Made by a program: the position numbers and the translations under genes. This document shows positions 1 through 64,000 of a DNA stretch of 64,000 nt, piece after piece (the stretch's first letter is position 1; the number at the start of each line of letters is the position of its first letter). The notes beneath the pieces are model-generated. The model saw only the letters and a program-made list of their open reading frames with translations, had not been told where the DNA came from and did no database searches. Source of the stretch: Ascidiella aspersa (Eukaryota); contig OZ004610.1 of NCBI GenBank assembly GCA_963924565.1, positions 31,372,001-31,436,000 of the forward strand, in the 5' to 3' direction.

Positions 1-1173
1 TTAAACAAAGCTAATTGCAGTCAAATCGAAAACAAGCCTCGAACCGTCAAACCCTGACCAAAATAAACTAAACTTCGGACAGAAATGTAGCACCTAATAT
101 ACAGAATAATACAAATCCAACTCGTTTTTCTAATTTTGATTATTGGGGTTCATCAAGGTTTTGTTCGCATGTATTTTAAACTTTGGTTATACAGTTTTTG
201 GGACGGCACAGTTTTTAATTTAATGTAGTCCAATCGTATTTTGCATTTTTGCCTGAATTATTTACGATTTTATCGCGTTATTTGCTTAAATATTCACCAA
301 CTTCAAATATATCTGAACAATTCATATGGCAAAAGTGCCAACTGATTTACAGATTTTAATCCATTTTCTAGCAACAAAACGATATAGCACCATCGATTGT
401 GGCCCCCAAAAACACGTGTTTCATTTAAACCGATTCCACATTGCGAAAAAGCGCCTAAATAGGACTACATATAAATCACACGCTCTATATTTCCCAAAAA
501 GATATGTGCTGTATGTATCTACATTGCTCAGAAAAACTACATTAAACGATAGAACATCATCGATTGTGATCCCCTAAGCACGTGTTTGGGTTAAACGGAT
601 TTCAAATTGCAAAAAAGCGCCTAAATAGGACTCAACATAGAAATCACACGCCTGACTGCAAGTGACGTACATCAAGTTGCTTCCAGGAAAGCCACCAACC
701 TTCAAAAATTAACTTCGCCAAAGATGTTGTTGTTGTTCACTAAACGACCGGTAACAGGTGACACAAATCCCGGCTAATCGCGTCCCGGATTTGTGACGTC
801 ACAAACTGAGCGACGAGAGCGCGCGAATTGAGCGTGACCGATTGGCCATAACTGGTGAGGCAGCGCGCGGTGGCCAATACAATGGCGGCCTTTTGTCAAA
901 CCTGGGTCTACCCCGGGAGTCTTTGTTGCTCCAATTGGTCTTAATGACCCGGTGTGCGTCTGAAGGGTGCAGACTGCATTATGGCGATCATTTCGCAAAG
1001 ACGCGCAAAATTATCCCAACGCGGGGGTCGCTCTTGTCTGTTTTGCAAAAATAAAATCTACAACAACGTAAACAAGAGAAGCTGGGCGACACGTGTACCG
1101 ATGTCAGTCAATTAAAACAGCGTTTTTCGTATTTTATAACAACGTAAATATTTAGTATTTTGAAGGAGCGCTT

Positions 1174-1400
1174 ATCAAAGCTCATACAGAAGTAGGTAGC
1201 ATTTTGAACGTTTAGAATAAACCTTTATTCCTTTTCAACACCATAAATGAATAAAAAGTGTTTAAAATTTTATTCAACATGTAATGTCGATGTTTTAAAT
1301 GAATAAAGGGTTACTCGAAACGTTAAAAATGCAACCTACTTCTGTATGGGCTTTGATATTCTTGCTACGTCTTACTACAACCTCCAACAATTATGCTTCA
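1174..1400. mobile_element. Palindromic repeat family C with hammerhead-like 3' half
   Basis: Inverted arms 1174-1240 and 1295-1358 with stem GAATAAA/TTTATTC followed by GAAACGTT. Second copy at 15215-15335. Confidence 0.55.
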
Positions 1401-3038
1401 AAAAATGAGCGATTGTTTAACTAAAAGGCCCCGATTACAAAGCAACGTATATTTTTACACTATGAATATTTTTTGTGTTCCATTGGAAGTAAAAAGATTA
1501 TCATGTTTGCAAAAGTTGACCTTGTGTATAGGCGGGCGTCGCCTTTCACGGCGTAACAATTTCAGATTGATTGGCGGACAAGCGGGCCCCTGGGAATAGA
1601 CGCATATTGACCACAAGGCACTCACTTCGGTTGAGCGCCAGCGCGCTGCCGTGACCGACACCAAGGTTTGGTCGAATTCGCGAGATTTTTAACGCGAGAT
1701 TACGTCATTTGCTGACGTTTTAACGCTGAAACTTTTAGTAAAGTAAAGGTTGCCGGGCAAATCCATTCGGATTCGCCTATGAAAACAAAATGTCGAAAAA
1801 CTGAGAACCACTCACGCAATTTGGCCAAAAATGACGTACCGGTCAGGTTAAATTCGAAAAAAACTGAGGGCAAAGTCGAAAAACAAAAAAAAGTCGAAAA
1901 ACTGAGGAAACAAATATACCTTAAAGAACGAATTTGGCCAAAAATGACGTAACGGCCAGGTAAAGCGACAAAATTTTATCCCATAAGGCGATTTTCCGTG
2001 CGTGACGGTCGTAATGGACAAAGGCGCCCCGCTAACCCAACGCCGGTCACCGAGCGCGGGCAAATAGGAAACGTCGGCGCTGCGTGATTATGTACTCGGC
2101 ACGGCCAGCGTCGCCAGGGCAAATAACGCATTGCGGGAGATGGCTTCCTGCGTTGCTCAGGTAAAAAAGGACCGGCGTGTCGGTATAAGGGTATATCCCA
2201 CGAGTTGCATGAGAAATAGCGATGGTTCATTATAACAGCTCAACACAATGGGTTATGTAGGAATTTGAGTTATGGATCTTTGACTGAACATGAGTAATTA
2301 TTGTGCCATAGAAACGCAAAGTTTCTTTCTTGGAGTGCTTGGTTTGCAATTTAGATCTAGTTAGTTGTTATTATGTCAGCGAGGGTTTGACAGTAACGTG
2401 TCTCGCCAAAAAGTTATTTATCTATCAATTTATACATTAGAAAATTGCACGTAAAGTTTAGACATTTTTTTACAATATCGTTTAAATGTGTTTGAGTTAT
2501 ACCAAAGTACTGCACAACACGCTATAGATCTACCGCGAATCACACAGGCAAGTTTACAAGCTCGCGAAACCACGAAAAGCATAAACTTCATCTGGAGGCC
2601 GGGGCAACGGAAGCTAATCGATAAAACGCCTGCGTTAAGGTTTATTGATAAATGGTCGCGAATTGCCGGTAGCACTGCCAATTGCGCTGGTGGACACTAT
2701 ACGGTCACAGTAGACTGGCACCAGGTACACGGCATCGGCTAGATCTCTATTGTGACAAGTTGTTTTCGAGTTTTGCGCCTTGTTTAGGGGTCTTTGCCTC
2801 GCGGTCGTTCTCTCTCTTCGACGCGGCTTAAGTAACAGCTCATCGCAAAACGCTGTTTTCCATGACTTAGGCCTGAGAGCCCCTTGCCAGGAAAGAAGGT
2901 CGGACGGTTTCAGTGGAGCGTGTTAAGGTGCGGGGGCCCGAGTGTAAATTAATCGCGGAAAGCGGCCCAAATTTCTTCCTTGCCTGTGCAGCAACAGTCT
3001 TTGGGTGGCGTTTGGAAGTTATTAGCAAGGAAATTAGT

Positions 3039-3220
3039 GGCCGCTGGTCTAGAATCCTACCACAGCGCTGAAACAATATTAAAGCAATGCACAATTTGGT
3101 CAGGGTGTTGGTTAATGTTTGGGTGAGGCTGGGTTAAGTATTATTATTGAATAATATTGCTTAACCTACCCAAACCCAAACTAATAATGTTCGTTGTGGT
3201 AGTATTCTAGACCAGCGCTA
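3039..3220. mobile_element. Small TIR element (MITE)
   Basis: TIR gctggtctagaatcctaccacagcg / cgttgtggtagtattctagaccagc with aattagt on both flanks. Fragments near 10855 and 16370. Confidence 0.65.
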
Positions 3221-6200
3221 ATTAGTGCGTGACGTGGTTCGGAATGTTTCAAGACGATATAATTGGGTTAAAAAGGTCAAAACTTGCAGCCTTTAGTTTA
3301 ACCTTTTCAGAGGAAGGCGAAGAATTAAAATCGAAGCCGAGTTGCAAAAGTAAATGCCAGAGAAATGTCAATAAAAAACTGTAGAGCAAACCTTCGGGGA
3401 GTATACCGATAATCGGCTCGACTCGACCTCGATTTGGCGATAATTCCAATTAAGCAATATGCCGTAACACCCTACCGAGAATGCAATTGCGAAAGTCAGT
3501 TGTTTCGCTGTTTGGTTTCCGGATTGCGCTAATCGTATTAAGCAAAGGCAATATGTGGATTGCTAATTGGCGCGTGAATAACCGAGCGTGGGACCGAACA
3601 TTGAGCATTAGATGAAAAAATGAAGACAGACGTGGCACATTTATCATGTCGCAATCGGCTAGTTGCTTTGTAACCAGTTGTGTTCTTGAAGTTCCATCTA
3701 TTTGCGTCAACGCCAACCCGCATAATTTTAGAAGGGTAGCGTTTCTCAAGATCAGAATGGCAATGGAGGTGGCGGCCCATGTCATGTCGTGTCTTATCTA
3801 ACAGCGAGTTACTTATGCGTACGATATGGGCGTGTAGCGAGGGCGCAGGCCTGTATTCTTGCCGCTCGCGTGCCTTAGAAGGTGTGTCTCGGGCAGCTCA
3901 AGGGGGCAAATATAAACAGCAAACACGCGTTGGTCGTTCGGCTAATGCAGTCTCGCTCTTGGCAAGTTCGGATGGCAGATGTCGCGTGTTGGACAGATGG
4001 AAGTTTGCTGAAGCACCAACTTTTTTTTGTTCATAAGAAAAGCAAAGGCGAGTGGTCAAAGTAAATCAGTTGCGAATCGTAGTCGACCACAAAGTATCGG
4101 TGGCGGTCATTGAGAGCATGGCTCCAGACGCCCAATTGCTCGCCATTGCTAGTGAATAGAACAATGTACAACCGTCAGGTCATTAACTATTTAATGAAGC
4201 CAGCGTGGCAGTTAAGAAGGAGAGCATCGCATCGCCGTGAATGGAGATATTTAGTTTAACGATCAAATACGATCTGTGAGCAGCTCCATTACGAAAAACC
4301 CAGTTCGGTAGTAGTTCATCATTTATTGTGTGCAGTATTCATAGTAAGTCATAAACCAACAAAAGGCCATTTTTAATCAAGCGAGCGCCGATTAAAAAAA
4401 ATAGGAAGCGCGTATAAGGTTTCGTTTGGGTCCGTCCTGTCTAGAAAACACTAGACCATTATACACTGGGCAGCTAATAGGTGATTGGGCGCCGCCAGTC
4501 GAAGTTAGCAGTGGCAAAGGCACGAATCTAGCATCGATTTTACGTTTTCCACTTACGGCCAGTTTGAGTTTGTACGTCATTTGGCGGCGCGATCGGAGGC
4601 GTTAAGTAATTGACTGCGTGCCGATAAGATCGCGAAACGGAAGGATAAGCCTGAACGTACACAGCGTAGCCGATTTCTAGAAGGCAAAACGACAAGCTTT
4701 AGTTGTGAGTGTGAGGTTTTGTAAGATCGTGGCCGATTGGAAAGGTCTTAAGCTTTGGAACATGATAGATTGCTGGTTATTGTTATTGGACATTTCGCAA
4801 GATAAGCCTGGGTTTAATCCGATGTTACACACAGTTCATTGGCTTGCTATTAATGCGCAAAGGCGATTAGTAGTATGCGTATTGGTGCAATTTATCGGGA
4901 TATGAAATTGCGTTGCACGCTTCGCAGAATATTTTATTTTAATTCTAACTAAATACATTTATTGTTACTTCCAGATTAAGCTTCCACAAATAGCATACAA
5001 AGCGGTTTTGTTTCAAATTATTTCTGCTGCTACTATACTGTTACTCAGTGGGATACATTTGTTTGCTGTAGACATAAGAGAAACGAGGTAAGTCATAATA
5101 TATTTTCTAACAAACATAGCGCTGTTGTTGTTTAGGTGTCGTTTAGCGCATTGCAAGGCCGCGGCATGCCTAATTGATGAAACGTATTGCTTTATTTGCC
5201 ACACATTACGGCATTAGGATCAATAGAGACGAAACACCGTTTCGGGAGGTTGCTGAAGTTGCTCGGTAATCATCTGCGAATCGATATATCGGCGCAAAGT
5301 TGGCTATTTAATAATGGGGGAAGCCAGATCGCGAATCCGTCGCATAAATTATGGAAGGAACCCTAACTAAGTGGTCACGCGAAAGGGACAATAAAATAAT
5401 GCGAAATTAGATTAAGGCGAAAGCGCGATCGCCGATCGTATCGGCGTCGACTAGACAAATGAAAACAGACTTAAATTGGAGTGTAAGCGGAGATGCCCCC
5501 ACCCCCACATTGCGCAGTTCCCGGACGCGAAATGATTAACCCCAGGGTGCGCAAGTAAAATTAATTTCGCAAGGGCGAGCGAACGCTGGCGGGTCGTTGA
5601 CGCAGTCGCGCGATGTCGACTTCGATAAATAATGCAACCATTGTTAGCATCCCGCAAATAGGTCGCTTTTGCGTTCGAAGGCTGAATTAAAGCCGGTTCC
5701 GCGCGCCGGCACGCAAGTCGCTTGTTTACGAAACAAGGCTCATCTCGCGTTGCTCCAGGCGCGCCCGCTAAGTCTATGTATTGGCGTTTCACCTTCCGGA
5801 TTTTTTCGCGCTGTGTGGTACTCGGCAGGGAACTACGGGCTTCACCTGTGGTCGACTTGATTGGACTTCGCCGTGAAAAGTGTCACGCACAAGCGAGCGA
5901 GCGGTCGACTCATTTTAGAGGATTAGGTAATCGCCAGACTTAGCTCATGTCGAAACCGCGTCGGTCGCCGCGAAAATGCTTGCTCACAACGACCGAGTGG
6001 GGTTCCTAATTAAAAAGTCAAATAAACGCACTGTTATGCAGTTTGTTTGTGTGTGTGTTGTTGCGCACCAGGCAGATTAAACAGCAAAAATGCTTTAAAT
6101 AAGCTTTGAAACGGTAAACAACCGGACATGCCAAAAATAAGCCCCCCAAAAGTAGCCCCAAGAGTTATTAGGGGGCTTTGATATTCTTATTTGGTCTTAC

Positions 6201-7715
6201 CACAGCCTCCAACCAATGCTCCAAAATAGCCCCAACTCCCTTAGCTTTTGCCAGCAGCAGTTTCCAGCCTGTCTTATCGCGTGCTTGTCGTGCACGCAAC
6301 CAAAGCGGCGTAAGTCGTCCCGGTTAACCCCAAACCCTCGCGTCGGCAGCGACAGCCACGTTTTTTCGCGCATTAATCGACCCGCCAAGCACTTTCTCAT
6401 TCGCTTAGGCACTCGCACATTTTCTGCGTGTTTTCATTGCGACCGACTGTGTGGTCCGGACGCGGGTCACAACTGCGCGTGACAAGCATGCCCATTTCGG
6501 AAAACTTAGCTGACTTGCCAGCGGGCGGGCCTGATGTAAGCCAGCAGTGGACAAGGGCTACTTTTTGGCAGCTGCGAAGTGAGGATTTGAGGCCGCTAAT
6601 CGACAGGTGCCTAAACAGCTTTTCGCCGCCCGCGACAAACCAAGGAAAAACGCGAGGGTTTCTAAACGCCATTGTGTTGGGTTAACCGCTCCCGTTTCGA
6701 TTTCGTACTGCGTAGATCGGGGGTGCTTTGGTACAAAGGCTAAGCCAAGAAATCGCGCTTTCGTGCGTCAGCGAGCGATAGCTGAAAAGTATAAAATTAC
6801 CCTCTCGACACGGCGAAGCGACGGTTATAGTGATACGAATGGGGGCGGGAAAATAGACGAGCGGCGACTCCCTAAGACAACTGGCTTCCGCTGTCGGCTG
6901 GTTTGGATACTAAACGAGATTAGACTGGGTAGAATCCATATACAGACTGCGAATGTAATCAGCCTCGAACAGCGTACACGCCCCGCTGTTGCAAACATTC
7001 TTGCTTAATTTAGATCGATGTTGGTATCGTTCCTGGCATAGGTCCTTTGCGTTGGTTCTATGAGCCTGAAGTTAGATATATACCCAGCCTGAGCCTTGAG
7101 ACTGGGTATATTTCAAGAACCCATATCTAGACTCTGAATGTAATCAGTTTCGAATAGCGGACACGCCCCGCTGTTGCAAAGTGGCATTCTTGCTTAATTT
7201 AGATCCATGTTGGGTTCATTCCGTGCAGCCACACCTTGTAAAAGTGCCCCAAAAAACGTCTACAGCCCCAATCGCAGTGGCGCAAGTTGGGGGCCGACCG
7301 CGATCTGTTTTCACCCATAACAGCGCCCCACAGCACAGCAGCAGCAACGGCGGCTGCGGGGCAGACGGTCTCCGATTACGTTGGCCATATAGCGTGAAGC
7401 GCAACGTTCATACGGACCTGGTCTACTGTGGGAACCTGCATGCTAGATGCGGTGGGCGATGGTTGGGTAAACAGCATGTAACCGAGCGGCGCATCCAAGA
7501 AGTGACTTCGCACGCAAACTTATTATTCCCGCCCCGAGCGGTTAGGGGAGTCGATTCGACGCGGCTGGGCGACTTTTCGAGCGGCTCCATTCAGCGCTGT
7601 CAAGTTCGCAACAATAGCGGCGGGTTTAATTTAGCCGGATTACCTTGTGTTTCCTGACAGCGTCCAAATTTGCCGTATAACGACCATTCTCGTTTTGCAG
7701 GGAACTTGGGCGACC

Positions 7716-10700
7716 ATGCGTCGGATTTTCACCGATCGTCCGCCGAGAGACTTTCTACTCCTCCGAGTTCTCCTGCTCGCCGTTACGTCATGTCTAGTGA
7801 CGTCATCCAGTGGCTCCAAGGCGCTCAAGCTGTCTGTGAAAGAGAACACCGCGATCGGTAAGCGGAAGCCAGATTTGTCACAAGGCCAGGCGCCTGACGA
7901 GGCTTTAAAAAATAGGTCGTCTTTTTTTCGAGCGATTGAATTCATTTGGCAGACAATCTGACGCGATTGCCTTTTTATCGTTTCCGTTAGATTTTAAGGT
8001 TTATATTTAGAACTTCCTGAAGGGCCACGGCCGCCAAATTTTGACCAGCAAATAGTCTGGTTAACTTAGGGGTTCATAAGTGTTAAATTAAAAATAAACG
8101 TTTTTGCATTGGATGTATATTTAGACTCTTTTGCGCTTTCACATTTGTTTTGCCGAAAACAGCAGATTTTTTAAGTCTATCAATTTATGACTTCATCTCT
8201 AAAGTTTATTGCCTAAACTGGTCGAGCAAAGCAATTTTTTTAGAGGTCTGCGGTAAAAAAAAGTTCAAGAATCCCTGAGTTAACTGATTAGGTTCTGACG
8301 AAAAGTTGTGTAGCCCTGAAAAGTAAAGTGCCAGTTCTAACGCATCATCCTTCCTCCAATCCAACAGGTACCACGGTGGTTGAGCTAGCCGACATACTGG
8401 ACATACAGACCAGCTCTAAGAAGACCTTCCAGCTGCTGGACGAGAAACTGAAGTCAGTTGGCTACAAGTCGGCAAGTCGTCGCAATCGCAAGTGGCTGGC
8501 ACTGGACGAAAGCTCTGGAAGACTGACCGTTCGCCACCCGCTAAACCGCGAGGAAATGTGCCGGGACTCGAGGCGATGTGTTATTCTTATGCAGGTGTGG
8601 AGCACTTAGAATTGTCAGTTTAGTTTAACGATCACTAACATTCGTCGAAGGATTCACTGAACTGTCGAAGCTACAAAAATATACAAAGTACCTAAATCAA
8701 GCTTTCGCACAACCGCGCTTCATCAACAAAAAGTAGAAATAAATACTTTTGACCTGATGAAGCACGGTTGTGCAAAATCTTGTCAAGAATCAACACAATT
8801 TGTCTTTATATATTGCGATTTTAATATTAGGTCTTTATGTATGTCTTTCAAAACATTTTAATCATGATCTCGATATTGGCACTAAAAATGTTACTTAACC
8901 AAGTGATTTTATTCAACCGTGCTTCATCAGGTCAAAGTAGAAATATTAGGCAAACACTGCCATATACAAAGATCAGGTTTTGTCAGTTCACGGCCGATCT
9001 ACAGCAGTCGTTTTTTTGGGGTATAGCGCAAAAACAAAAAGCCGTCATATTGAAGTGCTCTGTATTATTCTAACGCCCGGCTCTCGTTTTGTTTCTCTCC
9101 TTTTGGCGAAACAGATCTACGTGCGAACCGATTTCCGCATGGTCAATCTCGAGATCGCGGTGTTGGACGTAAACGAGCACGCGCCCGTCTTTCCAGTGCG
9201 CTTCGCCCTGCTGAACGTGAGCGAAGAGGCACAGAAGGGAGACCTGTTCAGTCTCGACCGTTACCTGGCTCGGGACCGCGACGCAGGTAAAAACAACTCA
9301 CGATTTTTTTACCCTGACTGGGTAAAATTTAGGAACAAAAACCTACTGAAGCTTTGTGTTTTTGCTACACAACACAAATCAGGTTTCTAATTTGGACAAA
9401 GCATAGAAAATCTGTAAATTCCTTCTTTTCTGTGGAATGTAGAGATGCATTGATATAGAATGAATGCTTTGATATTCAACCATGCCAAGCAACTATTAGT
9501 TTATCTGCTTTGTTGTGTCAAATGCACAGAAATGTTGCCGGCCTTTTTTACCCTGACCATTTGGTCGCCTTATGTGGCCGTTTAAAGTGGGCCGTAACGT
9601 TTATTTAACATCGCTCAAGTGTCTTTTCACATATAGTTAATTACACCTTATTTATTGTTGCGTGCATTTATTCTGGCCACTTGGATTTAGAAACTCCGAA
9701 GCGAAAGCGAAATTGAAAGAGGTTGTATGTTGTTGCAACTATTAATAAAGCTACGCGCTAAAAATCTAGTTATCTGGGGATTTATCCGTTATGTCGCGGC
9801 CTTTGTGAAGATATTTAAAATATTGTTACAACTGTATTGCACATCTGCTGCTTTTTGCTGTTAACCTATTCAGCCTTGACCGATACCGACACCGTGACGC
9901 AGGTAATAACAGCGACCGCAAGCAATATACGCTCACGACGCCACTTTTCGCCGGCGTGTTGCTGTAATGAATAATGCACGGCTACTGACATATGCTTGCG
10001 TGCAGGTTTGACAAAATTTATTCTGTTCCAGGCAACAACTCGCAGATCACCTACGCACTGAGCCCGAGCAATTACTTCGCTCTGATCCAGTCGAGTGATG
10101 AAACGGGAAGCCAGCATCTGCAGCTTCAAGTCAAACGCGCCCTCGGTGAGTTTCTTCTCCCAGTTTCTTCGTGTTTTCTGTCGCCGCGTCGTAATCGGAT
10201 ATCGCATGTCAAGTGACCGTGTTTGTGGCTTGCCCCCTCTTCTTGAAACCGCGCCGTCGCCCAATCTCGAACGCTTGAAATTTAACGTGACGAGGGTTCT
10301 TCTGGGCTAACTGCAAGGGGGGCTTGGGTAAATGAAGACGCTAAAAATCTTCGCACGGCTTTCGACTGTCAATGTCGGCCACTCGATCCGAACTGAGCGC
10401 GATTAAATGCTCTGTCCTTAACCCTGAATGCCTTACATCGCGCGCAGGAGACGTGCAACTAATTGTATCTTTTTGTCTTGCGTTGCGCAGATTTCGAACG
10501 AAAGGCTGTCTTCCACTTGATGCTTAGCGCTGAGGACCGAGGCGAACCAGCGCTCTCAAGTAAAGTGCCGCTGCAAGTTCGAATCATCGACGAAAACGAC
10601 AACAGACCAATGTTCGACCAGGAGGTAAGTTATCACCACCGCGAAAATTAGACGCACCGATGTTTGAACGTATCGTGTCGCATGTAACATTATCGCCAAT

Positions 10701-13700
10701 GACTAAGGGGCGCTGATTAATTGTAAAAGGCCGTGGCTACTTTTGTATTCTTTTTTTCTGAGAACTCCTGTTAGAATGACACTTAAGAAGGCCAGTCTTC
10801 TCAAATTTAAATCCACATCTTTGATTTTAATACCATATTAAATAGGTGCGTAGAACCGGTCTAGAATGTAGCAGAAACGTCTAGTCCTTTAAATGCACCC
10901 AGTAAAAAATAAAAATGGTCCCTATAGCAATTGTTTGTAAATTTTAACCCACCTTGGTCCGTTTAGGAGTATGCCGTAATGCTGCCGGAAAACCTCAAGC
11001 CTGGTCACGTGATCGTGCGCGTTCAAGCGCGAGATGCCGACTCCGGCATGGCGGGCACGCTTGGATACTTCCTAGCCAACCGGAACACCGACTCGATCAA
11101 GAACCTGATCGAAGTGAACGAGCGAAGCGGCGAGGTCGTACTCAAGCAAGCGCTCGACCGGGAGTCGTCTGACAAGTGAGTTTCGCTCGTTGAGCTTAAC
11201 TGCTGAATAAGGCTTTTGGAGTTTAACGGATTTTGATGCTGCAGTTCGACGTATAACGAATATTTTAGAGCTCATATAAAAGTGACAGGTAGTGTAAACC
11301 TTTTTTAAAAATTTAACATGTCAAAAGTGGATAGACTCACAGGTTGGGAACAATTTGTAGAAGTCTCGAAGAGACGACATTTTAAAAGGAGAAAATAATT
11401 TTCCTCCTGAACAAAAAAAGCATTTTACTTATACAAAAATTATACAAAATACCGAACCGTTTCAAACCATCATTTCGGCTAGAATAATAACATGCCATTA
11501 CAAGCTGACAAAAATAATTCTGATGCCGGGTTGCTTTGCAGGAACATCATTTACCTTGAGGCTCGGGACATGGGCGAACCGGTTCAGAAGATTGGACGCA
11601 CGAGGCTCGTTCTCCACGTTGGAGACATCAACGACAACGCTCCTGTCATCAGCGTGAGCTTCATCGCTCCTTCGGAAGGAAACACAGGTAAGCAAAAAAC
11701 TTTAAAACTTTCAGCAGGGGGTTAAATACTATAATCACCAAAATAATGCCATGATTTCTCAGTACATCACAGTTATTAATCGAGTCTAAAATCTTGAAGC
11801 CCTGTTTTTTTACATATTTCTTTACTTGGTTGGCCCTATTTGGGTGCTTTTTATTGGCAAACAATATAAAAATCATCTTTTCCTCCGTAGAAAAGCAAAA
11901 CAATTGCAGCACCGAATAAAATACTATAATCGCCAAAACATAGCCATGAATTTTCAGTACATCACGTTACTGATCATCAATCGTGAAAATCTTGAAGTCC
12001 TGATTTTTTGACATATTTCTTTACTTGGTAAAGGGTGGCCCTATTTCGTGTCCGTCATTGGATAACAATATGAAAATCAACTTTCTTCCACAGTTTACGT
12101 TTCCGAATCTGCCGACCCTTCATCCTACTTCGCTTACATCAGCGCGAAAGACGAAGATCTAGACGCAAACGGCAACGTTACGATCACAATGGAGACCACA
12201 CTGCCACCTTCAATGCCCACAATCACTTCGACCGGCACAACAGTGGCCGCGCAGCCCGTGTACGTGTTCGGAGTATTTGCATTGAACGCCGAAGGCTTTG
12301 TTGGCGTCACCAAAGCCCTGGACAGGGAGACCAGGTCACGTTACTCCATCTTGGCGAAAGCTTGCGACAACGGCAAGAAACAGAGGTAAGGCTGGTTAAA
12401 TAACCATCATTATTGTTCATCTGTGTTGTCCGTTATAATATAATTAGGTGTTTTATAAGTTTTCAATTATGATTCAACGTATTTTGCGATCTATGATATG
12501 TAAAATACACCGTTATATCCTCAATAAAAGACCGTTTCGTAAAATAAGTGAAGAGGATCGATATAATTTCTACGAAGCCACCAGTAGCTTTATTCATTAC
12601 TAAAGTCGACGTCCTTATAAGTTTATCAGTATAATTCAACACATATTTTTAATACACCGTTAAATCAAGAATAAAAAGACCGTTTCGCAAAAAAAACAGG
12701 AGCATTGATGTACTCCAGGGTTACAAAGACGCTAGTAGCATCATCACTAAAGTAGAAGTCTTCCAAATCAGCCCTCTTCGTTTATCATCAAGCCATATAT
12801 AATTATATATATACCAGAGTTCTCCAACTTAACAAACGTCCCACTTTGCCTCCCAGGTGTTCATCGCAATTGATCACGGTGCAAGTGTTGGACGAAAACG
12901 ACCACGCGCCCAAGTTCGAGCACCATCGCGTCAATATCACGTTACTGGAGAGCACGCCGGTCGGCACCAAAGTAGCCACTGTAACCGCTACCGACGGCGA
13001 CGCTGTCAACATGCCGGCTCTGCAGTTGGACGAGGTGGGTTTTATCAGTCAAAAACAAGGTTCTATCAGTCGATAAGTTTAGATTTTTCTTTGGTAGTTT
13101 TTTTTTTAACACAAACAGGAAAAACGATGTATTGTATCCAGTGCCAGATTAGCCATTAGGCTACTATGACTATAGCTAAAAAAATGTGACCCTCAATTTT
13201 TTTTAAGGTTAAATTTTTTTAATGTTGATAGTGATACAGAAATATATCATTTAATATATGTTTTTTGGTAAATTATTTCAATTTTTCATGTATGTGTTTT
13301 TATTACTTTTTGTAGCTTAGTTTTCAAAATTAGGCCCTTCTCGAGTAAACAAAACAGCCTTTGGCCTACAGTAGTCTTAATCCGGCCCTGCCTGTTGTGC
13401 GTTCGTCCTGCGTCATTCGCCAGATTCAAATAACTAAATTTCCCCGTTGTTTTCTTGAAATAGGCTGAGAGCGTGGTCCCGTCTGCGTTCGGCACGATAA
13501 GGTACTCGCTTTCGGGCGGCGACGGGTGCTTTTCGATCGAACCAAAAAGTGGAGTGGTGACCCTGGTGCGGCCAATCGACCGGGAGCAAATTGCAGAGAG
13601 AAAGGTAAGAAAGGCACCATTGCAACAAGCCGTTTAAGCGTTATTCCCACCACTATTTGCGACTTTTAATAATGTAATAGTGATAAGCTTAGTATGTGTT

Positions 13701-16700
13701 TCCACAACATAACCTTGCCATCCAACAGAACTCATATTGCCGACGATAAAAGTTCTAAAAGTTTATAATAGCTTGAGAAGAGCACCGCCTTAAACAAATG
13801 TCAGTCAGCAAGGTCTAAAAACTTTTAATAAAAATGCATTTCGCCATATAAATGAATGGCATTATCAGTTTATCTTGTTCAAATAGAATTTTTTTATTTG
13901 GCGAAATGCATTTTTATTAAAAGTTTTTAGACCTTGCTGTCTGATTTTTGTTCGATACGGTGCGCTTCTCAAGCTGTGATACTTTTAATTCTAAGACGCA
14001 AAACCAAATCGCAAGCAACAACATATAGTAAAATCTCTTTCGCCACCAGGTGACCATCATTGCGTCCGACGGCGGTCGCAAGAGTGCGCTCAGGAGCAGC
14101 TGCGAGCTGATAGTGACAGTGGCCGACTCGAACGACAACGCGCCGGTTTTCACCAACCCGGCCCGTGACGACATGACAATCTACGCAACCATCGTGCGTG
14201 ATGACGTCATCACACGTATACAGGCGGTGGATTATGACGTAGGAGCGAACGGCGCGGTCAAGTACCGTTTGACGAAGGAGGACGGGGTGCTGATCACCGG
14301 TTTTGTCAACTCGTCCCTGTTTATCGTTAACTCGACGACCGGTGATTTGAGGTTGAACATGAGCACGCCAAACTTGAGTCAGTCACTCGGCGAACATGCA
14401 ATCGAAATCGAGGTGTGTATATTACTATTTAAAACAAACTTGGTATACTTTTCAACAACGAGTCTTGCCTTTCATTTGAGCATATTACGCCGGCGATAAA
14501 AATTATAAAATTTTAATAAGCTTGAGAAGTGCATCGCTTCGAATCAAAATCAGCCAGAAGCTGTAAACCCTATTGAAATACAAAACATGCATTTTGAAGC
14601 GGGCGCTTCTCAAGCTTATTGAAAATAAATGTGCAAATTACTATACCGACATGCTTTATGGTATAATGCTGGGAAAAAATTGCCGGAGAACAACTATTGA
14701 CTCGATGTGAAAAACTTCAGGAGCGATAGACCGTAGTGAAGTATTAACGTTTCCACCTTAAGCAACTTACTTTAGCGATTTTGTTACGATGACAAAGCAA
14801 ATTTAACGCTTGACTTGTTACAACTCACCAGGCGCGTGACGGCGGCCAGCCAAGCATGAAGAGTCAGCGACGCGTGACCGTGATCGTGACCGACCAGATT
14901 GTGCTTCCGACTGTGTTCGCGATGCAAGAGGAGGTCACACCCTTCACCGCCAACTCTTCATTCATTATCATCATAGCTGCTCTTTCCTCCGCTCTGGCGC
15001 TCCTTTTCCTTGTCTCTGTGGTGGTTGTGTGCAGATGCAGAAGGGAAAATAAGGTGAGGACATTTTGATCACTGTTTCGTTAAAGGTGTTTAATTAAAAT
15101 ACAACAGCTTACTCCCTTTTTCAGTAAAGGTTTTTATCTTACCTATACGCAAGTTACGCATTACTGAAAAAGAAGTAAGCTGTTGTATATTAATCTTTAC
15201 AAGTAATAATCATTTCAAAGCCCATACAGAAGGTATAGCTCAAATAATTATTCGAAACGTTTAAAATGCTACCTACTTCTGTATGGGCTTCGATATTTTA
15301 TTACGTCTTACTACAAACTCCAACCATTATGCTCCAATCTTAACAAGCTTTCTCACAACCGTGCTTCATCAGGTCAAAGCAAGACCTTAGTAAGCATTAC
15401 AATATAATTTGTTTAAAATGTTTATATTTTTGTTGTACAGGTCGAAATGTTTTCGCGATAAAATTAGTGAAAGTTATCAAAAAATTATAAACAAGCCAGA
15501 TAATAACTTTATCCTTCGAATGACGAGTCTGATTGTAATTTCTGTCGGCTTGATTTGTGTACATTACTTTTAAAACGCCGAAAAAACAGTTTTTACGTTT
15601 CCTGAATATACTCTTCGGCGATCAGCCACTTAACTGCTTTCCCAACCTTTTAAAATCGTATCGCCATGCTGAAATCGCACTGACGCTGTAAAGCAAGGCT
15701 GCCCAGTGCTCATATAGCTAACAGAAAACGCATCACTGTAACTGCCTTCATATAACGTTTCTATTCCTTACTCCAATCGCAGAAAGTGCGAACGTACACA
15801 TGCAGCAAAGCGCACGAGGACAGGCGCAGCTCGGCTGATGTCCTGCACGAAAAACCTGCGGATCTGACCCGATCCACCTCAAAAGAAAGTCTAAAGGGTA
15901 GCATCGCTTGGAGCCAATCGTCCAACAAAAGGTAAACGATACATAAAGAACATTTTATCTCTAAAAATTCGCATATCTACCTATAGCCACACCCTTACAT
16001 ACGCGAAGTCCAGGTCTGTGTCGTTAAACCAGGCGTAATGAACTTCGCTTTTGTCCAACAGGCAGCACTCCTTGACGTACGACTCGACCACGGACGTGAC
16101 CAACCTGTCAAGAAGCGACGCGGTCGTGTCTCGCCAATTCACAAGCTCCGGAGCGAGTCTAGAAGGACAGAATGCAACGTTACTCAGTGGACAGGTGGGC
16201 TGGCAGATAATGATAGTTGCTTCCGGGAGGTTATATTTCTAGCATTATTTGAGTTACGTTGCAAGTTAAGGTTTGGGTTTGTCAAGTTTTTTATTCTCTT
16301 ATATTTTTTTTCTTTCTTGCGATTTCAATTTTGATAACTGGTTTAGTTACTGTAAAACAATTGGTTGAATTCTAGACCAGTGCCACTTTCTAAATATACA
16401 GTCCTGGTTACCACTTTATACAGTATTCCTAAAACGAATTTCCTCACTATTTATGAAACGACTTTAACCTTATAAATTTATACGTCAGGAGATTTACCAT
16501 TGCATCTGCCGATTACTAGCGATCCTTTGTGCCACAGTTATGTTTATGTATTAGATTATAACCTGATACAATTTGCATTGGCAGAGCGCTACCAGCAACC
16601 TAAAAGATCGACCGCTGGCCTCATCATCACACCACCACGAAGGTGACAGCGGTCACGGCGACAGCGAGCCTGACGTCACCAGTGGTGACGTGTCGTTTGA

Positions 16701-17955
16701 CCAAGGTAAGACGATGAATCAGCAGGTTTGCACTTTTAAAACTTATTATTCAGCAGTTTTGCTAAGTATCGGGTAAAAATGGTAGAATCAAATAAAACGC
16801 CAATAAAAAAGAGTATATTCATTCAGGAAGAAACAACTAAAAACTATATAAACTTCTACTTTGCCCTTCAAACCTTTTAACAGTTTTGGATTTCTTACTA
16901 TTTGTTCAAAGTAATAGCATTAAAGGGTATTGCGCAATAACCCGGGGAAACATTTCTGAAGTAAGCAACTTTTCCAAGTGAATTTACCAGCAGAAATATG
17001 GGGAAAACTTCATAACAATCACACTATACATACAGAATATTGGCATTCCTCAAATCCTATTTTATTTCAGGTTACGCAAGACAACGCAAACCATCCGAAC
17101 TGAGTTCCGTCGACGGGATGTACATTCAAAACGAGGGTCTCGGTCCGCGCTGCAACGACCAATGTTTACGGCTCGGCCATTGTGACACCTGCTGGATGCC
17201 CATTGAAACTGGTAAGCTGTGTTTTGCTTCATCTGGAACATTTCATATATCGTTTTTTTAATTTTTTAACGTTTCACAACAATAGGAATTTAGGCTTGGC
17301 TTATTTTTAATTTAAATTGTTAAAATCGTCGCAATGGCAACACAGTCTTATCAAAGTGTTTTAACCTATATTCACAAACCATAACGCTTGTTTTTTACAT
17401 TTTTTTTTCTTTTCAATTTTAAGATAATTTAGTGGAATAAAAAAAGCCAGACATGACTAAATTGCATTTTGTTTGTGTATTCCGTTTAAAGCATTTCGAA
17501 ATTTCATCGGATTTTTCTCTCCCGAAACAAAACACATACTAAACCGAAACCCGACTTTCCCCACAGACGCATCTCAGCCGCAGCTTTCCTCGGATACAAT
17601 GCTGAGCGCCTACCACAATCACAACAGTCCCTATACGGCGGTGGGAGCTGCTCAGAGCGACATTTCAGTGGAGAAAACCTCGACTGGCAATCTCGAGCCA
17701 ATTCCCGAAGCGCTACCGGTTCGTTCCTACTGGTCGCATACAACGGGTCCTGAACCCGCCATGAACTCTATCTACTCCAACGTGATGCCTGCGCTGTACG
17801 CCAAAAGCGCCCAGGACCATCACGGACACTACTTTGACCCTAAGCAGATACTGCTTGAAGCGAGGGTGGCGGCCAAAGCGTCCGCTGCCGGGAGACTTAA
17901 CTCCACCTCGGATAGCACCACAACTGGTTATGTGACTGAGCCGGAGTTGATTTAA
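7716..17955 (+). CDS. Pcdh: Delta-2-type (non-clustered) protocadherin, Pcdh8/10/17/18/19-like; 17 coding exons, ~1090 aa
   Basis: Hand-spliced GT-AG exons 7716-7857, 8368-8594, 9115-9286, 10032-10145, 10491-10624, 10967-11175, 11542-11687, 12094-12385, 12857-13034, 13464-13604, 14050-14412, 14832-15053, 15783-15931, 16062-16194, 16585-16705, 17071-17211, 17567-17955. Total 3273 nt with all phases compatible. Signal peptide; six cadherin repeats with LDRE/DxNDNxPxF motifs; EC1 C-x5-C (EEMCRDSRRC); TM (FIIIIAALSSALALLFLVSVVVVC); cytoplasmic CM1 (DSGHGDSE) and CM2 (CNDQCLRLGHCDTCWMP). Confidence 0.93.
8698..8812. mobile_element. Palindromic hammerhead-ribozyme-bearing repeat, family A (Penelope pLTR/retrozyme-like), degenerate
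   Basis: Inverted arms. The + arm reads TTGAC CTGATGA A GCAC GGTT GTGC AAA ATCT T GTCAAG (8749-8787). A further fragment lies at 8914-8940. Confidence 0.7.
13755..13995. mobile_element. Palindromic MITE-like repeat in protocadherin intron 10; related shorter copy at 14513-14625
   Basis: Inverted arms of about 90 bp (gcttgagaag...tttcgcca / tggcgaaa...cttctcaagc). Confidence 0.7.
15339..15379 (-). ncRNA. Minimal type-I hammerhead ribozyme motif (family A), near intact
   Basis: Reverse complement reads TTGAC CTGATGA A GCAC GGTT GTGA GAA AGCT T GTTAA. Stem I is TTGAC/GTTAA, the core is intact, and stem II has one mismatch. Confidence 0.65.
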
Positions 17956-18222
17956 TCCTGTCTAAAGAAACGCGCAATTTAGCGAACGGCCGACGCCAAG
18001 GCCGTCCCGCTTATTTTTTTGTTTTATTTTTAGTTATTCTCGCTTAATTAGTTGTTTTTTTTATTTTATTTTTCCTTAACAAATTCTATAGCCCTTGCTT
18101 GAGTTGCTGTCATTTTCCTCCTTTTTTTCTCTCTAGATATATATATGTATTTATCATTAAGTATATATACATAAAGTCATTTTTGTTCGCTGCTGTGTTG
18201 CGCCGGCGCACTGTGTCTTAAT

Positions 18223-18228
18223 AATAAA
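18223..18228 (+). terminator. Candidate polyadenylation signal (AATAAA) of the protocadherin
   Basis: AATAAA about 270 nt after the stop codon, following a U-rich 3'UTR and followed by GT-rich sequence. Confidence 0.5.
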
Positions 18229-21114
18229 ACACTTCGACGCGATTTCAGCGTTTAAACAACAGCGCGCAGTTTTGTGTTTGGAACTGAGGACAGGCAGCAT
18301 GACGAAGGTAGCTAAAAACTAGTGGATCCGATACTGAAGTCGTTATCAGTTTGCAGGAATATATTACTAAAACACAAGCTTAAACAAGTGGATTTATATA
18401 TTGTGAACATAGAAAACAAAACAATGTTATTCAATTGGAAACAGAATCAGTGTAAGTTAAACGTCATTGCCAAACACTTACAAGTAACTAACAGGGCGAG
18501 ATCCTATTGCTACAAAGTAGTAACACTAACAGCCGTAAACACAACTACAATTCCAAGGCACCATGTGCTCAGTGACCTTTGGCCGTTTGACCGCAAGTAA
18601 TAGAATGCTTACACAGTTAAGTCATAAAGCACTTACACCAAAATGCGCAAGGTTAACATTAGTTTGGAATATTTGTAAATGTATTTTTTGTTTAATTCCG
18701 TATTTGTTTAATTCTAAATAGGGTCATCAGGTTGCATTATATAAAGACAAAAAAAGTAGAAATGAAAACCATTAAAATACACGGAGTAGAAGCACAATAG
18801 CTATAAACGTAAAACAAGTTTTAAATAAATCAATCAAATTTACTTTTTTTGTGCAACTATCAAAAAACAACTTTAAATCAATCACTATGAGGTTTCAGTA
18901 AGCTTTTAAAATCAATTTCAACACCAGGCTCAAAACCGGCAATTCAATTACTTGTTTGTCTGGCCCAGTAATTCATCTGACAATAACAAACGGAAATTGG
19001 ACAGACATTGCCCAATCAAAAATAATGGAAAGTGGATCAAAACAATAGAAGGTCGTCGAGTGTCCTGACGCAAGAAAAATTAACCCTGCCCACTTAATGC
19101 AATCGAAGCGGCATCAAACAAAAGACATGTGCGCACACCGCTGCTCGTATCCTATATTTATTCTCCCCAAGATCGTTTCAAATAATCCACCACCTCCTTT
19201 CTAAGGCAATTTTCCCACTGTAAATTAATTCGACGTCATCTAATAAGCTCGAGAGCTGTAATAACGAGATTAAAACCTATATGAAAGTAAACTTTGTGGT
19301 GATTCTACCACCAGACAAGTACTGGCACCAGTGGGTTATGGTAGACATGGATGGACTGAAGATTTAAGCAGTAATTTTGGCTTGGTAGAAAACTAAATAG
19401 GCTGTTTTCGGATTTATTAGTTGTTTTTAGGTATAAACGATCAGAAGTTGAGATTTTCCCTAGGCCCATTTCCCTGAAATCACTTTTTTCGGTGTTTTCT
19501 GCGCTAGTTTGGCAACACATGTGGAAATCAATCCTAGAACGTTTTTTTCAGATAAGTGTTTCACTACGAAGTCAGTAAGTCACAAAAGTGAAAGCAAAAG
19601 CATTTTTTTATGTGTTTGGTTATAATAACATATATATATACCACTTTCTTCAGTGACGGATCCACTGTACCAGTCGTGTCCCCTCCAAACTATTTTGGCC
19701 CATCATCTGTCTTTCCCGTATATTTTAAGCGCTTTTTAGGATCTTTACAGACAAATGGCGCCTTCAGTACTGCAGCATTCTTTTCATTCTTGCGCTTCGA
19801 TCAAATATATTCATTCGTTAAAAATGAACAAAATGATCATACCAGCCGTTTTTTTAATATTTCATAAGTTCTAATTCTCACTTTTTTTAACCTGATTTAG
19901 TTGATGCCATTTTCGTGTTTCACCCGAATTACACCGCCTTTGCATCTGGCCATGCACTCTATCGTAAGTAACAAACCTGCAACTTAAAACTCCAAAACGT
20001 TAAAAAGTTAATTAGAGTTTTAAACACTTGTTTGTCGTGTAACTCGCAGCTGTTCGATCAACGACCCTCACAACTTGAAAAATTTTAATATATTGAACAA
20101 TATGCGTACATTTTATCTGTGCTCAATGCGTCAGTTATCCCTTAAATCTCAATTTAAAATTGAGTTTTAAACCAAATAGCCGCAATTATTTCGTGCTTCG
20201 CGCGACGCACTCGCCTTTCTTAAAACTGGACTTCAGTTCCACGTTTGCACAGAACTGTGATCCCAACGTAATGACAGGCTTCGTAAGCCAGTGCTCTTTA
20301 ACCAAGTGTACTTTATTCTGTATATATATGTACCAGAACCAGATCAAATCTGGGTTGTACAACTGACAAAAGTGTGCGTGAGTACACGGATTCGGTCAGT
20401 GTTAGTGCATGCCACAACTTCGAAAGAATACACAACTGTGCCCAAATCGCCCTGGTTTTGTAGCCAGATATAATAACCAACTACCCCACTAGTTATTATT
20501 TTTTAACTTCTGTGTATGGATCGATTCAGTGTGAACAAAGTCACAATATAAGGAAATAAAGGAAACATATAACACTGGTGTTTGTGAAACATACAGCTGT
20601 TAGTTAAACGGCTCATAACTTGTTTTTTATATACTCGATCCTTGAAATAAAAAGTTTGGCAAGTTAAACCTAATAATGGCAAAAAATAATTGCGAACGCT
20701 TTCCCTTTTTCCATGTATTTTAATTAGATTTGTCTAACGCGCACGAGTTTGGCCGAGAACGGCAATTTCAAAGAGTCACTTGTCTTATGGTATCACGTTT
20801 TATCGTAAATTTGTGAAGTCATATTTTAATTTTTATTCATTCCTTTTGCATTACTATTGGTGAGGTGCACAAAGTAAAGAACGGAGATAGCAGTTAAAGA
20901 GCACTGTCGTAAGCTGGCTTTGTTTCACAGTGTCGCAGTATGACGCCATTTTGTCTGCATTTCAGACACTATTTTTGACCCGGCCTCAACATTTCGTTTC
21001 TTTTGGGCCGCTCTAGAAATAAATTCCCCACCCCATAACTTACTTTCGATTTTCATAACTACTTTTCAGCAGAAATATCCTTTGCGACGTTCGGACGATT
21101 TCAATAAACTAAGA

Positions 21115-21572
21115 CAGTGGTTCTAAACCTTTTTAGCTTATGGACCGGTAAAATTTCAAAACAAATTTTGTGGACCGGTGGACCTTAAAAAATCAAACCG
21201 AAATGTAATACGACAAAAGTACGCAACTAAAAGCAAAGAAGAAAACTTAAATTTAATGAGCAATTTGCTACTGTTTTTTGATATCATACGTGTTATACGT
21301 GGTTCTATCCAAGTTTTTCACATACTTTTAAACGGGTGGACACAGCACTTGCAGCATTGTGACGTACGTTAAAGCCTAAAATAGACCATTAACTCTATAT
21401 TACCTCACAACGCTGCAAATTACGGAACTCGAGAAGTTTTAAGTTTGATTGACAAGCCTTAAACATATTGCATTTTGCAATTGAGATATAAAATTGTAAT
21501 ATATTTGGCGGACCGGCAGGAAAGTTGACGCGGACCGGCACCGGTTCGCGGACCAGCGCTTGAGAACCGCTG
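21115..21572. mobile_element. hAT-type MITE
   Basis: TIR cagtggttctaaac / cttgagaaccgctg; perfect 8-bp TSD aactaaga. Confidence 0.9.
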
Positions 21573-22152
21573 AACTAAGAGATAGCCTACAAACATATAG
21601 TTAAGACTTACCCAAAAGAGCGTGGATTTGTAGTTCACAGTAAGACAACAAAACAAAAATATTAACACCCTGATAGACTTACCAACTTCGTTTAAAAGTG
21701 TTTAAAATATCCTATATTTCTAAATGAAATACCATCGCAGACTCTCCTAATCTGTCGATCAATATTGCGTAAGCCGTAATCGTTAGTCAAAAAAGCAGCT
21801 TCCATTGGGGTAGATCACAGTTGTTAACACATAATCACATATGTGTGTGAATCTTTCATTGAATTTCCAACTATAAATCACTCATTTTAATTTACCACTA
21901 TAACAATAAAAACAACTTATTTTCTCTATCTGTACGGAATCACTTTTTTATACATATGTTTCAGATTTGACTAACTGACATTTTTCTTTTTCGTGTTTTA
22001 AAGTTTTATAAACTATTTAAAACCAAATTCCTGCAAAACTTAGAAATCGAAAAATAGTTCGTTTGATGTAAAAGAATAAACTGTTTTTCTTCCCGAGAGA
22101 GCATCATTTAAACCAGCGCGTGGTACACGATGAAATCGGGCTGGGGTTTCTA

Positions 22153-22400
22153 TACACGAGTCCATTTTTGAATACTTTTTGACTATTTTAACTACGTAAG
22201 TGCGAAAATTTTTCGCGATTCGCGCGAATGTTCTTTGTACGTCCGTTTTTTTACGTTTTGATGGTGTCTTTTGAATTAGATGAGCGCTTCTTTACCGTTG
22301 CGCCGTGGAAGGCTACCAAAGTGCGTCGCGGACAAACGGAAAATGTATTCAAAAATATTGCCTGCATCGCCCTAGCGCTGTGAGTTACTTTTCACAAAAT
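22153..22400. mobile_element. Copy of the TIR element nested at 62216-63058
   Basis: cacgagtccatt...tactttttgactattttaactacgtaagtgcgaaaa...cgtcgcg...acggaaaa.gtattcaaaaatattg is shared; here the attttaac site is empty. Confidence 0.75.
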
Positions 22401-22848
22401 GATTACTAAAGGATACGGTGTAAGTTAAACGTTTTGTCAACAGAAACCAAATAGGCGCATTTATTTACTTAGCTTAAGCTGCATAGTTTTACACCAGCTA
22501 TTTCGAGAACAGCACGCTTGGTAAGACTATACTTAAATTAGTGCGTCACGTTATGACGTAAATTGTGACGTCATTTGTAAGAATTTATATATGCCCCTCA
22601 AAAAACTAAAATCCTTGATCCGCCCCTGCAACATTGGCCAGTCATATGAAACAAATGCCACTGATCGCCCGCGAAAAAATAAATTCGGATCACGATAATC
22701 TGAACAAAAGTTTTTCCACTAGGCACATTTTATAATCCCTTAGACAAATTTTATATTTTTTGCAAAAAAAATTGATGTTTTAACTAAAACGAAGGAAAGT
22801 TTAAACATTTTCTAAAATTTTATGACAGTATATTTCAGGAAGTAAAAA

Positions 22849-25800
22849 ATGAAAATAGCAATCATATTGTTGCTACTTGTTTGCATCAGTCTTTGGAAAA
22901 CCACTAAAGCCAAAGGCATTCCGACAAATAATAATGAATTATCAGAGAGCTTCATAAACAGTGGTTCTTCTGGAAGCGTTGAAGATAATGATGGATCTCC
23001 TGTAGGATCTACAAATGGTGGGTCTCCTGGAAGCGTTGAAGATAATGATAGATCTCCTGTAGGATCTACAAATAGTGGGTCTCCTGCAAGCGAGGAAGAT
23101 AATGATGGATCTCCTGTAGAATCTACAAATAGTGGGTCTCCTGCAAGCGTTGAAGATAATGATGGATCTCCTGTAGGATCTACAGAGAGTGGATCTCCTG
23201 GAAGCATTGAAGATAATGATGGATCTCCTGTAGGATCTACAAAGAGTGGTTCTCCTGAAAGCGTTGAAGATAATGATGGATCTCCTGTAGGATCTACAAA
23301 GAGTGGGTCTCCTGGAAGCATTGAAGATAATGATGGATCTCCTGTAGGATCTACAAAGAGTGGTTCTCCTGAAAGCGTTGAAGATAATGATGGATCTCCT
23401 GTAGGATCTACAAAGAGTGGTTCTCCTGAAAGCGTTGAAGATAATGATGGATCTCCTGTAGGATCTACAAAGAGTGGTTCTCCTGGAAGCGTTGAAGATA
23501 ATGATGGATCTCCTGTAGGATCTACAAATGGTGGGTCTCGTGGAAGCGTTGAAGATAATGATGGATCTCCTGTAGGATCTACAAATGGTGGGTCTCCTGG
23601 AAGCGTTGAAGATAACGATGGATCTCCTGTAGGATCTACAAATGGTGGGTCTCCTGGAAGCGTTGAAGATAACGATGGATCTCCTGTAGGATCTACAAAG
23701 AGTGGATCTCCTGAAAGCGAGGAAGATAATGATGGGTCTCCTGTAAGATCTACAGAGAGTGGGTCTCGTGGAAGCGTTGAAGATAATGATGGATCTCCTG
23801 TAGGATCTACAGAGAGTGGATCTCCTGGAAGCATTGAAGATAATGATGGATCTCCTGTAGGATCTACAAAGAGTGGTTCTCCTGAAAGCGAGGAAGGTAA
23901 TGATGGGTCTCCTGTAGGATCTACAGAGAGTGGGTCTCCTGGAAGCATTGAAGATAATGATGGATCTCCTGTAGGATCTACAAAGAGTGGTTCTCCTGGA
24001 AGCGTTGAAGATAACAATGGATCTCCTGTAGGATCTACAAATGGTGGGTCTCCTGGAAGCGTTGAAGATAACGATGGATCTCCTGTAGGATCTACAAATG
24101 GTGGGTCTCCTGGAAGCGTTGAAGATAACGATGGATCTCCTGTAGGATCTACAAAGAGTGGATCTCCTGAAAGCGAGGAAGATAATGATGGGTCTCCTGT
24201 AGGATCTACAGAGAGTGGGTCTCCTGGAAGCATTGAAGATAATGATGGATCTCCTGTAGGATCTACAAATGGTGGGTCTCCTGGAAGCGTTGAAGATAAC
24301 GATGTATCTCCTGTACGATCTACAAATGGTGGGTCTCCTGGAAGCGTTGAAGATAACGATGGATCTCCTGTAGGATCTACAAATGGTGGGTCTCCTGGAA
24401 GCGTTGAAGATAACGATGGATCTCCTGTAGGATCTACAAATGGTGGGTCTCCTGGAAGCGTTGAAGATAACGATGGATCTCCTGTAGGATCTACAAATAG
24501 TGGGTCTCCTGCAAGCGTTGAAGATAACGATGGATCTCCTGTAGGATCTACAAATGGTGGGTCTCCTGGAAGCGTTGAAGATAACGATGGATCTCCTGTA
24601 GGATCTACAAAGAGTGGATCTCCTGTAGGATCTACAAATAGTGGTTCTCCTGCAAGCGTTGAAGATAATGATGAATCTCCTGTAGGATCTACAAATAGTG
24701 GGTCTCCTGCAAGCGTTGAAGATAATGATGGATCTCCTGTAGGATCCACAAAGAGTGGATCTCCTGGAAGCGTTGAAGATAACGATGGATCTCCTGTAGG
24801 ATCCACAAAGATTGGGTCTCCTGTGGGATCTACAAAGAGTGGTTCTCCTAAAAGTGATGAAGATAATGATGGATCTTCTGTAGGATCTACAAAGAGTGGA
24901 TCTCCTAAAAGTGATGAAGATAATGATGGATCTTCTGTAGGATTTACAAAGAGTGGGTCTCCTAAAAACGATAAAGATAATAATGAATCAACAAAGACTG
25001 GATCTCCTGGAAGCAATAAAGATAATGATGGATCGCCTAAAAGCGCAACAAATAGTGGATCTCCCAAAGGTGATAAAGAAAACACTACATCTCCTAGAAG
25101 TACAAAAGATAACATTGGATCTTCTGGAAGCGCAACAAAAAGTGGATCTCCTAAAGGTGATAAAGATAATAATGGATCTTCTGTAGGATCTACAAAGAGT
25201 GGATCTCCTAGAAGTACAAAAGATAACAGTGGGTCTTCTGGAAGCGCAACAAATAGTGGATCCCCTAAGGGTGACAAAGGAAATAATAGTTCTCCTGGAA
25301 ACGCATCTCCTTCGAGCACAAAACAGAGTACATCTCTTGCCAGCCATACAAAGACCACTAAATGCCATGATGGTACAACACATAGTAGTGCATCTTCAAT
25401 GGACGACAACACTAGTGGATCACCGGGTAGCACAAAAGATAAGAGTGGATCTCACAAAAGTAGCTCAGACGGCTCTAAAAGTAGCAAAGACAACAAGAGT
25501 GAAAGTCCGAAGTCGCCTTCGCCACACCCAAATCACTCCAGTTCCAACAAGCATGGTAAATTGCATGCATTGAAACGTCTTAACTTAAATTTCGGGTGTA
25601 AACTAAGGGCTTATACTTCCATATTATATAATCCAAGTGGCACGTATTTTTCGAATGGCCTTTTGTTTTGTGGACAAACAACTTTTTATGGCTCTCTTTT
25701 TATAAATAACCCAGAAAAGGGAGTTTCTAAACCTTTAAACGCTGTTCATTTTTGCGTTAAGTTAAGATAAACATATGTAAATTAAAACGTATATAGCCCA

Positions 25801-27123
25801 GTGTTGCTTAACCTTTTTTACTTGGGGGCGCACCTAGAGACGTATAGAAACGCGGCGGCGCACCTTGCGAGCGAAGCGTGCGCGAATTTTTTTGAGGTGT
25901 ACCTTTATTTCTCTTACATTGCTTGCAATTTTTTATTATATAGGCTTTATAGTTGCATATCTTAAAAGAGACTCCAGCCTTGAGACCAAAAACGTTATTT
26001 TGTCCATTAAAGTCTTATTCCGATTAATTTTGGACTTATTTCGACAAGGTTTTTCCTTTTGCTCGCGGCGCACCAAGCAACCTTCCATGGCGCACCAATG
26101 CGCCGCGGCGCACCGGTTGAGAAACGCTGCAATAGCCAATTGAGAATAGCTCAAAAGGAATCATACAAGAGCTATAATATCAATAAATTTGGAAAGGGGT
26201 GCTAGTGAAAAAAAATTAAATAATTAAAGATTCTAGTTCAACCTAACATTTAAAGCGACACCACATTTCGGTTTAAATAACATGCGTATTATTATTAGAC
26301 TTAATAGGACGACATTAGAGATGAATAAAAGTGCTAAATCAGTGGTTCTCAAAGGGAGCCACTTGGCCCACTTAAGAATATTTTTTTTAATTTGGGGTGG
26401 AAATTTATTCCAGGGAGGAATTGGGGTGGAAAAATGGATGAAGAAAATAATTTTTATAGTTTACTATGCCCATAATCTAAGTCCATTGTTTCTTCACAGT
26501 TAATTAAGAAATATACATCAATGAAAGAATTTTACATAGGTATAAAATAAAAACCTACGTCATACGTTCAAACAAACTCAACTTTCAGACGATTAACGCA
26601 TCCAAATTTTGTAACAAGTCTTGGCTTTTGGCGCAGATGTGTCCATTGCAGTTTTACATATTTTTATTTTCTATTTTTACGATTTTATTCCTGTAGGTTT
26701 GATTTTCTGTCGGCAAGTTTTATCAAAGTAGTGAATAAACAAGTAAAATACTTGTGTTTTTGCTGGGGAGGAATTTTCAGTGCTTGCGCTTAAGTTATAT
26801 GAAAAAAAATTGAGAACCACTATGCTAAATAAACATACATGAATCGTCACTTTAATTAAAATATAACCTAAACATCACAGAGGTTCCAAACTTTGGTTCA
26901 AGAATGCCCAACCAATGCTTTTAAATTGAATTTAGACGGTTCGTTTTCCGGTCACTACTCTTTCGACGGCAAGTGCGTCCTGAACAGCTGTACCGAGGCG
27001 CTGGTAAAAGCATACGAGAAAGCGATGAACGACTGGCAGAGTCGAATGGCAATTCACCAGAAGGCATACGATCGTTGGTCGTCCGACCACTGTGGATGCG
27101 ACTCGTGCCACCGCGAAGAATGA
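22849..27123 (+). CDS. Secreted Ser/Gly/Asp/Pro-rich tandem-repeat protein with probable Cys-containing C-terminal domain (unknown family, ~996 aa)
   Basis: Signal peptide MKIAIILLLLVCISLWKTTKA, then a large exon 22849-25555 (donor G|GTAAAT). Best phase-compatible continuation is 25715-25755 (EKGVSKPLNAVHFC; weak GTTAAG donor) and 26881-27123 (RFQTLVQECPTNAF...CVLNSC...HCGCDSCHREE*), with AATAAA at 27221. The first exon is secure; the 3' exon linkage is less certain. Confidence 0.75.
22972..24963 (+). repeat. Coding tandem repeat, 57-bp unit (consensus GSVEDNDGSPVGST[N/K/E][G/S]GSP), ~34 copies plus two 27-bp half units
   Basis: Period measured directly (22972 to 23029) and units counted in the translation. 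Degenerates into Lys-rich variants to about 25480. Confidence 0.97.
25799..26129. mobile_element. hAT-type MITE
   Basis: TIR cagtgttgcttaacc / ggttgagaaacgctg; TSD atatagcc/caatagcc. Confidence 0.8.
26340..26822. mobile_element. hAT-type MITE
   Basis: TIR cagtggttctcaa / ttgagaaccacta; perfect TSD tgctaaat. Confidence 0.88.
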
Positions 27124-28739
27124 AGAGATTAGGCTGTTTAATTCGAACTATGATTTCTGCATCGACTTTGAATGAACGGCGTGGACCGTTCCTGACCTAG
27201 CATTGTACAAAATTGTTGTAAATAAATTGAGCACTGCTTTATAGCGATTTCTCGCTCAGAGAACAGGACAGTGATAAATGTTAGCTTATGCTACTGCGAC
27301 CAAGGCAAACATAGAACACCCAATGGCGAAGGTCAGCTTTTTATGTTAAAACCTCCATCAACATGACAAAAACAATTTCCCAAACTCTAGTAAACTCTGT
27401 GACGTCTTCTATTTCTCTAATGTTTTCTTCTAAAATATTTTTTATTTATTATGTTTAAATGTTTTCACCTTTACCCTTGATTTCGACCGTCCGAGTAAAT
27501 AAGCCTCTTTCTCGACTTCTCCAGCAAATATATACACTTACAAAAATAAAAACTTATCGAAATGTAACAGTCCACCTTTACAAGAGCGAACATGAACCTG
27601 AATTAAACTCTCATTTAAAAGCATAACCTTTTTTCGTTTAGAACACAACAACAGTCACAATTTGACAACCTGTACTTCACACCAACAAGACACTATAAAA
27701 CTTCAATCAAAAACGTACAACAACACTACACACCGCATCTTTTCACGTTCAATAACTACATTTGTGTCGGCCAGTAACAATATTAGAGTTTAACGCAGTG
27801 CAAATTTGAGCAAATTTTCCCCTATGTGTATACTTGAATGAAACAAACGCTTTAAAGGCTATAGCTTGTCATGTCAATGCGGGGTCGCACAACTTTTCTA
27901 CAAGCGGTAAATTTTAAATAGATAAAGGAAAACAGCAACTAAAAATCGTAAAAATGGGCTTTAGACCTTTAATCTTAAGGCAAATTGCTAGTCTATACAA
28001 GCCTAGCTACTTAAAAAATAATTTAAAATTGATTATTGCTCCATGTAAAAACAAAATTTGGTAGTAATATTACGAATCGGGGATTCAAGCAATACTTAAG
28101 CCTTTTTAGATCCATAAATATGAAATGGTAAAAAGATCTTGACCGTTGTGATAAACCAATCAAGGTTATCATCCACCAAAATTGACAGGTTTAATTGAGA
28201 TTCACTATCCTAGACTAAGACGCTTAGGACTTTAGCAGTGTGGTAACTACGTTACCTTTTATAAGTGTTTATACCTATCTTAAATCACAGGTTAGTATCG
28301 CAGAAAATTACATCTAAATAATTAAAAGACAAACTGTAAACAAGAAACCAAAGCATAATCAAACACCTGATTGTCCCAAACATTCATGGTATTACCACTG
28401 ACGGTTTCGACCAGATAAACCGTATTCAAATATATGTTCAACGTTGTGCTATCCAATCAGTACTTTTATGGTTAGCTTAAAAAGACTGTAAATGCGAAAG
28501 AACGTGTTGAAATGAAGTCCAGCAGTAATTACAAATCTGGTGTTTTAACAGCACTGTATCCTAGTTATCAAATGGCGGATAATGTCATAGGGGCGGATCC
28601 ATGGTGCACCAGGTCATTGGCCCTCCCATACCATATTTTTTTCCTATTTTAACTATATGTAAGTGCGAATTCTTGGCGGTTATTAGTATTTTTTTGTCCT
28701 TATCAGGAAGTGCATTTAACTACAAAGCGCCGCCGGCGC

Positions 28740-28975
28740 CGGGGGATAATGGTAGAGGGTAAAAATTGAGTTAGGGTTAAAAATTTTGGAGGAGTTACGG
28801 ATGTACTTAGGGGCGAGGTTTAGGGTTAGGTAAAGGGTTGTATAGGCCTGATTCTGATCATTAAGGTCTTATTTTATAGATTTAGGCCTTATTCTGATTT
28901 AGACGTTATTACGACTATTAGGTAGTGGTCCTGTTTTGGCCTTATTCGGAACTGTGTTTTGGTCCAACGTTTTTT
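28740..28975. repeat. Interspersed repeat containing GGGTTA-like tracts; inverted copy at 31560-31770
   Basis: ggccttattctga/tagggttagg motifs appear reverse-complemented at 31560-31770, where the copy is flanked by a ~28-bp direct repeat (31479-31507 / 31773-31800). Confidence 0.65.
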
Positions 28976-29403
28976 TTTTATATGGCTGGAGTTTTTTACG
29001 AGTCCTACGGTACCGCATATTTGCAAGCCATTCTAAGTTATATATATAGCTATGCCTCGTGATGCTTTTCGCGATTAGTTCAACGTGGACCGGCACACCA
29101 ACATCCGATTGCGCAACAACGCGCTTTAGGTGAAAGTTGAGGCGAGTTTCCGTCTGAGCGTTTAAATATGTACGGTAGTCACGGCGACGCAACCAGTTAA
29201 TCGATCGGCGAGTTAAACGAAAGCGTTTAGCCGTGGCGTGGTCCCGTGGAACTGCACCTGCAAAAACAGTTCCCTTGTCGTCTCTAGGCGATTTCAAAAC
29301 AAAAACTCAAACTGGCGAGAATGCCTTTCAGGGCTAATTTCATTAGCGCCGATAAAAACCAATGACGGTGCGAAAATGAAGGTCCTTTCTCCGTCTTTAG
29401 GGA

Positions 29404-29410
29404 TATAAAA
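29404..29410 (+). promoter_or_regulatory. TATA box of the SOD-fold gene
   Basis: TATAAAA about 65 nt upstream of ATG 29472, which starts a signal peptide. Confidence 0.55.
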
Positions 29411-29471
29411 GCGAGTTGGGGAACGGTAATAGCATTCTCGTTTTGACCTGGAAACTGAGTGAAGTGGTGCA

Positions 29472-32400
29472 ATGGAGGGAAAACGTTTCCTTGAAGTTTT
29501 TGGGATTCTCGTCCTGTGTCTCTGTGGTTTAGTTCGGTCTGATGCAGGTAACTATTGTGATTTTTTTTTTAATTTGAATTTAAAAATTAGTTACAAAACT
29601 ACAGAACAACTGAAAATAAACGGGTCGTAAGCTTGATAAATTTACCGTATGACACTGTGTTTTGACTATAAAGCAAAGGAATTGGAAACCACTCCGTTCA
29701 CAGAATTTTTCGTAAGAGAACAGACTTATATTAATTTTATATTAAGTTAATGTTCCATATTAAACAAAACGAAAGACCAAATGAATGATTTTTACCTAGA
29801 GCGCATTTTTCGTACGGTTAAAACCGCTTGATTACACATGACTTTAACTTTTAATTAGAAATAGATAAAAAAATCGGAATCATTGCACACAGTTATGCAT
29901 TTTTCGGTAATGTTCCCCAGTTAAACATATATGTTGTCTAGCGCTTTAATCAACTAATATGTACCTACATTACAAATCGGCACATCGAAAAAAGTTGAGG
30001 AACGCATAAAAAAGGAATAACAATAACCGTAAAGTTTCTTCAAAATTAAAAAAAATTACTTAGTATTTGGTTTTCGAAACCAATATACCTAACATAAAAA
30101 CGCATGTTTTCGCAGACGCATCACCAGGAACTCCCGTCGCCGATGCTCCAGGTGTGTTAAAAAAGCAAAACATAACAAGTTTTTCGTTTATTCACTATTG
30201 CGCTACAATTTGTAACCGTGCGACTTAAATTTTTTAATTGTTTGAACCGAATGGAGTCCCTATTTATCTAAATCAGGGCTTCTTAAACTGGGGTCTATGA
30301 ACCCCTTGGGGGTACGTAAAATAATTTTAAGTGGTCAATGAGGCCCTTGTTGAAATATTAGTGTATATTTGAAAAGTAATGTATTTTTCAAAGAAACGTG
30401 TTGAATTAAAAATAACACGTTTTTGCACTGAATGTATTTTAGACTCCATTGCGCTTTTACATTTTTTGGACCCGCAACAGCAGATTTTTAAAGTTGTATT
30501 GTGACATCAATTTCTGCCGTTATCTCTAAAATTCCTTGCCTACACTGTTCCACGCGAAAATTTTTTTTTGTTACAGGACTGCGGTAAAGAAGTTTAAGAT
30601 CCCCTGACCTAAATATATAACAGACATGCGACCCCTACAATAAGTTTTTGCTTATCATTTTAATATTATTAACTTTATACGACTATGTACACTAAAGACA
30701 ATTAAACATAGCAGAGCTTTGTGTCATTTTGGTTTGCGTTTTTGTTACTCTAGTACCTGGATTAATGGCCGCACTGAGCTTGCCCGAACCAATGCCAGCT
30801 TACGTCGAAGAAGCAGGTGTTTTTTTAATCATAAGTGTCGTACTGTGTTGGTGTTGTCGTTACCTAATTGAGTATAGCAGACAAATGGGAAATGAATATA
30901 AATTTTCTTTTTTTTTATTTAATGTTATGGCTTTTCTTTATATCAAAAATTTAACATAAATGAACACAATTTAGAGGGGTTTAATTACTATAAAAATTGT
31001 TTTAAAAAAAATAATGTATTTTTATCCGTTTATTCAACACGCCAATGAATTAAAAAATCCAGATAAAATAACAACAATTCGATTTCGGTAAAAAGCGCAA
31101 GTGTACTTTACCTATTTGACACTAATCAAATTTTAGGTACAAAAATGTTGACTAAATAGTCTCCCTCAATCAAGTCAAATGTGTCATAATAACAAAGGTT
31201 TTTTCCGCAACAGGACATTTCGTAAATGTAGCGTCGATAACTTATTTAAAGAAAGAATGTAATAACTTATCGGAGGTGTTTAATGCTGACATTATATGGT
31301 CGTTTATCACTAAACCCTGTTGTTTGAATTTAGTTGCCATAAAGGGCGGGGCAAACTTCGACAACGACGTTTTTGAGGGCAGCGTTACGCTTTCTCATGA
31401 ACTGGCTGACGGTGCGATGACAAAGGCAATGGTGCAATGGGATGTGAAGGGAGACTCGGCGGTAAGAGGTTTTACTTTCTTAGTCGAAGTGTATAAGTTA
31501 TTCTAAGCCAAACTTTTAACGGATGCCAGCCATAAGACCGAGATAAGAACAATACCAACGTCGAAATAAAACAAAATTCGGAAAAAAGGCCAAAATAGGA
31601 CTAATAACCTAATGGTATTAGTACCGTTTAAATCGGAATAAGTCCTAAATCCGTCGGAATAAGACCTAAAATGTCAGAATAAGGCCCAAACAACACTTTA
31701 ACTAACCCTAAACCCCACTCCTTAGTACACCACAAACTCCCTTAATAATTTCAACACTAACCAATTCACTTTTTAGTCGAAGTGTACAAGTTATTCTAAG
31801 GTAAAGTTATAGCATTCTGTCAAACATCTGTTGATTTGATTTTTATTATTGGCTAAACGTGTTTTGTCAAAAAAAAAGCCTAATACAGGTTTAAAACGGC
31901 AAAAAAGTGAACGGCAATAGAAACCAAAAATAGTACAAAACTATAGCATTAGCAGGTGTTATATATGTCCATTGAGAAAACACGTTTTTTGCGATTGTAT
32001 TTCTTCACAGCGTTTGATATCTGAGTAACAGCTGTTGATTTAATTATTTATAGCTAAATGTGATTTTGTCAATTTTAAAAAGCCTAGTACATATCGAAAA
32101 AGGAGCCAAAATACAAAGCACCACGTTTTTAGTACATCATTAACTAAGGCTAAATGTGCTGATTTATTTTGGAAACTGTAATTAAAATACGGCCACGCAC
32201 ATATTTTAAGCACATTTTTAAAGGAAACGGCCACGGTTTACATCAGCAAACTTGGTGCAACGGTTGAACAGTGCGCAGAGGGATATATCGCAGAAAATTA
32301 CAATGCAATCACCGGAGAAATCACGATCCCAGTGTAAGTAAATACTGTATATCAAAAAACATTCGTTCGAATTAAGATATATTGACGATGTCTTTGCCGG

Positions 32401-35400
32401 CGAATTATTTATATATTTTTTAAAATCTTTTTAATAGTGTCTGGTCTGAATAGCTATCTTGGTTAGATTTTGTTTCTGTTTCAAAAAAAGCAACAAGTAA
32501 AGTAGGTTAAAAACGACGCGGAATGTACGACGACTGATTCACAGTGGATTCTTTAAGGCTTTTAAACGGAGTAACAATACGTAATTTAACCAAGCCTATT
32601 TTAAAATATACTTTTGCTGCCAGGCATTGTTTCAATTGTAAAATTGCTCTTCCGGCAAAATTGTTCTTTCCGTTGGTAAAATTTTGCCGAAAGAACAATT
32701 TAACAATTGACAAAACTAAAAATGTTTTTCAACACAATGAGAAGATAAAACATGTTAATAAACTACGAACCGCTTTATCGAACCATGTACATTTTGTTAC
32801 AAGCAAAATATTGTTTTTATTTTTAGTGACAAGCCGGAAAATGGTGTAGAGGTGGATCTATCGATCAACCTCAATCTTACTGGCGGCGAATACTCAGGTA
32901 AGAAAACGATTTCATCGAGTCACACTATATAAAACCAGGGATGCGGAGTCGGTTAATTATAACCGGCTTAAAATAAACCTGAGGCTCAGGTAGTTTAACG
33001 TGGAACTACTACTAAAACCAGGGCTGCCCAGTTATCATTGAATCACTTTGTACAAATTACTCTGTTTTTCTAAATGAGAATTTTAAAGGTATTTTGTCGG
33101 CCTGGCCTAACCTCTAGCAAAAGAGATATTTGCAAAACAGCTTTTAAAATTATCTGTTTTAATATATTTTTTCAATTGCAAATTAAAATTGGGTAAACGT
33201 ACCGGATTAAACGCACCACGGGCGCGAATTCACATGTAAACATTATTTTGCAGTAAATGCTTAATGTTATTTGCTTTAGGATAACGTCAAACAACTGCTG
33301 TGGATGGGTCACTTTGCAATTTTACCAAACAAGTCTAGATACGCTAACCTTCGGTTTTATGTTGTTGTACAGTTTGGGACAAAGTTTTAGCTGTCAAGAT
33401 TGGCGGACAGCTTTACTGCTCAAGAATCGGCATCAAGGATAGCGAGGGTTTGCAACAGATCAAGTGGCGGTTCCCTTGCAGTATGGGAAGAAATGGAGAT
33501 TGGTACGACTAACTTTTCCTAAAACACTTATTTGCGCTGCGTTAACGTAGAGTAACTAAAGGGATTTTTGTAGTAACGGGGAATTTAAACTGATTGATTC
33601 AAGTTCGGATAACGGCAAAGATTTTGCACTCATTTCAAACATACCTTAATTATTTCTTTCCGTGAGTAATGTCGGATTCTGTTTTTACTCGGGTTTTTAA
33701 GCTTTGAGTTTTATTGTTAACATACGCATCAGCGGAACAGTGATCGACAAACTTAAACCTGCTGCCAATGGTTTTGGATTTCATAGAGATACGCCCTTTA
33801 ACACATTACTTATTTGTTAGCACGCCAAAATAGTCAGGGGCCATGCAGTAAATATGTCCGTTGAACTACAGGGGCTCGTTCGCTGACGCATTGAATGCGG
33901 CGGGATTGTCTATGAATGTGATACAGCCAGTTACATACAACGGAGAGTGGATTAGTGAAGGGGAAGATGGCTGCTGCTTCACGAAAATGCTCATACAAAA
34001 AAGCATCAGTAAGCGTTCGCATTCGAATCTAACGTTATTTTTACTGAAAGACATCATATCTGTAAAGGGATACGCTATGCACGGGTCTGTAATGTAGTTT
34101 GATAATAATAAATGGCAAAGCCAATAAAGTTAAGATCTTAATTAAGACGTTTCAAAACGAATTGTATAATCTTTAGTTAGTGTCATCTTCAGTTAAACAT
34201 GAACTAAAGATAATACAATCTCGTATCAAAACGTTTTAATTAAGATGATGTCGATCTACTTACCCTTTTTGGCTTTGTAGCCTAATTCATTATCAAACTA
34301 AATATTTACAAAGTTTACACCTTGTTCATACCATTTTTGTGGCCTTATTTCTAATTCTAAATAGGGTAATCAGGTGGCACTATATTAACACAAATTGTAT
34401 TGATTTTTGACAAGCTTTCGTAAACCGTGGTTCATCAGCGTTTTACTTGACCTGATGAAGCATGGTTGTGCGTAAGCTTTTAGAGAATTTAATACAATTT
34501 GTCTTTACATAGTGCCACCTGATTACATTGTTCATAGTTAAATATATAGTTCAGCCACAAACACAAATGATTAACGCAAAACCTTCGGTCGTCTGTACCA
34601 CCTGGATAAAGTAAGAATGTTTCGAAAAGCTTTATCTTTACGTATGGGTGTCGTTTTTTATCATGAAAGTTTTAAGTTAAGTTCTATCTAAATTTTTGTA
34701 ACCTCGACAGTTCCGAATCGAAGATATTGGTAATAAATTTCTACTTAAAAAACGATTATTTGGTTGTCAGGTCCGCACACAAGCATTTAAAATAAATCAC
34801 TAATCATGTATAAGATCGACCGAGTTGGATTTTAAAGACACAATGGATCACAACATTTTTTGACAACTGGCTTGAAACACACAAATACATGTCTGTGATT
34901 TATAAAAAAAACAGTCGCTAAGTGTCGCGCGAGTGCAATACAAAGTTCGATTAAAAAAACAGCATTATAACAAAAAAACAGTAAATAAAAGATTGGATTT
35001 TAAATTTAAATATTAAATCGAATCGGTAAATAAGCTTTTAAATTTGATTTCGTGATTGATTTGAAATAATGGACAGATTTATAATATTCCCCGATTTATT
35101 TTTTTTAGATAAGGCAGATAAGGATCTGATCAACAACGCAGCACAACCCGGCAAATTCGGCGTTTACTCAGCGACCAACATTTGCAAAGTCTATTTTGGA
35201 AATTCGGGTAAGACCTGTTTGGAAAATACGTTTTATCATAATATATACGCACCTTAAAAAAAACTTTAAAATATTTATACATTTTTTTGAAACGAACCAA
35301 GGAACTCTTGCGCGATTTCAGGGGTTGTTTCTTGTCGCTTGAAACATTTAAAAAATCCAATAAAAAACTTGCTTAAAAACAATCCTTGTTTCAATATTAA

Positions 35401-37229
35401 TTTATAAACAAAGCTCGAAACACTGAAATACATATAAAAAAAAACGCTTGCTAATAAAACAACGTATGATGCCTCTGAAAGGCTTACCAAAATTAGCCTA
35501 ATCAGGATTTTAGAAACGGCTTGATTACAGGTTACACACATTATACACAATGTCGCTTACTCACTTTCCAGTATTGCATGTAATATTCGTATTTTTGTGT
35601 AATATATGCCATTAATTTATTTTCTTAGAACTTTAAACTAAAACTTAAAACCTTAAATTTAAAACTAAAACTTGAAACTAAAACTTCTAACTGGAAACCT
35701 TAAACTTAAAACTAAAACTTGAAACTTTGATCGCAGTCTTGAAGGATTTCGCAGAAGAAATGATGAAGGATACCTCGAGCAAAGAAACTGACAAATACGA
35801 GCGACCAACGCAGCAAACGAGCTGCAGCAGTGGTGGAAACGGTGCGGCCTATCGCCTTTGGAAAAGCAAGTTCGATGAGTGGAACGCTGCGTGGAACAAC
35901 TACAAGTACGACAGCGGAATGAGCATTGGCGGGCAGCAGTGGGGAGACGACAGTTACTATGGCGGAAGTCAACCTCAAAAGCCTGTCACCGCCATTGACC
36001 AGCTGCTGTACGATTTTGGCTTATACACCGCTGAGAAAATGGAGGAAAGAAAGCAGGAAAGCATCCAGGCGCTCGAGGTTTCGATCTCACAAATTAAAAG
36101 AGGTGAAGACTTGCGTCACGTCGCTAACGACATCGTCACCACGCTGTGGACACAAAACGAGTGGGTCCGCAAACCTGAGGAGGTCAAGGCAGTCATGAAA
36201 GAGATCCTTTGCCGCATCGTGGGTAGCCCTAACGCTGAAGAGGCCGTCGGTCGCATCAGGACTCTTCTACAGGGTCTGCAACCAGGTTCAATGGACAACT
36301 TGGAGGAAGTGTTGGATAGAATCATACGCTATTCGATTCTCAGGGCCATTGAGTCGAAAGACTACGGTATGATGGTGCGACAAGTCTTTGCCGACCGTTC
36401 CAGAACCGAACTCCTGCGCAAGAAGTTTCTAGAAGGACTCGGTCTTTACGGCGCCAAGGAAGCCTTCACGCACTTCTCTGTTGACGCCTTCGCCGATGGT
36501 ATGATAAGCCAGGCGAACGCCTTCAACCAGACCGTCAAACTCTTCAGGGAAATGGACTTACACAGCGACACTCAGCACATCTTGCGTGCGGTTGCCAACC
36601 TGACTGGACGTTTCACACACCAGGTCGTCGACAACTTGGCTGACATCATCAAGAACACCGAAGCCGAAGTGGAATTGAACTATTTTATCGAGCACGCCAT
36701 TAACGACGTTATCAAGTTCGGCAACGCTTCGTTTACCGCTGATCTGAAGAAGCTGCTCCGCGACGACGCCCAGTATCCAATCAGTGGCTTCCCTCTGCGC
36801 CTGATGATCTTCCTTATCCAGCCAGAACGGGAGTCCTGTGACCTGGAGGCTCTTAAAGAATACGTTCCACGTCGTGACGACTGGGACATGCCGGAACCAG
36901 TCCCGACCCCGGGTTGGGAACAACCTGGATGGTCAAACAACTACGGAAGCCTGCCGAGATACGACCAATGGGGAGCAGGTAACGCCTGGGGCGGGCAAGG
37001 ATATCAAGGTAACAACAGGCAGGGCCAAGTCCAGGGCGGTTGGGAGCAGCCTAGACGATCCAACAACTATGGAAGCCAGCCACAATACAACCAATGGGGA
37101 GCGGGTAACAACTTTGGTGGACAAGGATATCAAGGCAACAACATGCAGGCGCCTCAGTTGAATCGCTACCAAGGACAGCAACGATACGGCGGGAACGGGA
37201 ATAGAAACGGAGGCTTTAACGGCTGGTAA
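29472..37229 (+). CDS. Secreted protein (~780 aa): degenerate Cu/Zn-SOD-like domain, Cys-containing domain, helical region and G/Q/N/Y/W-rich tail
   Basis: Hand-spliced exons 29472-29547, 30116-30151, 30754-30816, 31334-31461, 32224-32333, 32827-32897, 33373-33502, 33872-34008, 35109-35207, 35737-37229. Total 2343 nt, open frame, all GT-AG, phases compatible. Signal peptide MEGKRFLEVFGILVLCLCGLVRS; AATAAA at 37543. The SOD-fold assignment is by eye. Confidence 0.85.
30274..30606. mobile_element. hAT-type MITE (degenerate relative at about 8008-8277)
   Basis: TIR cagggcttcttaaact / agtttaagatcccctg; TSD atctaaat/acctaaat. Confidence 0.85.
34095..34300. mobile_element. Palindromic hammerhead-like repeat, family D
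   Basis: Arms combine to the consensus TTAA CTGAAGA T GATAC-loop-GTATC GAAACGTY TTAA; each arm alone is degenerate. Confidence 0.55.
34351..34535. mobile_element. Palindromic hammerhead-bearing repeat, family A (longest copy)
   Basis: Inverted arms of about 90 bp centred near 34442, each with a degenerate CTGATGA-stem-GAAAGCTT-GTCAA motif. Family members also at 18708-18765, 44648-44773 and 53758-53868. Confidence 0.75.
35628..35728 (+). repeat. Low-complexity AAACTT/AAAACT microsatellite-like run before the last-exon acceptor
   Basis: Repeated aaactt/aaaact units are visible directly. Confidence 0.7.
36912..37142 (+). repeat. Two imperfect coding repeats with 126-nt period (GWEQP..SNNYGS.P.Y.QWGAGN..GGQGYQGNN)
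   Basis: Copies start at 36912 and 37038 in the last exon. Confidence 0.9.
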
Positions 37230-40200
37230 AAGCAGCACCAGGATGGATGTAGATTCCCTTTAAGAGTAAAATGTGTAGTGAACGTAGCGCGTAGTCTTCT
37301 ATACCCAAAAGTCGTGTAAATACCAAGTCCGAAATAATATTTGCCACAACCCAAAAAATGATACGCTACCTATTTTCTTAAACCACCAGTCTTTTTAGTG
37401 CAATATCAGTTTTACATTTCCGTGGAAATCAAATCCATAACAGAAATACAAACAGTAGACAAAATGGAGCGCTGGTTTTTAATTCTAAGTCTAATTAGAA
37501 ACTGGAAACATGCGTTACGGCCATGAGGTGGACAAAACGCAGAATAAATCTTAATTATTCAGCGTTACCAAGATACAGAATGTCTCGACTACCGTTGTCA
37601 TCGTCTAAATGTGCGATGTCCAATCAGTTTCCATACGAACCCCTAAGTCCCGAACAGTTTCCTCATGACCACGTCTTGCCATAACGACACAGCTGCGTGA
37701 CCTTCGCCACGTTTTGGTGAACAGAGCACGGATGATTGGCTTTATATTCGCTGGGCTTTATATAACCCGTAACGTTCTCAACAACCGTGATTAAATTATA
37801 AGATTTGAACAATGGCACATGTGGGAGAAAGTGATCCGACAGAGTTAGCAAGCATAAAAAGTATATTTTTTTATTCGATTTAGCATTTGGAACAATCACT
37901 TTGCCTAAGTCATACAAATTTCACCAAAATCATCTGAAAAGATTTAACGATACATGATAAAGACAGGTCAACATACGTTCGTTTTAACTTAAATCCTTGG
38001 GCTTCAGTACAACAATAATTTATCAAAATGCGCTACCGAACAGCTTTGTGGCCTTAATAGATAAAGCGGAGTCACTAAATTAGTGCACCAGGGGCACAGG
38101 TTAACATTTAGGGTACCAAGACGGAAACGGAACTGTATGTTTTATAAGCCATTAAAATGCTATTTAACAGGAACATTTACTAACCAATTTCTCAAAACTG
38201 CAAATCACAGCACGACCCTATTGTTTGCCGCAACAAGGATGAACTGAATTGATTTTTTGTTATTTTATTTACCTGCCTCATACAAAATCATAAACCAAGG
38301 ACTGAAGCAGTCATGCCCTGGTCTGTACGAAACACATTTTTTGTAAAACTGCTAAGGTCAACAAACGATACGGAGTTTATCGCACCAGAACTTGTAACTT
38401 TATTGCACTAAGTGCCTACATGCCCTTCGTATGGACGAGTATGGAATATGATGTACTCCATACAACTACACCTTGATAAGGCCTATTGTTACGTGTGTAT
38501 AAACACGCTACACCTATACTCAGAAGATCATTAGACGAACTATTTCGGTTATTTTATAAATTCCACTATGCGCTGTATTATTCAACCCTCGATATATACA
38601 CGTTATTCCGTTTATCTAGTTAAAACTACCTTAAGGTAAACAAACCCCACGAAAGTCAAGAGACAACCCAGCTAAAAGGAATGAAATAAATCACCGGATT
38701 AACAAACACAACTAGGGGTATATAGATAAACAAAAAAGGGCAATAAAGATTTTATGACATTTACAACTTTGTAAAATCGACTCTATCTTGGGTACTAACG
38801 AAGGAGAAATGGCAAAAGATGATATAATACTGCTATGATGTGATACTGCCCCTATATCAGCAATGCAAACGCGTACTTAGAAAATGTAAATGAAATTCCG
38901 CCACCTACCGGCTGCGATAAGTTAACCAAACATATGCTTTTGGTATTACGACGTAAACGTCAAACAATAGAACCCTGAAAGATGTCACGTCACAACACAA
39001 AAGTCTCGATCATGGTGCATTTGAAACTGAATTATGTGTAATAGTAACATCATGTTTTACGGCAGCCTTGGTTTCATCACATATGTTAAAAAATTGATTA
39101 AATAAAACAGCTATACACATGCTAATTTTGAAACAATTTCTTGATTTTACAAAGTTTTACAATTATATCCAAATGGACTCTATACAAATGATTATAAATT
39201 AACATCTTTAACAACGTTTAACTCTGAAAAGAGTTTCGTCACCATAAAAGAGGCTCGATAATTTTGCATTTAATTTAAAATGCAATTATGCGACAGCCCA
39301 ATATTATTTTTGGCCTTAAGCCGGCAATATACAGTATTAATTGCCGATTGGCGCTTTCGCCGTAAAGATTTTGGAGACCCTCCAAAAAGAAATAACAAAA
39401 TAATAATAATAATAACAATTAGTCAATGAACGTATTTGTCGTAATTACCGAAGCAACATGCCGAAGACCCTTGGAGGAATTAAAAATGGCGCCTTACCTT
39501 ATTAGCGCAGCAAAACGCCATCATCCATTCGTAGGTGTAAACAAGCGTACACAATAGAAGTGCCGTCTTCGGCGCGTAATCCCGCGCTAACATATTTGCA
39601 CCGGGGCGTCCAGACCATTGGCAGTTGGCGAGCTGAGTGGCGCCAGTTTTCATGTTCCAGCGACGCCACAAGTCCAGGGTCCTGAGTGCCTGCAACCGAA
39701 CGATGATCGTTTCAATTACGGTTTGTTTACGCGTGGCTATCGCCGACAATTAACCACATATGTAGCGACCGTATGGCCGACGGGGGCGATTTGCCATCCG
39801 ATCCGATCGGAAGAAAAGCGATGTTAACGGAAACGAGCCACTTTTCACTTCTGCCACAGTAATGACGTATTAACATTACACTGTAGCCCTTTGGCAGGAT
39901 TGATAATCACCGTCTGCTGGGGCTGTGTTAGGTGGCGTTTTCACGCATATATTCAGTTTTGTATACATGTAACGTTGTACCACTGTGACTTACTCGCCAT
40001 CAGAATATTTGTTGTTATATATTTAATTTTTAAGTCACGTATCTGGCTTCAGAAAAGTATCCGGATCAGGTCCGATACTAAATTACGTCATTAATATGCT
40101 CAAACAAGCAAAAAAGATAAAATTAAATCGCTAAATATCAAGTTTTCATATGTAAAGGTATTTGTTAGTGCCGATAGTTTAAACACAGTGCTGGATGGCA

Positions 40201-43049
40201 AGTTCACATATTGTCATTTTGCTAAACATGTGACATTTTACCACCATGACTAATTTGCAGTTATCCGGAGATAACATAAATACAAATCACATAGATTCGG
40301 GACACAAAAGTACAACGTTGTATGAATTAGATTTACAATTAAAATGGGGTAAATAACTTTGTTTGTTTGTTTGTTTGTTTGAAAAAAATATTTGGAAAAA
40401 AAAGTAAAAAATTGGTAAAGTTGGTCTTTTTACTGTATGAAAATAAAATATTTTGTTGACAAATATATAAAAATGATTGCTTCTACTACTGTAATGACGT
40501 ACTAGCACTTAACTGTCGTTCTTTGACAGGACTGATAATTTAAATCTCGGATCAATGTTGGGTGGCATTTCTATTAAATTTTGTTAAACATGTAAAAGTA
40601 ACGTTGATACTACCATGACTAACACGCCATTATACCATCCAAAAGTTTGTTTTTACATAGTTTAAGTATCCGGCATCGGTATAATTAATATGGTTTGGCC
40701 AAACTTGGAGAGGGGATTAGGCGCATTGTGCGGTTGTGCTTTGTTAACGTGGGGGCGCAAGGTGATAACCGCATGACAGCGAAAACTGTTCGCCATTAAT
40801 CGTTAATGCAATATTGGCAAAAGGACAAGATCACCATCACTCAGTAGGAACAATGATGACGAGTCTATAGGAAGAGGGTTTAACACGAATTCCATTGCTG
40901 CGGGTGCGTGGGTCGAAAAGCGCGCTCGGCATAATGAGATGAATAATCAGCGGGGATATGCTTGGCACATAACTAGGCAAAACCAGGGGCAGCCGACAGC
41001 GGGGTTTTAGGGCCGGGGCGTGTTCCCGCAAGAAGGATCGTATTCTGATCGCCCCTTGGTTTACCAAACGTGACGTATGGGAGGCTGGGGGGATGACCGG
41101 GCGGGCACAATGGCCCGGGTGGATTAGCGCGACAGAACAAGTGTTTGCCAGTTGCAAACACGGCTGATCCGCTGTCATTTCGACCATTGCTCGTCGGCGG
41201 ATCCGTCAGCGTGCTGAGCCGGGCCCCAATACAGCCAGGTGACAAGGCGAGAGACATTCCGCTTGGAAACGGGGGCGGATCGGGCGTGGTAAGCGGCTCG
41301 GCGCTGGCTACCGCACGTGTCGCGGAATCCCTTATCTCGCGCGGGCGAGCGGCGCAATCAGTCTGGACAGATTAGCCGCTCTATCGCTGTTGACTTTTCC
41401 CACAGCGACGAGGCCGGGGCCCCTGGTTTATCGCGGGGCGGCGCGTGACATCATCAAACAACCTGGGCACGTGAAGCGCGACTCGGTTAAACATTCACCG
41501 AAAGCAGAGGGTTGCGCGCGCGACCGCCAGCCGAGTTAAGGCGGTACAACGGCCGGCGGTGGGACACAAAGCGCCCCAGTATTCCACCGGCTACCGGGAA
41601 TGTTTGTTTGCTGTTCTCATGCTCAGGTGTCATGTCGGCGCGAGTGGCGCATAGGCACGTCATTGTCTGAAGGCAGGGATTTTCTGGGCCCAACAGGGGC
41701 GTTGACGCGGGGCAATAATTGCCGCCAGTGTTCTGCGCTTTTAATCCGAGCACTTGACGTTCACTTGACGCCAGTGTTTCTGGCTGTTGTGGGATCCCTG
41801 GTGGCTCTCTTTATTGCAAGCTTTATCATCAGTTAATGTACACTCAATCTTATTGGCTTTGACTTTCATTGTGAAGCTACATTACAGATCCGTGCAAAGT
41901 TTACTCAAGAGAAGAGAATCTAAATCGGATCAAATTTATTCGCAAAGTAAAATGACAAGAGGCCCCGTCTTCAAAGGCCCACGGGGGGGGGGGGGGCAAA
42001 GGATTTTTTATGCTTTTTTTAATCCGCGCACTTGACGTTTCTGCGTGGGTTGGTCGCGTATTGTCGCAGCCCGACAACGGACAGGGGTGCGGTCCCCTTT
42101 GGCAGATCAAACAGAATCACGGCTTTAAATATCACCTGAGGAAGTGATGAATGCTTCTGGTGCGTGACCGCGACGATAAATTATACGCCTCGCGCATAGA
42201 AACGTCTTTGTGCAAGTCTCACCGGCCTTGGTTGAAGGCAGAACGGTGTGGACGGTTTAGGGCGAGTGCCTTGCAGCCTTCTTTGACCCTCTTTTGCCTT
42301 GGCGTGTTTGCAATTAGTCACAAAAGCACGCGCCGAAGTTTACACAGCCACACGCCGCGCGCCAACCAATACATTGACTGAACAATGTGGAGAAAGGCTC
42401 GCGTCGAGATTAATTATTTACTATACGCGAGCTTAAACAGGAGCCAAAAGTTTGCCGACTGCTACCAGCGACTATCGAAAAAGGACTGAAAATAAGAAAA
42501 ATCACCTCACTAAAAAAGTAAAACTTTGTTCTTAAGACTGTTTTTTTTATAAAAAAATAAAAATAATGTCTTTAAATTTTACAGAATAAAATACACATAT
42601 TTACCAGAAATAGTGCAATACGTTATTAGCTTGGTAAACCTACAGTTCAACCCTGCCCGAGTGCGGTAACTATTTTGACTAAAAGAAACTGCTTCCAGGC
42701 ACAATTGTCTGGAACGAATTGATTTAAAAGGCACTACTTTTATTTGTCAAAAGGTGAATCACACGGATAGATCAGTGGCAATCAGAGAGAAAAAGCAAGC
42801 ACAAAAGAGAGTAACAGTTTTAATTCAAAAAAGAGCACAGTAAAGAACTATCGAGGAGTAGTAAAAAAGAGCGAATTCGAAGATACTGCGAATAACTTGT
42901 GTTTGCTTCAAACGTTTCTTGAAACAATCGCAATACTGAATTGTAGTACGTCGCGGAAGCAGCTTTCGAAACATATACATAACAAATATAAATCTATGAG
43001 TTTGTCACAGTAATGTTAACGGCCTTGGCGGGTTGATCAGGTTACAATA

Positions 43050-44861
43050 CTATAAGCCCCATGGCCTCCACATACCGCCCTGTTGCAAGTTCTCGACCTT
43101 TATGGAAACGCCCTTCGATAAAACACGGCCGTTGTTGGCGGAAGCTTGCTCTGTTTTGGAGATTGGCGATGGAGGGTTTGAACCCGAAGACCAGTGGCCC
43201 GAGTCGCTGCTTACGTAATGATAGTGAGCGCTATCCTTGAGAAAACGGGGCTTGCGTTCAACGACCGGGGTAACAGGGGAGAATAACGACCCTGTGTTGG
43301 GGCAGGGGGGTTCGTGTGTTGCGTCTCCAATAGAGTCCTGTGACGTAGACGAGAGGCTGGGTGACGCGATTTGGCGGTAAGCTCCCGGCGAAACAGTGGA
43401 TGGGTTGGAGATAGGCGACACTGGAACTGGCGAAAAGGGGCTGGCGCTGTGAAGGGCGGGTGGGCTCGCGGCCAGCGACAAGTTCTGCGTGCTGCTGCTG
43501 ACGTCAGCCGCTAGGTATGACGTCACGTTACCGAATGAGGCTCCGCTGTCGTCCATGGCGACGCGGCCTTGCGCCCGTCTGCGCAGGTCTAGCTCGGTGA
43601 TGAGACGCTTTGGGAATGGTTGGACTTGCGGTGGTGGATGGCCGCGCTTTCGTTTAACAGCACGAGGTGCTTCTACCGCGGAATTGCATCTGTTGGTGAG
43701 GTGGACTAACAACTGAGTGCGACAGCCCGGTGAAATTCCATCTTGGCTATGGCTCATGTAAGCAGCCACGTCCCTCACACATTGCTCGTAACCGGCACGA
43801 CGCTGGTTTACGGCGCCGGAGTCTGAGTCGTCATTGGCCGCTGCTACGCTGCTGATGTCTTCATTGCAGCTGATCGACAAATCTGTATTAGAAATAAACG
43901 TTTAGTTTAATAAAGAATACTACATTGGAGTTTGGTATTAAAATATATCCTATAGTTCTTATTATATTTTGCTAACTAAACCACGTTAGATATCGCGGTT
44001 AAATACAAGACTTCGTTAGAGCTGGTTGACAAATCTGCGTTAGGGATAAACGTTTAGTTAAATGCAGAATATGATCCTAGTTCCAGTATTATATTCGCTT
44101 AACTAAGCGCGTTCGTTATCGCAGTTAAATACGACCACAGGATGATTACGATTTTTTTAATTACTATAGTGCTATCAATGATGTGGAATAAAGATCATGG
44201 TTGGTCATTTGATAAGCAGATATTTTCGTATATGAACATGTACTCACCGATTGCTAAAGGCTTCGTAGTTTGAACGCTCTTCAAATATCGAACAGTCATT
44301 TCCAGAATATCTGCTTTCTCCAGTTTGTTGGGTCGAGACTAAATATAGCAAAAATAAGTTTTAAAATTTAGCCAAGCAAGTTATTATAATGAAAATATTT
44401 CAGAACTGATAATAATTAATGTACGTTAAAACATATATTTTAAAGTACTTACGTCTTCGGATACTGATTTCAAAACGATCGACTTTAAATCTTCGAGGCA
44501 GTTATTGATGCGTTCGCGGCGCTTCTTTTCCATGATTGGTTTGTTGGTCTAAAACAAAAATAATTCGTTACTACAATGGTCGAATCTGTTTGTTTAAAAG
44601 GAATAAACTTAAAAAATACATACAAGTACTGTTATACTATCAGCTAATTAGGGTAATCAATTGGTACTGTATAAAAACAAATTGTATTAAATTCTTGACA
44701 AGCTTTCGCACAACCGCTTATCGAGAATTGATAATTTTTTTCTATATAGTGCCAACTGATGAACCTATTTATAGAACTACGTTCATATACAAAGATTTAT
44801 GAGCTAAGAATCTCACCTTGCGTCGCATTTCAGCGTCAGTCATTCTTCTCTCTGGGGGCAT
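43050..44861 (-). CDS. Hes: Hairy/E(spl)-family bHLH-Orange transcriptional repressor, 4 exons, ~354 aa
   Basis: Minus-strand exons 44817-44861 (MPPERRMTDAEMRRK), 44453-44548 (TNKPIMEKKRRERINNCLEDLKSIVL), 44248-44338 (KLEKADILEMTVRYLK), 43050-43882 (Orange domain AGYEQCVRDVAAYM...LLVHL; ends WRPWGL*). Basic-region Pro and intron positions are typical of Hes genes. Minus-strand AATAAA at 42739-42744. Confidence 0.95.
44648..44773. mobile_element. Family A palindromic repeat (partial hammerhead) in Hes intron 1
   Basis: Matches the arms at 34351-34535 but retains only the GTGCGAAAGCTTGTCAAG half. Confidence 0.7.
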
Positions 44862-44899
44862 TTCTTGTGCTAAGTTGTGCAAAATACAATACAATCTCA

Positions 44900-47800
44900 A
44901 AGAAGTGATAATAATCCAATGGAAACCGTAAGTTGGGCTGTTCGAAGCGAAACTGCTACTGCTGCTGTGCAAATGTCTGAATAGACAGTCGCTGCATCCC
45001 TGCAGTTTTAAGGCGAACGCGTCTGGCGCGCCTTTTTTCCCTTTTTTTCTGTTGCCGCTGCTTTCTTATCGGCTCGCGTAGAGAGAAAAGGCAGCGCGAC
45101 GCGAGAGATAGCGGACTTACGCCGGTCGCGTGTTCGAAACGCGATCCTCGCCGGATTGCGTTTCACGTCGCAATAATTGCGCTCCAACGTTTTAACAGAT
45201 AATTTGGCGAATCACATAACCATTTTAACCTACTTACTAAATTGAAAGACACCAAAACAAGCACGTGTAGGTGAAATTGAATATGGTTTAACAAAAAACA
45301 CGGCGGATATTGCATATGCAATTGAATACGGTTTACCAAAAACACGGCGTATATTACGTGAAGGGCGATGAATATTTTTAAAACACCAGCGTTTGGTCAA
45401 GTTGTATTGTCTGGGTTTTAGGGCTAATTGGGCGGCGGGGTCTGTCGGTGGCACAAGGCACCTCCCAACTCAAACATCTAACAAGAGCAGCAGGTCCATT
45501 CACGGGCGCCCATTCACACCAAAGCCGGGCATTAGGGCGTCTGAAGCCCTGCGCAAGGACGGCGTTAAACAACAAACAGCGGTGGCCGCTTGCCTTTGCA
45601 TGCCGAACAGTGGCGGCCGCATTTCATGTTTGACTAGTCTCACCACAGTGCAAACAGTCTGGAGCGGACACGAGCCGGACTGGACCGAACCCAACGCGTC
45701 GCGGCGAGCGGAGGAGGCCCTGCCATGAACCCTCGTCAACTGTTTGCACAGATGGAAGCTAGCTGGGCCGCCACTGGTTTCAAGCAAATATTCGAGCGTG
45801 CCCTGCTCGAGATTGAGTTTTTCTGCCCGAAACCGTAAGTTCAAACGCTATTTGATTTCGCCGCCCGCGCGCACCAGAGCAGGCCGCTTTGTCGGGCGAC
45901 AATGCGATTGTTTATTGCGTTAAAAGATGCCAGGCATAAATCCTTCTATTTGCGCGACTCGGCAACCAACGCTGCTCAGTCACTGTGTGTTCAGTGGAGG
46001 AATTGTGGGAGTTATGCGCGTCAAGAGTTTGTTTGCAAGTCCTCGGCCGACCGGGCTTTCACAAATCAACTCATTCAGGTCGAAAACGCACACATCGCTG
46101 CTGTTTGCGCGAAATGATTTACACTGAAACCCTTAACACCAGAACGCATTCGCTATCGCCGAGAAGCATAACAGGCATCGAACGCGAGAGCTTTATCAGC
46201 TTCGAACGCGAAAGTTGTGCCAGCGAATGGCCGTCCAGGCGCGAGCCCCATTGTGCGCTGACCGTTCCAACACAAACCTCAGCAGCGATATCTTGACAAG
46301 AAAAAGCTGCAATTGTTTTTATTACAATGTTGCGAATTGAGAGATAGCGCAACGCCGAGTATGTGCAAATGGTGCCTGGTTGCGGTTGGGAAAAGGCAAG
46401 TGAAAAGTTCATCGCCGGCACGGAGCAAAACGTGTAATGATAATAATAATAGTAGCAACCTCAGCCGAGCCCGGACGACATAGCACAGAGCTGAGCTAAC
46501 ACAACGCAAACCGCGCCTGGTGGATCTAGCCTCTCATAGGCTACAACGAGGACACTTTAGGTTGCACACGGAACGCTCGGTGATCAATTCTGCTGTGACA
46601 GCCGTTCGCCTGTTCGCAGATGGCTGGCGAGTTGGCAAGACCAAAACACCTTCATACGTGCCAAACGGCCGACGCGCACAGGCAGCCATTATAAGGTCTT
46701 AAAATTAATCACCGCTCCACTTTATTGGCCATAGGAAGTAAGCTGCGACGCGCAACGACGCGACGAAAAGGCATTTGGCCAATGCCATAAAATGCTCGCG
46801 CTCGCATCGACACCTTTGTACCCACCGGCGGCATCAAAGGCGAAACGCGAAAGACCGCGTCGTGCCTCGGGATAATTGTGGGATGTAAATTTCCCTCGCC
46901 GTATTTTAAAGCGTCGTTGGCCCGATGATGCAGTATTGCCAATGTCCGGGTTGCACGCGCTACAGAAAATACAAATCGCTGGCGGGTTCGTCGCGAGAAA
47001 ACAAAAATGATAGAAAACACTAGGTTATTGCAGCTACAGGCCTTTATCATAACTTGCCACTCGCGTATGTACAATTAGGCTTAAACATACGTGGTAAAAC
47101 AAACTATTTATTTGCAAGACAACGTCTACAACCTAAAAGACCCGATTGATGACGTAATGGACGGATCGCAGGACAATAGGAAAAAATATGTCAGTTCGCG
47201 AGAATATGTCACTTATGAAACGGTCGGCGGCGTTTGGATGAGTTTCAACGCTCACATATGCGCGATTTAGTGTCAGGGGTTAACTTGCGCTAATTCTGAG
47301 TTTCAAATATATGTTTGCTCGATGCGCCCCGGGTTGCAAGCGCTACCAAAAATACAAATCGCTGGCGGCTTGGTCGCGAGTGCGTTCGTAGGAATATGTC
47401 ACTTGTCAAACCGTCTGCGGGGTTGAGTTTAAACGACCACATGCGCGCGATTCGGTGTCAAGGCGTTAACTGGTGCTAATTCCCCAACGGCGATCGGAAT
47501 TAAGCGTGTCTCAAAATTGGCCGGAAAAAAACTTAGCGTCGCGCGAAAGAGTCGCGGCCTTTGTCCTTAAAGCTGGCAATTACGCCGGATCAGGTGCGGG
47601 ACGCGCGCGGCGATGACCGAGGGCGCACACCTGGAGGCACGCGCGGCCGAAAAGCGATGACATAGCTAAGTAAAGAACATGACCTCGACTTAAGCGGCTC
47701 TAGTTGCGGCCGCGCGAGATTTCACCGTCGAGTGGCAATCTTTGGAAATCCAACACTGGCGCGACGCTTACCCGCTCCCCGAACGACTGTGGCAGCCGCG

Positions 47801-49950
47801 ACCGCTCATTTACTGACGTGTTAATTGCGCCCGGGAAAAGCGCCGCCTCGCGCCCGCGTCTTGTAAGCCCAGGATTCGATTGCACGCTGCCAACCTGCAA
47901 TTTGGCGTTCGGCTCGTTTGACACATTCTTCGATGTGTAAGCTCAAGTGGCAATGACGTATACTTACAGCAGTGCGTGGCCTTCCAACCGCCAACGGGCG
48001 ACCATTATTCGGCCCCGGAACACGATCGAAACCAAACAAAATGCAAGTGGCCTTACAAGGGTGATTAGTGTTAAACTGGTTGCAATCGGTTTTTGTCGCG
48101 ACAAGGGGTCTGCATTTCAAGTGGCGGCTTATTGAGAAAAGGCGACGGCTTGACTTGGCTCTAGCACCAGCGGCTAATTGCGCGCCGGGCTTTTCCCCAA
48201 AATCGACGATGTTTCACACCTGATAATCCCGGGCGTCGTGGTCGCGACGTGTCTTAAAACGGGACTTAATTTGGACAAAACCGAATGAGGTTTTAAGCGT
48301 TGCGTAATTAGAGTAATGTTGCACAGCCATTCGTCTGTGGGTGATTTATGGTACAGAGAAAATACTCTTAGTATTGTGCCGTGCGCATAACGCATGCTTT
48401 AACGATAACGTTTAACCCTAACGATTCAGTAACAAGCACTATGTCACAATTCTAAAAAGAAACTAGAGGGATTAAAACCTACTAAACGTAACATTTTAAT
48501 GTAGCTAAAGGAATTAGGTATAAAAGCAATAAAGTCATAAACCACCCAAAAGTTTTTGTACATTCTCTTTTATTATGTGGCCCGAAAAAAAAAAGTTTTT
48601 TTTGGACACATGTTGTTTTTGTCTGAATTGTTTTTTTTTACTGGCTGTTTTTTTACTAAAAATTTCACCATATTATGCGGTCAAACCTACCTCAAAAAAA
48701 CATCCACATATTTAACAAATTGCTATTGTTGTGACGTAACAGACTCTCGATAACTGCTCCAAGAAAAATATATTTTTCATGTGGAACTTCAACCAATGGT
48801 TCGAGGATTTTCTGAAATATTGTTCAATTCACGCGGCCGGCAGAACTGAAAACGGTTCCCTATACTTTAGTTAAGCCATAGAGAAAATGTTTTCTTTTCC
48901 GATTTCAAGAATTATCAATACAATCAACGCGAGGTGGTTGATAGTGTAACTTCACTTGCACAATCTCGCAAGTCGGAAACGCGACGGACGTTCTACAATC
49001 TATAATCCAAAATCGTGCGCGGCTGTGTTTGGAATCGGGGGAAGTGCTGGGCCGCTGCGACAGTTGCCCGTTCGCTTATCGGGAACGTGAGAGCGCGATG
49101 CAAGAAGCGACACCGACTCTGCGTGGCATCCGCGATCAAACAATTAGCGCGCGGCGAAAGGCGCCCAGGTGAGAGCGGGAAAGGAACAGCGAGCGCTTGA
49201 TCGGAAACCCCGAGCGACTTAATCGCGTTTCCGCCCGGATCGCGGATTAGCGCCGAAACAATGGCGCACACTCGCTACCTTTTGGCATCTGCACTCTTGC
49301 TGCTGTTCGCAATAACCGTGAGAATCAAGTTGTAACAATTAGCGCTACATTGTGTTAGGGGTACGGCGGGGATTATTTCGAAAATTAAAAAATGATGATA
49401 CCTATTTTATACGGAGAAATATAAAATTGTACCCCTTGTAATGAACAGTCTGTATACCAGTGCAGTATATAATAAAATTAAGTTTCAATATCCACAGAGT
49501 TCTCGAAGAAAAAGCACCTGTATAGCTAAACCTTCGACAGTAAATGAATAAAAAATAGCTTTTGAAAGCAAAGATAAAAAAATTGAACCCACTAGTTTTA
49601 GGAGGTTTATTAAGGCCCAGTTAAAATCTTATTTTAATATTTGAAAATAGCGCAAGTTTATCGAGTTTCCGCCCGGGAGGCGGATTAGCGCCGAAAGAAT
49701 GAAACACACAACAGAGCGCCACTCACTACCTTTTGGCATCTGCACTCTTGCTGCTGTTCGCAATAACCGTGAGAATTAAGTTGTAACAATTAGCGCTACA
49801 TTGTTTATGGGGGAAGCACCGCGTTGGGCGAGGTATGCCAAAGAGGGCGTGATGTGAACTGGCCTTGCTGCAGCTGAACCTTTGATTTACTCGACGGCGA
49901 TGGGCGTTATTGGGAAAATCGTGAGGATTAGGACAACGGCAACGTTTAGA
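44900..49950. promoter_or_regulatory. GC/CpG-rich non-coding islands upstream of Hes (putative promoter/enhancers)
   Basis: CpG-rich blocks with no spliceable coding signal, adjacent to a developmental transcription factor. Similar islands at 40700-42450, 52780-53350, 55450-55980, 57020-57760 and upstream of the protocadherin (700-7700). Function is inferred only. Confidence 0.4.
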
Positions 49951-50790
49951 ATTCGCATCTCAAAAATTTACTCACAGGGATAACATATAGGGTCTACAGA
50001 CATAACGAATAGTTTGCTACAATCTAGTGATTGTTGTTTTTGGTTTAATATATATAAAAACACATAAACAGTAATTAATAAATGTCTTGTAGAAAAAAAT
50101 TCGAATCTCACTTTAATAGCGGAGTTTTAAGCCGTTTTACGTATGAGAAATAATTACAACTCGGGGAGATTTAGGTAAAAGAATAATTTTGAAATGCATT
50201 TTTTAGATTTGCAATATTTGCCAAATTATACAACAATCAAAGAATACAAATTTTATAGATCTCGATTAGGATGATTTCAAAATTGTTTTCTGCATTTTGT
50301 AACCATTTATTACTATTGCGTGCAAATTTGTTAGCAAAGAATTATTATAAATATTCTTTATTATTTTTCAGGATCTTGTTTAAATACACGGAAATAATAT
50401 CTTGGGTTTTAATGTGACCGTAAAGCAAGCGTGGAGGTCTCTTAATGGTACCGATTTAACGAATACATCGTACCAGACCAATTTGAATATTGACATATAA
50501 CAGCTATTCAATTGGGCGACGCAGCCTGTCTTCATGCTGAGGGCGGCATAACGCGATTCGACGCACTTGTCAGGGAAATATCCGGCCCGATTATTGCTTC
50601 CTCAGGGCCCTACACCCCTCAACGCACGCAAAAACAGGTCACTTAAGACGACCAGTTAGAAAGTGGGCCGCGGTTTGGTGTTCAACAAAAATGTTAGATA
50701 TTTGTTCAACACTTAGACAATTAATAAACATACTGTTGCTGCCAAGCATTGTTTCAATTGTAAAATTGTTCTCTTGACAGGACTTTTTTA

Positions 50791-50995
50791 AAGTACCAAC
50801 GTTTCGACAACCTATTCGTGCAATCTTCTTAAGGGCACTATAATTGCAAATATAGGCGAAAAAAAAAAAATATATATATACCAGAGAAACAATAAAGAAA
50901 AATAAATTAGAAACGTGTGCCATTCTATTTTCCTTTATTGGCTGTCTGTTATATATATTTTTCGCCTATAGTTGCAATTATACTGCCCTGAAAAA
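50791..50995. mobile_element. Palindromic hammerhead-like repeat, family B
   Basis: Inverted arms about 50831-50905 and 50925-50992. The minus arm reads AGTGCC CTTAAGA A GATTGC-loop-GTTGTC GAAACGTT GGTACT and the plus arm supplies CCCTGAA. Related inverted copy at 63791-63875. Confidence 0.6.
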
Positions 50996-51407
50996 ATATT
51001 TTTTTTAATTTACCGTAAGAACTATTTTAAATTTTTTTTATGGAAAAGTTGATAAAACAGCAGACCCCTATACCTCTTTTCGTGCAATTTTTGGTGCAAT
51101 TAAGTGTTGGCAAAAAGGGTGCCGGCTGCATTCAAAGGTGGCTGTTTAAACTGGTCCAATATTGCCTCGACGGGAGATTTGCGGGCGTTTGTAAACCAAT
51201 GTCACGCTGCGGGAGGCGTCTGAGCTAACAACAGCCATCGACTAGTGGGAAAGCCAGCCAGCGCCTTGTTATCTTTTAATCCTGTTGGCGAAACGGCGAC
51301 TTTTGTTGCACAATTTTGCAGTTTTGTGTATTGCAGAGCCCACATTTCTTTTTTCGCGAATCGTAATCGAAATTTCGAAGCTTTTTATTTTTAGTGAAAC
51401 TTTATAG

Positions 51408-52178
51408 CAGTGGTTCTAACTCTTTTTAACGCGGGCCCCGCAAAAATAGTCACCATGGGTTGCCAAGATTTTCCAATATGATGTCAAAAGTTTATGTCAT
51501 AAAAAAAAGACTAGGAAATCTGCTGTTTAGGTCAAAAAACTAAAACTTTAAGTGAGCCTACATACATTTAAAGAAAAGGCGCCAAAGTATTTTTTTAATT
51601 TAACTTTTTTGTTTGGAAAAATTTATTCTATTATTTTTACTCCTTTCACGCCCTAAAACTAGCCCCCAAACCCAAATTGGCACATGGACTCCAGTTTAAT
51701 AACACATGCTGATAGCAAGGCTGCTTAACTTGTTTATTCAGAGGTCCTGATGTGAACCTTTATGGTCGTGTCAGTTTAAATATTTTAAAATGGTTCTAAT
51801 GCAACATGTCTTGTATGCACAAGGTGGTTTATTGTTTCACCTCGGGTAAAATTTTTTTTCTAAGCGGGCCCCTAAAAAATGTCCCCCTGGACAAGGGCCG
51901 GCAAAATTTTATCAGTATGATGTCAAAAGTTGATCTCATAAAACAAAAAGGCTAAGAAATCTGCTATTTAGGTCGAACAAATGTAAACCTTAAATTAAGT
52001 CTAAATACAATCAATTAAAAGACGCCAAAAGTGTTTTTTTTTTATTTAAACTTTTTTGTTTGGAAAAATTTATTCTATTATTTTAGACACACTCGAAGAT
52101 TTAATTATTTTATTTGTGGACCCTAAAACTAGCCCGCAAACCCCATTTGGCCTATGGACCCCAGTTTAAGAAACCCTG
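51408..52178. mobile_element. Two tandem diverged copies of a hAT-type MITE region
   Basis: 51408-51708 (cagtggttctaac...agtttaataacacatg) is repeated at about 51860-52178, ending agtttaagaaaccctg. Confidence 0.7.
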
Positions 52179-53757
52179 CCTATAAAAAGGCTACCTGACT
52201 TGTTTTAGCAAGAGTCACGATATGAAAAGTACGTACTTTTTATCGGGTCCGGTCAATTCGGTCAAATATTTTGAAAATGGACGCAACAGGTCTTAAAAGC
52301 ACAAGGTGGTTTATCGTTTTAATAGTCACCTCTTTGAGGAATTTGTCTCTCTTTATTGCTTTAAAATGCAAAGTTCTTGCTATCTTTTTAGTAAACTGGA
52401 TACATCGTAAAGTCCAAATCAACTTTATTTTATACATAGTTTCGCTGGTGTCACATAGCATAACATATGGACATTTGTTCTGTAGGCTTCCAGCACTAAT
52501 ATTTAATTTACAACTGCACGATTAAACCTACTATAGAAATTGATTGATAAGTAGTGTGCGTTTGCATCGTTGAACGATCCAAGTTGTTATCTATTCAAAA
52601 ACTTTTACGAGTTAACACACAGCTGATAGCAGTAACTGGTTATCGGTTGTGGCACAATATCATCGCACTTTTATTTAGAAAGTCAGTAGTTGTAGGCTAC
52701 GAAAATAGAAACAGTTTGAAAAAGTTTCAACAAGCCGTAGGATTTTATGTCTTTCTATATTTAGTCAATATTGATATGGTATAATTGTGGCGGGACATGT
52801 GCGTACGATTTCTATGTTGTTTACGCGTTTTGCGTGTTGTTTACGTCGCAATTACGATCGGGATCAAAACAAGTTCGCTGTCCGCCTTGAATGCTGCGCT
52901 GACCTCGATTCACGATCTGATATCGCGCGCTGGACACAAGAGTTGCGCGGCGGCGGTAATTAGAGAGCCGTCGTACGACCCGGTCGTTACGGGGCAACTG
53001 CAGGTATTCTTACCCCACCACGTCTCGAAGCAGCGAAAGCGAAAGGCAAAAGTTGCCAGTTGGGCTTGCGCCGTTTGTCGCAAGTCAGCGGGCGAGGCCT
53101 CGACCGGCATAATTTGTTATTGCAATGTCGCGCGCACACGGGTAAGTTCGCGCGGAGGGTGGCAATTAGCGTGCCGCGCCGCAGTACCCCTTTCATTGTG
53201 ACAGCAATTTGAGGGTCTGGACCTGAAGACGAAAGCGGCAAACAACACGTTTCGAAAGCGGCGCAAATATTATGACAAGGCTGAAAGATCTTGGGCCGGG
53301 TAATATGTTGTTGCTAGTTGTTAGCCAATTTGGGCGGTCGCAGTCATTTTCGGTGAGCGAAAACGGATAAATGAATTTGCAAAAAATAGAGGGGAAAGAG
53401 AAGATTTACAACGGCAGTGTGATTTCAGTCTTGGGCTTGTACAGAAGTGGGGTTTATCAGTAAACACAAAAACAAAGCATTTTTCTAAGAAAACAATTAA
53501 AATCCAACATCCATCGCTTAAGGTTCACGCTAGGCCAAAATCCAAGCCTTAAGCACGTTTTTGACTTTTCAAGGTCAAGGAGAGGTCACCGCGTGGCAAG
53601 TGATAGTTGTGCGATTTCCGAGAGATGATTTCAAAGCCGCTAATTTCAACTTAAAGCTATGTAATGAAATGCGGGGTAAGTACCTCGCACATTCGATGCT
53701 GTTTTGATAAGAATGACTACTTGAGAAAAATCTTTGTATACGGCTGTATTTGTCCTA

Positions 53758-53868
53758 ATTCTAAATAGAGAAATCAGGTGGCACTGTATAAAGACAAATT
53801 GTATTTGATTTGTCGAGAATCAAATACAATTTGTCTTTATACAGTGCCACCTGATTTCTCTACTTGAA
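53758..53868. mobile_element. Family A palindromic repeat (outer arms only)
   Basis: Near-perfect inverted repeat gagaaatcaggtggcactgtataaagacaaattgtatttgatt / aatcaaatacaatttgtctttatacagtgccacctgatttctc. Confidence 0.8.
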
Positions 53869-56412
53869 AAAAATACAGGTCTTTAAAGCCGTTTATTATC
53901 TCGGTTCCACAGCATTGTGCGCCCTGTGATTTAATTAACCCACTTTTAACAGTATGTAAAAAAAACAGCAAAATCAACTTATTGATAAAATAACGCGTTC
54001 ACATTTATAATTTATTTAATTTTTTTTCTGTGTTTTCTTTTTATGCAGTTACAATTTCTTAATATATTTTTCTTACGAATAGGGGAGTCAATGCCCCCGC
54101 TGTCAATTGTCTGTCGACGAACAAGGTACAGCAAGCTCCTATGGTTTCAAAAATATTCATTTCATACACCTTGTAATTAAACGGCAAATATAACGGCAAA
54201 CAAAAATAAAGGTGAAAAAATTGTTTAAAAGAGCAAACCCTCTTAACTTAACGAGATGTGCTGTATACCAATTTGGGTGTGCTTATCATGTTCACAACAC
54301 GCGCTTTAATTAAATTTCAATACAATTCACATTTTTTCACTATACCAAAACAAAACCATATCCAGGTTTAACACAACTGCTAGAACGCTTAACGGTTGCC
54401 AAATAACTAGAAATGCGTGATCCGAGTTTAAAAGAAGGTTCCCTAACCATATCTGGCGTGGCGGATATAATTTAAATCTTCCAACGTGAGCAAAATGTAT
54501 TTTTAACATGTACTAAATAGTAATTACATTGCCTAAATAAACGAAGGTTTGTGGTGACAAAAACTCACCCGTTGCTATAGCATATCATATATACACTAAA
54601 TTGCAGCGTAATAAAATACCTTGCGTATAGTGGAAACAATTTTAACTGTCATTCCACCCCCATTTTCAATCCACATCGCAAATTATCACAAATATAGACC
54701 GCAGTTACTGAAGTTACTATTTGATTTGTTGATACACATTACCACTCTACCCAAAAGTTTAGACCGCAGTAAAACATAAGATTGTAAATTAACCAGTTGT
54801 ATTTCATTTTTGATCTACACTAGCAACACTAAGTTACCAAAAGTGTGAATCGCAGTAAAACCAAATTTGCAAATTTTAACAGTTGTAAGACTAAAGTTAG
54901 TATCTAAATTGCCCAAAATGTGGCCCGCGGTAACAAAAAAATAGCCCATAGCATGCGTCGCGAGTTCTATTTCCGGGTCAAAATTTTTCGGGTTGTAAAG
55001 CAACCGCAATGCACATAAAAAACGGCGAGGGAGCTCAAGTGAACGGTTTCAGGAAGCGAGTTTTCAAATTCGTTTTGCAAACTTTTTCTTTTTGTATTTG
55101 AGAAACAACAAACGTGATTCTCATACCTCCTATTTACGTTTGATTATTTTTGTGATGTTTATCGTTATTTACACGTTACATTTATTCGTCCAGAATATCA
55201 ACAGAGATTACCAAGTTATCAAAAATATAGAGCGCAATTACCCAAGTTGCGATTTTATTTTTGTATGAACACTACCACACTACCAAAAGTTTGGTCCGCA
55301 GTAAAACATAAGATGTTAAATCAACCAGTTGTGTTTCATTTTTGATCTACACTAGCAAGTTACTAAAAGTGTGGAACGCAGTAAAACCAATTTTGCGAAC
55401 TTTAACTGTTGTAAAGTTATTATCTAAATTGCCGAAAATGTGGACCACGGAAAAAAGGCCCATCGCATGCGTCGCGAGTACAATTTCCGGGTTACAATTC
55501 TTCGGGTTGTAAAGCGACCGCGAAGCACATCAAAAACGGCGAGCGCGCGCAATTGAACGGTTTCAGGAAGCGAGTCCACGCTGGGCGTTCGCGGTCGCCG
55601 GCCAACTTCAAAGTCGCGTTAATCCCGAGGGGCGCATAAGTCGTGCTCGAAACTGTGGCAGCGAGCGAAAAAAACGAAGGCTCCATTCAGTTCAACCCCG
55701 ATACGCGCGCGCGCAAACGCCCGGGATATGTTTGTGCAGTCATAAAACGGTCAGCGTACGCCCATTCGCGTATTGTCGACGGGATTATTAACTTGGCGTG
55801 CGGCGCGACGCACGGCCATCGTGAACTGGGTCGTCGTCGCAATAAACGTCAGCGAACGAAGCTCGGCGGGTCGCCCAGTCATCTCGCAACTTGAAATTGA
55901 GTCATCACTACCGAATTATGTCACATCGACAACGCCCTATCACGCTTCGTTGTCGCAACTTTAAACAGTGTTATGCCGGAAATAGATCGTGTATTTCACA
56001 GGGGTGAATGTTTTTAGATTGCAACGTCGTACCAATAAGAATATGGTGCCGTTATATTAAAATAACATAATTAAAGTATGACACATTGATTACACCCTAT
56101 CACACTTCGTGATTCAAACTTTAAACGGTATTAGGCCGAAAATAGATCGTGTATTTCACAGGGTTAAACGTTGATTTAACTGACACGTTGTACTAGCGAT
56201 ATAAACACGGTGCCGTTATATGGGAATAACATATCGAAGGATGACGCCTTGATTTCAGCTCCTAATGAAATTACTACCATAACGGACGAAACATTGAAAT
56301 TATTTAGGTAATTTTACTTTCAAATTAGAAACAAAAATCAAATGACTATTCCGGTTAATAAAAATTTGAAAATTATGCGTTCATTGTCTCAGGAAATTAA
56401 TTAGTTTTACTG

Positions 56413-56461
56413 ATATCACTGATGATGGCATGCGCATTTGCCGAAACGTTTGAATAATAAA
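56413..56461 (+). ncRNA. Minimal type-I hammerhead ribozyme motif with intact core, followed by AATAAA
   Basis: TCA CTGATGA T GGCA tgcgcatt TGCC GAA ACGT T TGA ... AATAAA; stem I is only 3 bp. Confidence 0.65.
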
Positions 56462-58515
56462 GCATGTCGCTTTTTATGTCTATTTGGGCCGTTATTTTCG
56501 CCATTAAACTTATGAACAGATCCGTATAGTGTTCTTAATTAGTTTTAAATTACGACTACAGTATTAAACTGGCATCGCTATTGCAATCCGCCATTACAAC
56601 CAAACCGCTGTTACAAGTTTTATCAAAAATGATATAGGTCAGATAAAAAGGCCAGGTATAGTGTTACTTATTTATTTCTTTGCAGCCGCATTTGTGCATG
56701 TTCGTAACTGGTAGTGAACGAGGAAAGTCAATACTGGTGTCATACAAATGGCGCAACCCACCTAACAATAAGAACGAGTGCTTAATTTGACGTTATTTAT
56801 CAACTTTAGGATTAAACACTTTTCTATTTTTACTACTAACTTTTCCTTGTAAATTGATTAAATTAGTTTTAATTATAGTTGTCGAGGCTTTTTTTAGCTT
56901 CAACCAAATAAAAAAATAATTAAATACAAATGGAATTTTTTTTATCAAAAAAAACCTATATTTTTTTTTACCTATATTTTCCTGTAAAGGTTCGGTCACT
57001 TGTAAAGGCGAGGAAAAGATGTTTGTCAAATGGAGCGATTCCGGTCTCGAAACGCATTTTGTTCCATACTCGGATATTGTTTTTTAATTAAGATCAACAG
57101 TTTTATTGATGTTTATTCGAAACCGTTGTTAAAACGAACCAGCCGTGGGCAAAGCCGCCAAGGATGGTCACGTTGGTCGTGCTTCTTAAAATGTTGGGAG
57201 CTTTCCGCTATAGTCGCAAGAGGACGAAGTAGGACACTTTTGAGAGAGATTTTACAACGATTTAATCAAAACTTACGACGACGAAGCAAAGCTTGAAATA
57301 CCATTTCTGTTGTGAGAGCGGCACTTGTAAAAGCTTCCGCGTAAATGAAATCCCGCTTGAGTAAACACGGCGAAACGTCGCGCCGGAAATTAGTGTTGCT
57401 TTGACGTTGAAAATGAAAGCGACGGCGAAATAAATTCCAAAGTTCTTCGAGTATAAACGCCCCGATCTGGTGCCGGATTTATAACAGCGTTGGTGATTGC
57501 GCCGCTTCAGCAGACTGGCTGCGGCGGGTCGTAATAAAACGCGTTACGCAACGGTTGCGACTTGTCAATCCGCGAATTGAAAACGCCACGTTCGCGGATG
57601 CAGTGCCGGAGGCCGACTGTGATATTGCCTGTTGGTCGTTAAGCGCCGATTGCGTTTGGCTGGGCGCATTTTTTCAGAACGTTTGAAAGTCCTTTCGGAT
57701 TTTAATTTGAATGCTGCACGAAAAGCGTAAATGACATTTTTGCAAGGGTGAACCCACACGGGTGGGTAAAGATGGTTTACAGGGTTACATCACAGTTTAA
57801 AAAATTATTCAAAGATCTTTTAAAATTTAGAGCGTTTTTAAGATATAAAATTGGATCGCTGGAAAGTTTTTTAGTGTAATTTGAAAACAAAACAGTAAAA
57901 ATGGCATGGTCAACACATTAAAAAAAATGATTAAAAGTTGTTTTTTTAACAGCGCTTCTTAGCACATGACTATTTAAAGACTTACGTAAGTTAAATCAAT
58001 TCAAAGACATTTAAAGATTCAAAGGTTTCTGGTTTTAATAATCATCACACCGTTTTTAGTACGCATTGATAAATTTAGGAGTGATTACGGTAATGGCATA
58101 TAATGGTTAACCTGAAACCACATGCCGAAAATTGTGAGGGATACAAAAGTGGTAATTAGGAATATAGAAATTGAAACCTTCCAGGGTATTTAAAATTCAA
58201 CAGTACAGTTGTTCGGACGTATTTGGGGGCATTGGTATCGTATGGCATTATACAGCCTTTTCAAATTCGAAAGTGTCGTGGTCGTATTGCTCTTTCGTTT
58301 TTTGCTATACGTTTGCTTAAAATTTCCGTTTTTTTGCAAAATGTATTTTCCGTCAGGAAATTTATCCTTATTTGACGATTTCCAAACAAAATCGCCACCG
58401 CTCGATTTTACGCCGCTGCGCTATTGCGCCAACTTGCGGTAAATATATATGGTGATAAAGTTGAAAGGATTTAAAAAATTAAAATCGGAAGGCATCTTTG
58501 CCAAAACTAAACGGC

Positions 58516-58744
58516 TGTCACGCCAAAATTAGTCCGGCCGGATCGATTTTGGTCGTAATCAAGCGCCAAATTGGTAAGGTCGGATCGATTTTGGCGTTGG
58601 AACAGCCGCTAAAACAGAGGTCTGGCTAGGGTTAGGGTTAGGCCGGACCAGTTTTGGCCTAGCCGGACCTGTTTTAGCGGCTGTTTCAACGCCAAAATTG
58701 ATCAGACCGGATCAGTTTTGGCCCCGGACCAAATTTCGCGTTAC
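58516..58744. mobile_element. TIR element with internal palindromic subrepeats and central GGGTTA-like tract
   Basis: Ends tgtcacgccaaaattagtccgg / ccggaccaaatttcgcgttaca; inner inverted repeat acagccgctaaaaca / tgttttagcggctgt. Confidence 0.7.
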
Positions 58745-59696
58745 ACCAACACAAATCTTAAAATATATCAAATTTGAAAAATGTTTTTGACAGTATAGAC
58801 ACTTTGAACTGTACAACCTTTGAACTGATATAAACAAACGAAACTGCATGTACACTGTGTTTATTTTATTTGAATGTTTCAACTAGCAGCAGTTTCTCCA
58901 AATTTGGCAAGGCGTCTTGGAAGCATCCTGCAGAAAAAACAAACACCAGTATACAATTATCCAAACGAATTACGAAGCTAACTTACCTATCCGATTATAC
59001 ATTACCGAATTACAACCGACAAATTCGTAGTATTATCCACCCCGTGTAAAAATGCTTATTTACATACCCTACATTCTGTAAAAAACGGTAGAATTAAACC
59101 TGTAAAAAACACGCGATAAAATACGTTTATGTTAACCATTTTTCACAGCCTCATGGGCCCTGTAAAATTTCCTGATGACTGCAACTGACAAACTTTCTGA
59201 CACTGGTCACTGTAAATTGCGCCGTAAACAATGAACAAAACATGCGCTACAATTTGCATATCTAACGATCAATGATAACCAACCCCTAGCAACTTCACAC
59301 GCAAGACAGAAAGAACGGGTGTTTATCTACCGTGATATCAATCATACACACCTGGGGTCGGTTCCGTAAATACGAGACGCCCGATTGCTACTTGCATCCA
59401 TTCCTTCCAACAGACGACCTAAAAACAACATGTACCACTTTAAATAAGTTAATTACGTAATGCCCATTTCCTAAAAACAACATGTACCACTTTAAACAAG
59501 TTAATTACGTAATGCTTATTTCCTATTTGCACAAAAAATACACAAAATATAAAATCAGAGAAAACATGGAAAAGTATACGTGAAATGGCCTTTAAAAAGA
59601 AAATTAATTTAAATTAAGCTTTCAGCTTAATAGGTGTAAAAAGGGCAGCGAATTTAAGATGAAATGTTAAGTGTATCTGATTTAGAAGGTGATAAC

Positions 59697-59820
59697 TAGG
59701 GCGATTATTTTTGGACCTAAAAATTAAGAAAATTTAACCTGGAAAATTAAAATTTTGACAAATTTTGACCTAACATGCAAATTTTGACTTTTTTTTACAA
59801 GTCAAAAAATAATCGCCCTA
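59697..59820. mobile_element. hAT-type MITE (short)
   Basis: TIR tagggcgattattttt / aaaaataatcgcccta; TSD gtgataac/gttataac. Confidence 0.88.
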
Positions 59821-59828
59821 GTTATAAC

Positions 59829-60229
59829 CAGGGCTGGGGAGCCGGAGCTGGAGCTGGAGCCCGGAGCCCGGAGCTAAGCATTTTCTCTGGAGCCGGAGCC
59901 GGAGCCATTTTTATTATTTTTGTGTAGCTGGAGCCATTTTTCAATTTGTGGTGTTAAAGCTAAGAAATTATATTTTGTTCCATCTCCAACGTTAGTGAGA
60001 CAAAAGCAATTTTTAAAACTTGCCATTGAATAAGTGACTGGTGGCACCGGAGCTGGAGCCGGAGTCATTGGGTGTATGTTTGATGGCTCCGGAGCTGGAG
60101 CCGGAGCCAAGGGATATGAGTTTTACTACTCCGGAGCTGGAGCCGGAGCCATTTAATAATTGCCTGATGGCTCCGGAGCTGGAGCTGGAGCCGGAGCTAA
60201 TGCTATTTTACGGTGGCTCCCCAGCCCTG
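59829..60229. mobile_element. hAT-type MITE with GGAGC(C/T) hexamer subrepeats
   Basis: TIR cagggctggggagcc / ggctccccagccctg; perfect TSD gttataac. Confidence 0.92.
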
Positions 60230-60437
60230 GTTATAACAGTAATTAGGGCCTTAAATAGGTTCACGTTGCACAGGTGACTGTTTTTATTAATCACAAATAG
60301 TATAAATTAACTCGCATTTTCCTGCAAAACGCAAAACCGCGCTGAGGAATTAGATTGTCATTATGTTCAAGACATTATTTTGTTCTTTATCTCTAATTAG
60401 CAAAAAATGTTAAATCACTGTTAAACAAGCCTTAAAC

Positions 60438-60897
60438 CAGTGGCCGGCAAACTTTTTTTGTCGCGGCCCAAAGTTACCTTCTCAAAGCTATTGAAGGCCG
60501 TTTACGTAAAACCACTACGAAAACAGTGGCGGATTCAGGATATTTGTTTTTAAGGTGAAATATTACACGGCGCCTTGATGCCCAAAAGACTGGCATGGCA
60601 TAAAACGAAGAATATACGCGCGAACGCGAAAAAGGTTTCGTTTATGGAAAGTTAAAGTGGCAAAAAAATATAGCTCGTCAGGCACTCAAGGTCACATCGG
60701 CTCGTAGGCCTTTATATAAGCGGAGCCAATTTAAAAATGTTATGCCAAACGAACTATTAAAAGTACATGGAATGTGCGGCTATCACGCGGCCCACAACTA
60801 CATGACAACACTAAGCTCTACAAAAGTAACTCGCAGCCCACTAAAAATGGCTCTGCGGCCCACATTTGGGCCGCGGCCCACAGTTTGCCGACCACTG
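60438..60897. mobile_element. hAT-type MITE
   Basis: TIR cagtggccggcaaact / agtttgccgaccactg; TSD ccttaaac/ctttaaac. Confidence 0.88.
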
Positions 60898-60970
60898 CTT
60901 TAAACAACGGAGAACACAACATGCGTCTTAGTTTGCATATCTCACAATCAATGATAACCAACCCCTAGCA

Positions 60971-61467
60971 CAGGGATTGCGAACCATTGACCCGCGGGTC
61001 ACAAAGTGACCCACCACAGATTTTTAATGACCCACTTGCCTTACTAGAAAGATCGAAATGTTGTCAATGTAAAAAAATCGAAAATGTGTGCAGAACAGCC
61101 CAAAAGCATTTTGTTTATCGCTGTAAAACGTAGGTGGCGATAATTTTAGGGAAATTAAGAGTTTGCAGCCCCAAAATGCTAAAAACCCTGGTTAAACCAT
61201 ACTGAAGCTTTGTGCTAAACTCCTGGTATTACCATAAAAATGCTGAAGCATTTGTTAACTATTTAGTTTTACCTTTCGTTGGAATCCGAATTTAGAAATC
61301 GCCCAAAAACCTTGAATTATCAACCCAAGACAAATACACTTACAACGACGCAGCAACAAAGTCTCGCATAAAATTAGCATATCTTACAATTTATGCCCCA
61401 CTTGTGCGTTTTGCAAGGATTGAGAATGCGTTTGTGACCCGCGCGATGAAAAGGTTCGCCATCCCTG
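60971..61467. mobile_element. hAT-type MITE
   Basis: TIR cagggattgcgaacc / ggttcgccatccctg; perfect TSD ccctagca; empty site in the paralogous segment at about 59284. Confidence 0.92.
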
Positions 61468-62023
61468 CCCTAGCAACTTCACACGCAACATTCTATGTGT
61501 CATCATACACACCTGGAGTAGGTTCCGTAAGTTTGAGATGCCCCGTTGCTACTTGCATCCATTCCTTTCATCAGAGGACCTGAAAAAACAACATGTACCA
61601 TTATAAATAAGTTAATTGCGTAATGCCGATTTGCTATTTGCGCTAATTAATACAAAAATTATAAATTTGGAAAAAATAAAAGTATACGCGAAATGGCAGG
61701 TTAATTATGTAAAAACCGATAAGTATTTTTTGAAACAGCGATGGTTTAAAATGACATTCGAGTCGACTAACCCAGAAAAGGGAAAATTAAGTTAAGTTGA
61801 GCTTTTTATTTGGCAGCAAAATGAATTGATATGTACATTGTAGGTGTAAACATAGCAGCGAATATACGATAATATATTAAGTGTTGGTGATATTTAGAAT
61901 ATGATAACAGTATTTAGTGCCTTAACTAGGTTTACGTTGCACAAGTGACTGTTTCTATTAATCACAAATAGTATAATTAAGTCCAGTTTTTTGCCAAAAA
62001 ATAACCGGGCTAGTGATGTAGAT

Positions 62024-63520
62024 CAGGATTTCCCAAACTGTGGCCCGCGGACCATTGGTGGTCCGCGACGACTGTACAGGTCCGTGACAATATAACAATA
62101 AATTAAAAAGTTACGCATATACGTTGTACAGCAGGGGTCGACAACCTACGGCCCGCGGGCCGGATCAGGCCTGCGAAAGTAATTTATCTGACCCGCAGCC
62201 TATTTGACAAACTAGACACGAGTCCATTTCTCATACTTTTTGACTATTTTAACGAGGGCTGACAAGTCGGAGTCGGACTCGGGACTCGACGGAGTCGGTT
62301 TGTTTTGCCGGAGCTGGACTCTGGACTCGAGTCCTAAGTCCGACGAGCGCATGCGCAGCATCAAATTTTAAAACTGTAAAGGCGGCAAGTTGTAAAAGTG
62401 TAATAGCAAATGTGAGATATTTTTAAACCATTTAATGTGGGTGGATCAATTATGACACCAATATGAGTGGTTTGCAGAAAATCCACCTTAATTTAGTTGC
62501 GTAAATGGGTAAAATACAGGCTGTAGAGTCCGAGCTGGACTCTGAACTCGACAAAATCTTACATTTGGCCGAGTCGGACTCGGGACTCGACAAAATCTTA
62601 CATTTGGCCGAGTCGGACTCGGGACTAGGAAAGTCGGAAGTCGGACTCGGGCTCCGCAGCCCTGATTTTAACTATGTAAGTGCGAAAAACCTTAACTATC
62701 TTTATACATCAGGTTTGTTTACGTTATATGATGCTGTCATTTGAACTAGATTAGAGCTTCTGGCGCTGTGGAAGACTGACTGCCAAGTGCCAAAGTACGT
62801 CGCGTAGAAACGGAAAACGTATTCAAAAATATTGGACATACATTTTTATTTTTGAAATGTAATAAAAACTTGCAAGAAATTTGAAAGAAATGCCGGTATA
62901 CTCCGCCAAAAAAAAAAATCGCGCTCGCTTCGCTCACCAGGTGCGCTCGAACTTAAATAGGTTAATAATCACTGAACTAGATTAACCATTAAGGTTATCG
63001 CGTTTTCTCAAAGTGTTTTATTACACTTTTGAATATGAATAACAACGCGTGGACTCGAATTTTAAACCAAACAAACGCTTTGCGCCAACACTTTACTGCC
63101 TCCTTAAAAGTAACTAAACACGTTTTTAAGTGCAAAAACATATCCGAAGCCCGCCTAATTTACAGTTGTTCTAACATTTTAATAACATAATTCTTAGTTA
63201 AAGTTTTGTGCGGCCCGCAGATCCTTTCTGAGTTTGGTTTTAGCCCACGACGAGAAAAAGGTTGCCGACAACTGTTCTACAGTATGTGTACTCTTTCAAA
63301 GATAATTCAGTATCGTAAATATTACTTGTTGCGCATTGAATTTATGACGAATTGATGATTTAAGCAGAGGGAAGCAATCCCATCCGTCCCATTATTGATG
63401 TTGTCAGTTTTGTAAATATATAAAATTTGGTTTTATTTAGTTTTTGCTTTGTATAGAGGTCCGCGAAAAAACAGATTTACAAATAGTGGTCCGTGGTCCA
63501 AAAAAGTTTGGGAAACCCTG
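62024..63520. mobile_element. hAT-type MITE containing three nested elements
   Basis: Outer TIR caggatttcccaaact / agtttgggaaaccctg with TSD atgtagat/atttagat. Nested: 62132-63274 (TSD ttgtacag/ttctacag), about 62216-63058 (TIR cgagtcca/tggactcg) and 62254-62664 (TSD attttaac). Confidence 0.88.
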
Positions 63521-64000
63521 ATTTAGATAGTCATTAGTCATTATTTTTGTGACCCTTTAACTCAAATTAATTAGCAAATATAGATATTCCCAATAGTAAT
63601 GACGAGACAAATGTGAACTAACCTGCTGCCTCCAAAACCTTGTTTTCTGGTGTCGTTGGTTCCTTCGCCTTCTTACAGGAGATTCCCTATAAAAAAATCC
63701 ACGTTTAAATAATTTGTCCCAGGTAGGCTGTGGACTACGGTATATAAATTAGTCTTAATCGGAAAACAGCACTTCTGGTAATTGTAATTCTTACAAACGT
63801 TTCGGCAACCTATGCAAGTCACCCTTGTCAAGGTGAATGACCGAACGTAGGCAATTTGCATAGGTTGCCGAAATTAGGTCTGACCAATACATAAATCAAG
63901 CCTAAACGCAGTTTAGGCATAATGACATTGAAAGTTAATGTGCATATAGCAGTAGTGCCCTACTATTAATTTCGAAACATGTTTTATTGACATTATTTTT

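What the first reader, a model, noticed from the sequence alone, without database searches (positions are those of the whole stretch)
31334..33502. Hidden multi-exon secreted protein with an apparently metal-less Cu/Zn-SOD fold
Exons 4-7 splice to ..IKGGANFDNDVFEGSVTLSHELADGAMTKAMVQWDVKGDSAETATVYISKLGATVEQCAEGYIAENYNAITGEITIPVDKPENGVEVDLSINLNLTGGEYSVWDKVLAVKIGGQLYCSRIG. This follows the SOD1/SOD-repeat pattern (A.F...G.V.F.Q....T.V.V; HxH..G...C....HYN; GDL; L.L.G..SI.GRS.V.H; C..I) and keeps both disulfide cysteines. Every Cu/Zn histidine position appears replaced (HxH to YIS, HYN to NYN, distal H to K) and the Zn and electrostatic loops are short. Established: SOD-derived, catalytically weak or inactive extracellular proteins exist (e.g. 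bivalve cavortin/dominin/pernin). Inference: a pseudo-enzyme SOD scaffold repurposed as an extracellular-matrix (tunic/mucus/adhesive) module in an architecture I do not recognise.
Basis: partly seen in the sequence, partly recalled or inferred. Interest (0 to 1): 0.75.

Follow-up and report, generated by a model that had tools for sequence, protein, structure and literature searches.

The report
Sea-squirt secreted gene, SOD fold unproven
The four exons belong to a real, secreted, sea-squirt-specific gene without metal-binding histidines, but its claimed descent from copper/zinc superoxide dismutase rests on one short matching motif and could not be properly tested here.

Summary
Exons 4-7 (31334-31461, 32224-32333, 32827-32897, 33373-33502) are AG/GT-bounded and in phase within a 10-exon, 780-codon gene on the + strand. 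They contain 1 His and 3 Cys.

The gene looks real. A second species (L009) has equivalents of exons 4-10, and exons 4-7 show the same intron phases there. Ciona savignyi has a fragment of the C-terminal domain.

The SOD reading is not established. Searched exon by exon:
- Pfam Sod_Cu, PDB sequences and the genome-wide PF00080 scan find nothing.
- Exons 4-6 score no better than shuffles.
- Only exon 7 matches the last SOD strand around the disulfide cysteine. hhalign gives 58% probability and 0 of 250 shuffles reach it.
- The best local hits of the four exons are colinear with SOD1 (P about 0.001). That is weak against roughly 25,000 possible families.

I put SOD descent at about 0.35. The scan had not noted this before on other DNA.

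The parts
29472..29547 (+). Exon 1: ATG plus a signal-peptide-like 25 codons
   Evidence: GT follows and there is no stop. The signal peptide is judged by eye only.
30116..30151 (+). Exon 2: short Pro/Ala-rich linker
   Evidence: AG before, GT after, phase fits.
30754..30816 (+). Exon 3: linker leading into the module
   Evidence: AG before, GT after, phase fits.
31334..31461 (+). Exon 4 (42 whole codons, 1 His): first part of the beta-rich module
   Evidence: It has no paralogue in the genome. Its best local hit on the SOD1 profile is at positions 2-30, but the score equals the shuffle mean.
32224..32333 (+). Exon 5 (36 whole codons, 1 Cys)
   Evidence: The local hit puts its Cys on profile column 57, but the score is at shuffle level. 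The counterpart is L009:1571-1666 with the same phases.
32827..32897 (+). Exon 6 (23 whole codons)
   Evidence: hhalign places it at SOD 91-111, but 15% of shuffles reach that score.
33373..33502 (+). Exon 7 (42 whole codons, 2 Cys): predicted hairpin carrying the only SOD-like motif above chance
   Evidence: - hhalign: 58% probability at SOD columns 135-153; 0 of 250 shuffles reach it.
- HMM: 0.8% of shuffles reach its score.
- AF2 of the exon alone: strands 3-9, 12-19 and 29-34, pLDDT 62.7.
- 28% identical to L009:2060-2182, with both Cys kept.
33872..34008 (+). Exon 8 (45 whole codons, adjacent Cys pair)
   Evidence: tblastn to L009:7899-8030 gives E 2.2e-4, and the two are 30% identical.
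35109..35207 (+). Exon 9 (32 whole codons, 1 Cys)
   Evidence: A likely counterpart lies in the L009 open frame 8373-8504, judged by eye.
35737..37229 (+). Exon 10: orphan all-helical domain of about 400 aa, a Gly/Gln/Asn/Trp/Tyr-rich tail with a 126-bp repeat, and TAA
   Evidence: -.
- Only two homologue clusters among 1.84 billion representatives.
- No Pfam family above cut-off.
- AF2 gives pLDDT 37, all helices.

Best explanation
This is a real, single-copy, secreted protein gene, so far matched only by Ciona savignyi and one unnamed species.

Shown:
- The gene has ten exons and 780 codons.
- Exons 4-7 encode about 125 residues with no cluster of metal ligands.

Inferred:
- A signal peptide and a short Pro/Ala linker precede this stretch.
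- The stretch is a beta-rich module, probably held by a disulfide between the exon 5 Cys and the first exon 7 Cys.
- Two Cys-containing exons follow, then an orphan all-helical domain of about 400 residues and an aromatic/Gly/Gln/Asn-rich tail.

The module cannot dismutate superoxide, because it has one His where a Cu/Zn site needs six His and an Asp (recalled). I take it to work as a non-catalytic extracellular binding or assembly module that presents the helical domain and the sticky tail. This function is inference.

Its ancestry is unresolved. It may be a lineage-specific beta sandwich, and the link to Cu/Zn SOD rests on one short C-terminal motif.
For: - Gene model: all splice sites and phases fit, with no stops.
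- The gene is single-copy: exon 4, exon 7 and the C-terminal domain each match only themselves in the 308-Mb genome.
- Conservation:
  - L009 carries the C-terminal exon at 41% identity (E 9e-65) and exon 8 at E 2e-4.
  - Open frames in L009 match exons 4-7 with identical intron phases and similar sizes (32/32/22/41 against 42/36/23/42 whole codons).
  - Both exon 7 Cys and the adjacent Cys pair of exon 8 are kept.
- Ciona savignyi H2YEZ8 matches the C-terminal domain (E 5e-24).
- The organism is ascidian-like: its SOD1 exon is closest to Phallusia, Clavelina and Ciona among named hits.
- No metal site: 1 His in exons 4-7.
- Beta-rich: AF2 of exon 7 alone gives three strands. Alternating hydrophobic stretches in exons 4-6 are seen by eye.
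- No family recognises any exon.
Against: - No expression evidence. The only RNA run gave 99 laid reads, 90 of them only partly on the stretch (88% of what was laid runs on into sequence unlike it). There were no exon-exon joints, with about 6% of the run read.
- The signal peptide and the disulfide are inferred, not predicted by a tool.
- The exon 5 Cys of the two species was not aligned by MAFFT.
- The acceptor of the L009 exon 4 counterpart is uncertain.
- Exon 7 does resemble the last SOD strand well above shuffles, and the best hits of all four exons are colinear with SOD1. 'Unresolved ancestry' may therefore simply be undetected SOD descent.
Confidence: 0.55

Rival explanations
1. One reading: exons 4-7 are a far-diverged Cu/Zn-SOD-type eight-stranded barrel. 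It would be most like the Cu-only SOD / CSRP type, which lacks the Zn site and the long loop VII. It would have lost every metal ligand but kept the disulfide, and been reused as a non-enzymatic extracellular scaffold.
For: - Exon 7 (window plus L009 as a two-row profile) against 110 SOD1 sequences: hhalign probability 58%, E 1e-4, columns 135-153. The observed score is 26.8 against a shuffle mean of 9.8, sd 2.2, max 21.7; 0 of 250 shuffles reach it.
- The same motif is found independently in the L009 exon, at HMM positions 138-151, ranking 2nd of 713 six-frame segments of that contig.
- The best local hits of exons 4, 5, 6 and 7 on the SOD1 profile fall in order (2-30, 46-58, 60-64, 141-154). 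The Cys of exon 5 and the first Cys of exon 7 land on the profile's two disulfide columns.
- In shuffles, that order occurs in 2.1% and order plus total score in 0.13%.
- hhalign puts exon 6 at 91-111 with 45% identity to one SOD1.
- The exon 4/5 intron (phase 0, before the strand that carries the first Cu histidines in SOD) coincides within about a residue with a phase-0 intron in one repeat of this genome's own SOD-repeat gene.
- Cu-less SOD-like domains that keep barrel and disulfide are known in CSRP (PMC13017621, section 8 read).
- The exon-wise test has low power: genuine His-less CSRP exons of this genome score only 4.5-6.0 bits on the same HMM.
Against: - Pfam's unbiased scan of 24,736 families gives 0 hits for each of the 4 window exons and each of the 4 L009 counterparts, even at E 10.
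- The PF00080 genome scan gives 5 hits elsewhere and none here.
- PDB phmmer gives 0 hits for all 4 exons.
- Exons 4, 5 and 6 are at shuffle level in HMM, Smith-Waterman and hhalign tests. The fraction of shuffles reaching the observed score is 0.33/0.30/0.36, 0.44/0.35/0.78, and 0.58 for exon 4 and 0.15 for exon 6.
- The exon 6 hit that makes the order colinear (60-64) is not the one the SOD alignment expects.
- At least 12 of 2864 six-frame segments of the window score higher on the SOD HMM than exon 7 alone.
- L009 exons 4-6 land at non-colinear positions.
- There is no similarity to CSRP-locus frames beyond a control set.
- The Atlas look-alikes of exon 7 are short-chain dehydrogenases at 0.87, which is noise.
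- P about 0.001 for one family is weak when the family was chosen after seeing the sequence.
- Only one of three introns is shared.
Confidence: 0.35
2. The model is not a functional gene: either a decaying locus or a chance chain of open frames with splice-like sites upstream of a real single-exon gene (exon 10).
For: - No RNA junctions were obtained.
- Database proteins cover only the last exon (P0001, P0122).
- tblastn did not find exons 4-7 in L009; they were placed by eye.
Against: - Ten exons have canonical sites, fitting phases and no stop.
- Exon 8 is found by tblastn in L009 (E 2e-4).
- The L009 counterparts of exons 4-7 share all four phase pairs and near-equal lengths, with conserved Cys and a conserved Trp-x-Phe-Pro-Cys motif.
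- Exon 10 has no in-frame ATG near its start that would give a signal peptide, so a secreted product would need the upstream exons. This last point is inference.
Confidence: 0.05

Closest known systems
[quoted passage not shown]
   Same: These are extracellular and have no Zn site, no long loop VII and no Cu ligands. Barrel and disulfide are said to be kept (PMC13017621, section 8). The window module likewise has no His cluster, short segments where the two loops would be, and two Cys at the matching places. This genome has such SOD-repeat genes with His-less repeats on contig C3.
   Different: CSRP has 4-12 tandem SOD-like domains. Here there is one module, joined to an unrelated helical domain. 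CSRP exons of this genome are still seen by the SOD HMM at 4.5-29 bits; the window exons score from -1.9 to 2.0 bits. There is no direct similarity beyond the control.
CCS domain II (copper chaperone for SOD1)
   Same: It is a SOD-derived domain that lost its Cu site and is fused to other domains (abstract of PMC13017621). This genome's intronless CCS is at L003.
   Different: CCS domain II scores 138 bits on Pfam Sod_Cu and is intracellular (recalled). The window module is not detected and sits behind a signal peptide.
Bivalve cavortin / dominin / pernin
   Same: They are abundant extracellular proteins with Cu/Zn-SOD homology but no SOD activity (passages of PMC6530089).
   Different: Their SOD domain is recognisable by sequence homology according to that paper; this one is not. 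They are plasma proteins of molluscs, and no link to ascidians was found (search listing).
Ciona savignyi H2YEZ8 (uncharacterized protein, 218 aa) and the unnamed P0001 cluster
   Same: These are the only detectable relatives of the gene. They match the helical C-terminal domain at 32% and 40% identity.
   Different: Both entries lack the N-terminal module. No function or name is attached to either.

Membership tests
Cu/Zn superoxide dismutase superfamily (Pfam Sod_Cu, PF00080) | Significant match to the family profile | tested here: inconclusive
   The test was done on single exons only. There were 0 Pfam hits at E up to 10 for the 4 window exons and the 4 L009 exons, and no hit in the window in the PF00080 genome scan. 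Only exon 7 beats shuffles on my own SOD1 profile. Power is low: true His-less CSRP exons score 4.5-6 bits.
Cu/Zn superoxide dismutase superfamily (Pfam Sod_Cu, PF00080) | Eight-stranded Greek-key beta barrel | not testable with these tools
AF2 of exon 7 alone gives a hairpin plus a third strand at pLDDT 62.7. That fits any beta sandwich.
Cu/Zn superoxide dismutase superfamily (Pfam Sod_Cu, PF00080) | Copper ligands (four His) and zinc ligands (three His, one shared, plus Asp); ligand list recalled | tested here: not met
   There is one His in all of exons 4-7. In the local alignment, the profile His columns 46 and 48 face Tyr and Ser.
Cu/Zn superoxide dismutase superfamily (Pfam Sod_Cu, PF00080) | Conserved intrasubunit disulfide (loop after strand 4 to strand 8) | tested here: inconclusive
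   The exon 5 Cys falls on profile column 57 and the first exon 7 Cys on column 146 in separate local alignments. However, a Cys drives such alignments, and the exon 5 score is at shuffle level. The exon 7 Cys is conserved in L009. An exon 5 Cys is present in both species but MAFFT did not align them.
Cu-only SOD repeat proteins (CSRP) | Four to twelve tandem SOD-like domains with short linkers (PMC13017621, section 8) | tested here: not met
   There is one module only. Exons 4 and 7 have no second copy in the genome, and the rest of the protein is helical.
Cu-only SOD repeat proteins (CSRP) | Sequence similarity to CSRP repeats of the same genome | tested here: not met
   phmmer --max of each exon against six-frame segments of 50 kb of the C3 SOD-repeat loci gave top scores of 4-9 bits on frames that are not the SOD exons. 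These are no better than a control set from the window.
Cu-only SOD repeat proteins (CSRP) | Shared intron positions | tested here: inconclusive
   One of three introns matches: phase 0, just before the strand carrying the first Cu His, in one CSRP repeat on L013. The other two do not. CSRP splice sites were read from candidate site lists, not from transcripts.

The most novel reading that the evidence does not exclude
A single Cu-only-SOD-type barrel that has lost every metal ligand but kept its disulfide was recruited in ascidians as the N-terminal module of a secreted protein. Its partner is an orphan helical domain found so far in only two other species. This would be a SOD-derived pseudo-enzyme in a new fusion, outside CCS and CSRP, and so diverged that only its last strand is still recognisable.
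Probability: 0.33. Interest if true: 0.55.

Novelty: new variant of a known kind. Interest (0 to 1): 0.3.

Why it matters
If the SOD descent holds, this would add a third way of reusing the Cu/Zn-SOD barrel without metals: fused to an unrelated domain, in the closest invertebrate relatives of vertebrates. The known ways are CCS and the Cu-less CSRP repeats. It would also show how far such a barrel can drift once the metal sites are gone.

If it does not hold, the locus is still an unannotated, taxonomically restricted secreted protein with two unrecognised domains. That is of ordinary interest for ascidian genome annotation.

Tried and rejected
- Looking for a natural, unspliced or annotated full-length relative that could be folded legitimately:
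  - Word-indexed search with the last exon found 1 hit, P0001.
  - Exhaustive phmmer over 1.84 billion representatives found 2 hits.
  - A profile search found 1 hit.
  - None of these carries the N-terminal module.
- Paralogues in the genome: none.
- Atlas look-alikes: noise for exon 7 and nothing for the C-terminal domain.
- AF2 of the C-terminal domain gave pLDDT 37.2, so no fold search was run on it. Fold search was not used at all.
- RNA support: the only RNA run gave no joints.
- Similarity to this genome's CSRP exons: none beyond control.
- Rejected idea: that the C3 SOD-like hits (L004-L006) are intermediates between SOD and this module. They keep the His-x-His motif and belong to ordinary SOD-repeat genes.
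- Literature: a search for SOD-like proteins in ascidians/tunicates (listing only) showed nothing on a metal-less SOD-like ascidian protein. That one search is the only basis for saying none is in print.
- Supplementary Table S1 of PMC13017621 lists CSRP species. It could not be opened and may say whether tunicate CSRPs are already recorded.
Full report
**The sequence.** Reading 29300-35900 and checking by script gives a ten-exon model on the + strand:

| Exon | Coordinates |
|---|---|
| 1 | 29472-29547 |
| 2 | 30116-30151 |
| 3 | 30754-30816 |
| 4 | 31334-31461 |
| 5 | 32224-32333 |
| 6 | 32827-32897 |
| 7 | 33373-33502 |
| 8 | 33872-34008 |
| 9 | 35109-35207 |
| 10 | 35737-37229 |

Every internal border is AG...GT and the phases fit. 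No whole-codon stretch holds a stop. The lengths sum to 2343 nt, which is 780 codons plus TAA. Exons 4-7 hold one His and three Cys. Exon 1 reads as a signal peptide by eye; no predictor was available.

**Rule followed.** The spliced model was searched exon by exon. The joined step (assembling, searching or folding the spliced protein) was left out throughout.

**Is the gene real?**
- The genome (308.6 Mb, 75 contigs) holds exon 4, exon 7 and the C-terminal domain once each.
- The C-terminal exon has very few relatives:
  - 1 hit of 7797 candidates in the word-indexed search (P0001, 41% identity).
  - 2 hits among 1.84 billion representatives by exhaustive phmmer (P0001 at 3.5e-60, P0122 at 4.9e-24).
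  - 1 hit with a profile.
- P0122 is the Ciona savignyi entry H2YEZ8, an uncharacterized 218-residue fragment.
- The genome's own SOD1 exon is closest, among named proteins, to Phallusia (74%), Clavelina (71%) and Ciona (69%). The organism is therefore most likely an ascidian.
- A 16-kb metagenome contig of the P0001 species (L009) carries the last exon (tblastn 8.8e-65) and exon 8 (2.2e-4).
- tblastn did not find exons 4-7 there.
- By reading the frames I placed counterparts at L009:1134-1229, 1571-1666, 1748-1813 and 2060-2182.
  - They have the same four pairs of intron phases as window exons 4-7.
  - Whole-codon lengths are 32/32/22/41 against 42/36/23/42.
  - The acceptor of the first one is uncertain.
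- Exon 7 is 28% identical between the two species, with both Cys and a Trp-x-Phe-Pro-Cys motif kept.
- Exon 8 is 30% identical, with its adjacent Cys pair kept.
- MAFFT did not align the exon 5 Cys of the two species. A four-residue gap would align them, but that is my reading.
- I take the gene as real (about 0.9).

**Expression.** No listed holder of the stretch is on record as RNA. One RNA run of the same species label was laid, with about 6% of it read.
- 99 reads were laid and 90 lie only partly on the stretch; 88% of what was laid runs on into sequence unlike it.
- Unique parts have a depth of 0-2.
- No exon-exon joint was seen.
- This neither supports nor refutes the splicing.
- The DNA run confirms the sequence at a depth of about 50, and shows intronic repeats at depths in the thousands.

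**Unbiased tests of the SOD reading, exon by exon.**
- Pfam: 0 families for each of exons 4, 5, 6 and 7 at E up to 10, and 0 for the four L009 counterparts.
- PDB sequences: 0 matches at E up to 10 for each of the four exons.
- A scan of the whole genome with PF00080 gave five matches and none in this window:
  - a SOD1 exon (L002);
  - an intronless CCS (L003, 260 residues);
  - three exons on contig C3.
- The Atlas look-alikes of exon 7 were short-chain dehydrogenase fragments at 0.87, which the tool itself rates as a lead only.

**Directed tests of the SOD reading.** I built an HMM from 110 of the 120 SOD1 proteins, keeping those of 140-175 residues.

| Test | Exon 4 | Exon 5 | Exon 6 | Exon 7 |
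|---|---|---|---|---|
| hmmsearch, filters off: score in bits | -0.3 | -1.1 | -1.9 | 2.0 |
| Fraction of 500 shuffles reaching it | 0.33 | 0.30 | 0.36 | 0.008 |
| Smith-Waterman on profile log-odds: best hit position | 2-30 | 46-58 | 60-64 | 141-154 |
| Fraction of 1000 shuffles reaching that score | 0.44 | 0.35 | 0.78 | 0.003 |

- Exon 7 aligns to HMM positions 139-153, the last strand with the disulfide Cys.
- The L009 exon 7 counterpart scores 3.7 bits at 138-151.
- hhalign of the two-species exon pairs against the SOD1 alignment:
  - Exon 7: probability 58%, E 1e-4, columns 135-153.
  - Exon 6: columns 91-111, E 0.17.
  - Exons 4 and 5: noise.
- Column shuffles:
  - Exon 7: observed 26.8 against a mean of 9.8, sd 2.2, max 21.7; 0 of 250 reach it.
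  - Exon 6: 15% of 150 reach it.
  - Exon 4: 58% of 300 reach it.
  - Exon 5 was not shuffled.
- In the Smith-Waterman alignments, the exon 5 Cys falls on column 57 and the first exon 7 Cys on column 146.
- Drawing random quadruples of shuffles, the colinear order arises in 2.1%, a sum of scores at least as high in 6.8%, and both in 0.13%.

**Caveats on these tests.**
- The exon 6 hit at 60-64 is not the placement that the SOD alignment expects.
- A Cys pulls any exon towards a Cys column.
- The family was chosen after seeing the sequence.
- Against the six-frame background of the window, at least 12 of 2864 segments score higher on the SOD HMM than exon 7 does alone. In L009, the exon 7 frame ranks 2nd of 713.
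- The L009 counterparts of exons 4-6 land at 57-66, 85-101 and 50-54, which is not colinear.

**Power of the exon-wise test.** The C3 loci turned out to be two multi-domain SOD-repeat genes. On the same HMM:
- Their His-bearing exons score 8-29 bits.
- Exons of repeats that have lost the His score only 4.5-6.0 bits, close to the noise top of 5.7.
- A blank for single exons therefore does not refute a far-diverged SOD origin.

**Comparison with this genome's SOD-repeat genes.**
- The window exons show no similarity to the C3 frames beyond a control set.
- One intron coincides within about a residue with a phase-0 intron of one C3 repeat: the window's exon 4/5 intron, phase 0, just before the strand that carries the first two Cu His in SOD. 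The other two introns do not coincide.

**Structure.**
- AF2 on exon 7 alone (two rows) gives strands at 3-9, 12-19 and 29-34, with mean pLDDT 62.7 and about 70 over the first 20 residues. This is a tight hairpin with the Cys in the second strand, plus one more strand. It fits the last two SOD strands with loop VII cut out, and it fits any other sandwich equally.
- AF2 on the C-terminal domain (four rows) gives only helices at pLDDT 37.2. This was too poor to search.
- The Atlas had nothing for the C-terminal domain.

**What is known.**
- Cavortin, dominin and pernin are SOD-homologous bivalve plasma proteins without SOD activity (passages in PMC6530089).
- The review PMC13017621 (outline and section 8 read) describes three derived forms:
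  - CCS, in which the Cu site is lost;
  - fungal Cu-only SODs;
  - animal CSRP.
[quoted passage not shown] The first one or two repeats have also lost the Cu site.
- A metal-free SOD-like barrel with short loops is therefore a known kind.
- The new element would be a single such module fused to an orphan helical domain, and its extreme divergence.
- One listing search found nothing on such a protein in ascidians. The review's supplementary table of CSRP species was not available to me.

**Verdict.**
- Observation: confirmed.
- Gene: real, secreted by inference, single-copy, restricted in range, non-catalytic.
- SOD descent: possible (about 0.35). It rests on the exon 7 motif, colinearity and one intron. 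It is not supported by any unbiased search or by exons 4-6.
- The most likely description is a disulfide-braced beta-rich extracellular module of unresolved ancestry that serves binding or assembly.
- The fold of the spliced module would settle it in one step.

Noticed in passing
window 22846-25767 (+): A single open frame of 974 codons starts with a signal-peptide-like stretch. It is followed by about 36 copies of a 57-bp (19-residue) Ser/Gly/Asp/Pro-rich repeat at 90% match. There is a Pfam hit to Bflower_2 (71 bits), which may be driven by the repeats. It is a second secreted, repetitive protein gene about 4 kb upstream.
   Followed up: partly
window 43053-43901 (-): An open frame carries a Hairy_orange domain (31.9 bits, above cut-off) and a WRPW motif three residues from its end. 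It is likely the last exon of a Hairy/E(spl)-type repressor gene.
   Followed up: partly
window 14032-14496 (+) and 8950-9387 (+): These are cadherin-repeat-like exons (Pfam Cadherin 24.8 bits, just under the cut-off, for the first), suggesting a cadherin or protocadherin gene in the first quarter of the window.
   Followed up: partly
window about 31480-31760, 32550-32750, 33550-33950, 34100-34530 (introns of the gene): These stretches reach word depths of thousands in the DNA run, against about 50 for unique sequence. They attract nearly all RNA reads as partial matches, so they are high-copy repeats.
   Followed up: partly
G000:C3:33870001-33935000 (L010-L014): There are two neighbouring multi-domain SOD-repeat (CSRP-like) genes on opposite strands. 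They have at least four repeats each by HMM hits, and some repeats have lost the Cu histidines.
   Followed up: partly
L003 (G000:C6:25601037-25604420): An intronless 260-codon copper chaperone for SOD: its C-terminal half is a Sod_Cu domain (138 bits on Pfam), and its N-terminal part reads by eye as a metal-binding domain. The genome's SOD1 (L002) has most of its coding sequence in one exon.
   Followed up: no
window 35624-35727: An A/T-rich microsatellite (period 7, 13 or 27, CTTAAAA-like) ends about 10 bases before the acceptor of exon 10. One DNA contig shows a 7-base deletion at 35715, so the tract length may vary next to a splice site.
   Followed up: no
window 36912-37149: The tail of the protein is a 126-bp unit repeated 1.9 times (81% match), encoding a Trp/Tyr/Gly/Gln/Asn-rich 42-residue repeat. 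The P0001 homologue lacks this tail.
   Followed up: no

What the first reader, a model, noticed from the sequence alone, without database searches (positions are those of the whole stretch)
34351..34535. Dispersed palindromic repeat whose consensus is a perfect minimal hammerhead ribozyme (family A)
Seen: at least 7 pieces (8698-8812, 8914-8940, 15339-15379, 18708-18765, 34351-34535, 44648-44773, 53758-53868). Their consensus reads 5'-TTGAC CTGATGA A GCAC-GGTT-GTGC GAA AGCT T^GTCAA GAATCAATACAATTTGTCTTTATATAGTGCCACCTGATTACCCTATTTAGAA. This gives stem I TTGAC/GTCAA, the core CUGAUGA, stem II GCAC/GUGC, then GAA plus self-complementary AGCU as a vestigial stem III, with predicted cleavage after CUU. 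Most copies occur as head-to-head inverted pairs whose arms are truncated to different depths. Established: minimal type-I hammerheads with a palindromic mini stem III that works as a dimer occur in Penelope-like element pLTRs and retrozymes, and Penelope insertions often carry inverted, variably truncated pLTRs. Inference: these MITE-looking hairpins are footprints of a ribozyme-processed, non-autonomous retroelement system rather than DNA transposons.
Basis: partly seen in the sequence, partly recalled or inferred. Interest (0 to 1): 0.85.

Follow-up and report, generated by a model that had tools for sequence, protein, structure and literature searches.

The report
Truncated Penelope retroelement ends carrying hammerhead motif

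Summary
The window holds seven insertions of one repeat family. Their consensus contains a complete minimal type-I hammerhead: helix I of 6 bp, CUGAUGA, an unpaired A, helix II GCAC/GUGC, GAA, a palindromic AGCU and U17. The genome has 315 exact and 1,390 near-exact copies of the 31-nt motif, against 0 for the control. No window copy keeps an intact core.

[quoted passage not shown] Family A is therefore the 3' end of a canonical Penelope-like element (PLE).

Insertions show the published PLE signature:
- a head-to-head pair of 5'-truncated copies;
- exactly one arm with a ~33-nt tail;
- variable 7-13 bp target duplications (PMC8557442, PMC11167929).

This rules out a MITE or DNA transposon. 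It also does not support a separate non-autonomous or retrozyme system. Arms form a length continuum up to 2.3 kb, no unit-length tandem arrays were seen, and RNA reads show no ends at the cut site.

It is a new member of a known kind. Other first-stage readers noted the same class elsewhere in this genome.

The parts
34322..34330 (.). Left target-site duplication TTGTTCATA of the focal insertion
   Evidence: Exact 9-bp repeat at both edges
34331..34438 (-). Tail-bearing arm of the focal insertion (refA ~622-737, decayed tail). Hammerhead remnant at 34412-34438 with a broken helix II.
   Evidence: BLAST to refA 85.6%; motif scan
34441..34527 (+). Tail-less arm of the focal insertion (refA 610-~697). 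Hammerhead remnant at 34447-34485 with A13>T and a damaged helix I.
34528..34536 (.). Right target-site duplication TTGTTCATA
8698..8816 (.). Old head-to-head pair: 8698-8746(-) with C3>T, and 8748-8816(+) with G12>A. No tail is left on either arm.
8914..8971 (.). Pair made of a 31-nt inverted hammerhead fragment (8914-8944, -) joined to a 27-nt tail-only arm (8945-8971, +)
15343..15382 (-). Solo 40-nt hammerhead fragment (refA 612-651) with the closing pair of helix II mutated (GTGA)
18687..18796 (-). Single-orientation copy (refA 578-618 joined to 668-733) that lacks the hammerhead segment refA 619-667
44648..44797 (.). Head-to-head pair: tail-less arm 44648-44716(-) and tail-bearing arm 44716-44797(+). 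Imperfect 10-bp duplication TATCAGCTAA / TATGAGCTAA at 44638-44647 and 44798-44807.
53730..53859 (.). Young pair (97-98% to refA): tail-bearing arm (-) to 53810 and tail-less arm (+) from 53810. Both are truncated at or after the cut site, so the pair has no ribozyme core. ~13-bp duplication CTACTTGA(G)AAAAA at 53717-53729 and 53860-53872.
   Evidence: (I6)

Best explanation
Family A is the 3'-terminal ~130 nt of a canonical, endonuclease-bearing Penelope-like retrotransposon. Each hairpin is one retrotransposition event.

Proposed mechanism (inferred): the element's GIY-YIG nuclease nicks both target strands 7-13 bp apart. Each 3'-OH primes reverse transcription of element RNA from one of two neighbouring internal start sites. 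One site gives the arm with the ~33-nt tail (ending ...CAAAGATT) and the other gives the arm ending ~30 nt earlier (...CCTGATTTCTCTAT). The two minus-strand cDNAs stop early and are joined head to head.

The hammerhead (helix I UUUGAC/GUCGAG, CUGAUGA, A, helix II GCAC-GGUU-GUGC, GAA, AGCU, U17, then the cut) lies ~90 nt from the 3' end, so it is carried into most short copies as cargo. In the source element it is presumably a dimer- or protein-assisted ribozyme acting on multimeric or read-through transcripts. In these insertions it is a decaying relic.

Shown here: the element's identity, the insertion architecture, and motif conservation. Inferred here: the priming scheme, by analogy with the Anolis PLE, and any catalytic activity.
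For: 1. Coding link. Longer copies run without a break from the hammerhead and tail into an ORF. L042:1498-2859(-) encodes 453 aa with RVT_1 at 35.7 bits (cut-off 29.6) and GIY-YIG at 31.6 bits (cut-off 22.6). The L032 arm ends in the same GIY-YIG domain.

2. Architecture. All 60 loci from two samples, including duplicate and overlapping loci, have exactly one tail-bearing arm. The 30 hairpin-selected loci (about 24 distinct insertions) were not chosen for the tail; the 30 tail-selected loci carry it by construction. Tail-less arms mostly end at refA 688-709. Target duplications of at least 7 bp flank 25 of 27 analysable insertions, mostly 12-13 bp and of variable length. Three window copies show them too.

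3. Abundance and youth. There are 315 exact and 1,390 within-3-mismatch copies of the 31-nt hammerhead, and 154 exact tails, with 0 control hits in each search. Many copies are 97-100% identical to the reference.

4. Motif. The minimum-free-energy fold of the 46-nt unit forms helices I and II as drawn. In a pile-up of 132 arms, no site with a minor allele at 8% or more falls in refA 616-655, against 8 such sites in 656-734. At least five other recurrent families in the genome keep the same core with different helices I and II, and always with a palindromic ANNU (AGCU, ACGU, AUAU).

5. Literature match. Minimal hammerheads in PLE terminal repeats, and opposite-strand pairs 100-700 bp apart taken as truncated PLEs: PMC4209133. 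An inverted 5'-truncated copy plus a 30-40 bp tail at one end: PMC8557442. Both strands cleaved and extended, two RT start sites that define the tail, and uncleaved RNA as the template: PMC11167929.
Against: - No full-length copy and no direct pLTR-ORF-pLTR arrangement of this family was found. The longest copy is 5'-truncated just upstream of RT motif 1. Only 150 of 219 candidates were scored.
- Rfam hammerhead models do not detect the motif even at E<=10, neither in window copies nor in intact ones.
- The conservation contrast is weak (roughly p~0.05 for 0 of 40 against 8 of 79 sites).
- Self-cleavage is untested. RNA-seq run X6 shows no pile-up of read ends at the cut site, and 69% of laid reads continue into unrelated flanks, which suggests host read-through.
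- The RT was not placed on a tree, so the clade (Penelope/Poseidon, Neptune or Nematis) is open.
Confidence: 0.85

Rival explanations
1. A dedicated short non-autonomous element. In this view a discrete ~125-130-nt hammerhead-headed RNA, transcribed from its own start just upstream of helix I, is mobilised in trans by PLE proteins, in the manner of a SINE. This is.
For: Arm 5' ends cluster at refA 606-616, 0-10 nt upstream of helix I. This holds for 7 of 28 tail arms and 9 of 18 tail-less arms in the sample chosen by tail alone. In every hairpin-selected pair one arm ends at refA 602-616. Pile-up depth rises from 36 to 85 across these 11 positions. Non-autonomous PLE derivatives are known in Chlamys (PMC8557442).
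Against: Short and long arms share the same sequence, and lengths form a continuum (refA 583, 571, 570, 492, 364, 325 and into the ORF). The same hot spot would arise if RT initiated at the 5'-proximal copy of the start region on a full-length transcript and ran off the RNA's 5' end. No separate master locus or short transcript was seen.
Confidence: 0.2
2. Retrozyme-like tandem repeats whose hammerheads excise monomers that circularise. In this view the dispersed copies are retroposed circular or multimeric RNA.
For: Type-I hammerheads with palindromic helix III are typical of metazoan retrozymes. One insertion carries three tandem 46-nt hammerhead units (L031:3537-3660, L037:1550-1690).
Against: Among the 100 listed exact hammerhead hits, the only same-strand neighbours are that one 46-nt triplication, and it recurs with identical flanks, so it is one event that was later duplicated. 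Insertions have a fixed linear 3' end and no permuted junctions. RNA reads gave only a single-read 'goes back' joint.
Confidence: 0.03
3. MITE or foldback DNA transposon whose terminal inverted repeats happen to contain a hammerhead-like string.
For: The appearance is palindromic, the elements are small (150-200 bp), and they sit in AT-rich targets.
Against: The ends are asymmetric, with a tail on one side only at all 60 loci. Target duplications vary from 7 to 13 bp. Solo single-arm copies have the same 3' end (L059, L060, L061, L077). The sequence is continuous with an RT-GIY-YIG ORF. A chance hammerhead is expected about once per 20 Mb.
Confidence: 0.02

Closest known systems
Minimal hammerheads of metazoan Penelope-like elements (Cervera & de la Pena 2014, PMC4209133)
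   Same: Type-I topology, an unpaired base 5' of helix II, a helix III reduced to a small palindrome that implies dimeric action, a location in the element's terminal region, massive genomic dispersal, and frequent opposite-strand pairs from truncated copies.
   Different: Helix II is only 4 bp, against 7-8 bp in the Schistosoma min-HHRs. Helix III is the 4-nt AGCU, closer to the Drosophila, rotifer, shrimp and mosquito variants. Here the motif is seen only downstream of the ORF, because no full-length or tandem copy is available.
Canonical EN+ PLE insertion structure (Craig et al. 2021, PMC8557442; Frangieh et al. 2024, PMC11167929)
   Same: RT plus C-terminal GIY-YIG in one ORF, heavy 5' truncation, an adjacent inverted 5'-truncated copy, a 30-40 bp tail at one end only, AT-rich targets, and templates not cleaved at the hammerhead.
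   Different: Direct pseudo-LTRs or partial tandems were not observed for this family. Inner ends of the arms show a sharp hot spot just 5' of the hammerhead, which I did not find described in those papers.
Schistosoma Sm-alpha and metazoan retrozymes
   Same: Short, abundant, hammerhead-bearing repeats linked to PLE machinery.
   Different: Those are discrete units, often tandem, that yield monomeric or circular RNAs. Family A shows a truncation continuum, a linear fixed 3' end and no unit-length tandems.

Membership tests
Penelope-like element (canonical, C-terminal EN) | Single ORF with a reverse transcriptase followed by a GIY-YIG endonuclease | tested here: met
   L042 ORF of 453 aa: RVT_1 35.7 bits and GIY-YIG 31.6 bits, both above Pfam cut-offs. 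A CX4CX2CXH...H motif lies upstream of the GIY-YIG domain.
Penelope-like element (canonical, C-terminal EN) | Insertion signature: an inverted 5'-truncated copy, a 30-40 bp tail at one end only, and variable target duplications | tested here: met
   60 of 60 loci have one tail. Target duplications of 7-13 bp flank 25 of 27 analysable insertions.
Penelope-like element (canonical, C-terminal EN) | Pseudo-LTRs from full or partial tandem copies flanking the ORF | tested here: inconclusive
   No full-length or tandem copy was found among the scored candidates.
Penelope-like element (canonical, C-terminal EN) | RT groups with PLE and telomerase RTs in a phylogeny | not tested
   Only feature-based look-alikes were obtained: clusters of animal RVT_1 + GIY-YIG + HTH_animal proteins.
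Hammerhead ribozyme (type I, minimal) | Conserved core: C3 U4 G5 A6 N7 G8 A9, G12 A13 A14, A15.1-U16.1, and H17 not G | tested here: met
   Read directly in the consensus and in 315 exact genomic copies. It is not met in any window copy.
Hammerhead ribozyme (type I, minimal) | Helices I and II flank the core in type-I order | tested here: met
   The minimum-free-energy fold of the 46-nt unit gives the 6-bp helix I and 4-bp helix II. The A/G difference between subfamilies at position 1.4 keeps pairing (A-U or G-U).
Hammerhead ribozyme (type I, minimal) | Helix III, or a dimeric substitute for it | tested here: inconclusive
   Only the self-complementary AGCU is present. All recurrent sister families also carry palindromic ANNU, which fits dimer use. 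A kissing dimer cannot be scored with nearest-neighbour folding.
Hammerhead ribozyme (type I, minimal) | Match to curated Rfam hammerhead covariance models | tested here: not met
   No hammerhead hit at the gathering score or at E<=10, even on intact and tandem copies. This is expected for motifs without a helix III hairpin.
Hammerhead ribozyme (type I, minimal) | Site-specific self-cleavage | not testable with these tools
   RNA-seq shows no ends at the cut site, but a standard library is a poor assay for this.
MITE / DNA transposon | Symmetric terminal inverted repeats and a fixed-length target duplication | tested here: not met
Retrozyme | Unit-length tandem repeats and circular RNA | tested here: not met

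The most novel reading that the evidence does not exclude
The sharp clustering of arm 5' ends 0-10 nt upstream of helix I, with one arm of nearly every pair ending there, may mark the true 5' end of the template RNA. Most copies in the genome would then come from RT starting at the promoter-proximal copy of the start region and running off after ~100-130 nt. The two arms could also be copied from two RNAs held together by the palindromic helix III of the hammerhead. That would give the ribozyme motif a structural role (template dimerisation) in building the inverted pairs.
Probability: 0.12. Interest if true: 0.55.

Novelty: new member of a known kind. Interest (0 to 1): 0.25.

Why it matters
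The main value is for annotation. These ~150-200 bp hairpins look like MITEs or microRNA precursors; Rfam's only weak hits are to miRNA hairpins. Standard hammerhead models miss them, so at least 1,400 ribozyme-type motifs in this genome would go unlabelled or mislabelled. The clean 'one tail per insertion' rule and the 5'-end hot spot give genome-scale in vivo support for the two-start-site, both-strand priming scheme seen in vitro for one lizard PLE. The biology itself is already published.

Tried and rejected
- Rfam searches found no hammerhead family. I ran gathering mode on the window, E-value mode on window 8600-9000, and E-value mode on locus L037 with three intact tandem motifs. Only spurious miRNA-hairpin hits came back.
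- I looked for a full-length master using the RT part of the longest copy. Only 5'-truncated or degraded copies of this family turned up. Full-length ORFs of 848-880 aa belong to other PLE families at 34-36% identity.
Cross-family comparison therefore rests on the pattern listing, read by eye. No formal covariation count was made.
- Two large inverted spacings of hammerhead pairs (8 kb on C2) turned out to be host or other-repeat palindromes carrying one old insertion, not full-length PLEs.
- The snap-back (self-primed hairpin) model for the pairs was rejected. The second arm never includes the tail, and the two inner ends do not sum to a constant.
- Dimer folding could not be evaluated with nearest-neighbour energies because the structure is pseudoknot-like.
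- RNA evidence: runs X1, X3 and X5 are contigs of unknown kind. Only X6 is RNA. It gave no cleavage-site ends and mostly read-through reads.
- The organism's identity was not resolved, because names are coded.

Full report
**What is there**

The focal region is a 197-bp insertion at window 34331-34527, flanked by the exact 9-bp duplication TTGTTCATA. It consists of two inverted arms of one repeat.

BLAST with a young genomic copy finds seven such insertions in the window. That reference is refA, the reverse complement of L032:1612-2345 (734 nt). Five of the seven are head-to-head pairs, one is a solo fragment, and one is a single-orientation copy lacking the hammerhead segment.

The hammerhead-like pattern occurs 6 times in the window against 1.27 expected. 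A complete descriptor hits once in 20 Mb of composition-matched random sequence. The motif is therefore not chance.

Every window copy has lost at least one essential core base or a helix. The 'perfect' ribozyme exists only in the consensus and in younger copies elsewhere.

**Genome-wide picture**

The window lies on contig C4 of a 308.6-Mb eukaryotic assembly. Counts, each with 0 control hits:

| Sequence searched | Matches |
|---|---|
| 31-nt hammerhead, exact | 315 |
| 31-nt hammerhead, up to 3 mismatches | 1,390 |
| 23-nt tail, exact | 154 |

A BLAST first look with the focal hairpin flagged 1,699 candidates. Many copies are 97-100% identical to refA, so the family was active recently. Most window copies are older (82-90%), apart from the one at 53.7 kb (97-98%).

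**Identity**

Some hammerhead pairs are ~1 kb apart. Reading one of them (L032) showed that the arms continue upstream of the hammerhead into coding sequence. The frame ends in a GIY-YIG domain (Pfam 34 bits, cut-off 22.6) with the ...AVYAITCVKCPRTIYIGETG... motif and an upstream Cys/His motif.

The longest copy (L042/L050, contig C1 at 15.31 Mb) has a 453-aa ORF with RVT_1 and GIY-YIG, both above Pfam's thresholds. Upstream frames show an RT motif-1-like 'LPKIHK...PGRPIVS'.

RT followed by a C-terminal GIY-YIG in one ORF is the defining architecture of canonical EN+ Penelope-like elements (PMC8557442). The hammerhead lies ~175 nt after the stop codon and ~90 nt before the 3' end.

**Layout in refA coordinates**

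| Feature | refA position |
|---|---|
| Helix I, 5' strand | 616-621 |
| CTGATGA core | 622-628 |
| Unpaired A | 629 |
| Helix II GCAC/GTGC, loop GGTT | 630-641 |
| GAA | 642-644 |
| AGCT | 645-648 |
| T17 | 649 |
| Predicted cut | 649\|650 |
| Helix I, 3' strand | 650-655 |
| End of tail-less arms | ~688-709 |
| Tail | ~706-737 |

**Insertion architecture**

I examined two samples. Thirty loci were selected by the hairpin itself (L001-L030, about 24 distinct insertions). Thirty were selected only by the 23-nt tail (L056-L085).

- All 60 loci have exactly one arm with the ~33-nt tail, and where there is a second arm it lacks the tail. For the tail-selected half, carrying a tail is by construction.
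- In the tail-selected sample roughly 20 are inverted pairs, 7 are solo arms and 3 have long arms.
- Target duplications of at least 7 bp flank 25 of 27 analysable insertions. They are mostly 12-13 bp, of variable length, and often overlap the element end by 1-3 nt.

This matches the published PLE signature: heavy 5' truncation, an adjacent inverted 5'-truncated copy, and a 30-40-bp tail at one end only (PMC8557442). In vitro work on an Anolis PLE gives the likely cause. That enzyme cleaves and extends both target strands, and it starts reverse transcription at two neighbouring internal sites whose spacing equals the tail (PMC11167929). I take this as the mechanism here by analogy.

The DNA-transposon reading is rejected.

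**Autonomous or not**

Arm lengths form a continuum, from 22 nt of tail alone to 2.3 kb including most of the ORF. Short and long arms share the same sequence. The hairpins are therefore best read as dead-on-arrival truncated copies of an autonomous-type PLE, not as a separate non-autonomous family.

No intact full-length copy or direct pseudo-LTR arrangement was found.

Unit-length tandem arrays, expected for retrozymes, are absent among the listed hits. The only same-strand neighbours are one 46-nt triplication of the hammerhead unit, which recurs with identical flanks and so reflects one event later duplicated.

**The hammerhead**

All conserved core positions are present. The minimum-free-energy fold of the 46-nt unit forms the 6-bp helix I and 4-bp helix II. 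Helix III is only the self-complementary AGCU, as in the PLE 'min-HHRs' thought to act as dimers and found to cleave poorly in vitro (PMC4209133).

Two lines of evidence suggest selection on the motif:
- In a pile-up of 132 arms, no site with a minor allele at 8% or more lies in refA 616-655, against 8 such sites in 656-734. The one subfamily difference in helix I (A or G at position 1.4) preserves pairing. This is suggestive, not strong.
- A pattern search that excludes family A's helix II lists at least five other recurrent families with the same core. Their helices I and II differ, and each has a palindromic ANNU (ACGU or AUAU) (280 hits against 42 control). One member lies in this window at 56419-56451.

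Rfam's hammerhead models do not see any of these.

**Was the ribozyme used?**

Arms contain sequence on both sides of the predicted cut, and arm depth shows no step at 649|650. The templates were therefore not cleaved at this hammerhead.

I laid RNA-seq raw reads of the same species label (run X6) on L032:1560-2345. Coverage was low and on both strands. Of the reads, 69% ran on into unrelated sequence, which suggests host read-through of embedded copies. One variant copy's ORF part was expressed, and no place showed many molecules beginning or ending.

This parallels the Anolis study, which also saw no reads at the cut site and found hammerhead mutants to be insertion-competent (PMC11167929). 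Activity thus remains inferred.

**An extra observation**

Arm 5' ends cluster at refA 606-616, immediately upstream of helix I.

- In the tail-selected sample this holds for 7 of 28 tail arms and 9 of 18 tail-less arms.
- In the hairpin-selected pairs one arm always ends at refA 602-616 (all but one at 608-616). That is usually the tail-less arm, and the partner starts at 616-634.
- Contigs from other runs break at the same three places: the tail end, the tail-less end and this hot spot (table 7).

An RT stall at the folded ribozyme would stop the cDNA before it enters the motif from its 3' side, not after crossing it. A real RNA 5' end, such as a transcription start in the terminal region, is therefore the more likely cause. 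The RT would run off that end and jump to the other cDNA. This is inference, and it underlies the 'novel case'.

**Verdict**

The claims of a non-autonomous, ribozyme-processed system do not hold.

The finding is a new member of a well-described kind. Its value is in annotation and as genome-scale support for a recently proposed PLE priming scheme. Other first-stage notes report the same class elsewhere in this genome.

Noticed in passing
window 56419-56451 (+): A minimal hammerhead of a different family: CTGATGA-T-GGCA...TGCC-GAA-ACGT-T. It matches a recurrent family seen genome-wide (palindromic ACGU helix III).
   Followed up: partly
L031:3537-3660 and L037:1550-1690 (also L075, L084, L085): The 46-nt hammerhead unit (refA 616-661) is tandemly triplicated inside one insertion. 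The insertion sits in a larger repeat that is itself present in several inverted copies about 8 kb apart. It offers a natural multimeric hammerhead for cleavage tests.
   Followed up: partly
window 18687-18796 (-): A copy lacking refA 619-667, almost exactly the hammerhead unit that is triplicated elsewhere. The same boundaries may be prone to template slippage or switching.
   Followed up: no
refA 606-616 (for example L059, L060, L070, L076-L079): Hot spot of arm 5' ends just upstream of helix I. [quoted passage not shown]
   Followed up: partly
window ~22840-25000 (+): About 38 tandem copies of a 57-bp unit, 88-95% alike. One frame is open and encodes a Ser/Gly/Asp/Glu-rich 19-aa repeat (...SGSPGSVEDNDGSPVGSTN...). 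It is probably an exon of a repetitive secreted or structural protein.
   Followed up: no
window 1173-1358, 13764-13981, 15248-15295, 50826-50995, 58568-58718: Other short inverted-repeat elements (68-94-nt arms, 86-89% complementary), some sharing sequence with each other. No hammerhead core was seen in them. They could be other foldback, MITE or PLE families.
   Followed up: no
L035:1745-3145: One pair of target duplications (CATTTTGAA) encloses a compound insertion: a long arm, ~1 kb of unrelated sequence, and a second inverted pair. This suggests either multiple template switches in one event or insertion into the junction of an earlier pair.
   Followed up: no
L032:1560-2345 laid on runs X3 and X5: Contigs from runs labelled as two other organisms (B, C) carry this PLE at ~99% identity over 200-630 nt. 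Names are coded, so close relatives, relabelled samples or cross-contamination cannot be told apart.
   Followed up: no
L032:1936-2002 in RNA run X6: 26 reads skip 65 nt with non-canonical ends (TC..CT) and share fixed differences from L032. They most likely come from one expressed variant copy with a deletion, not from an intron.
   Followed up: no
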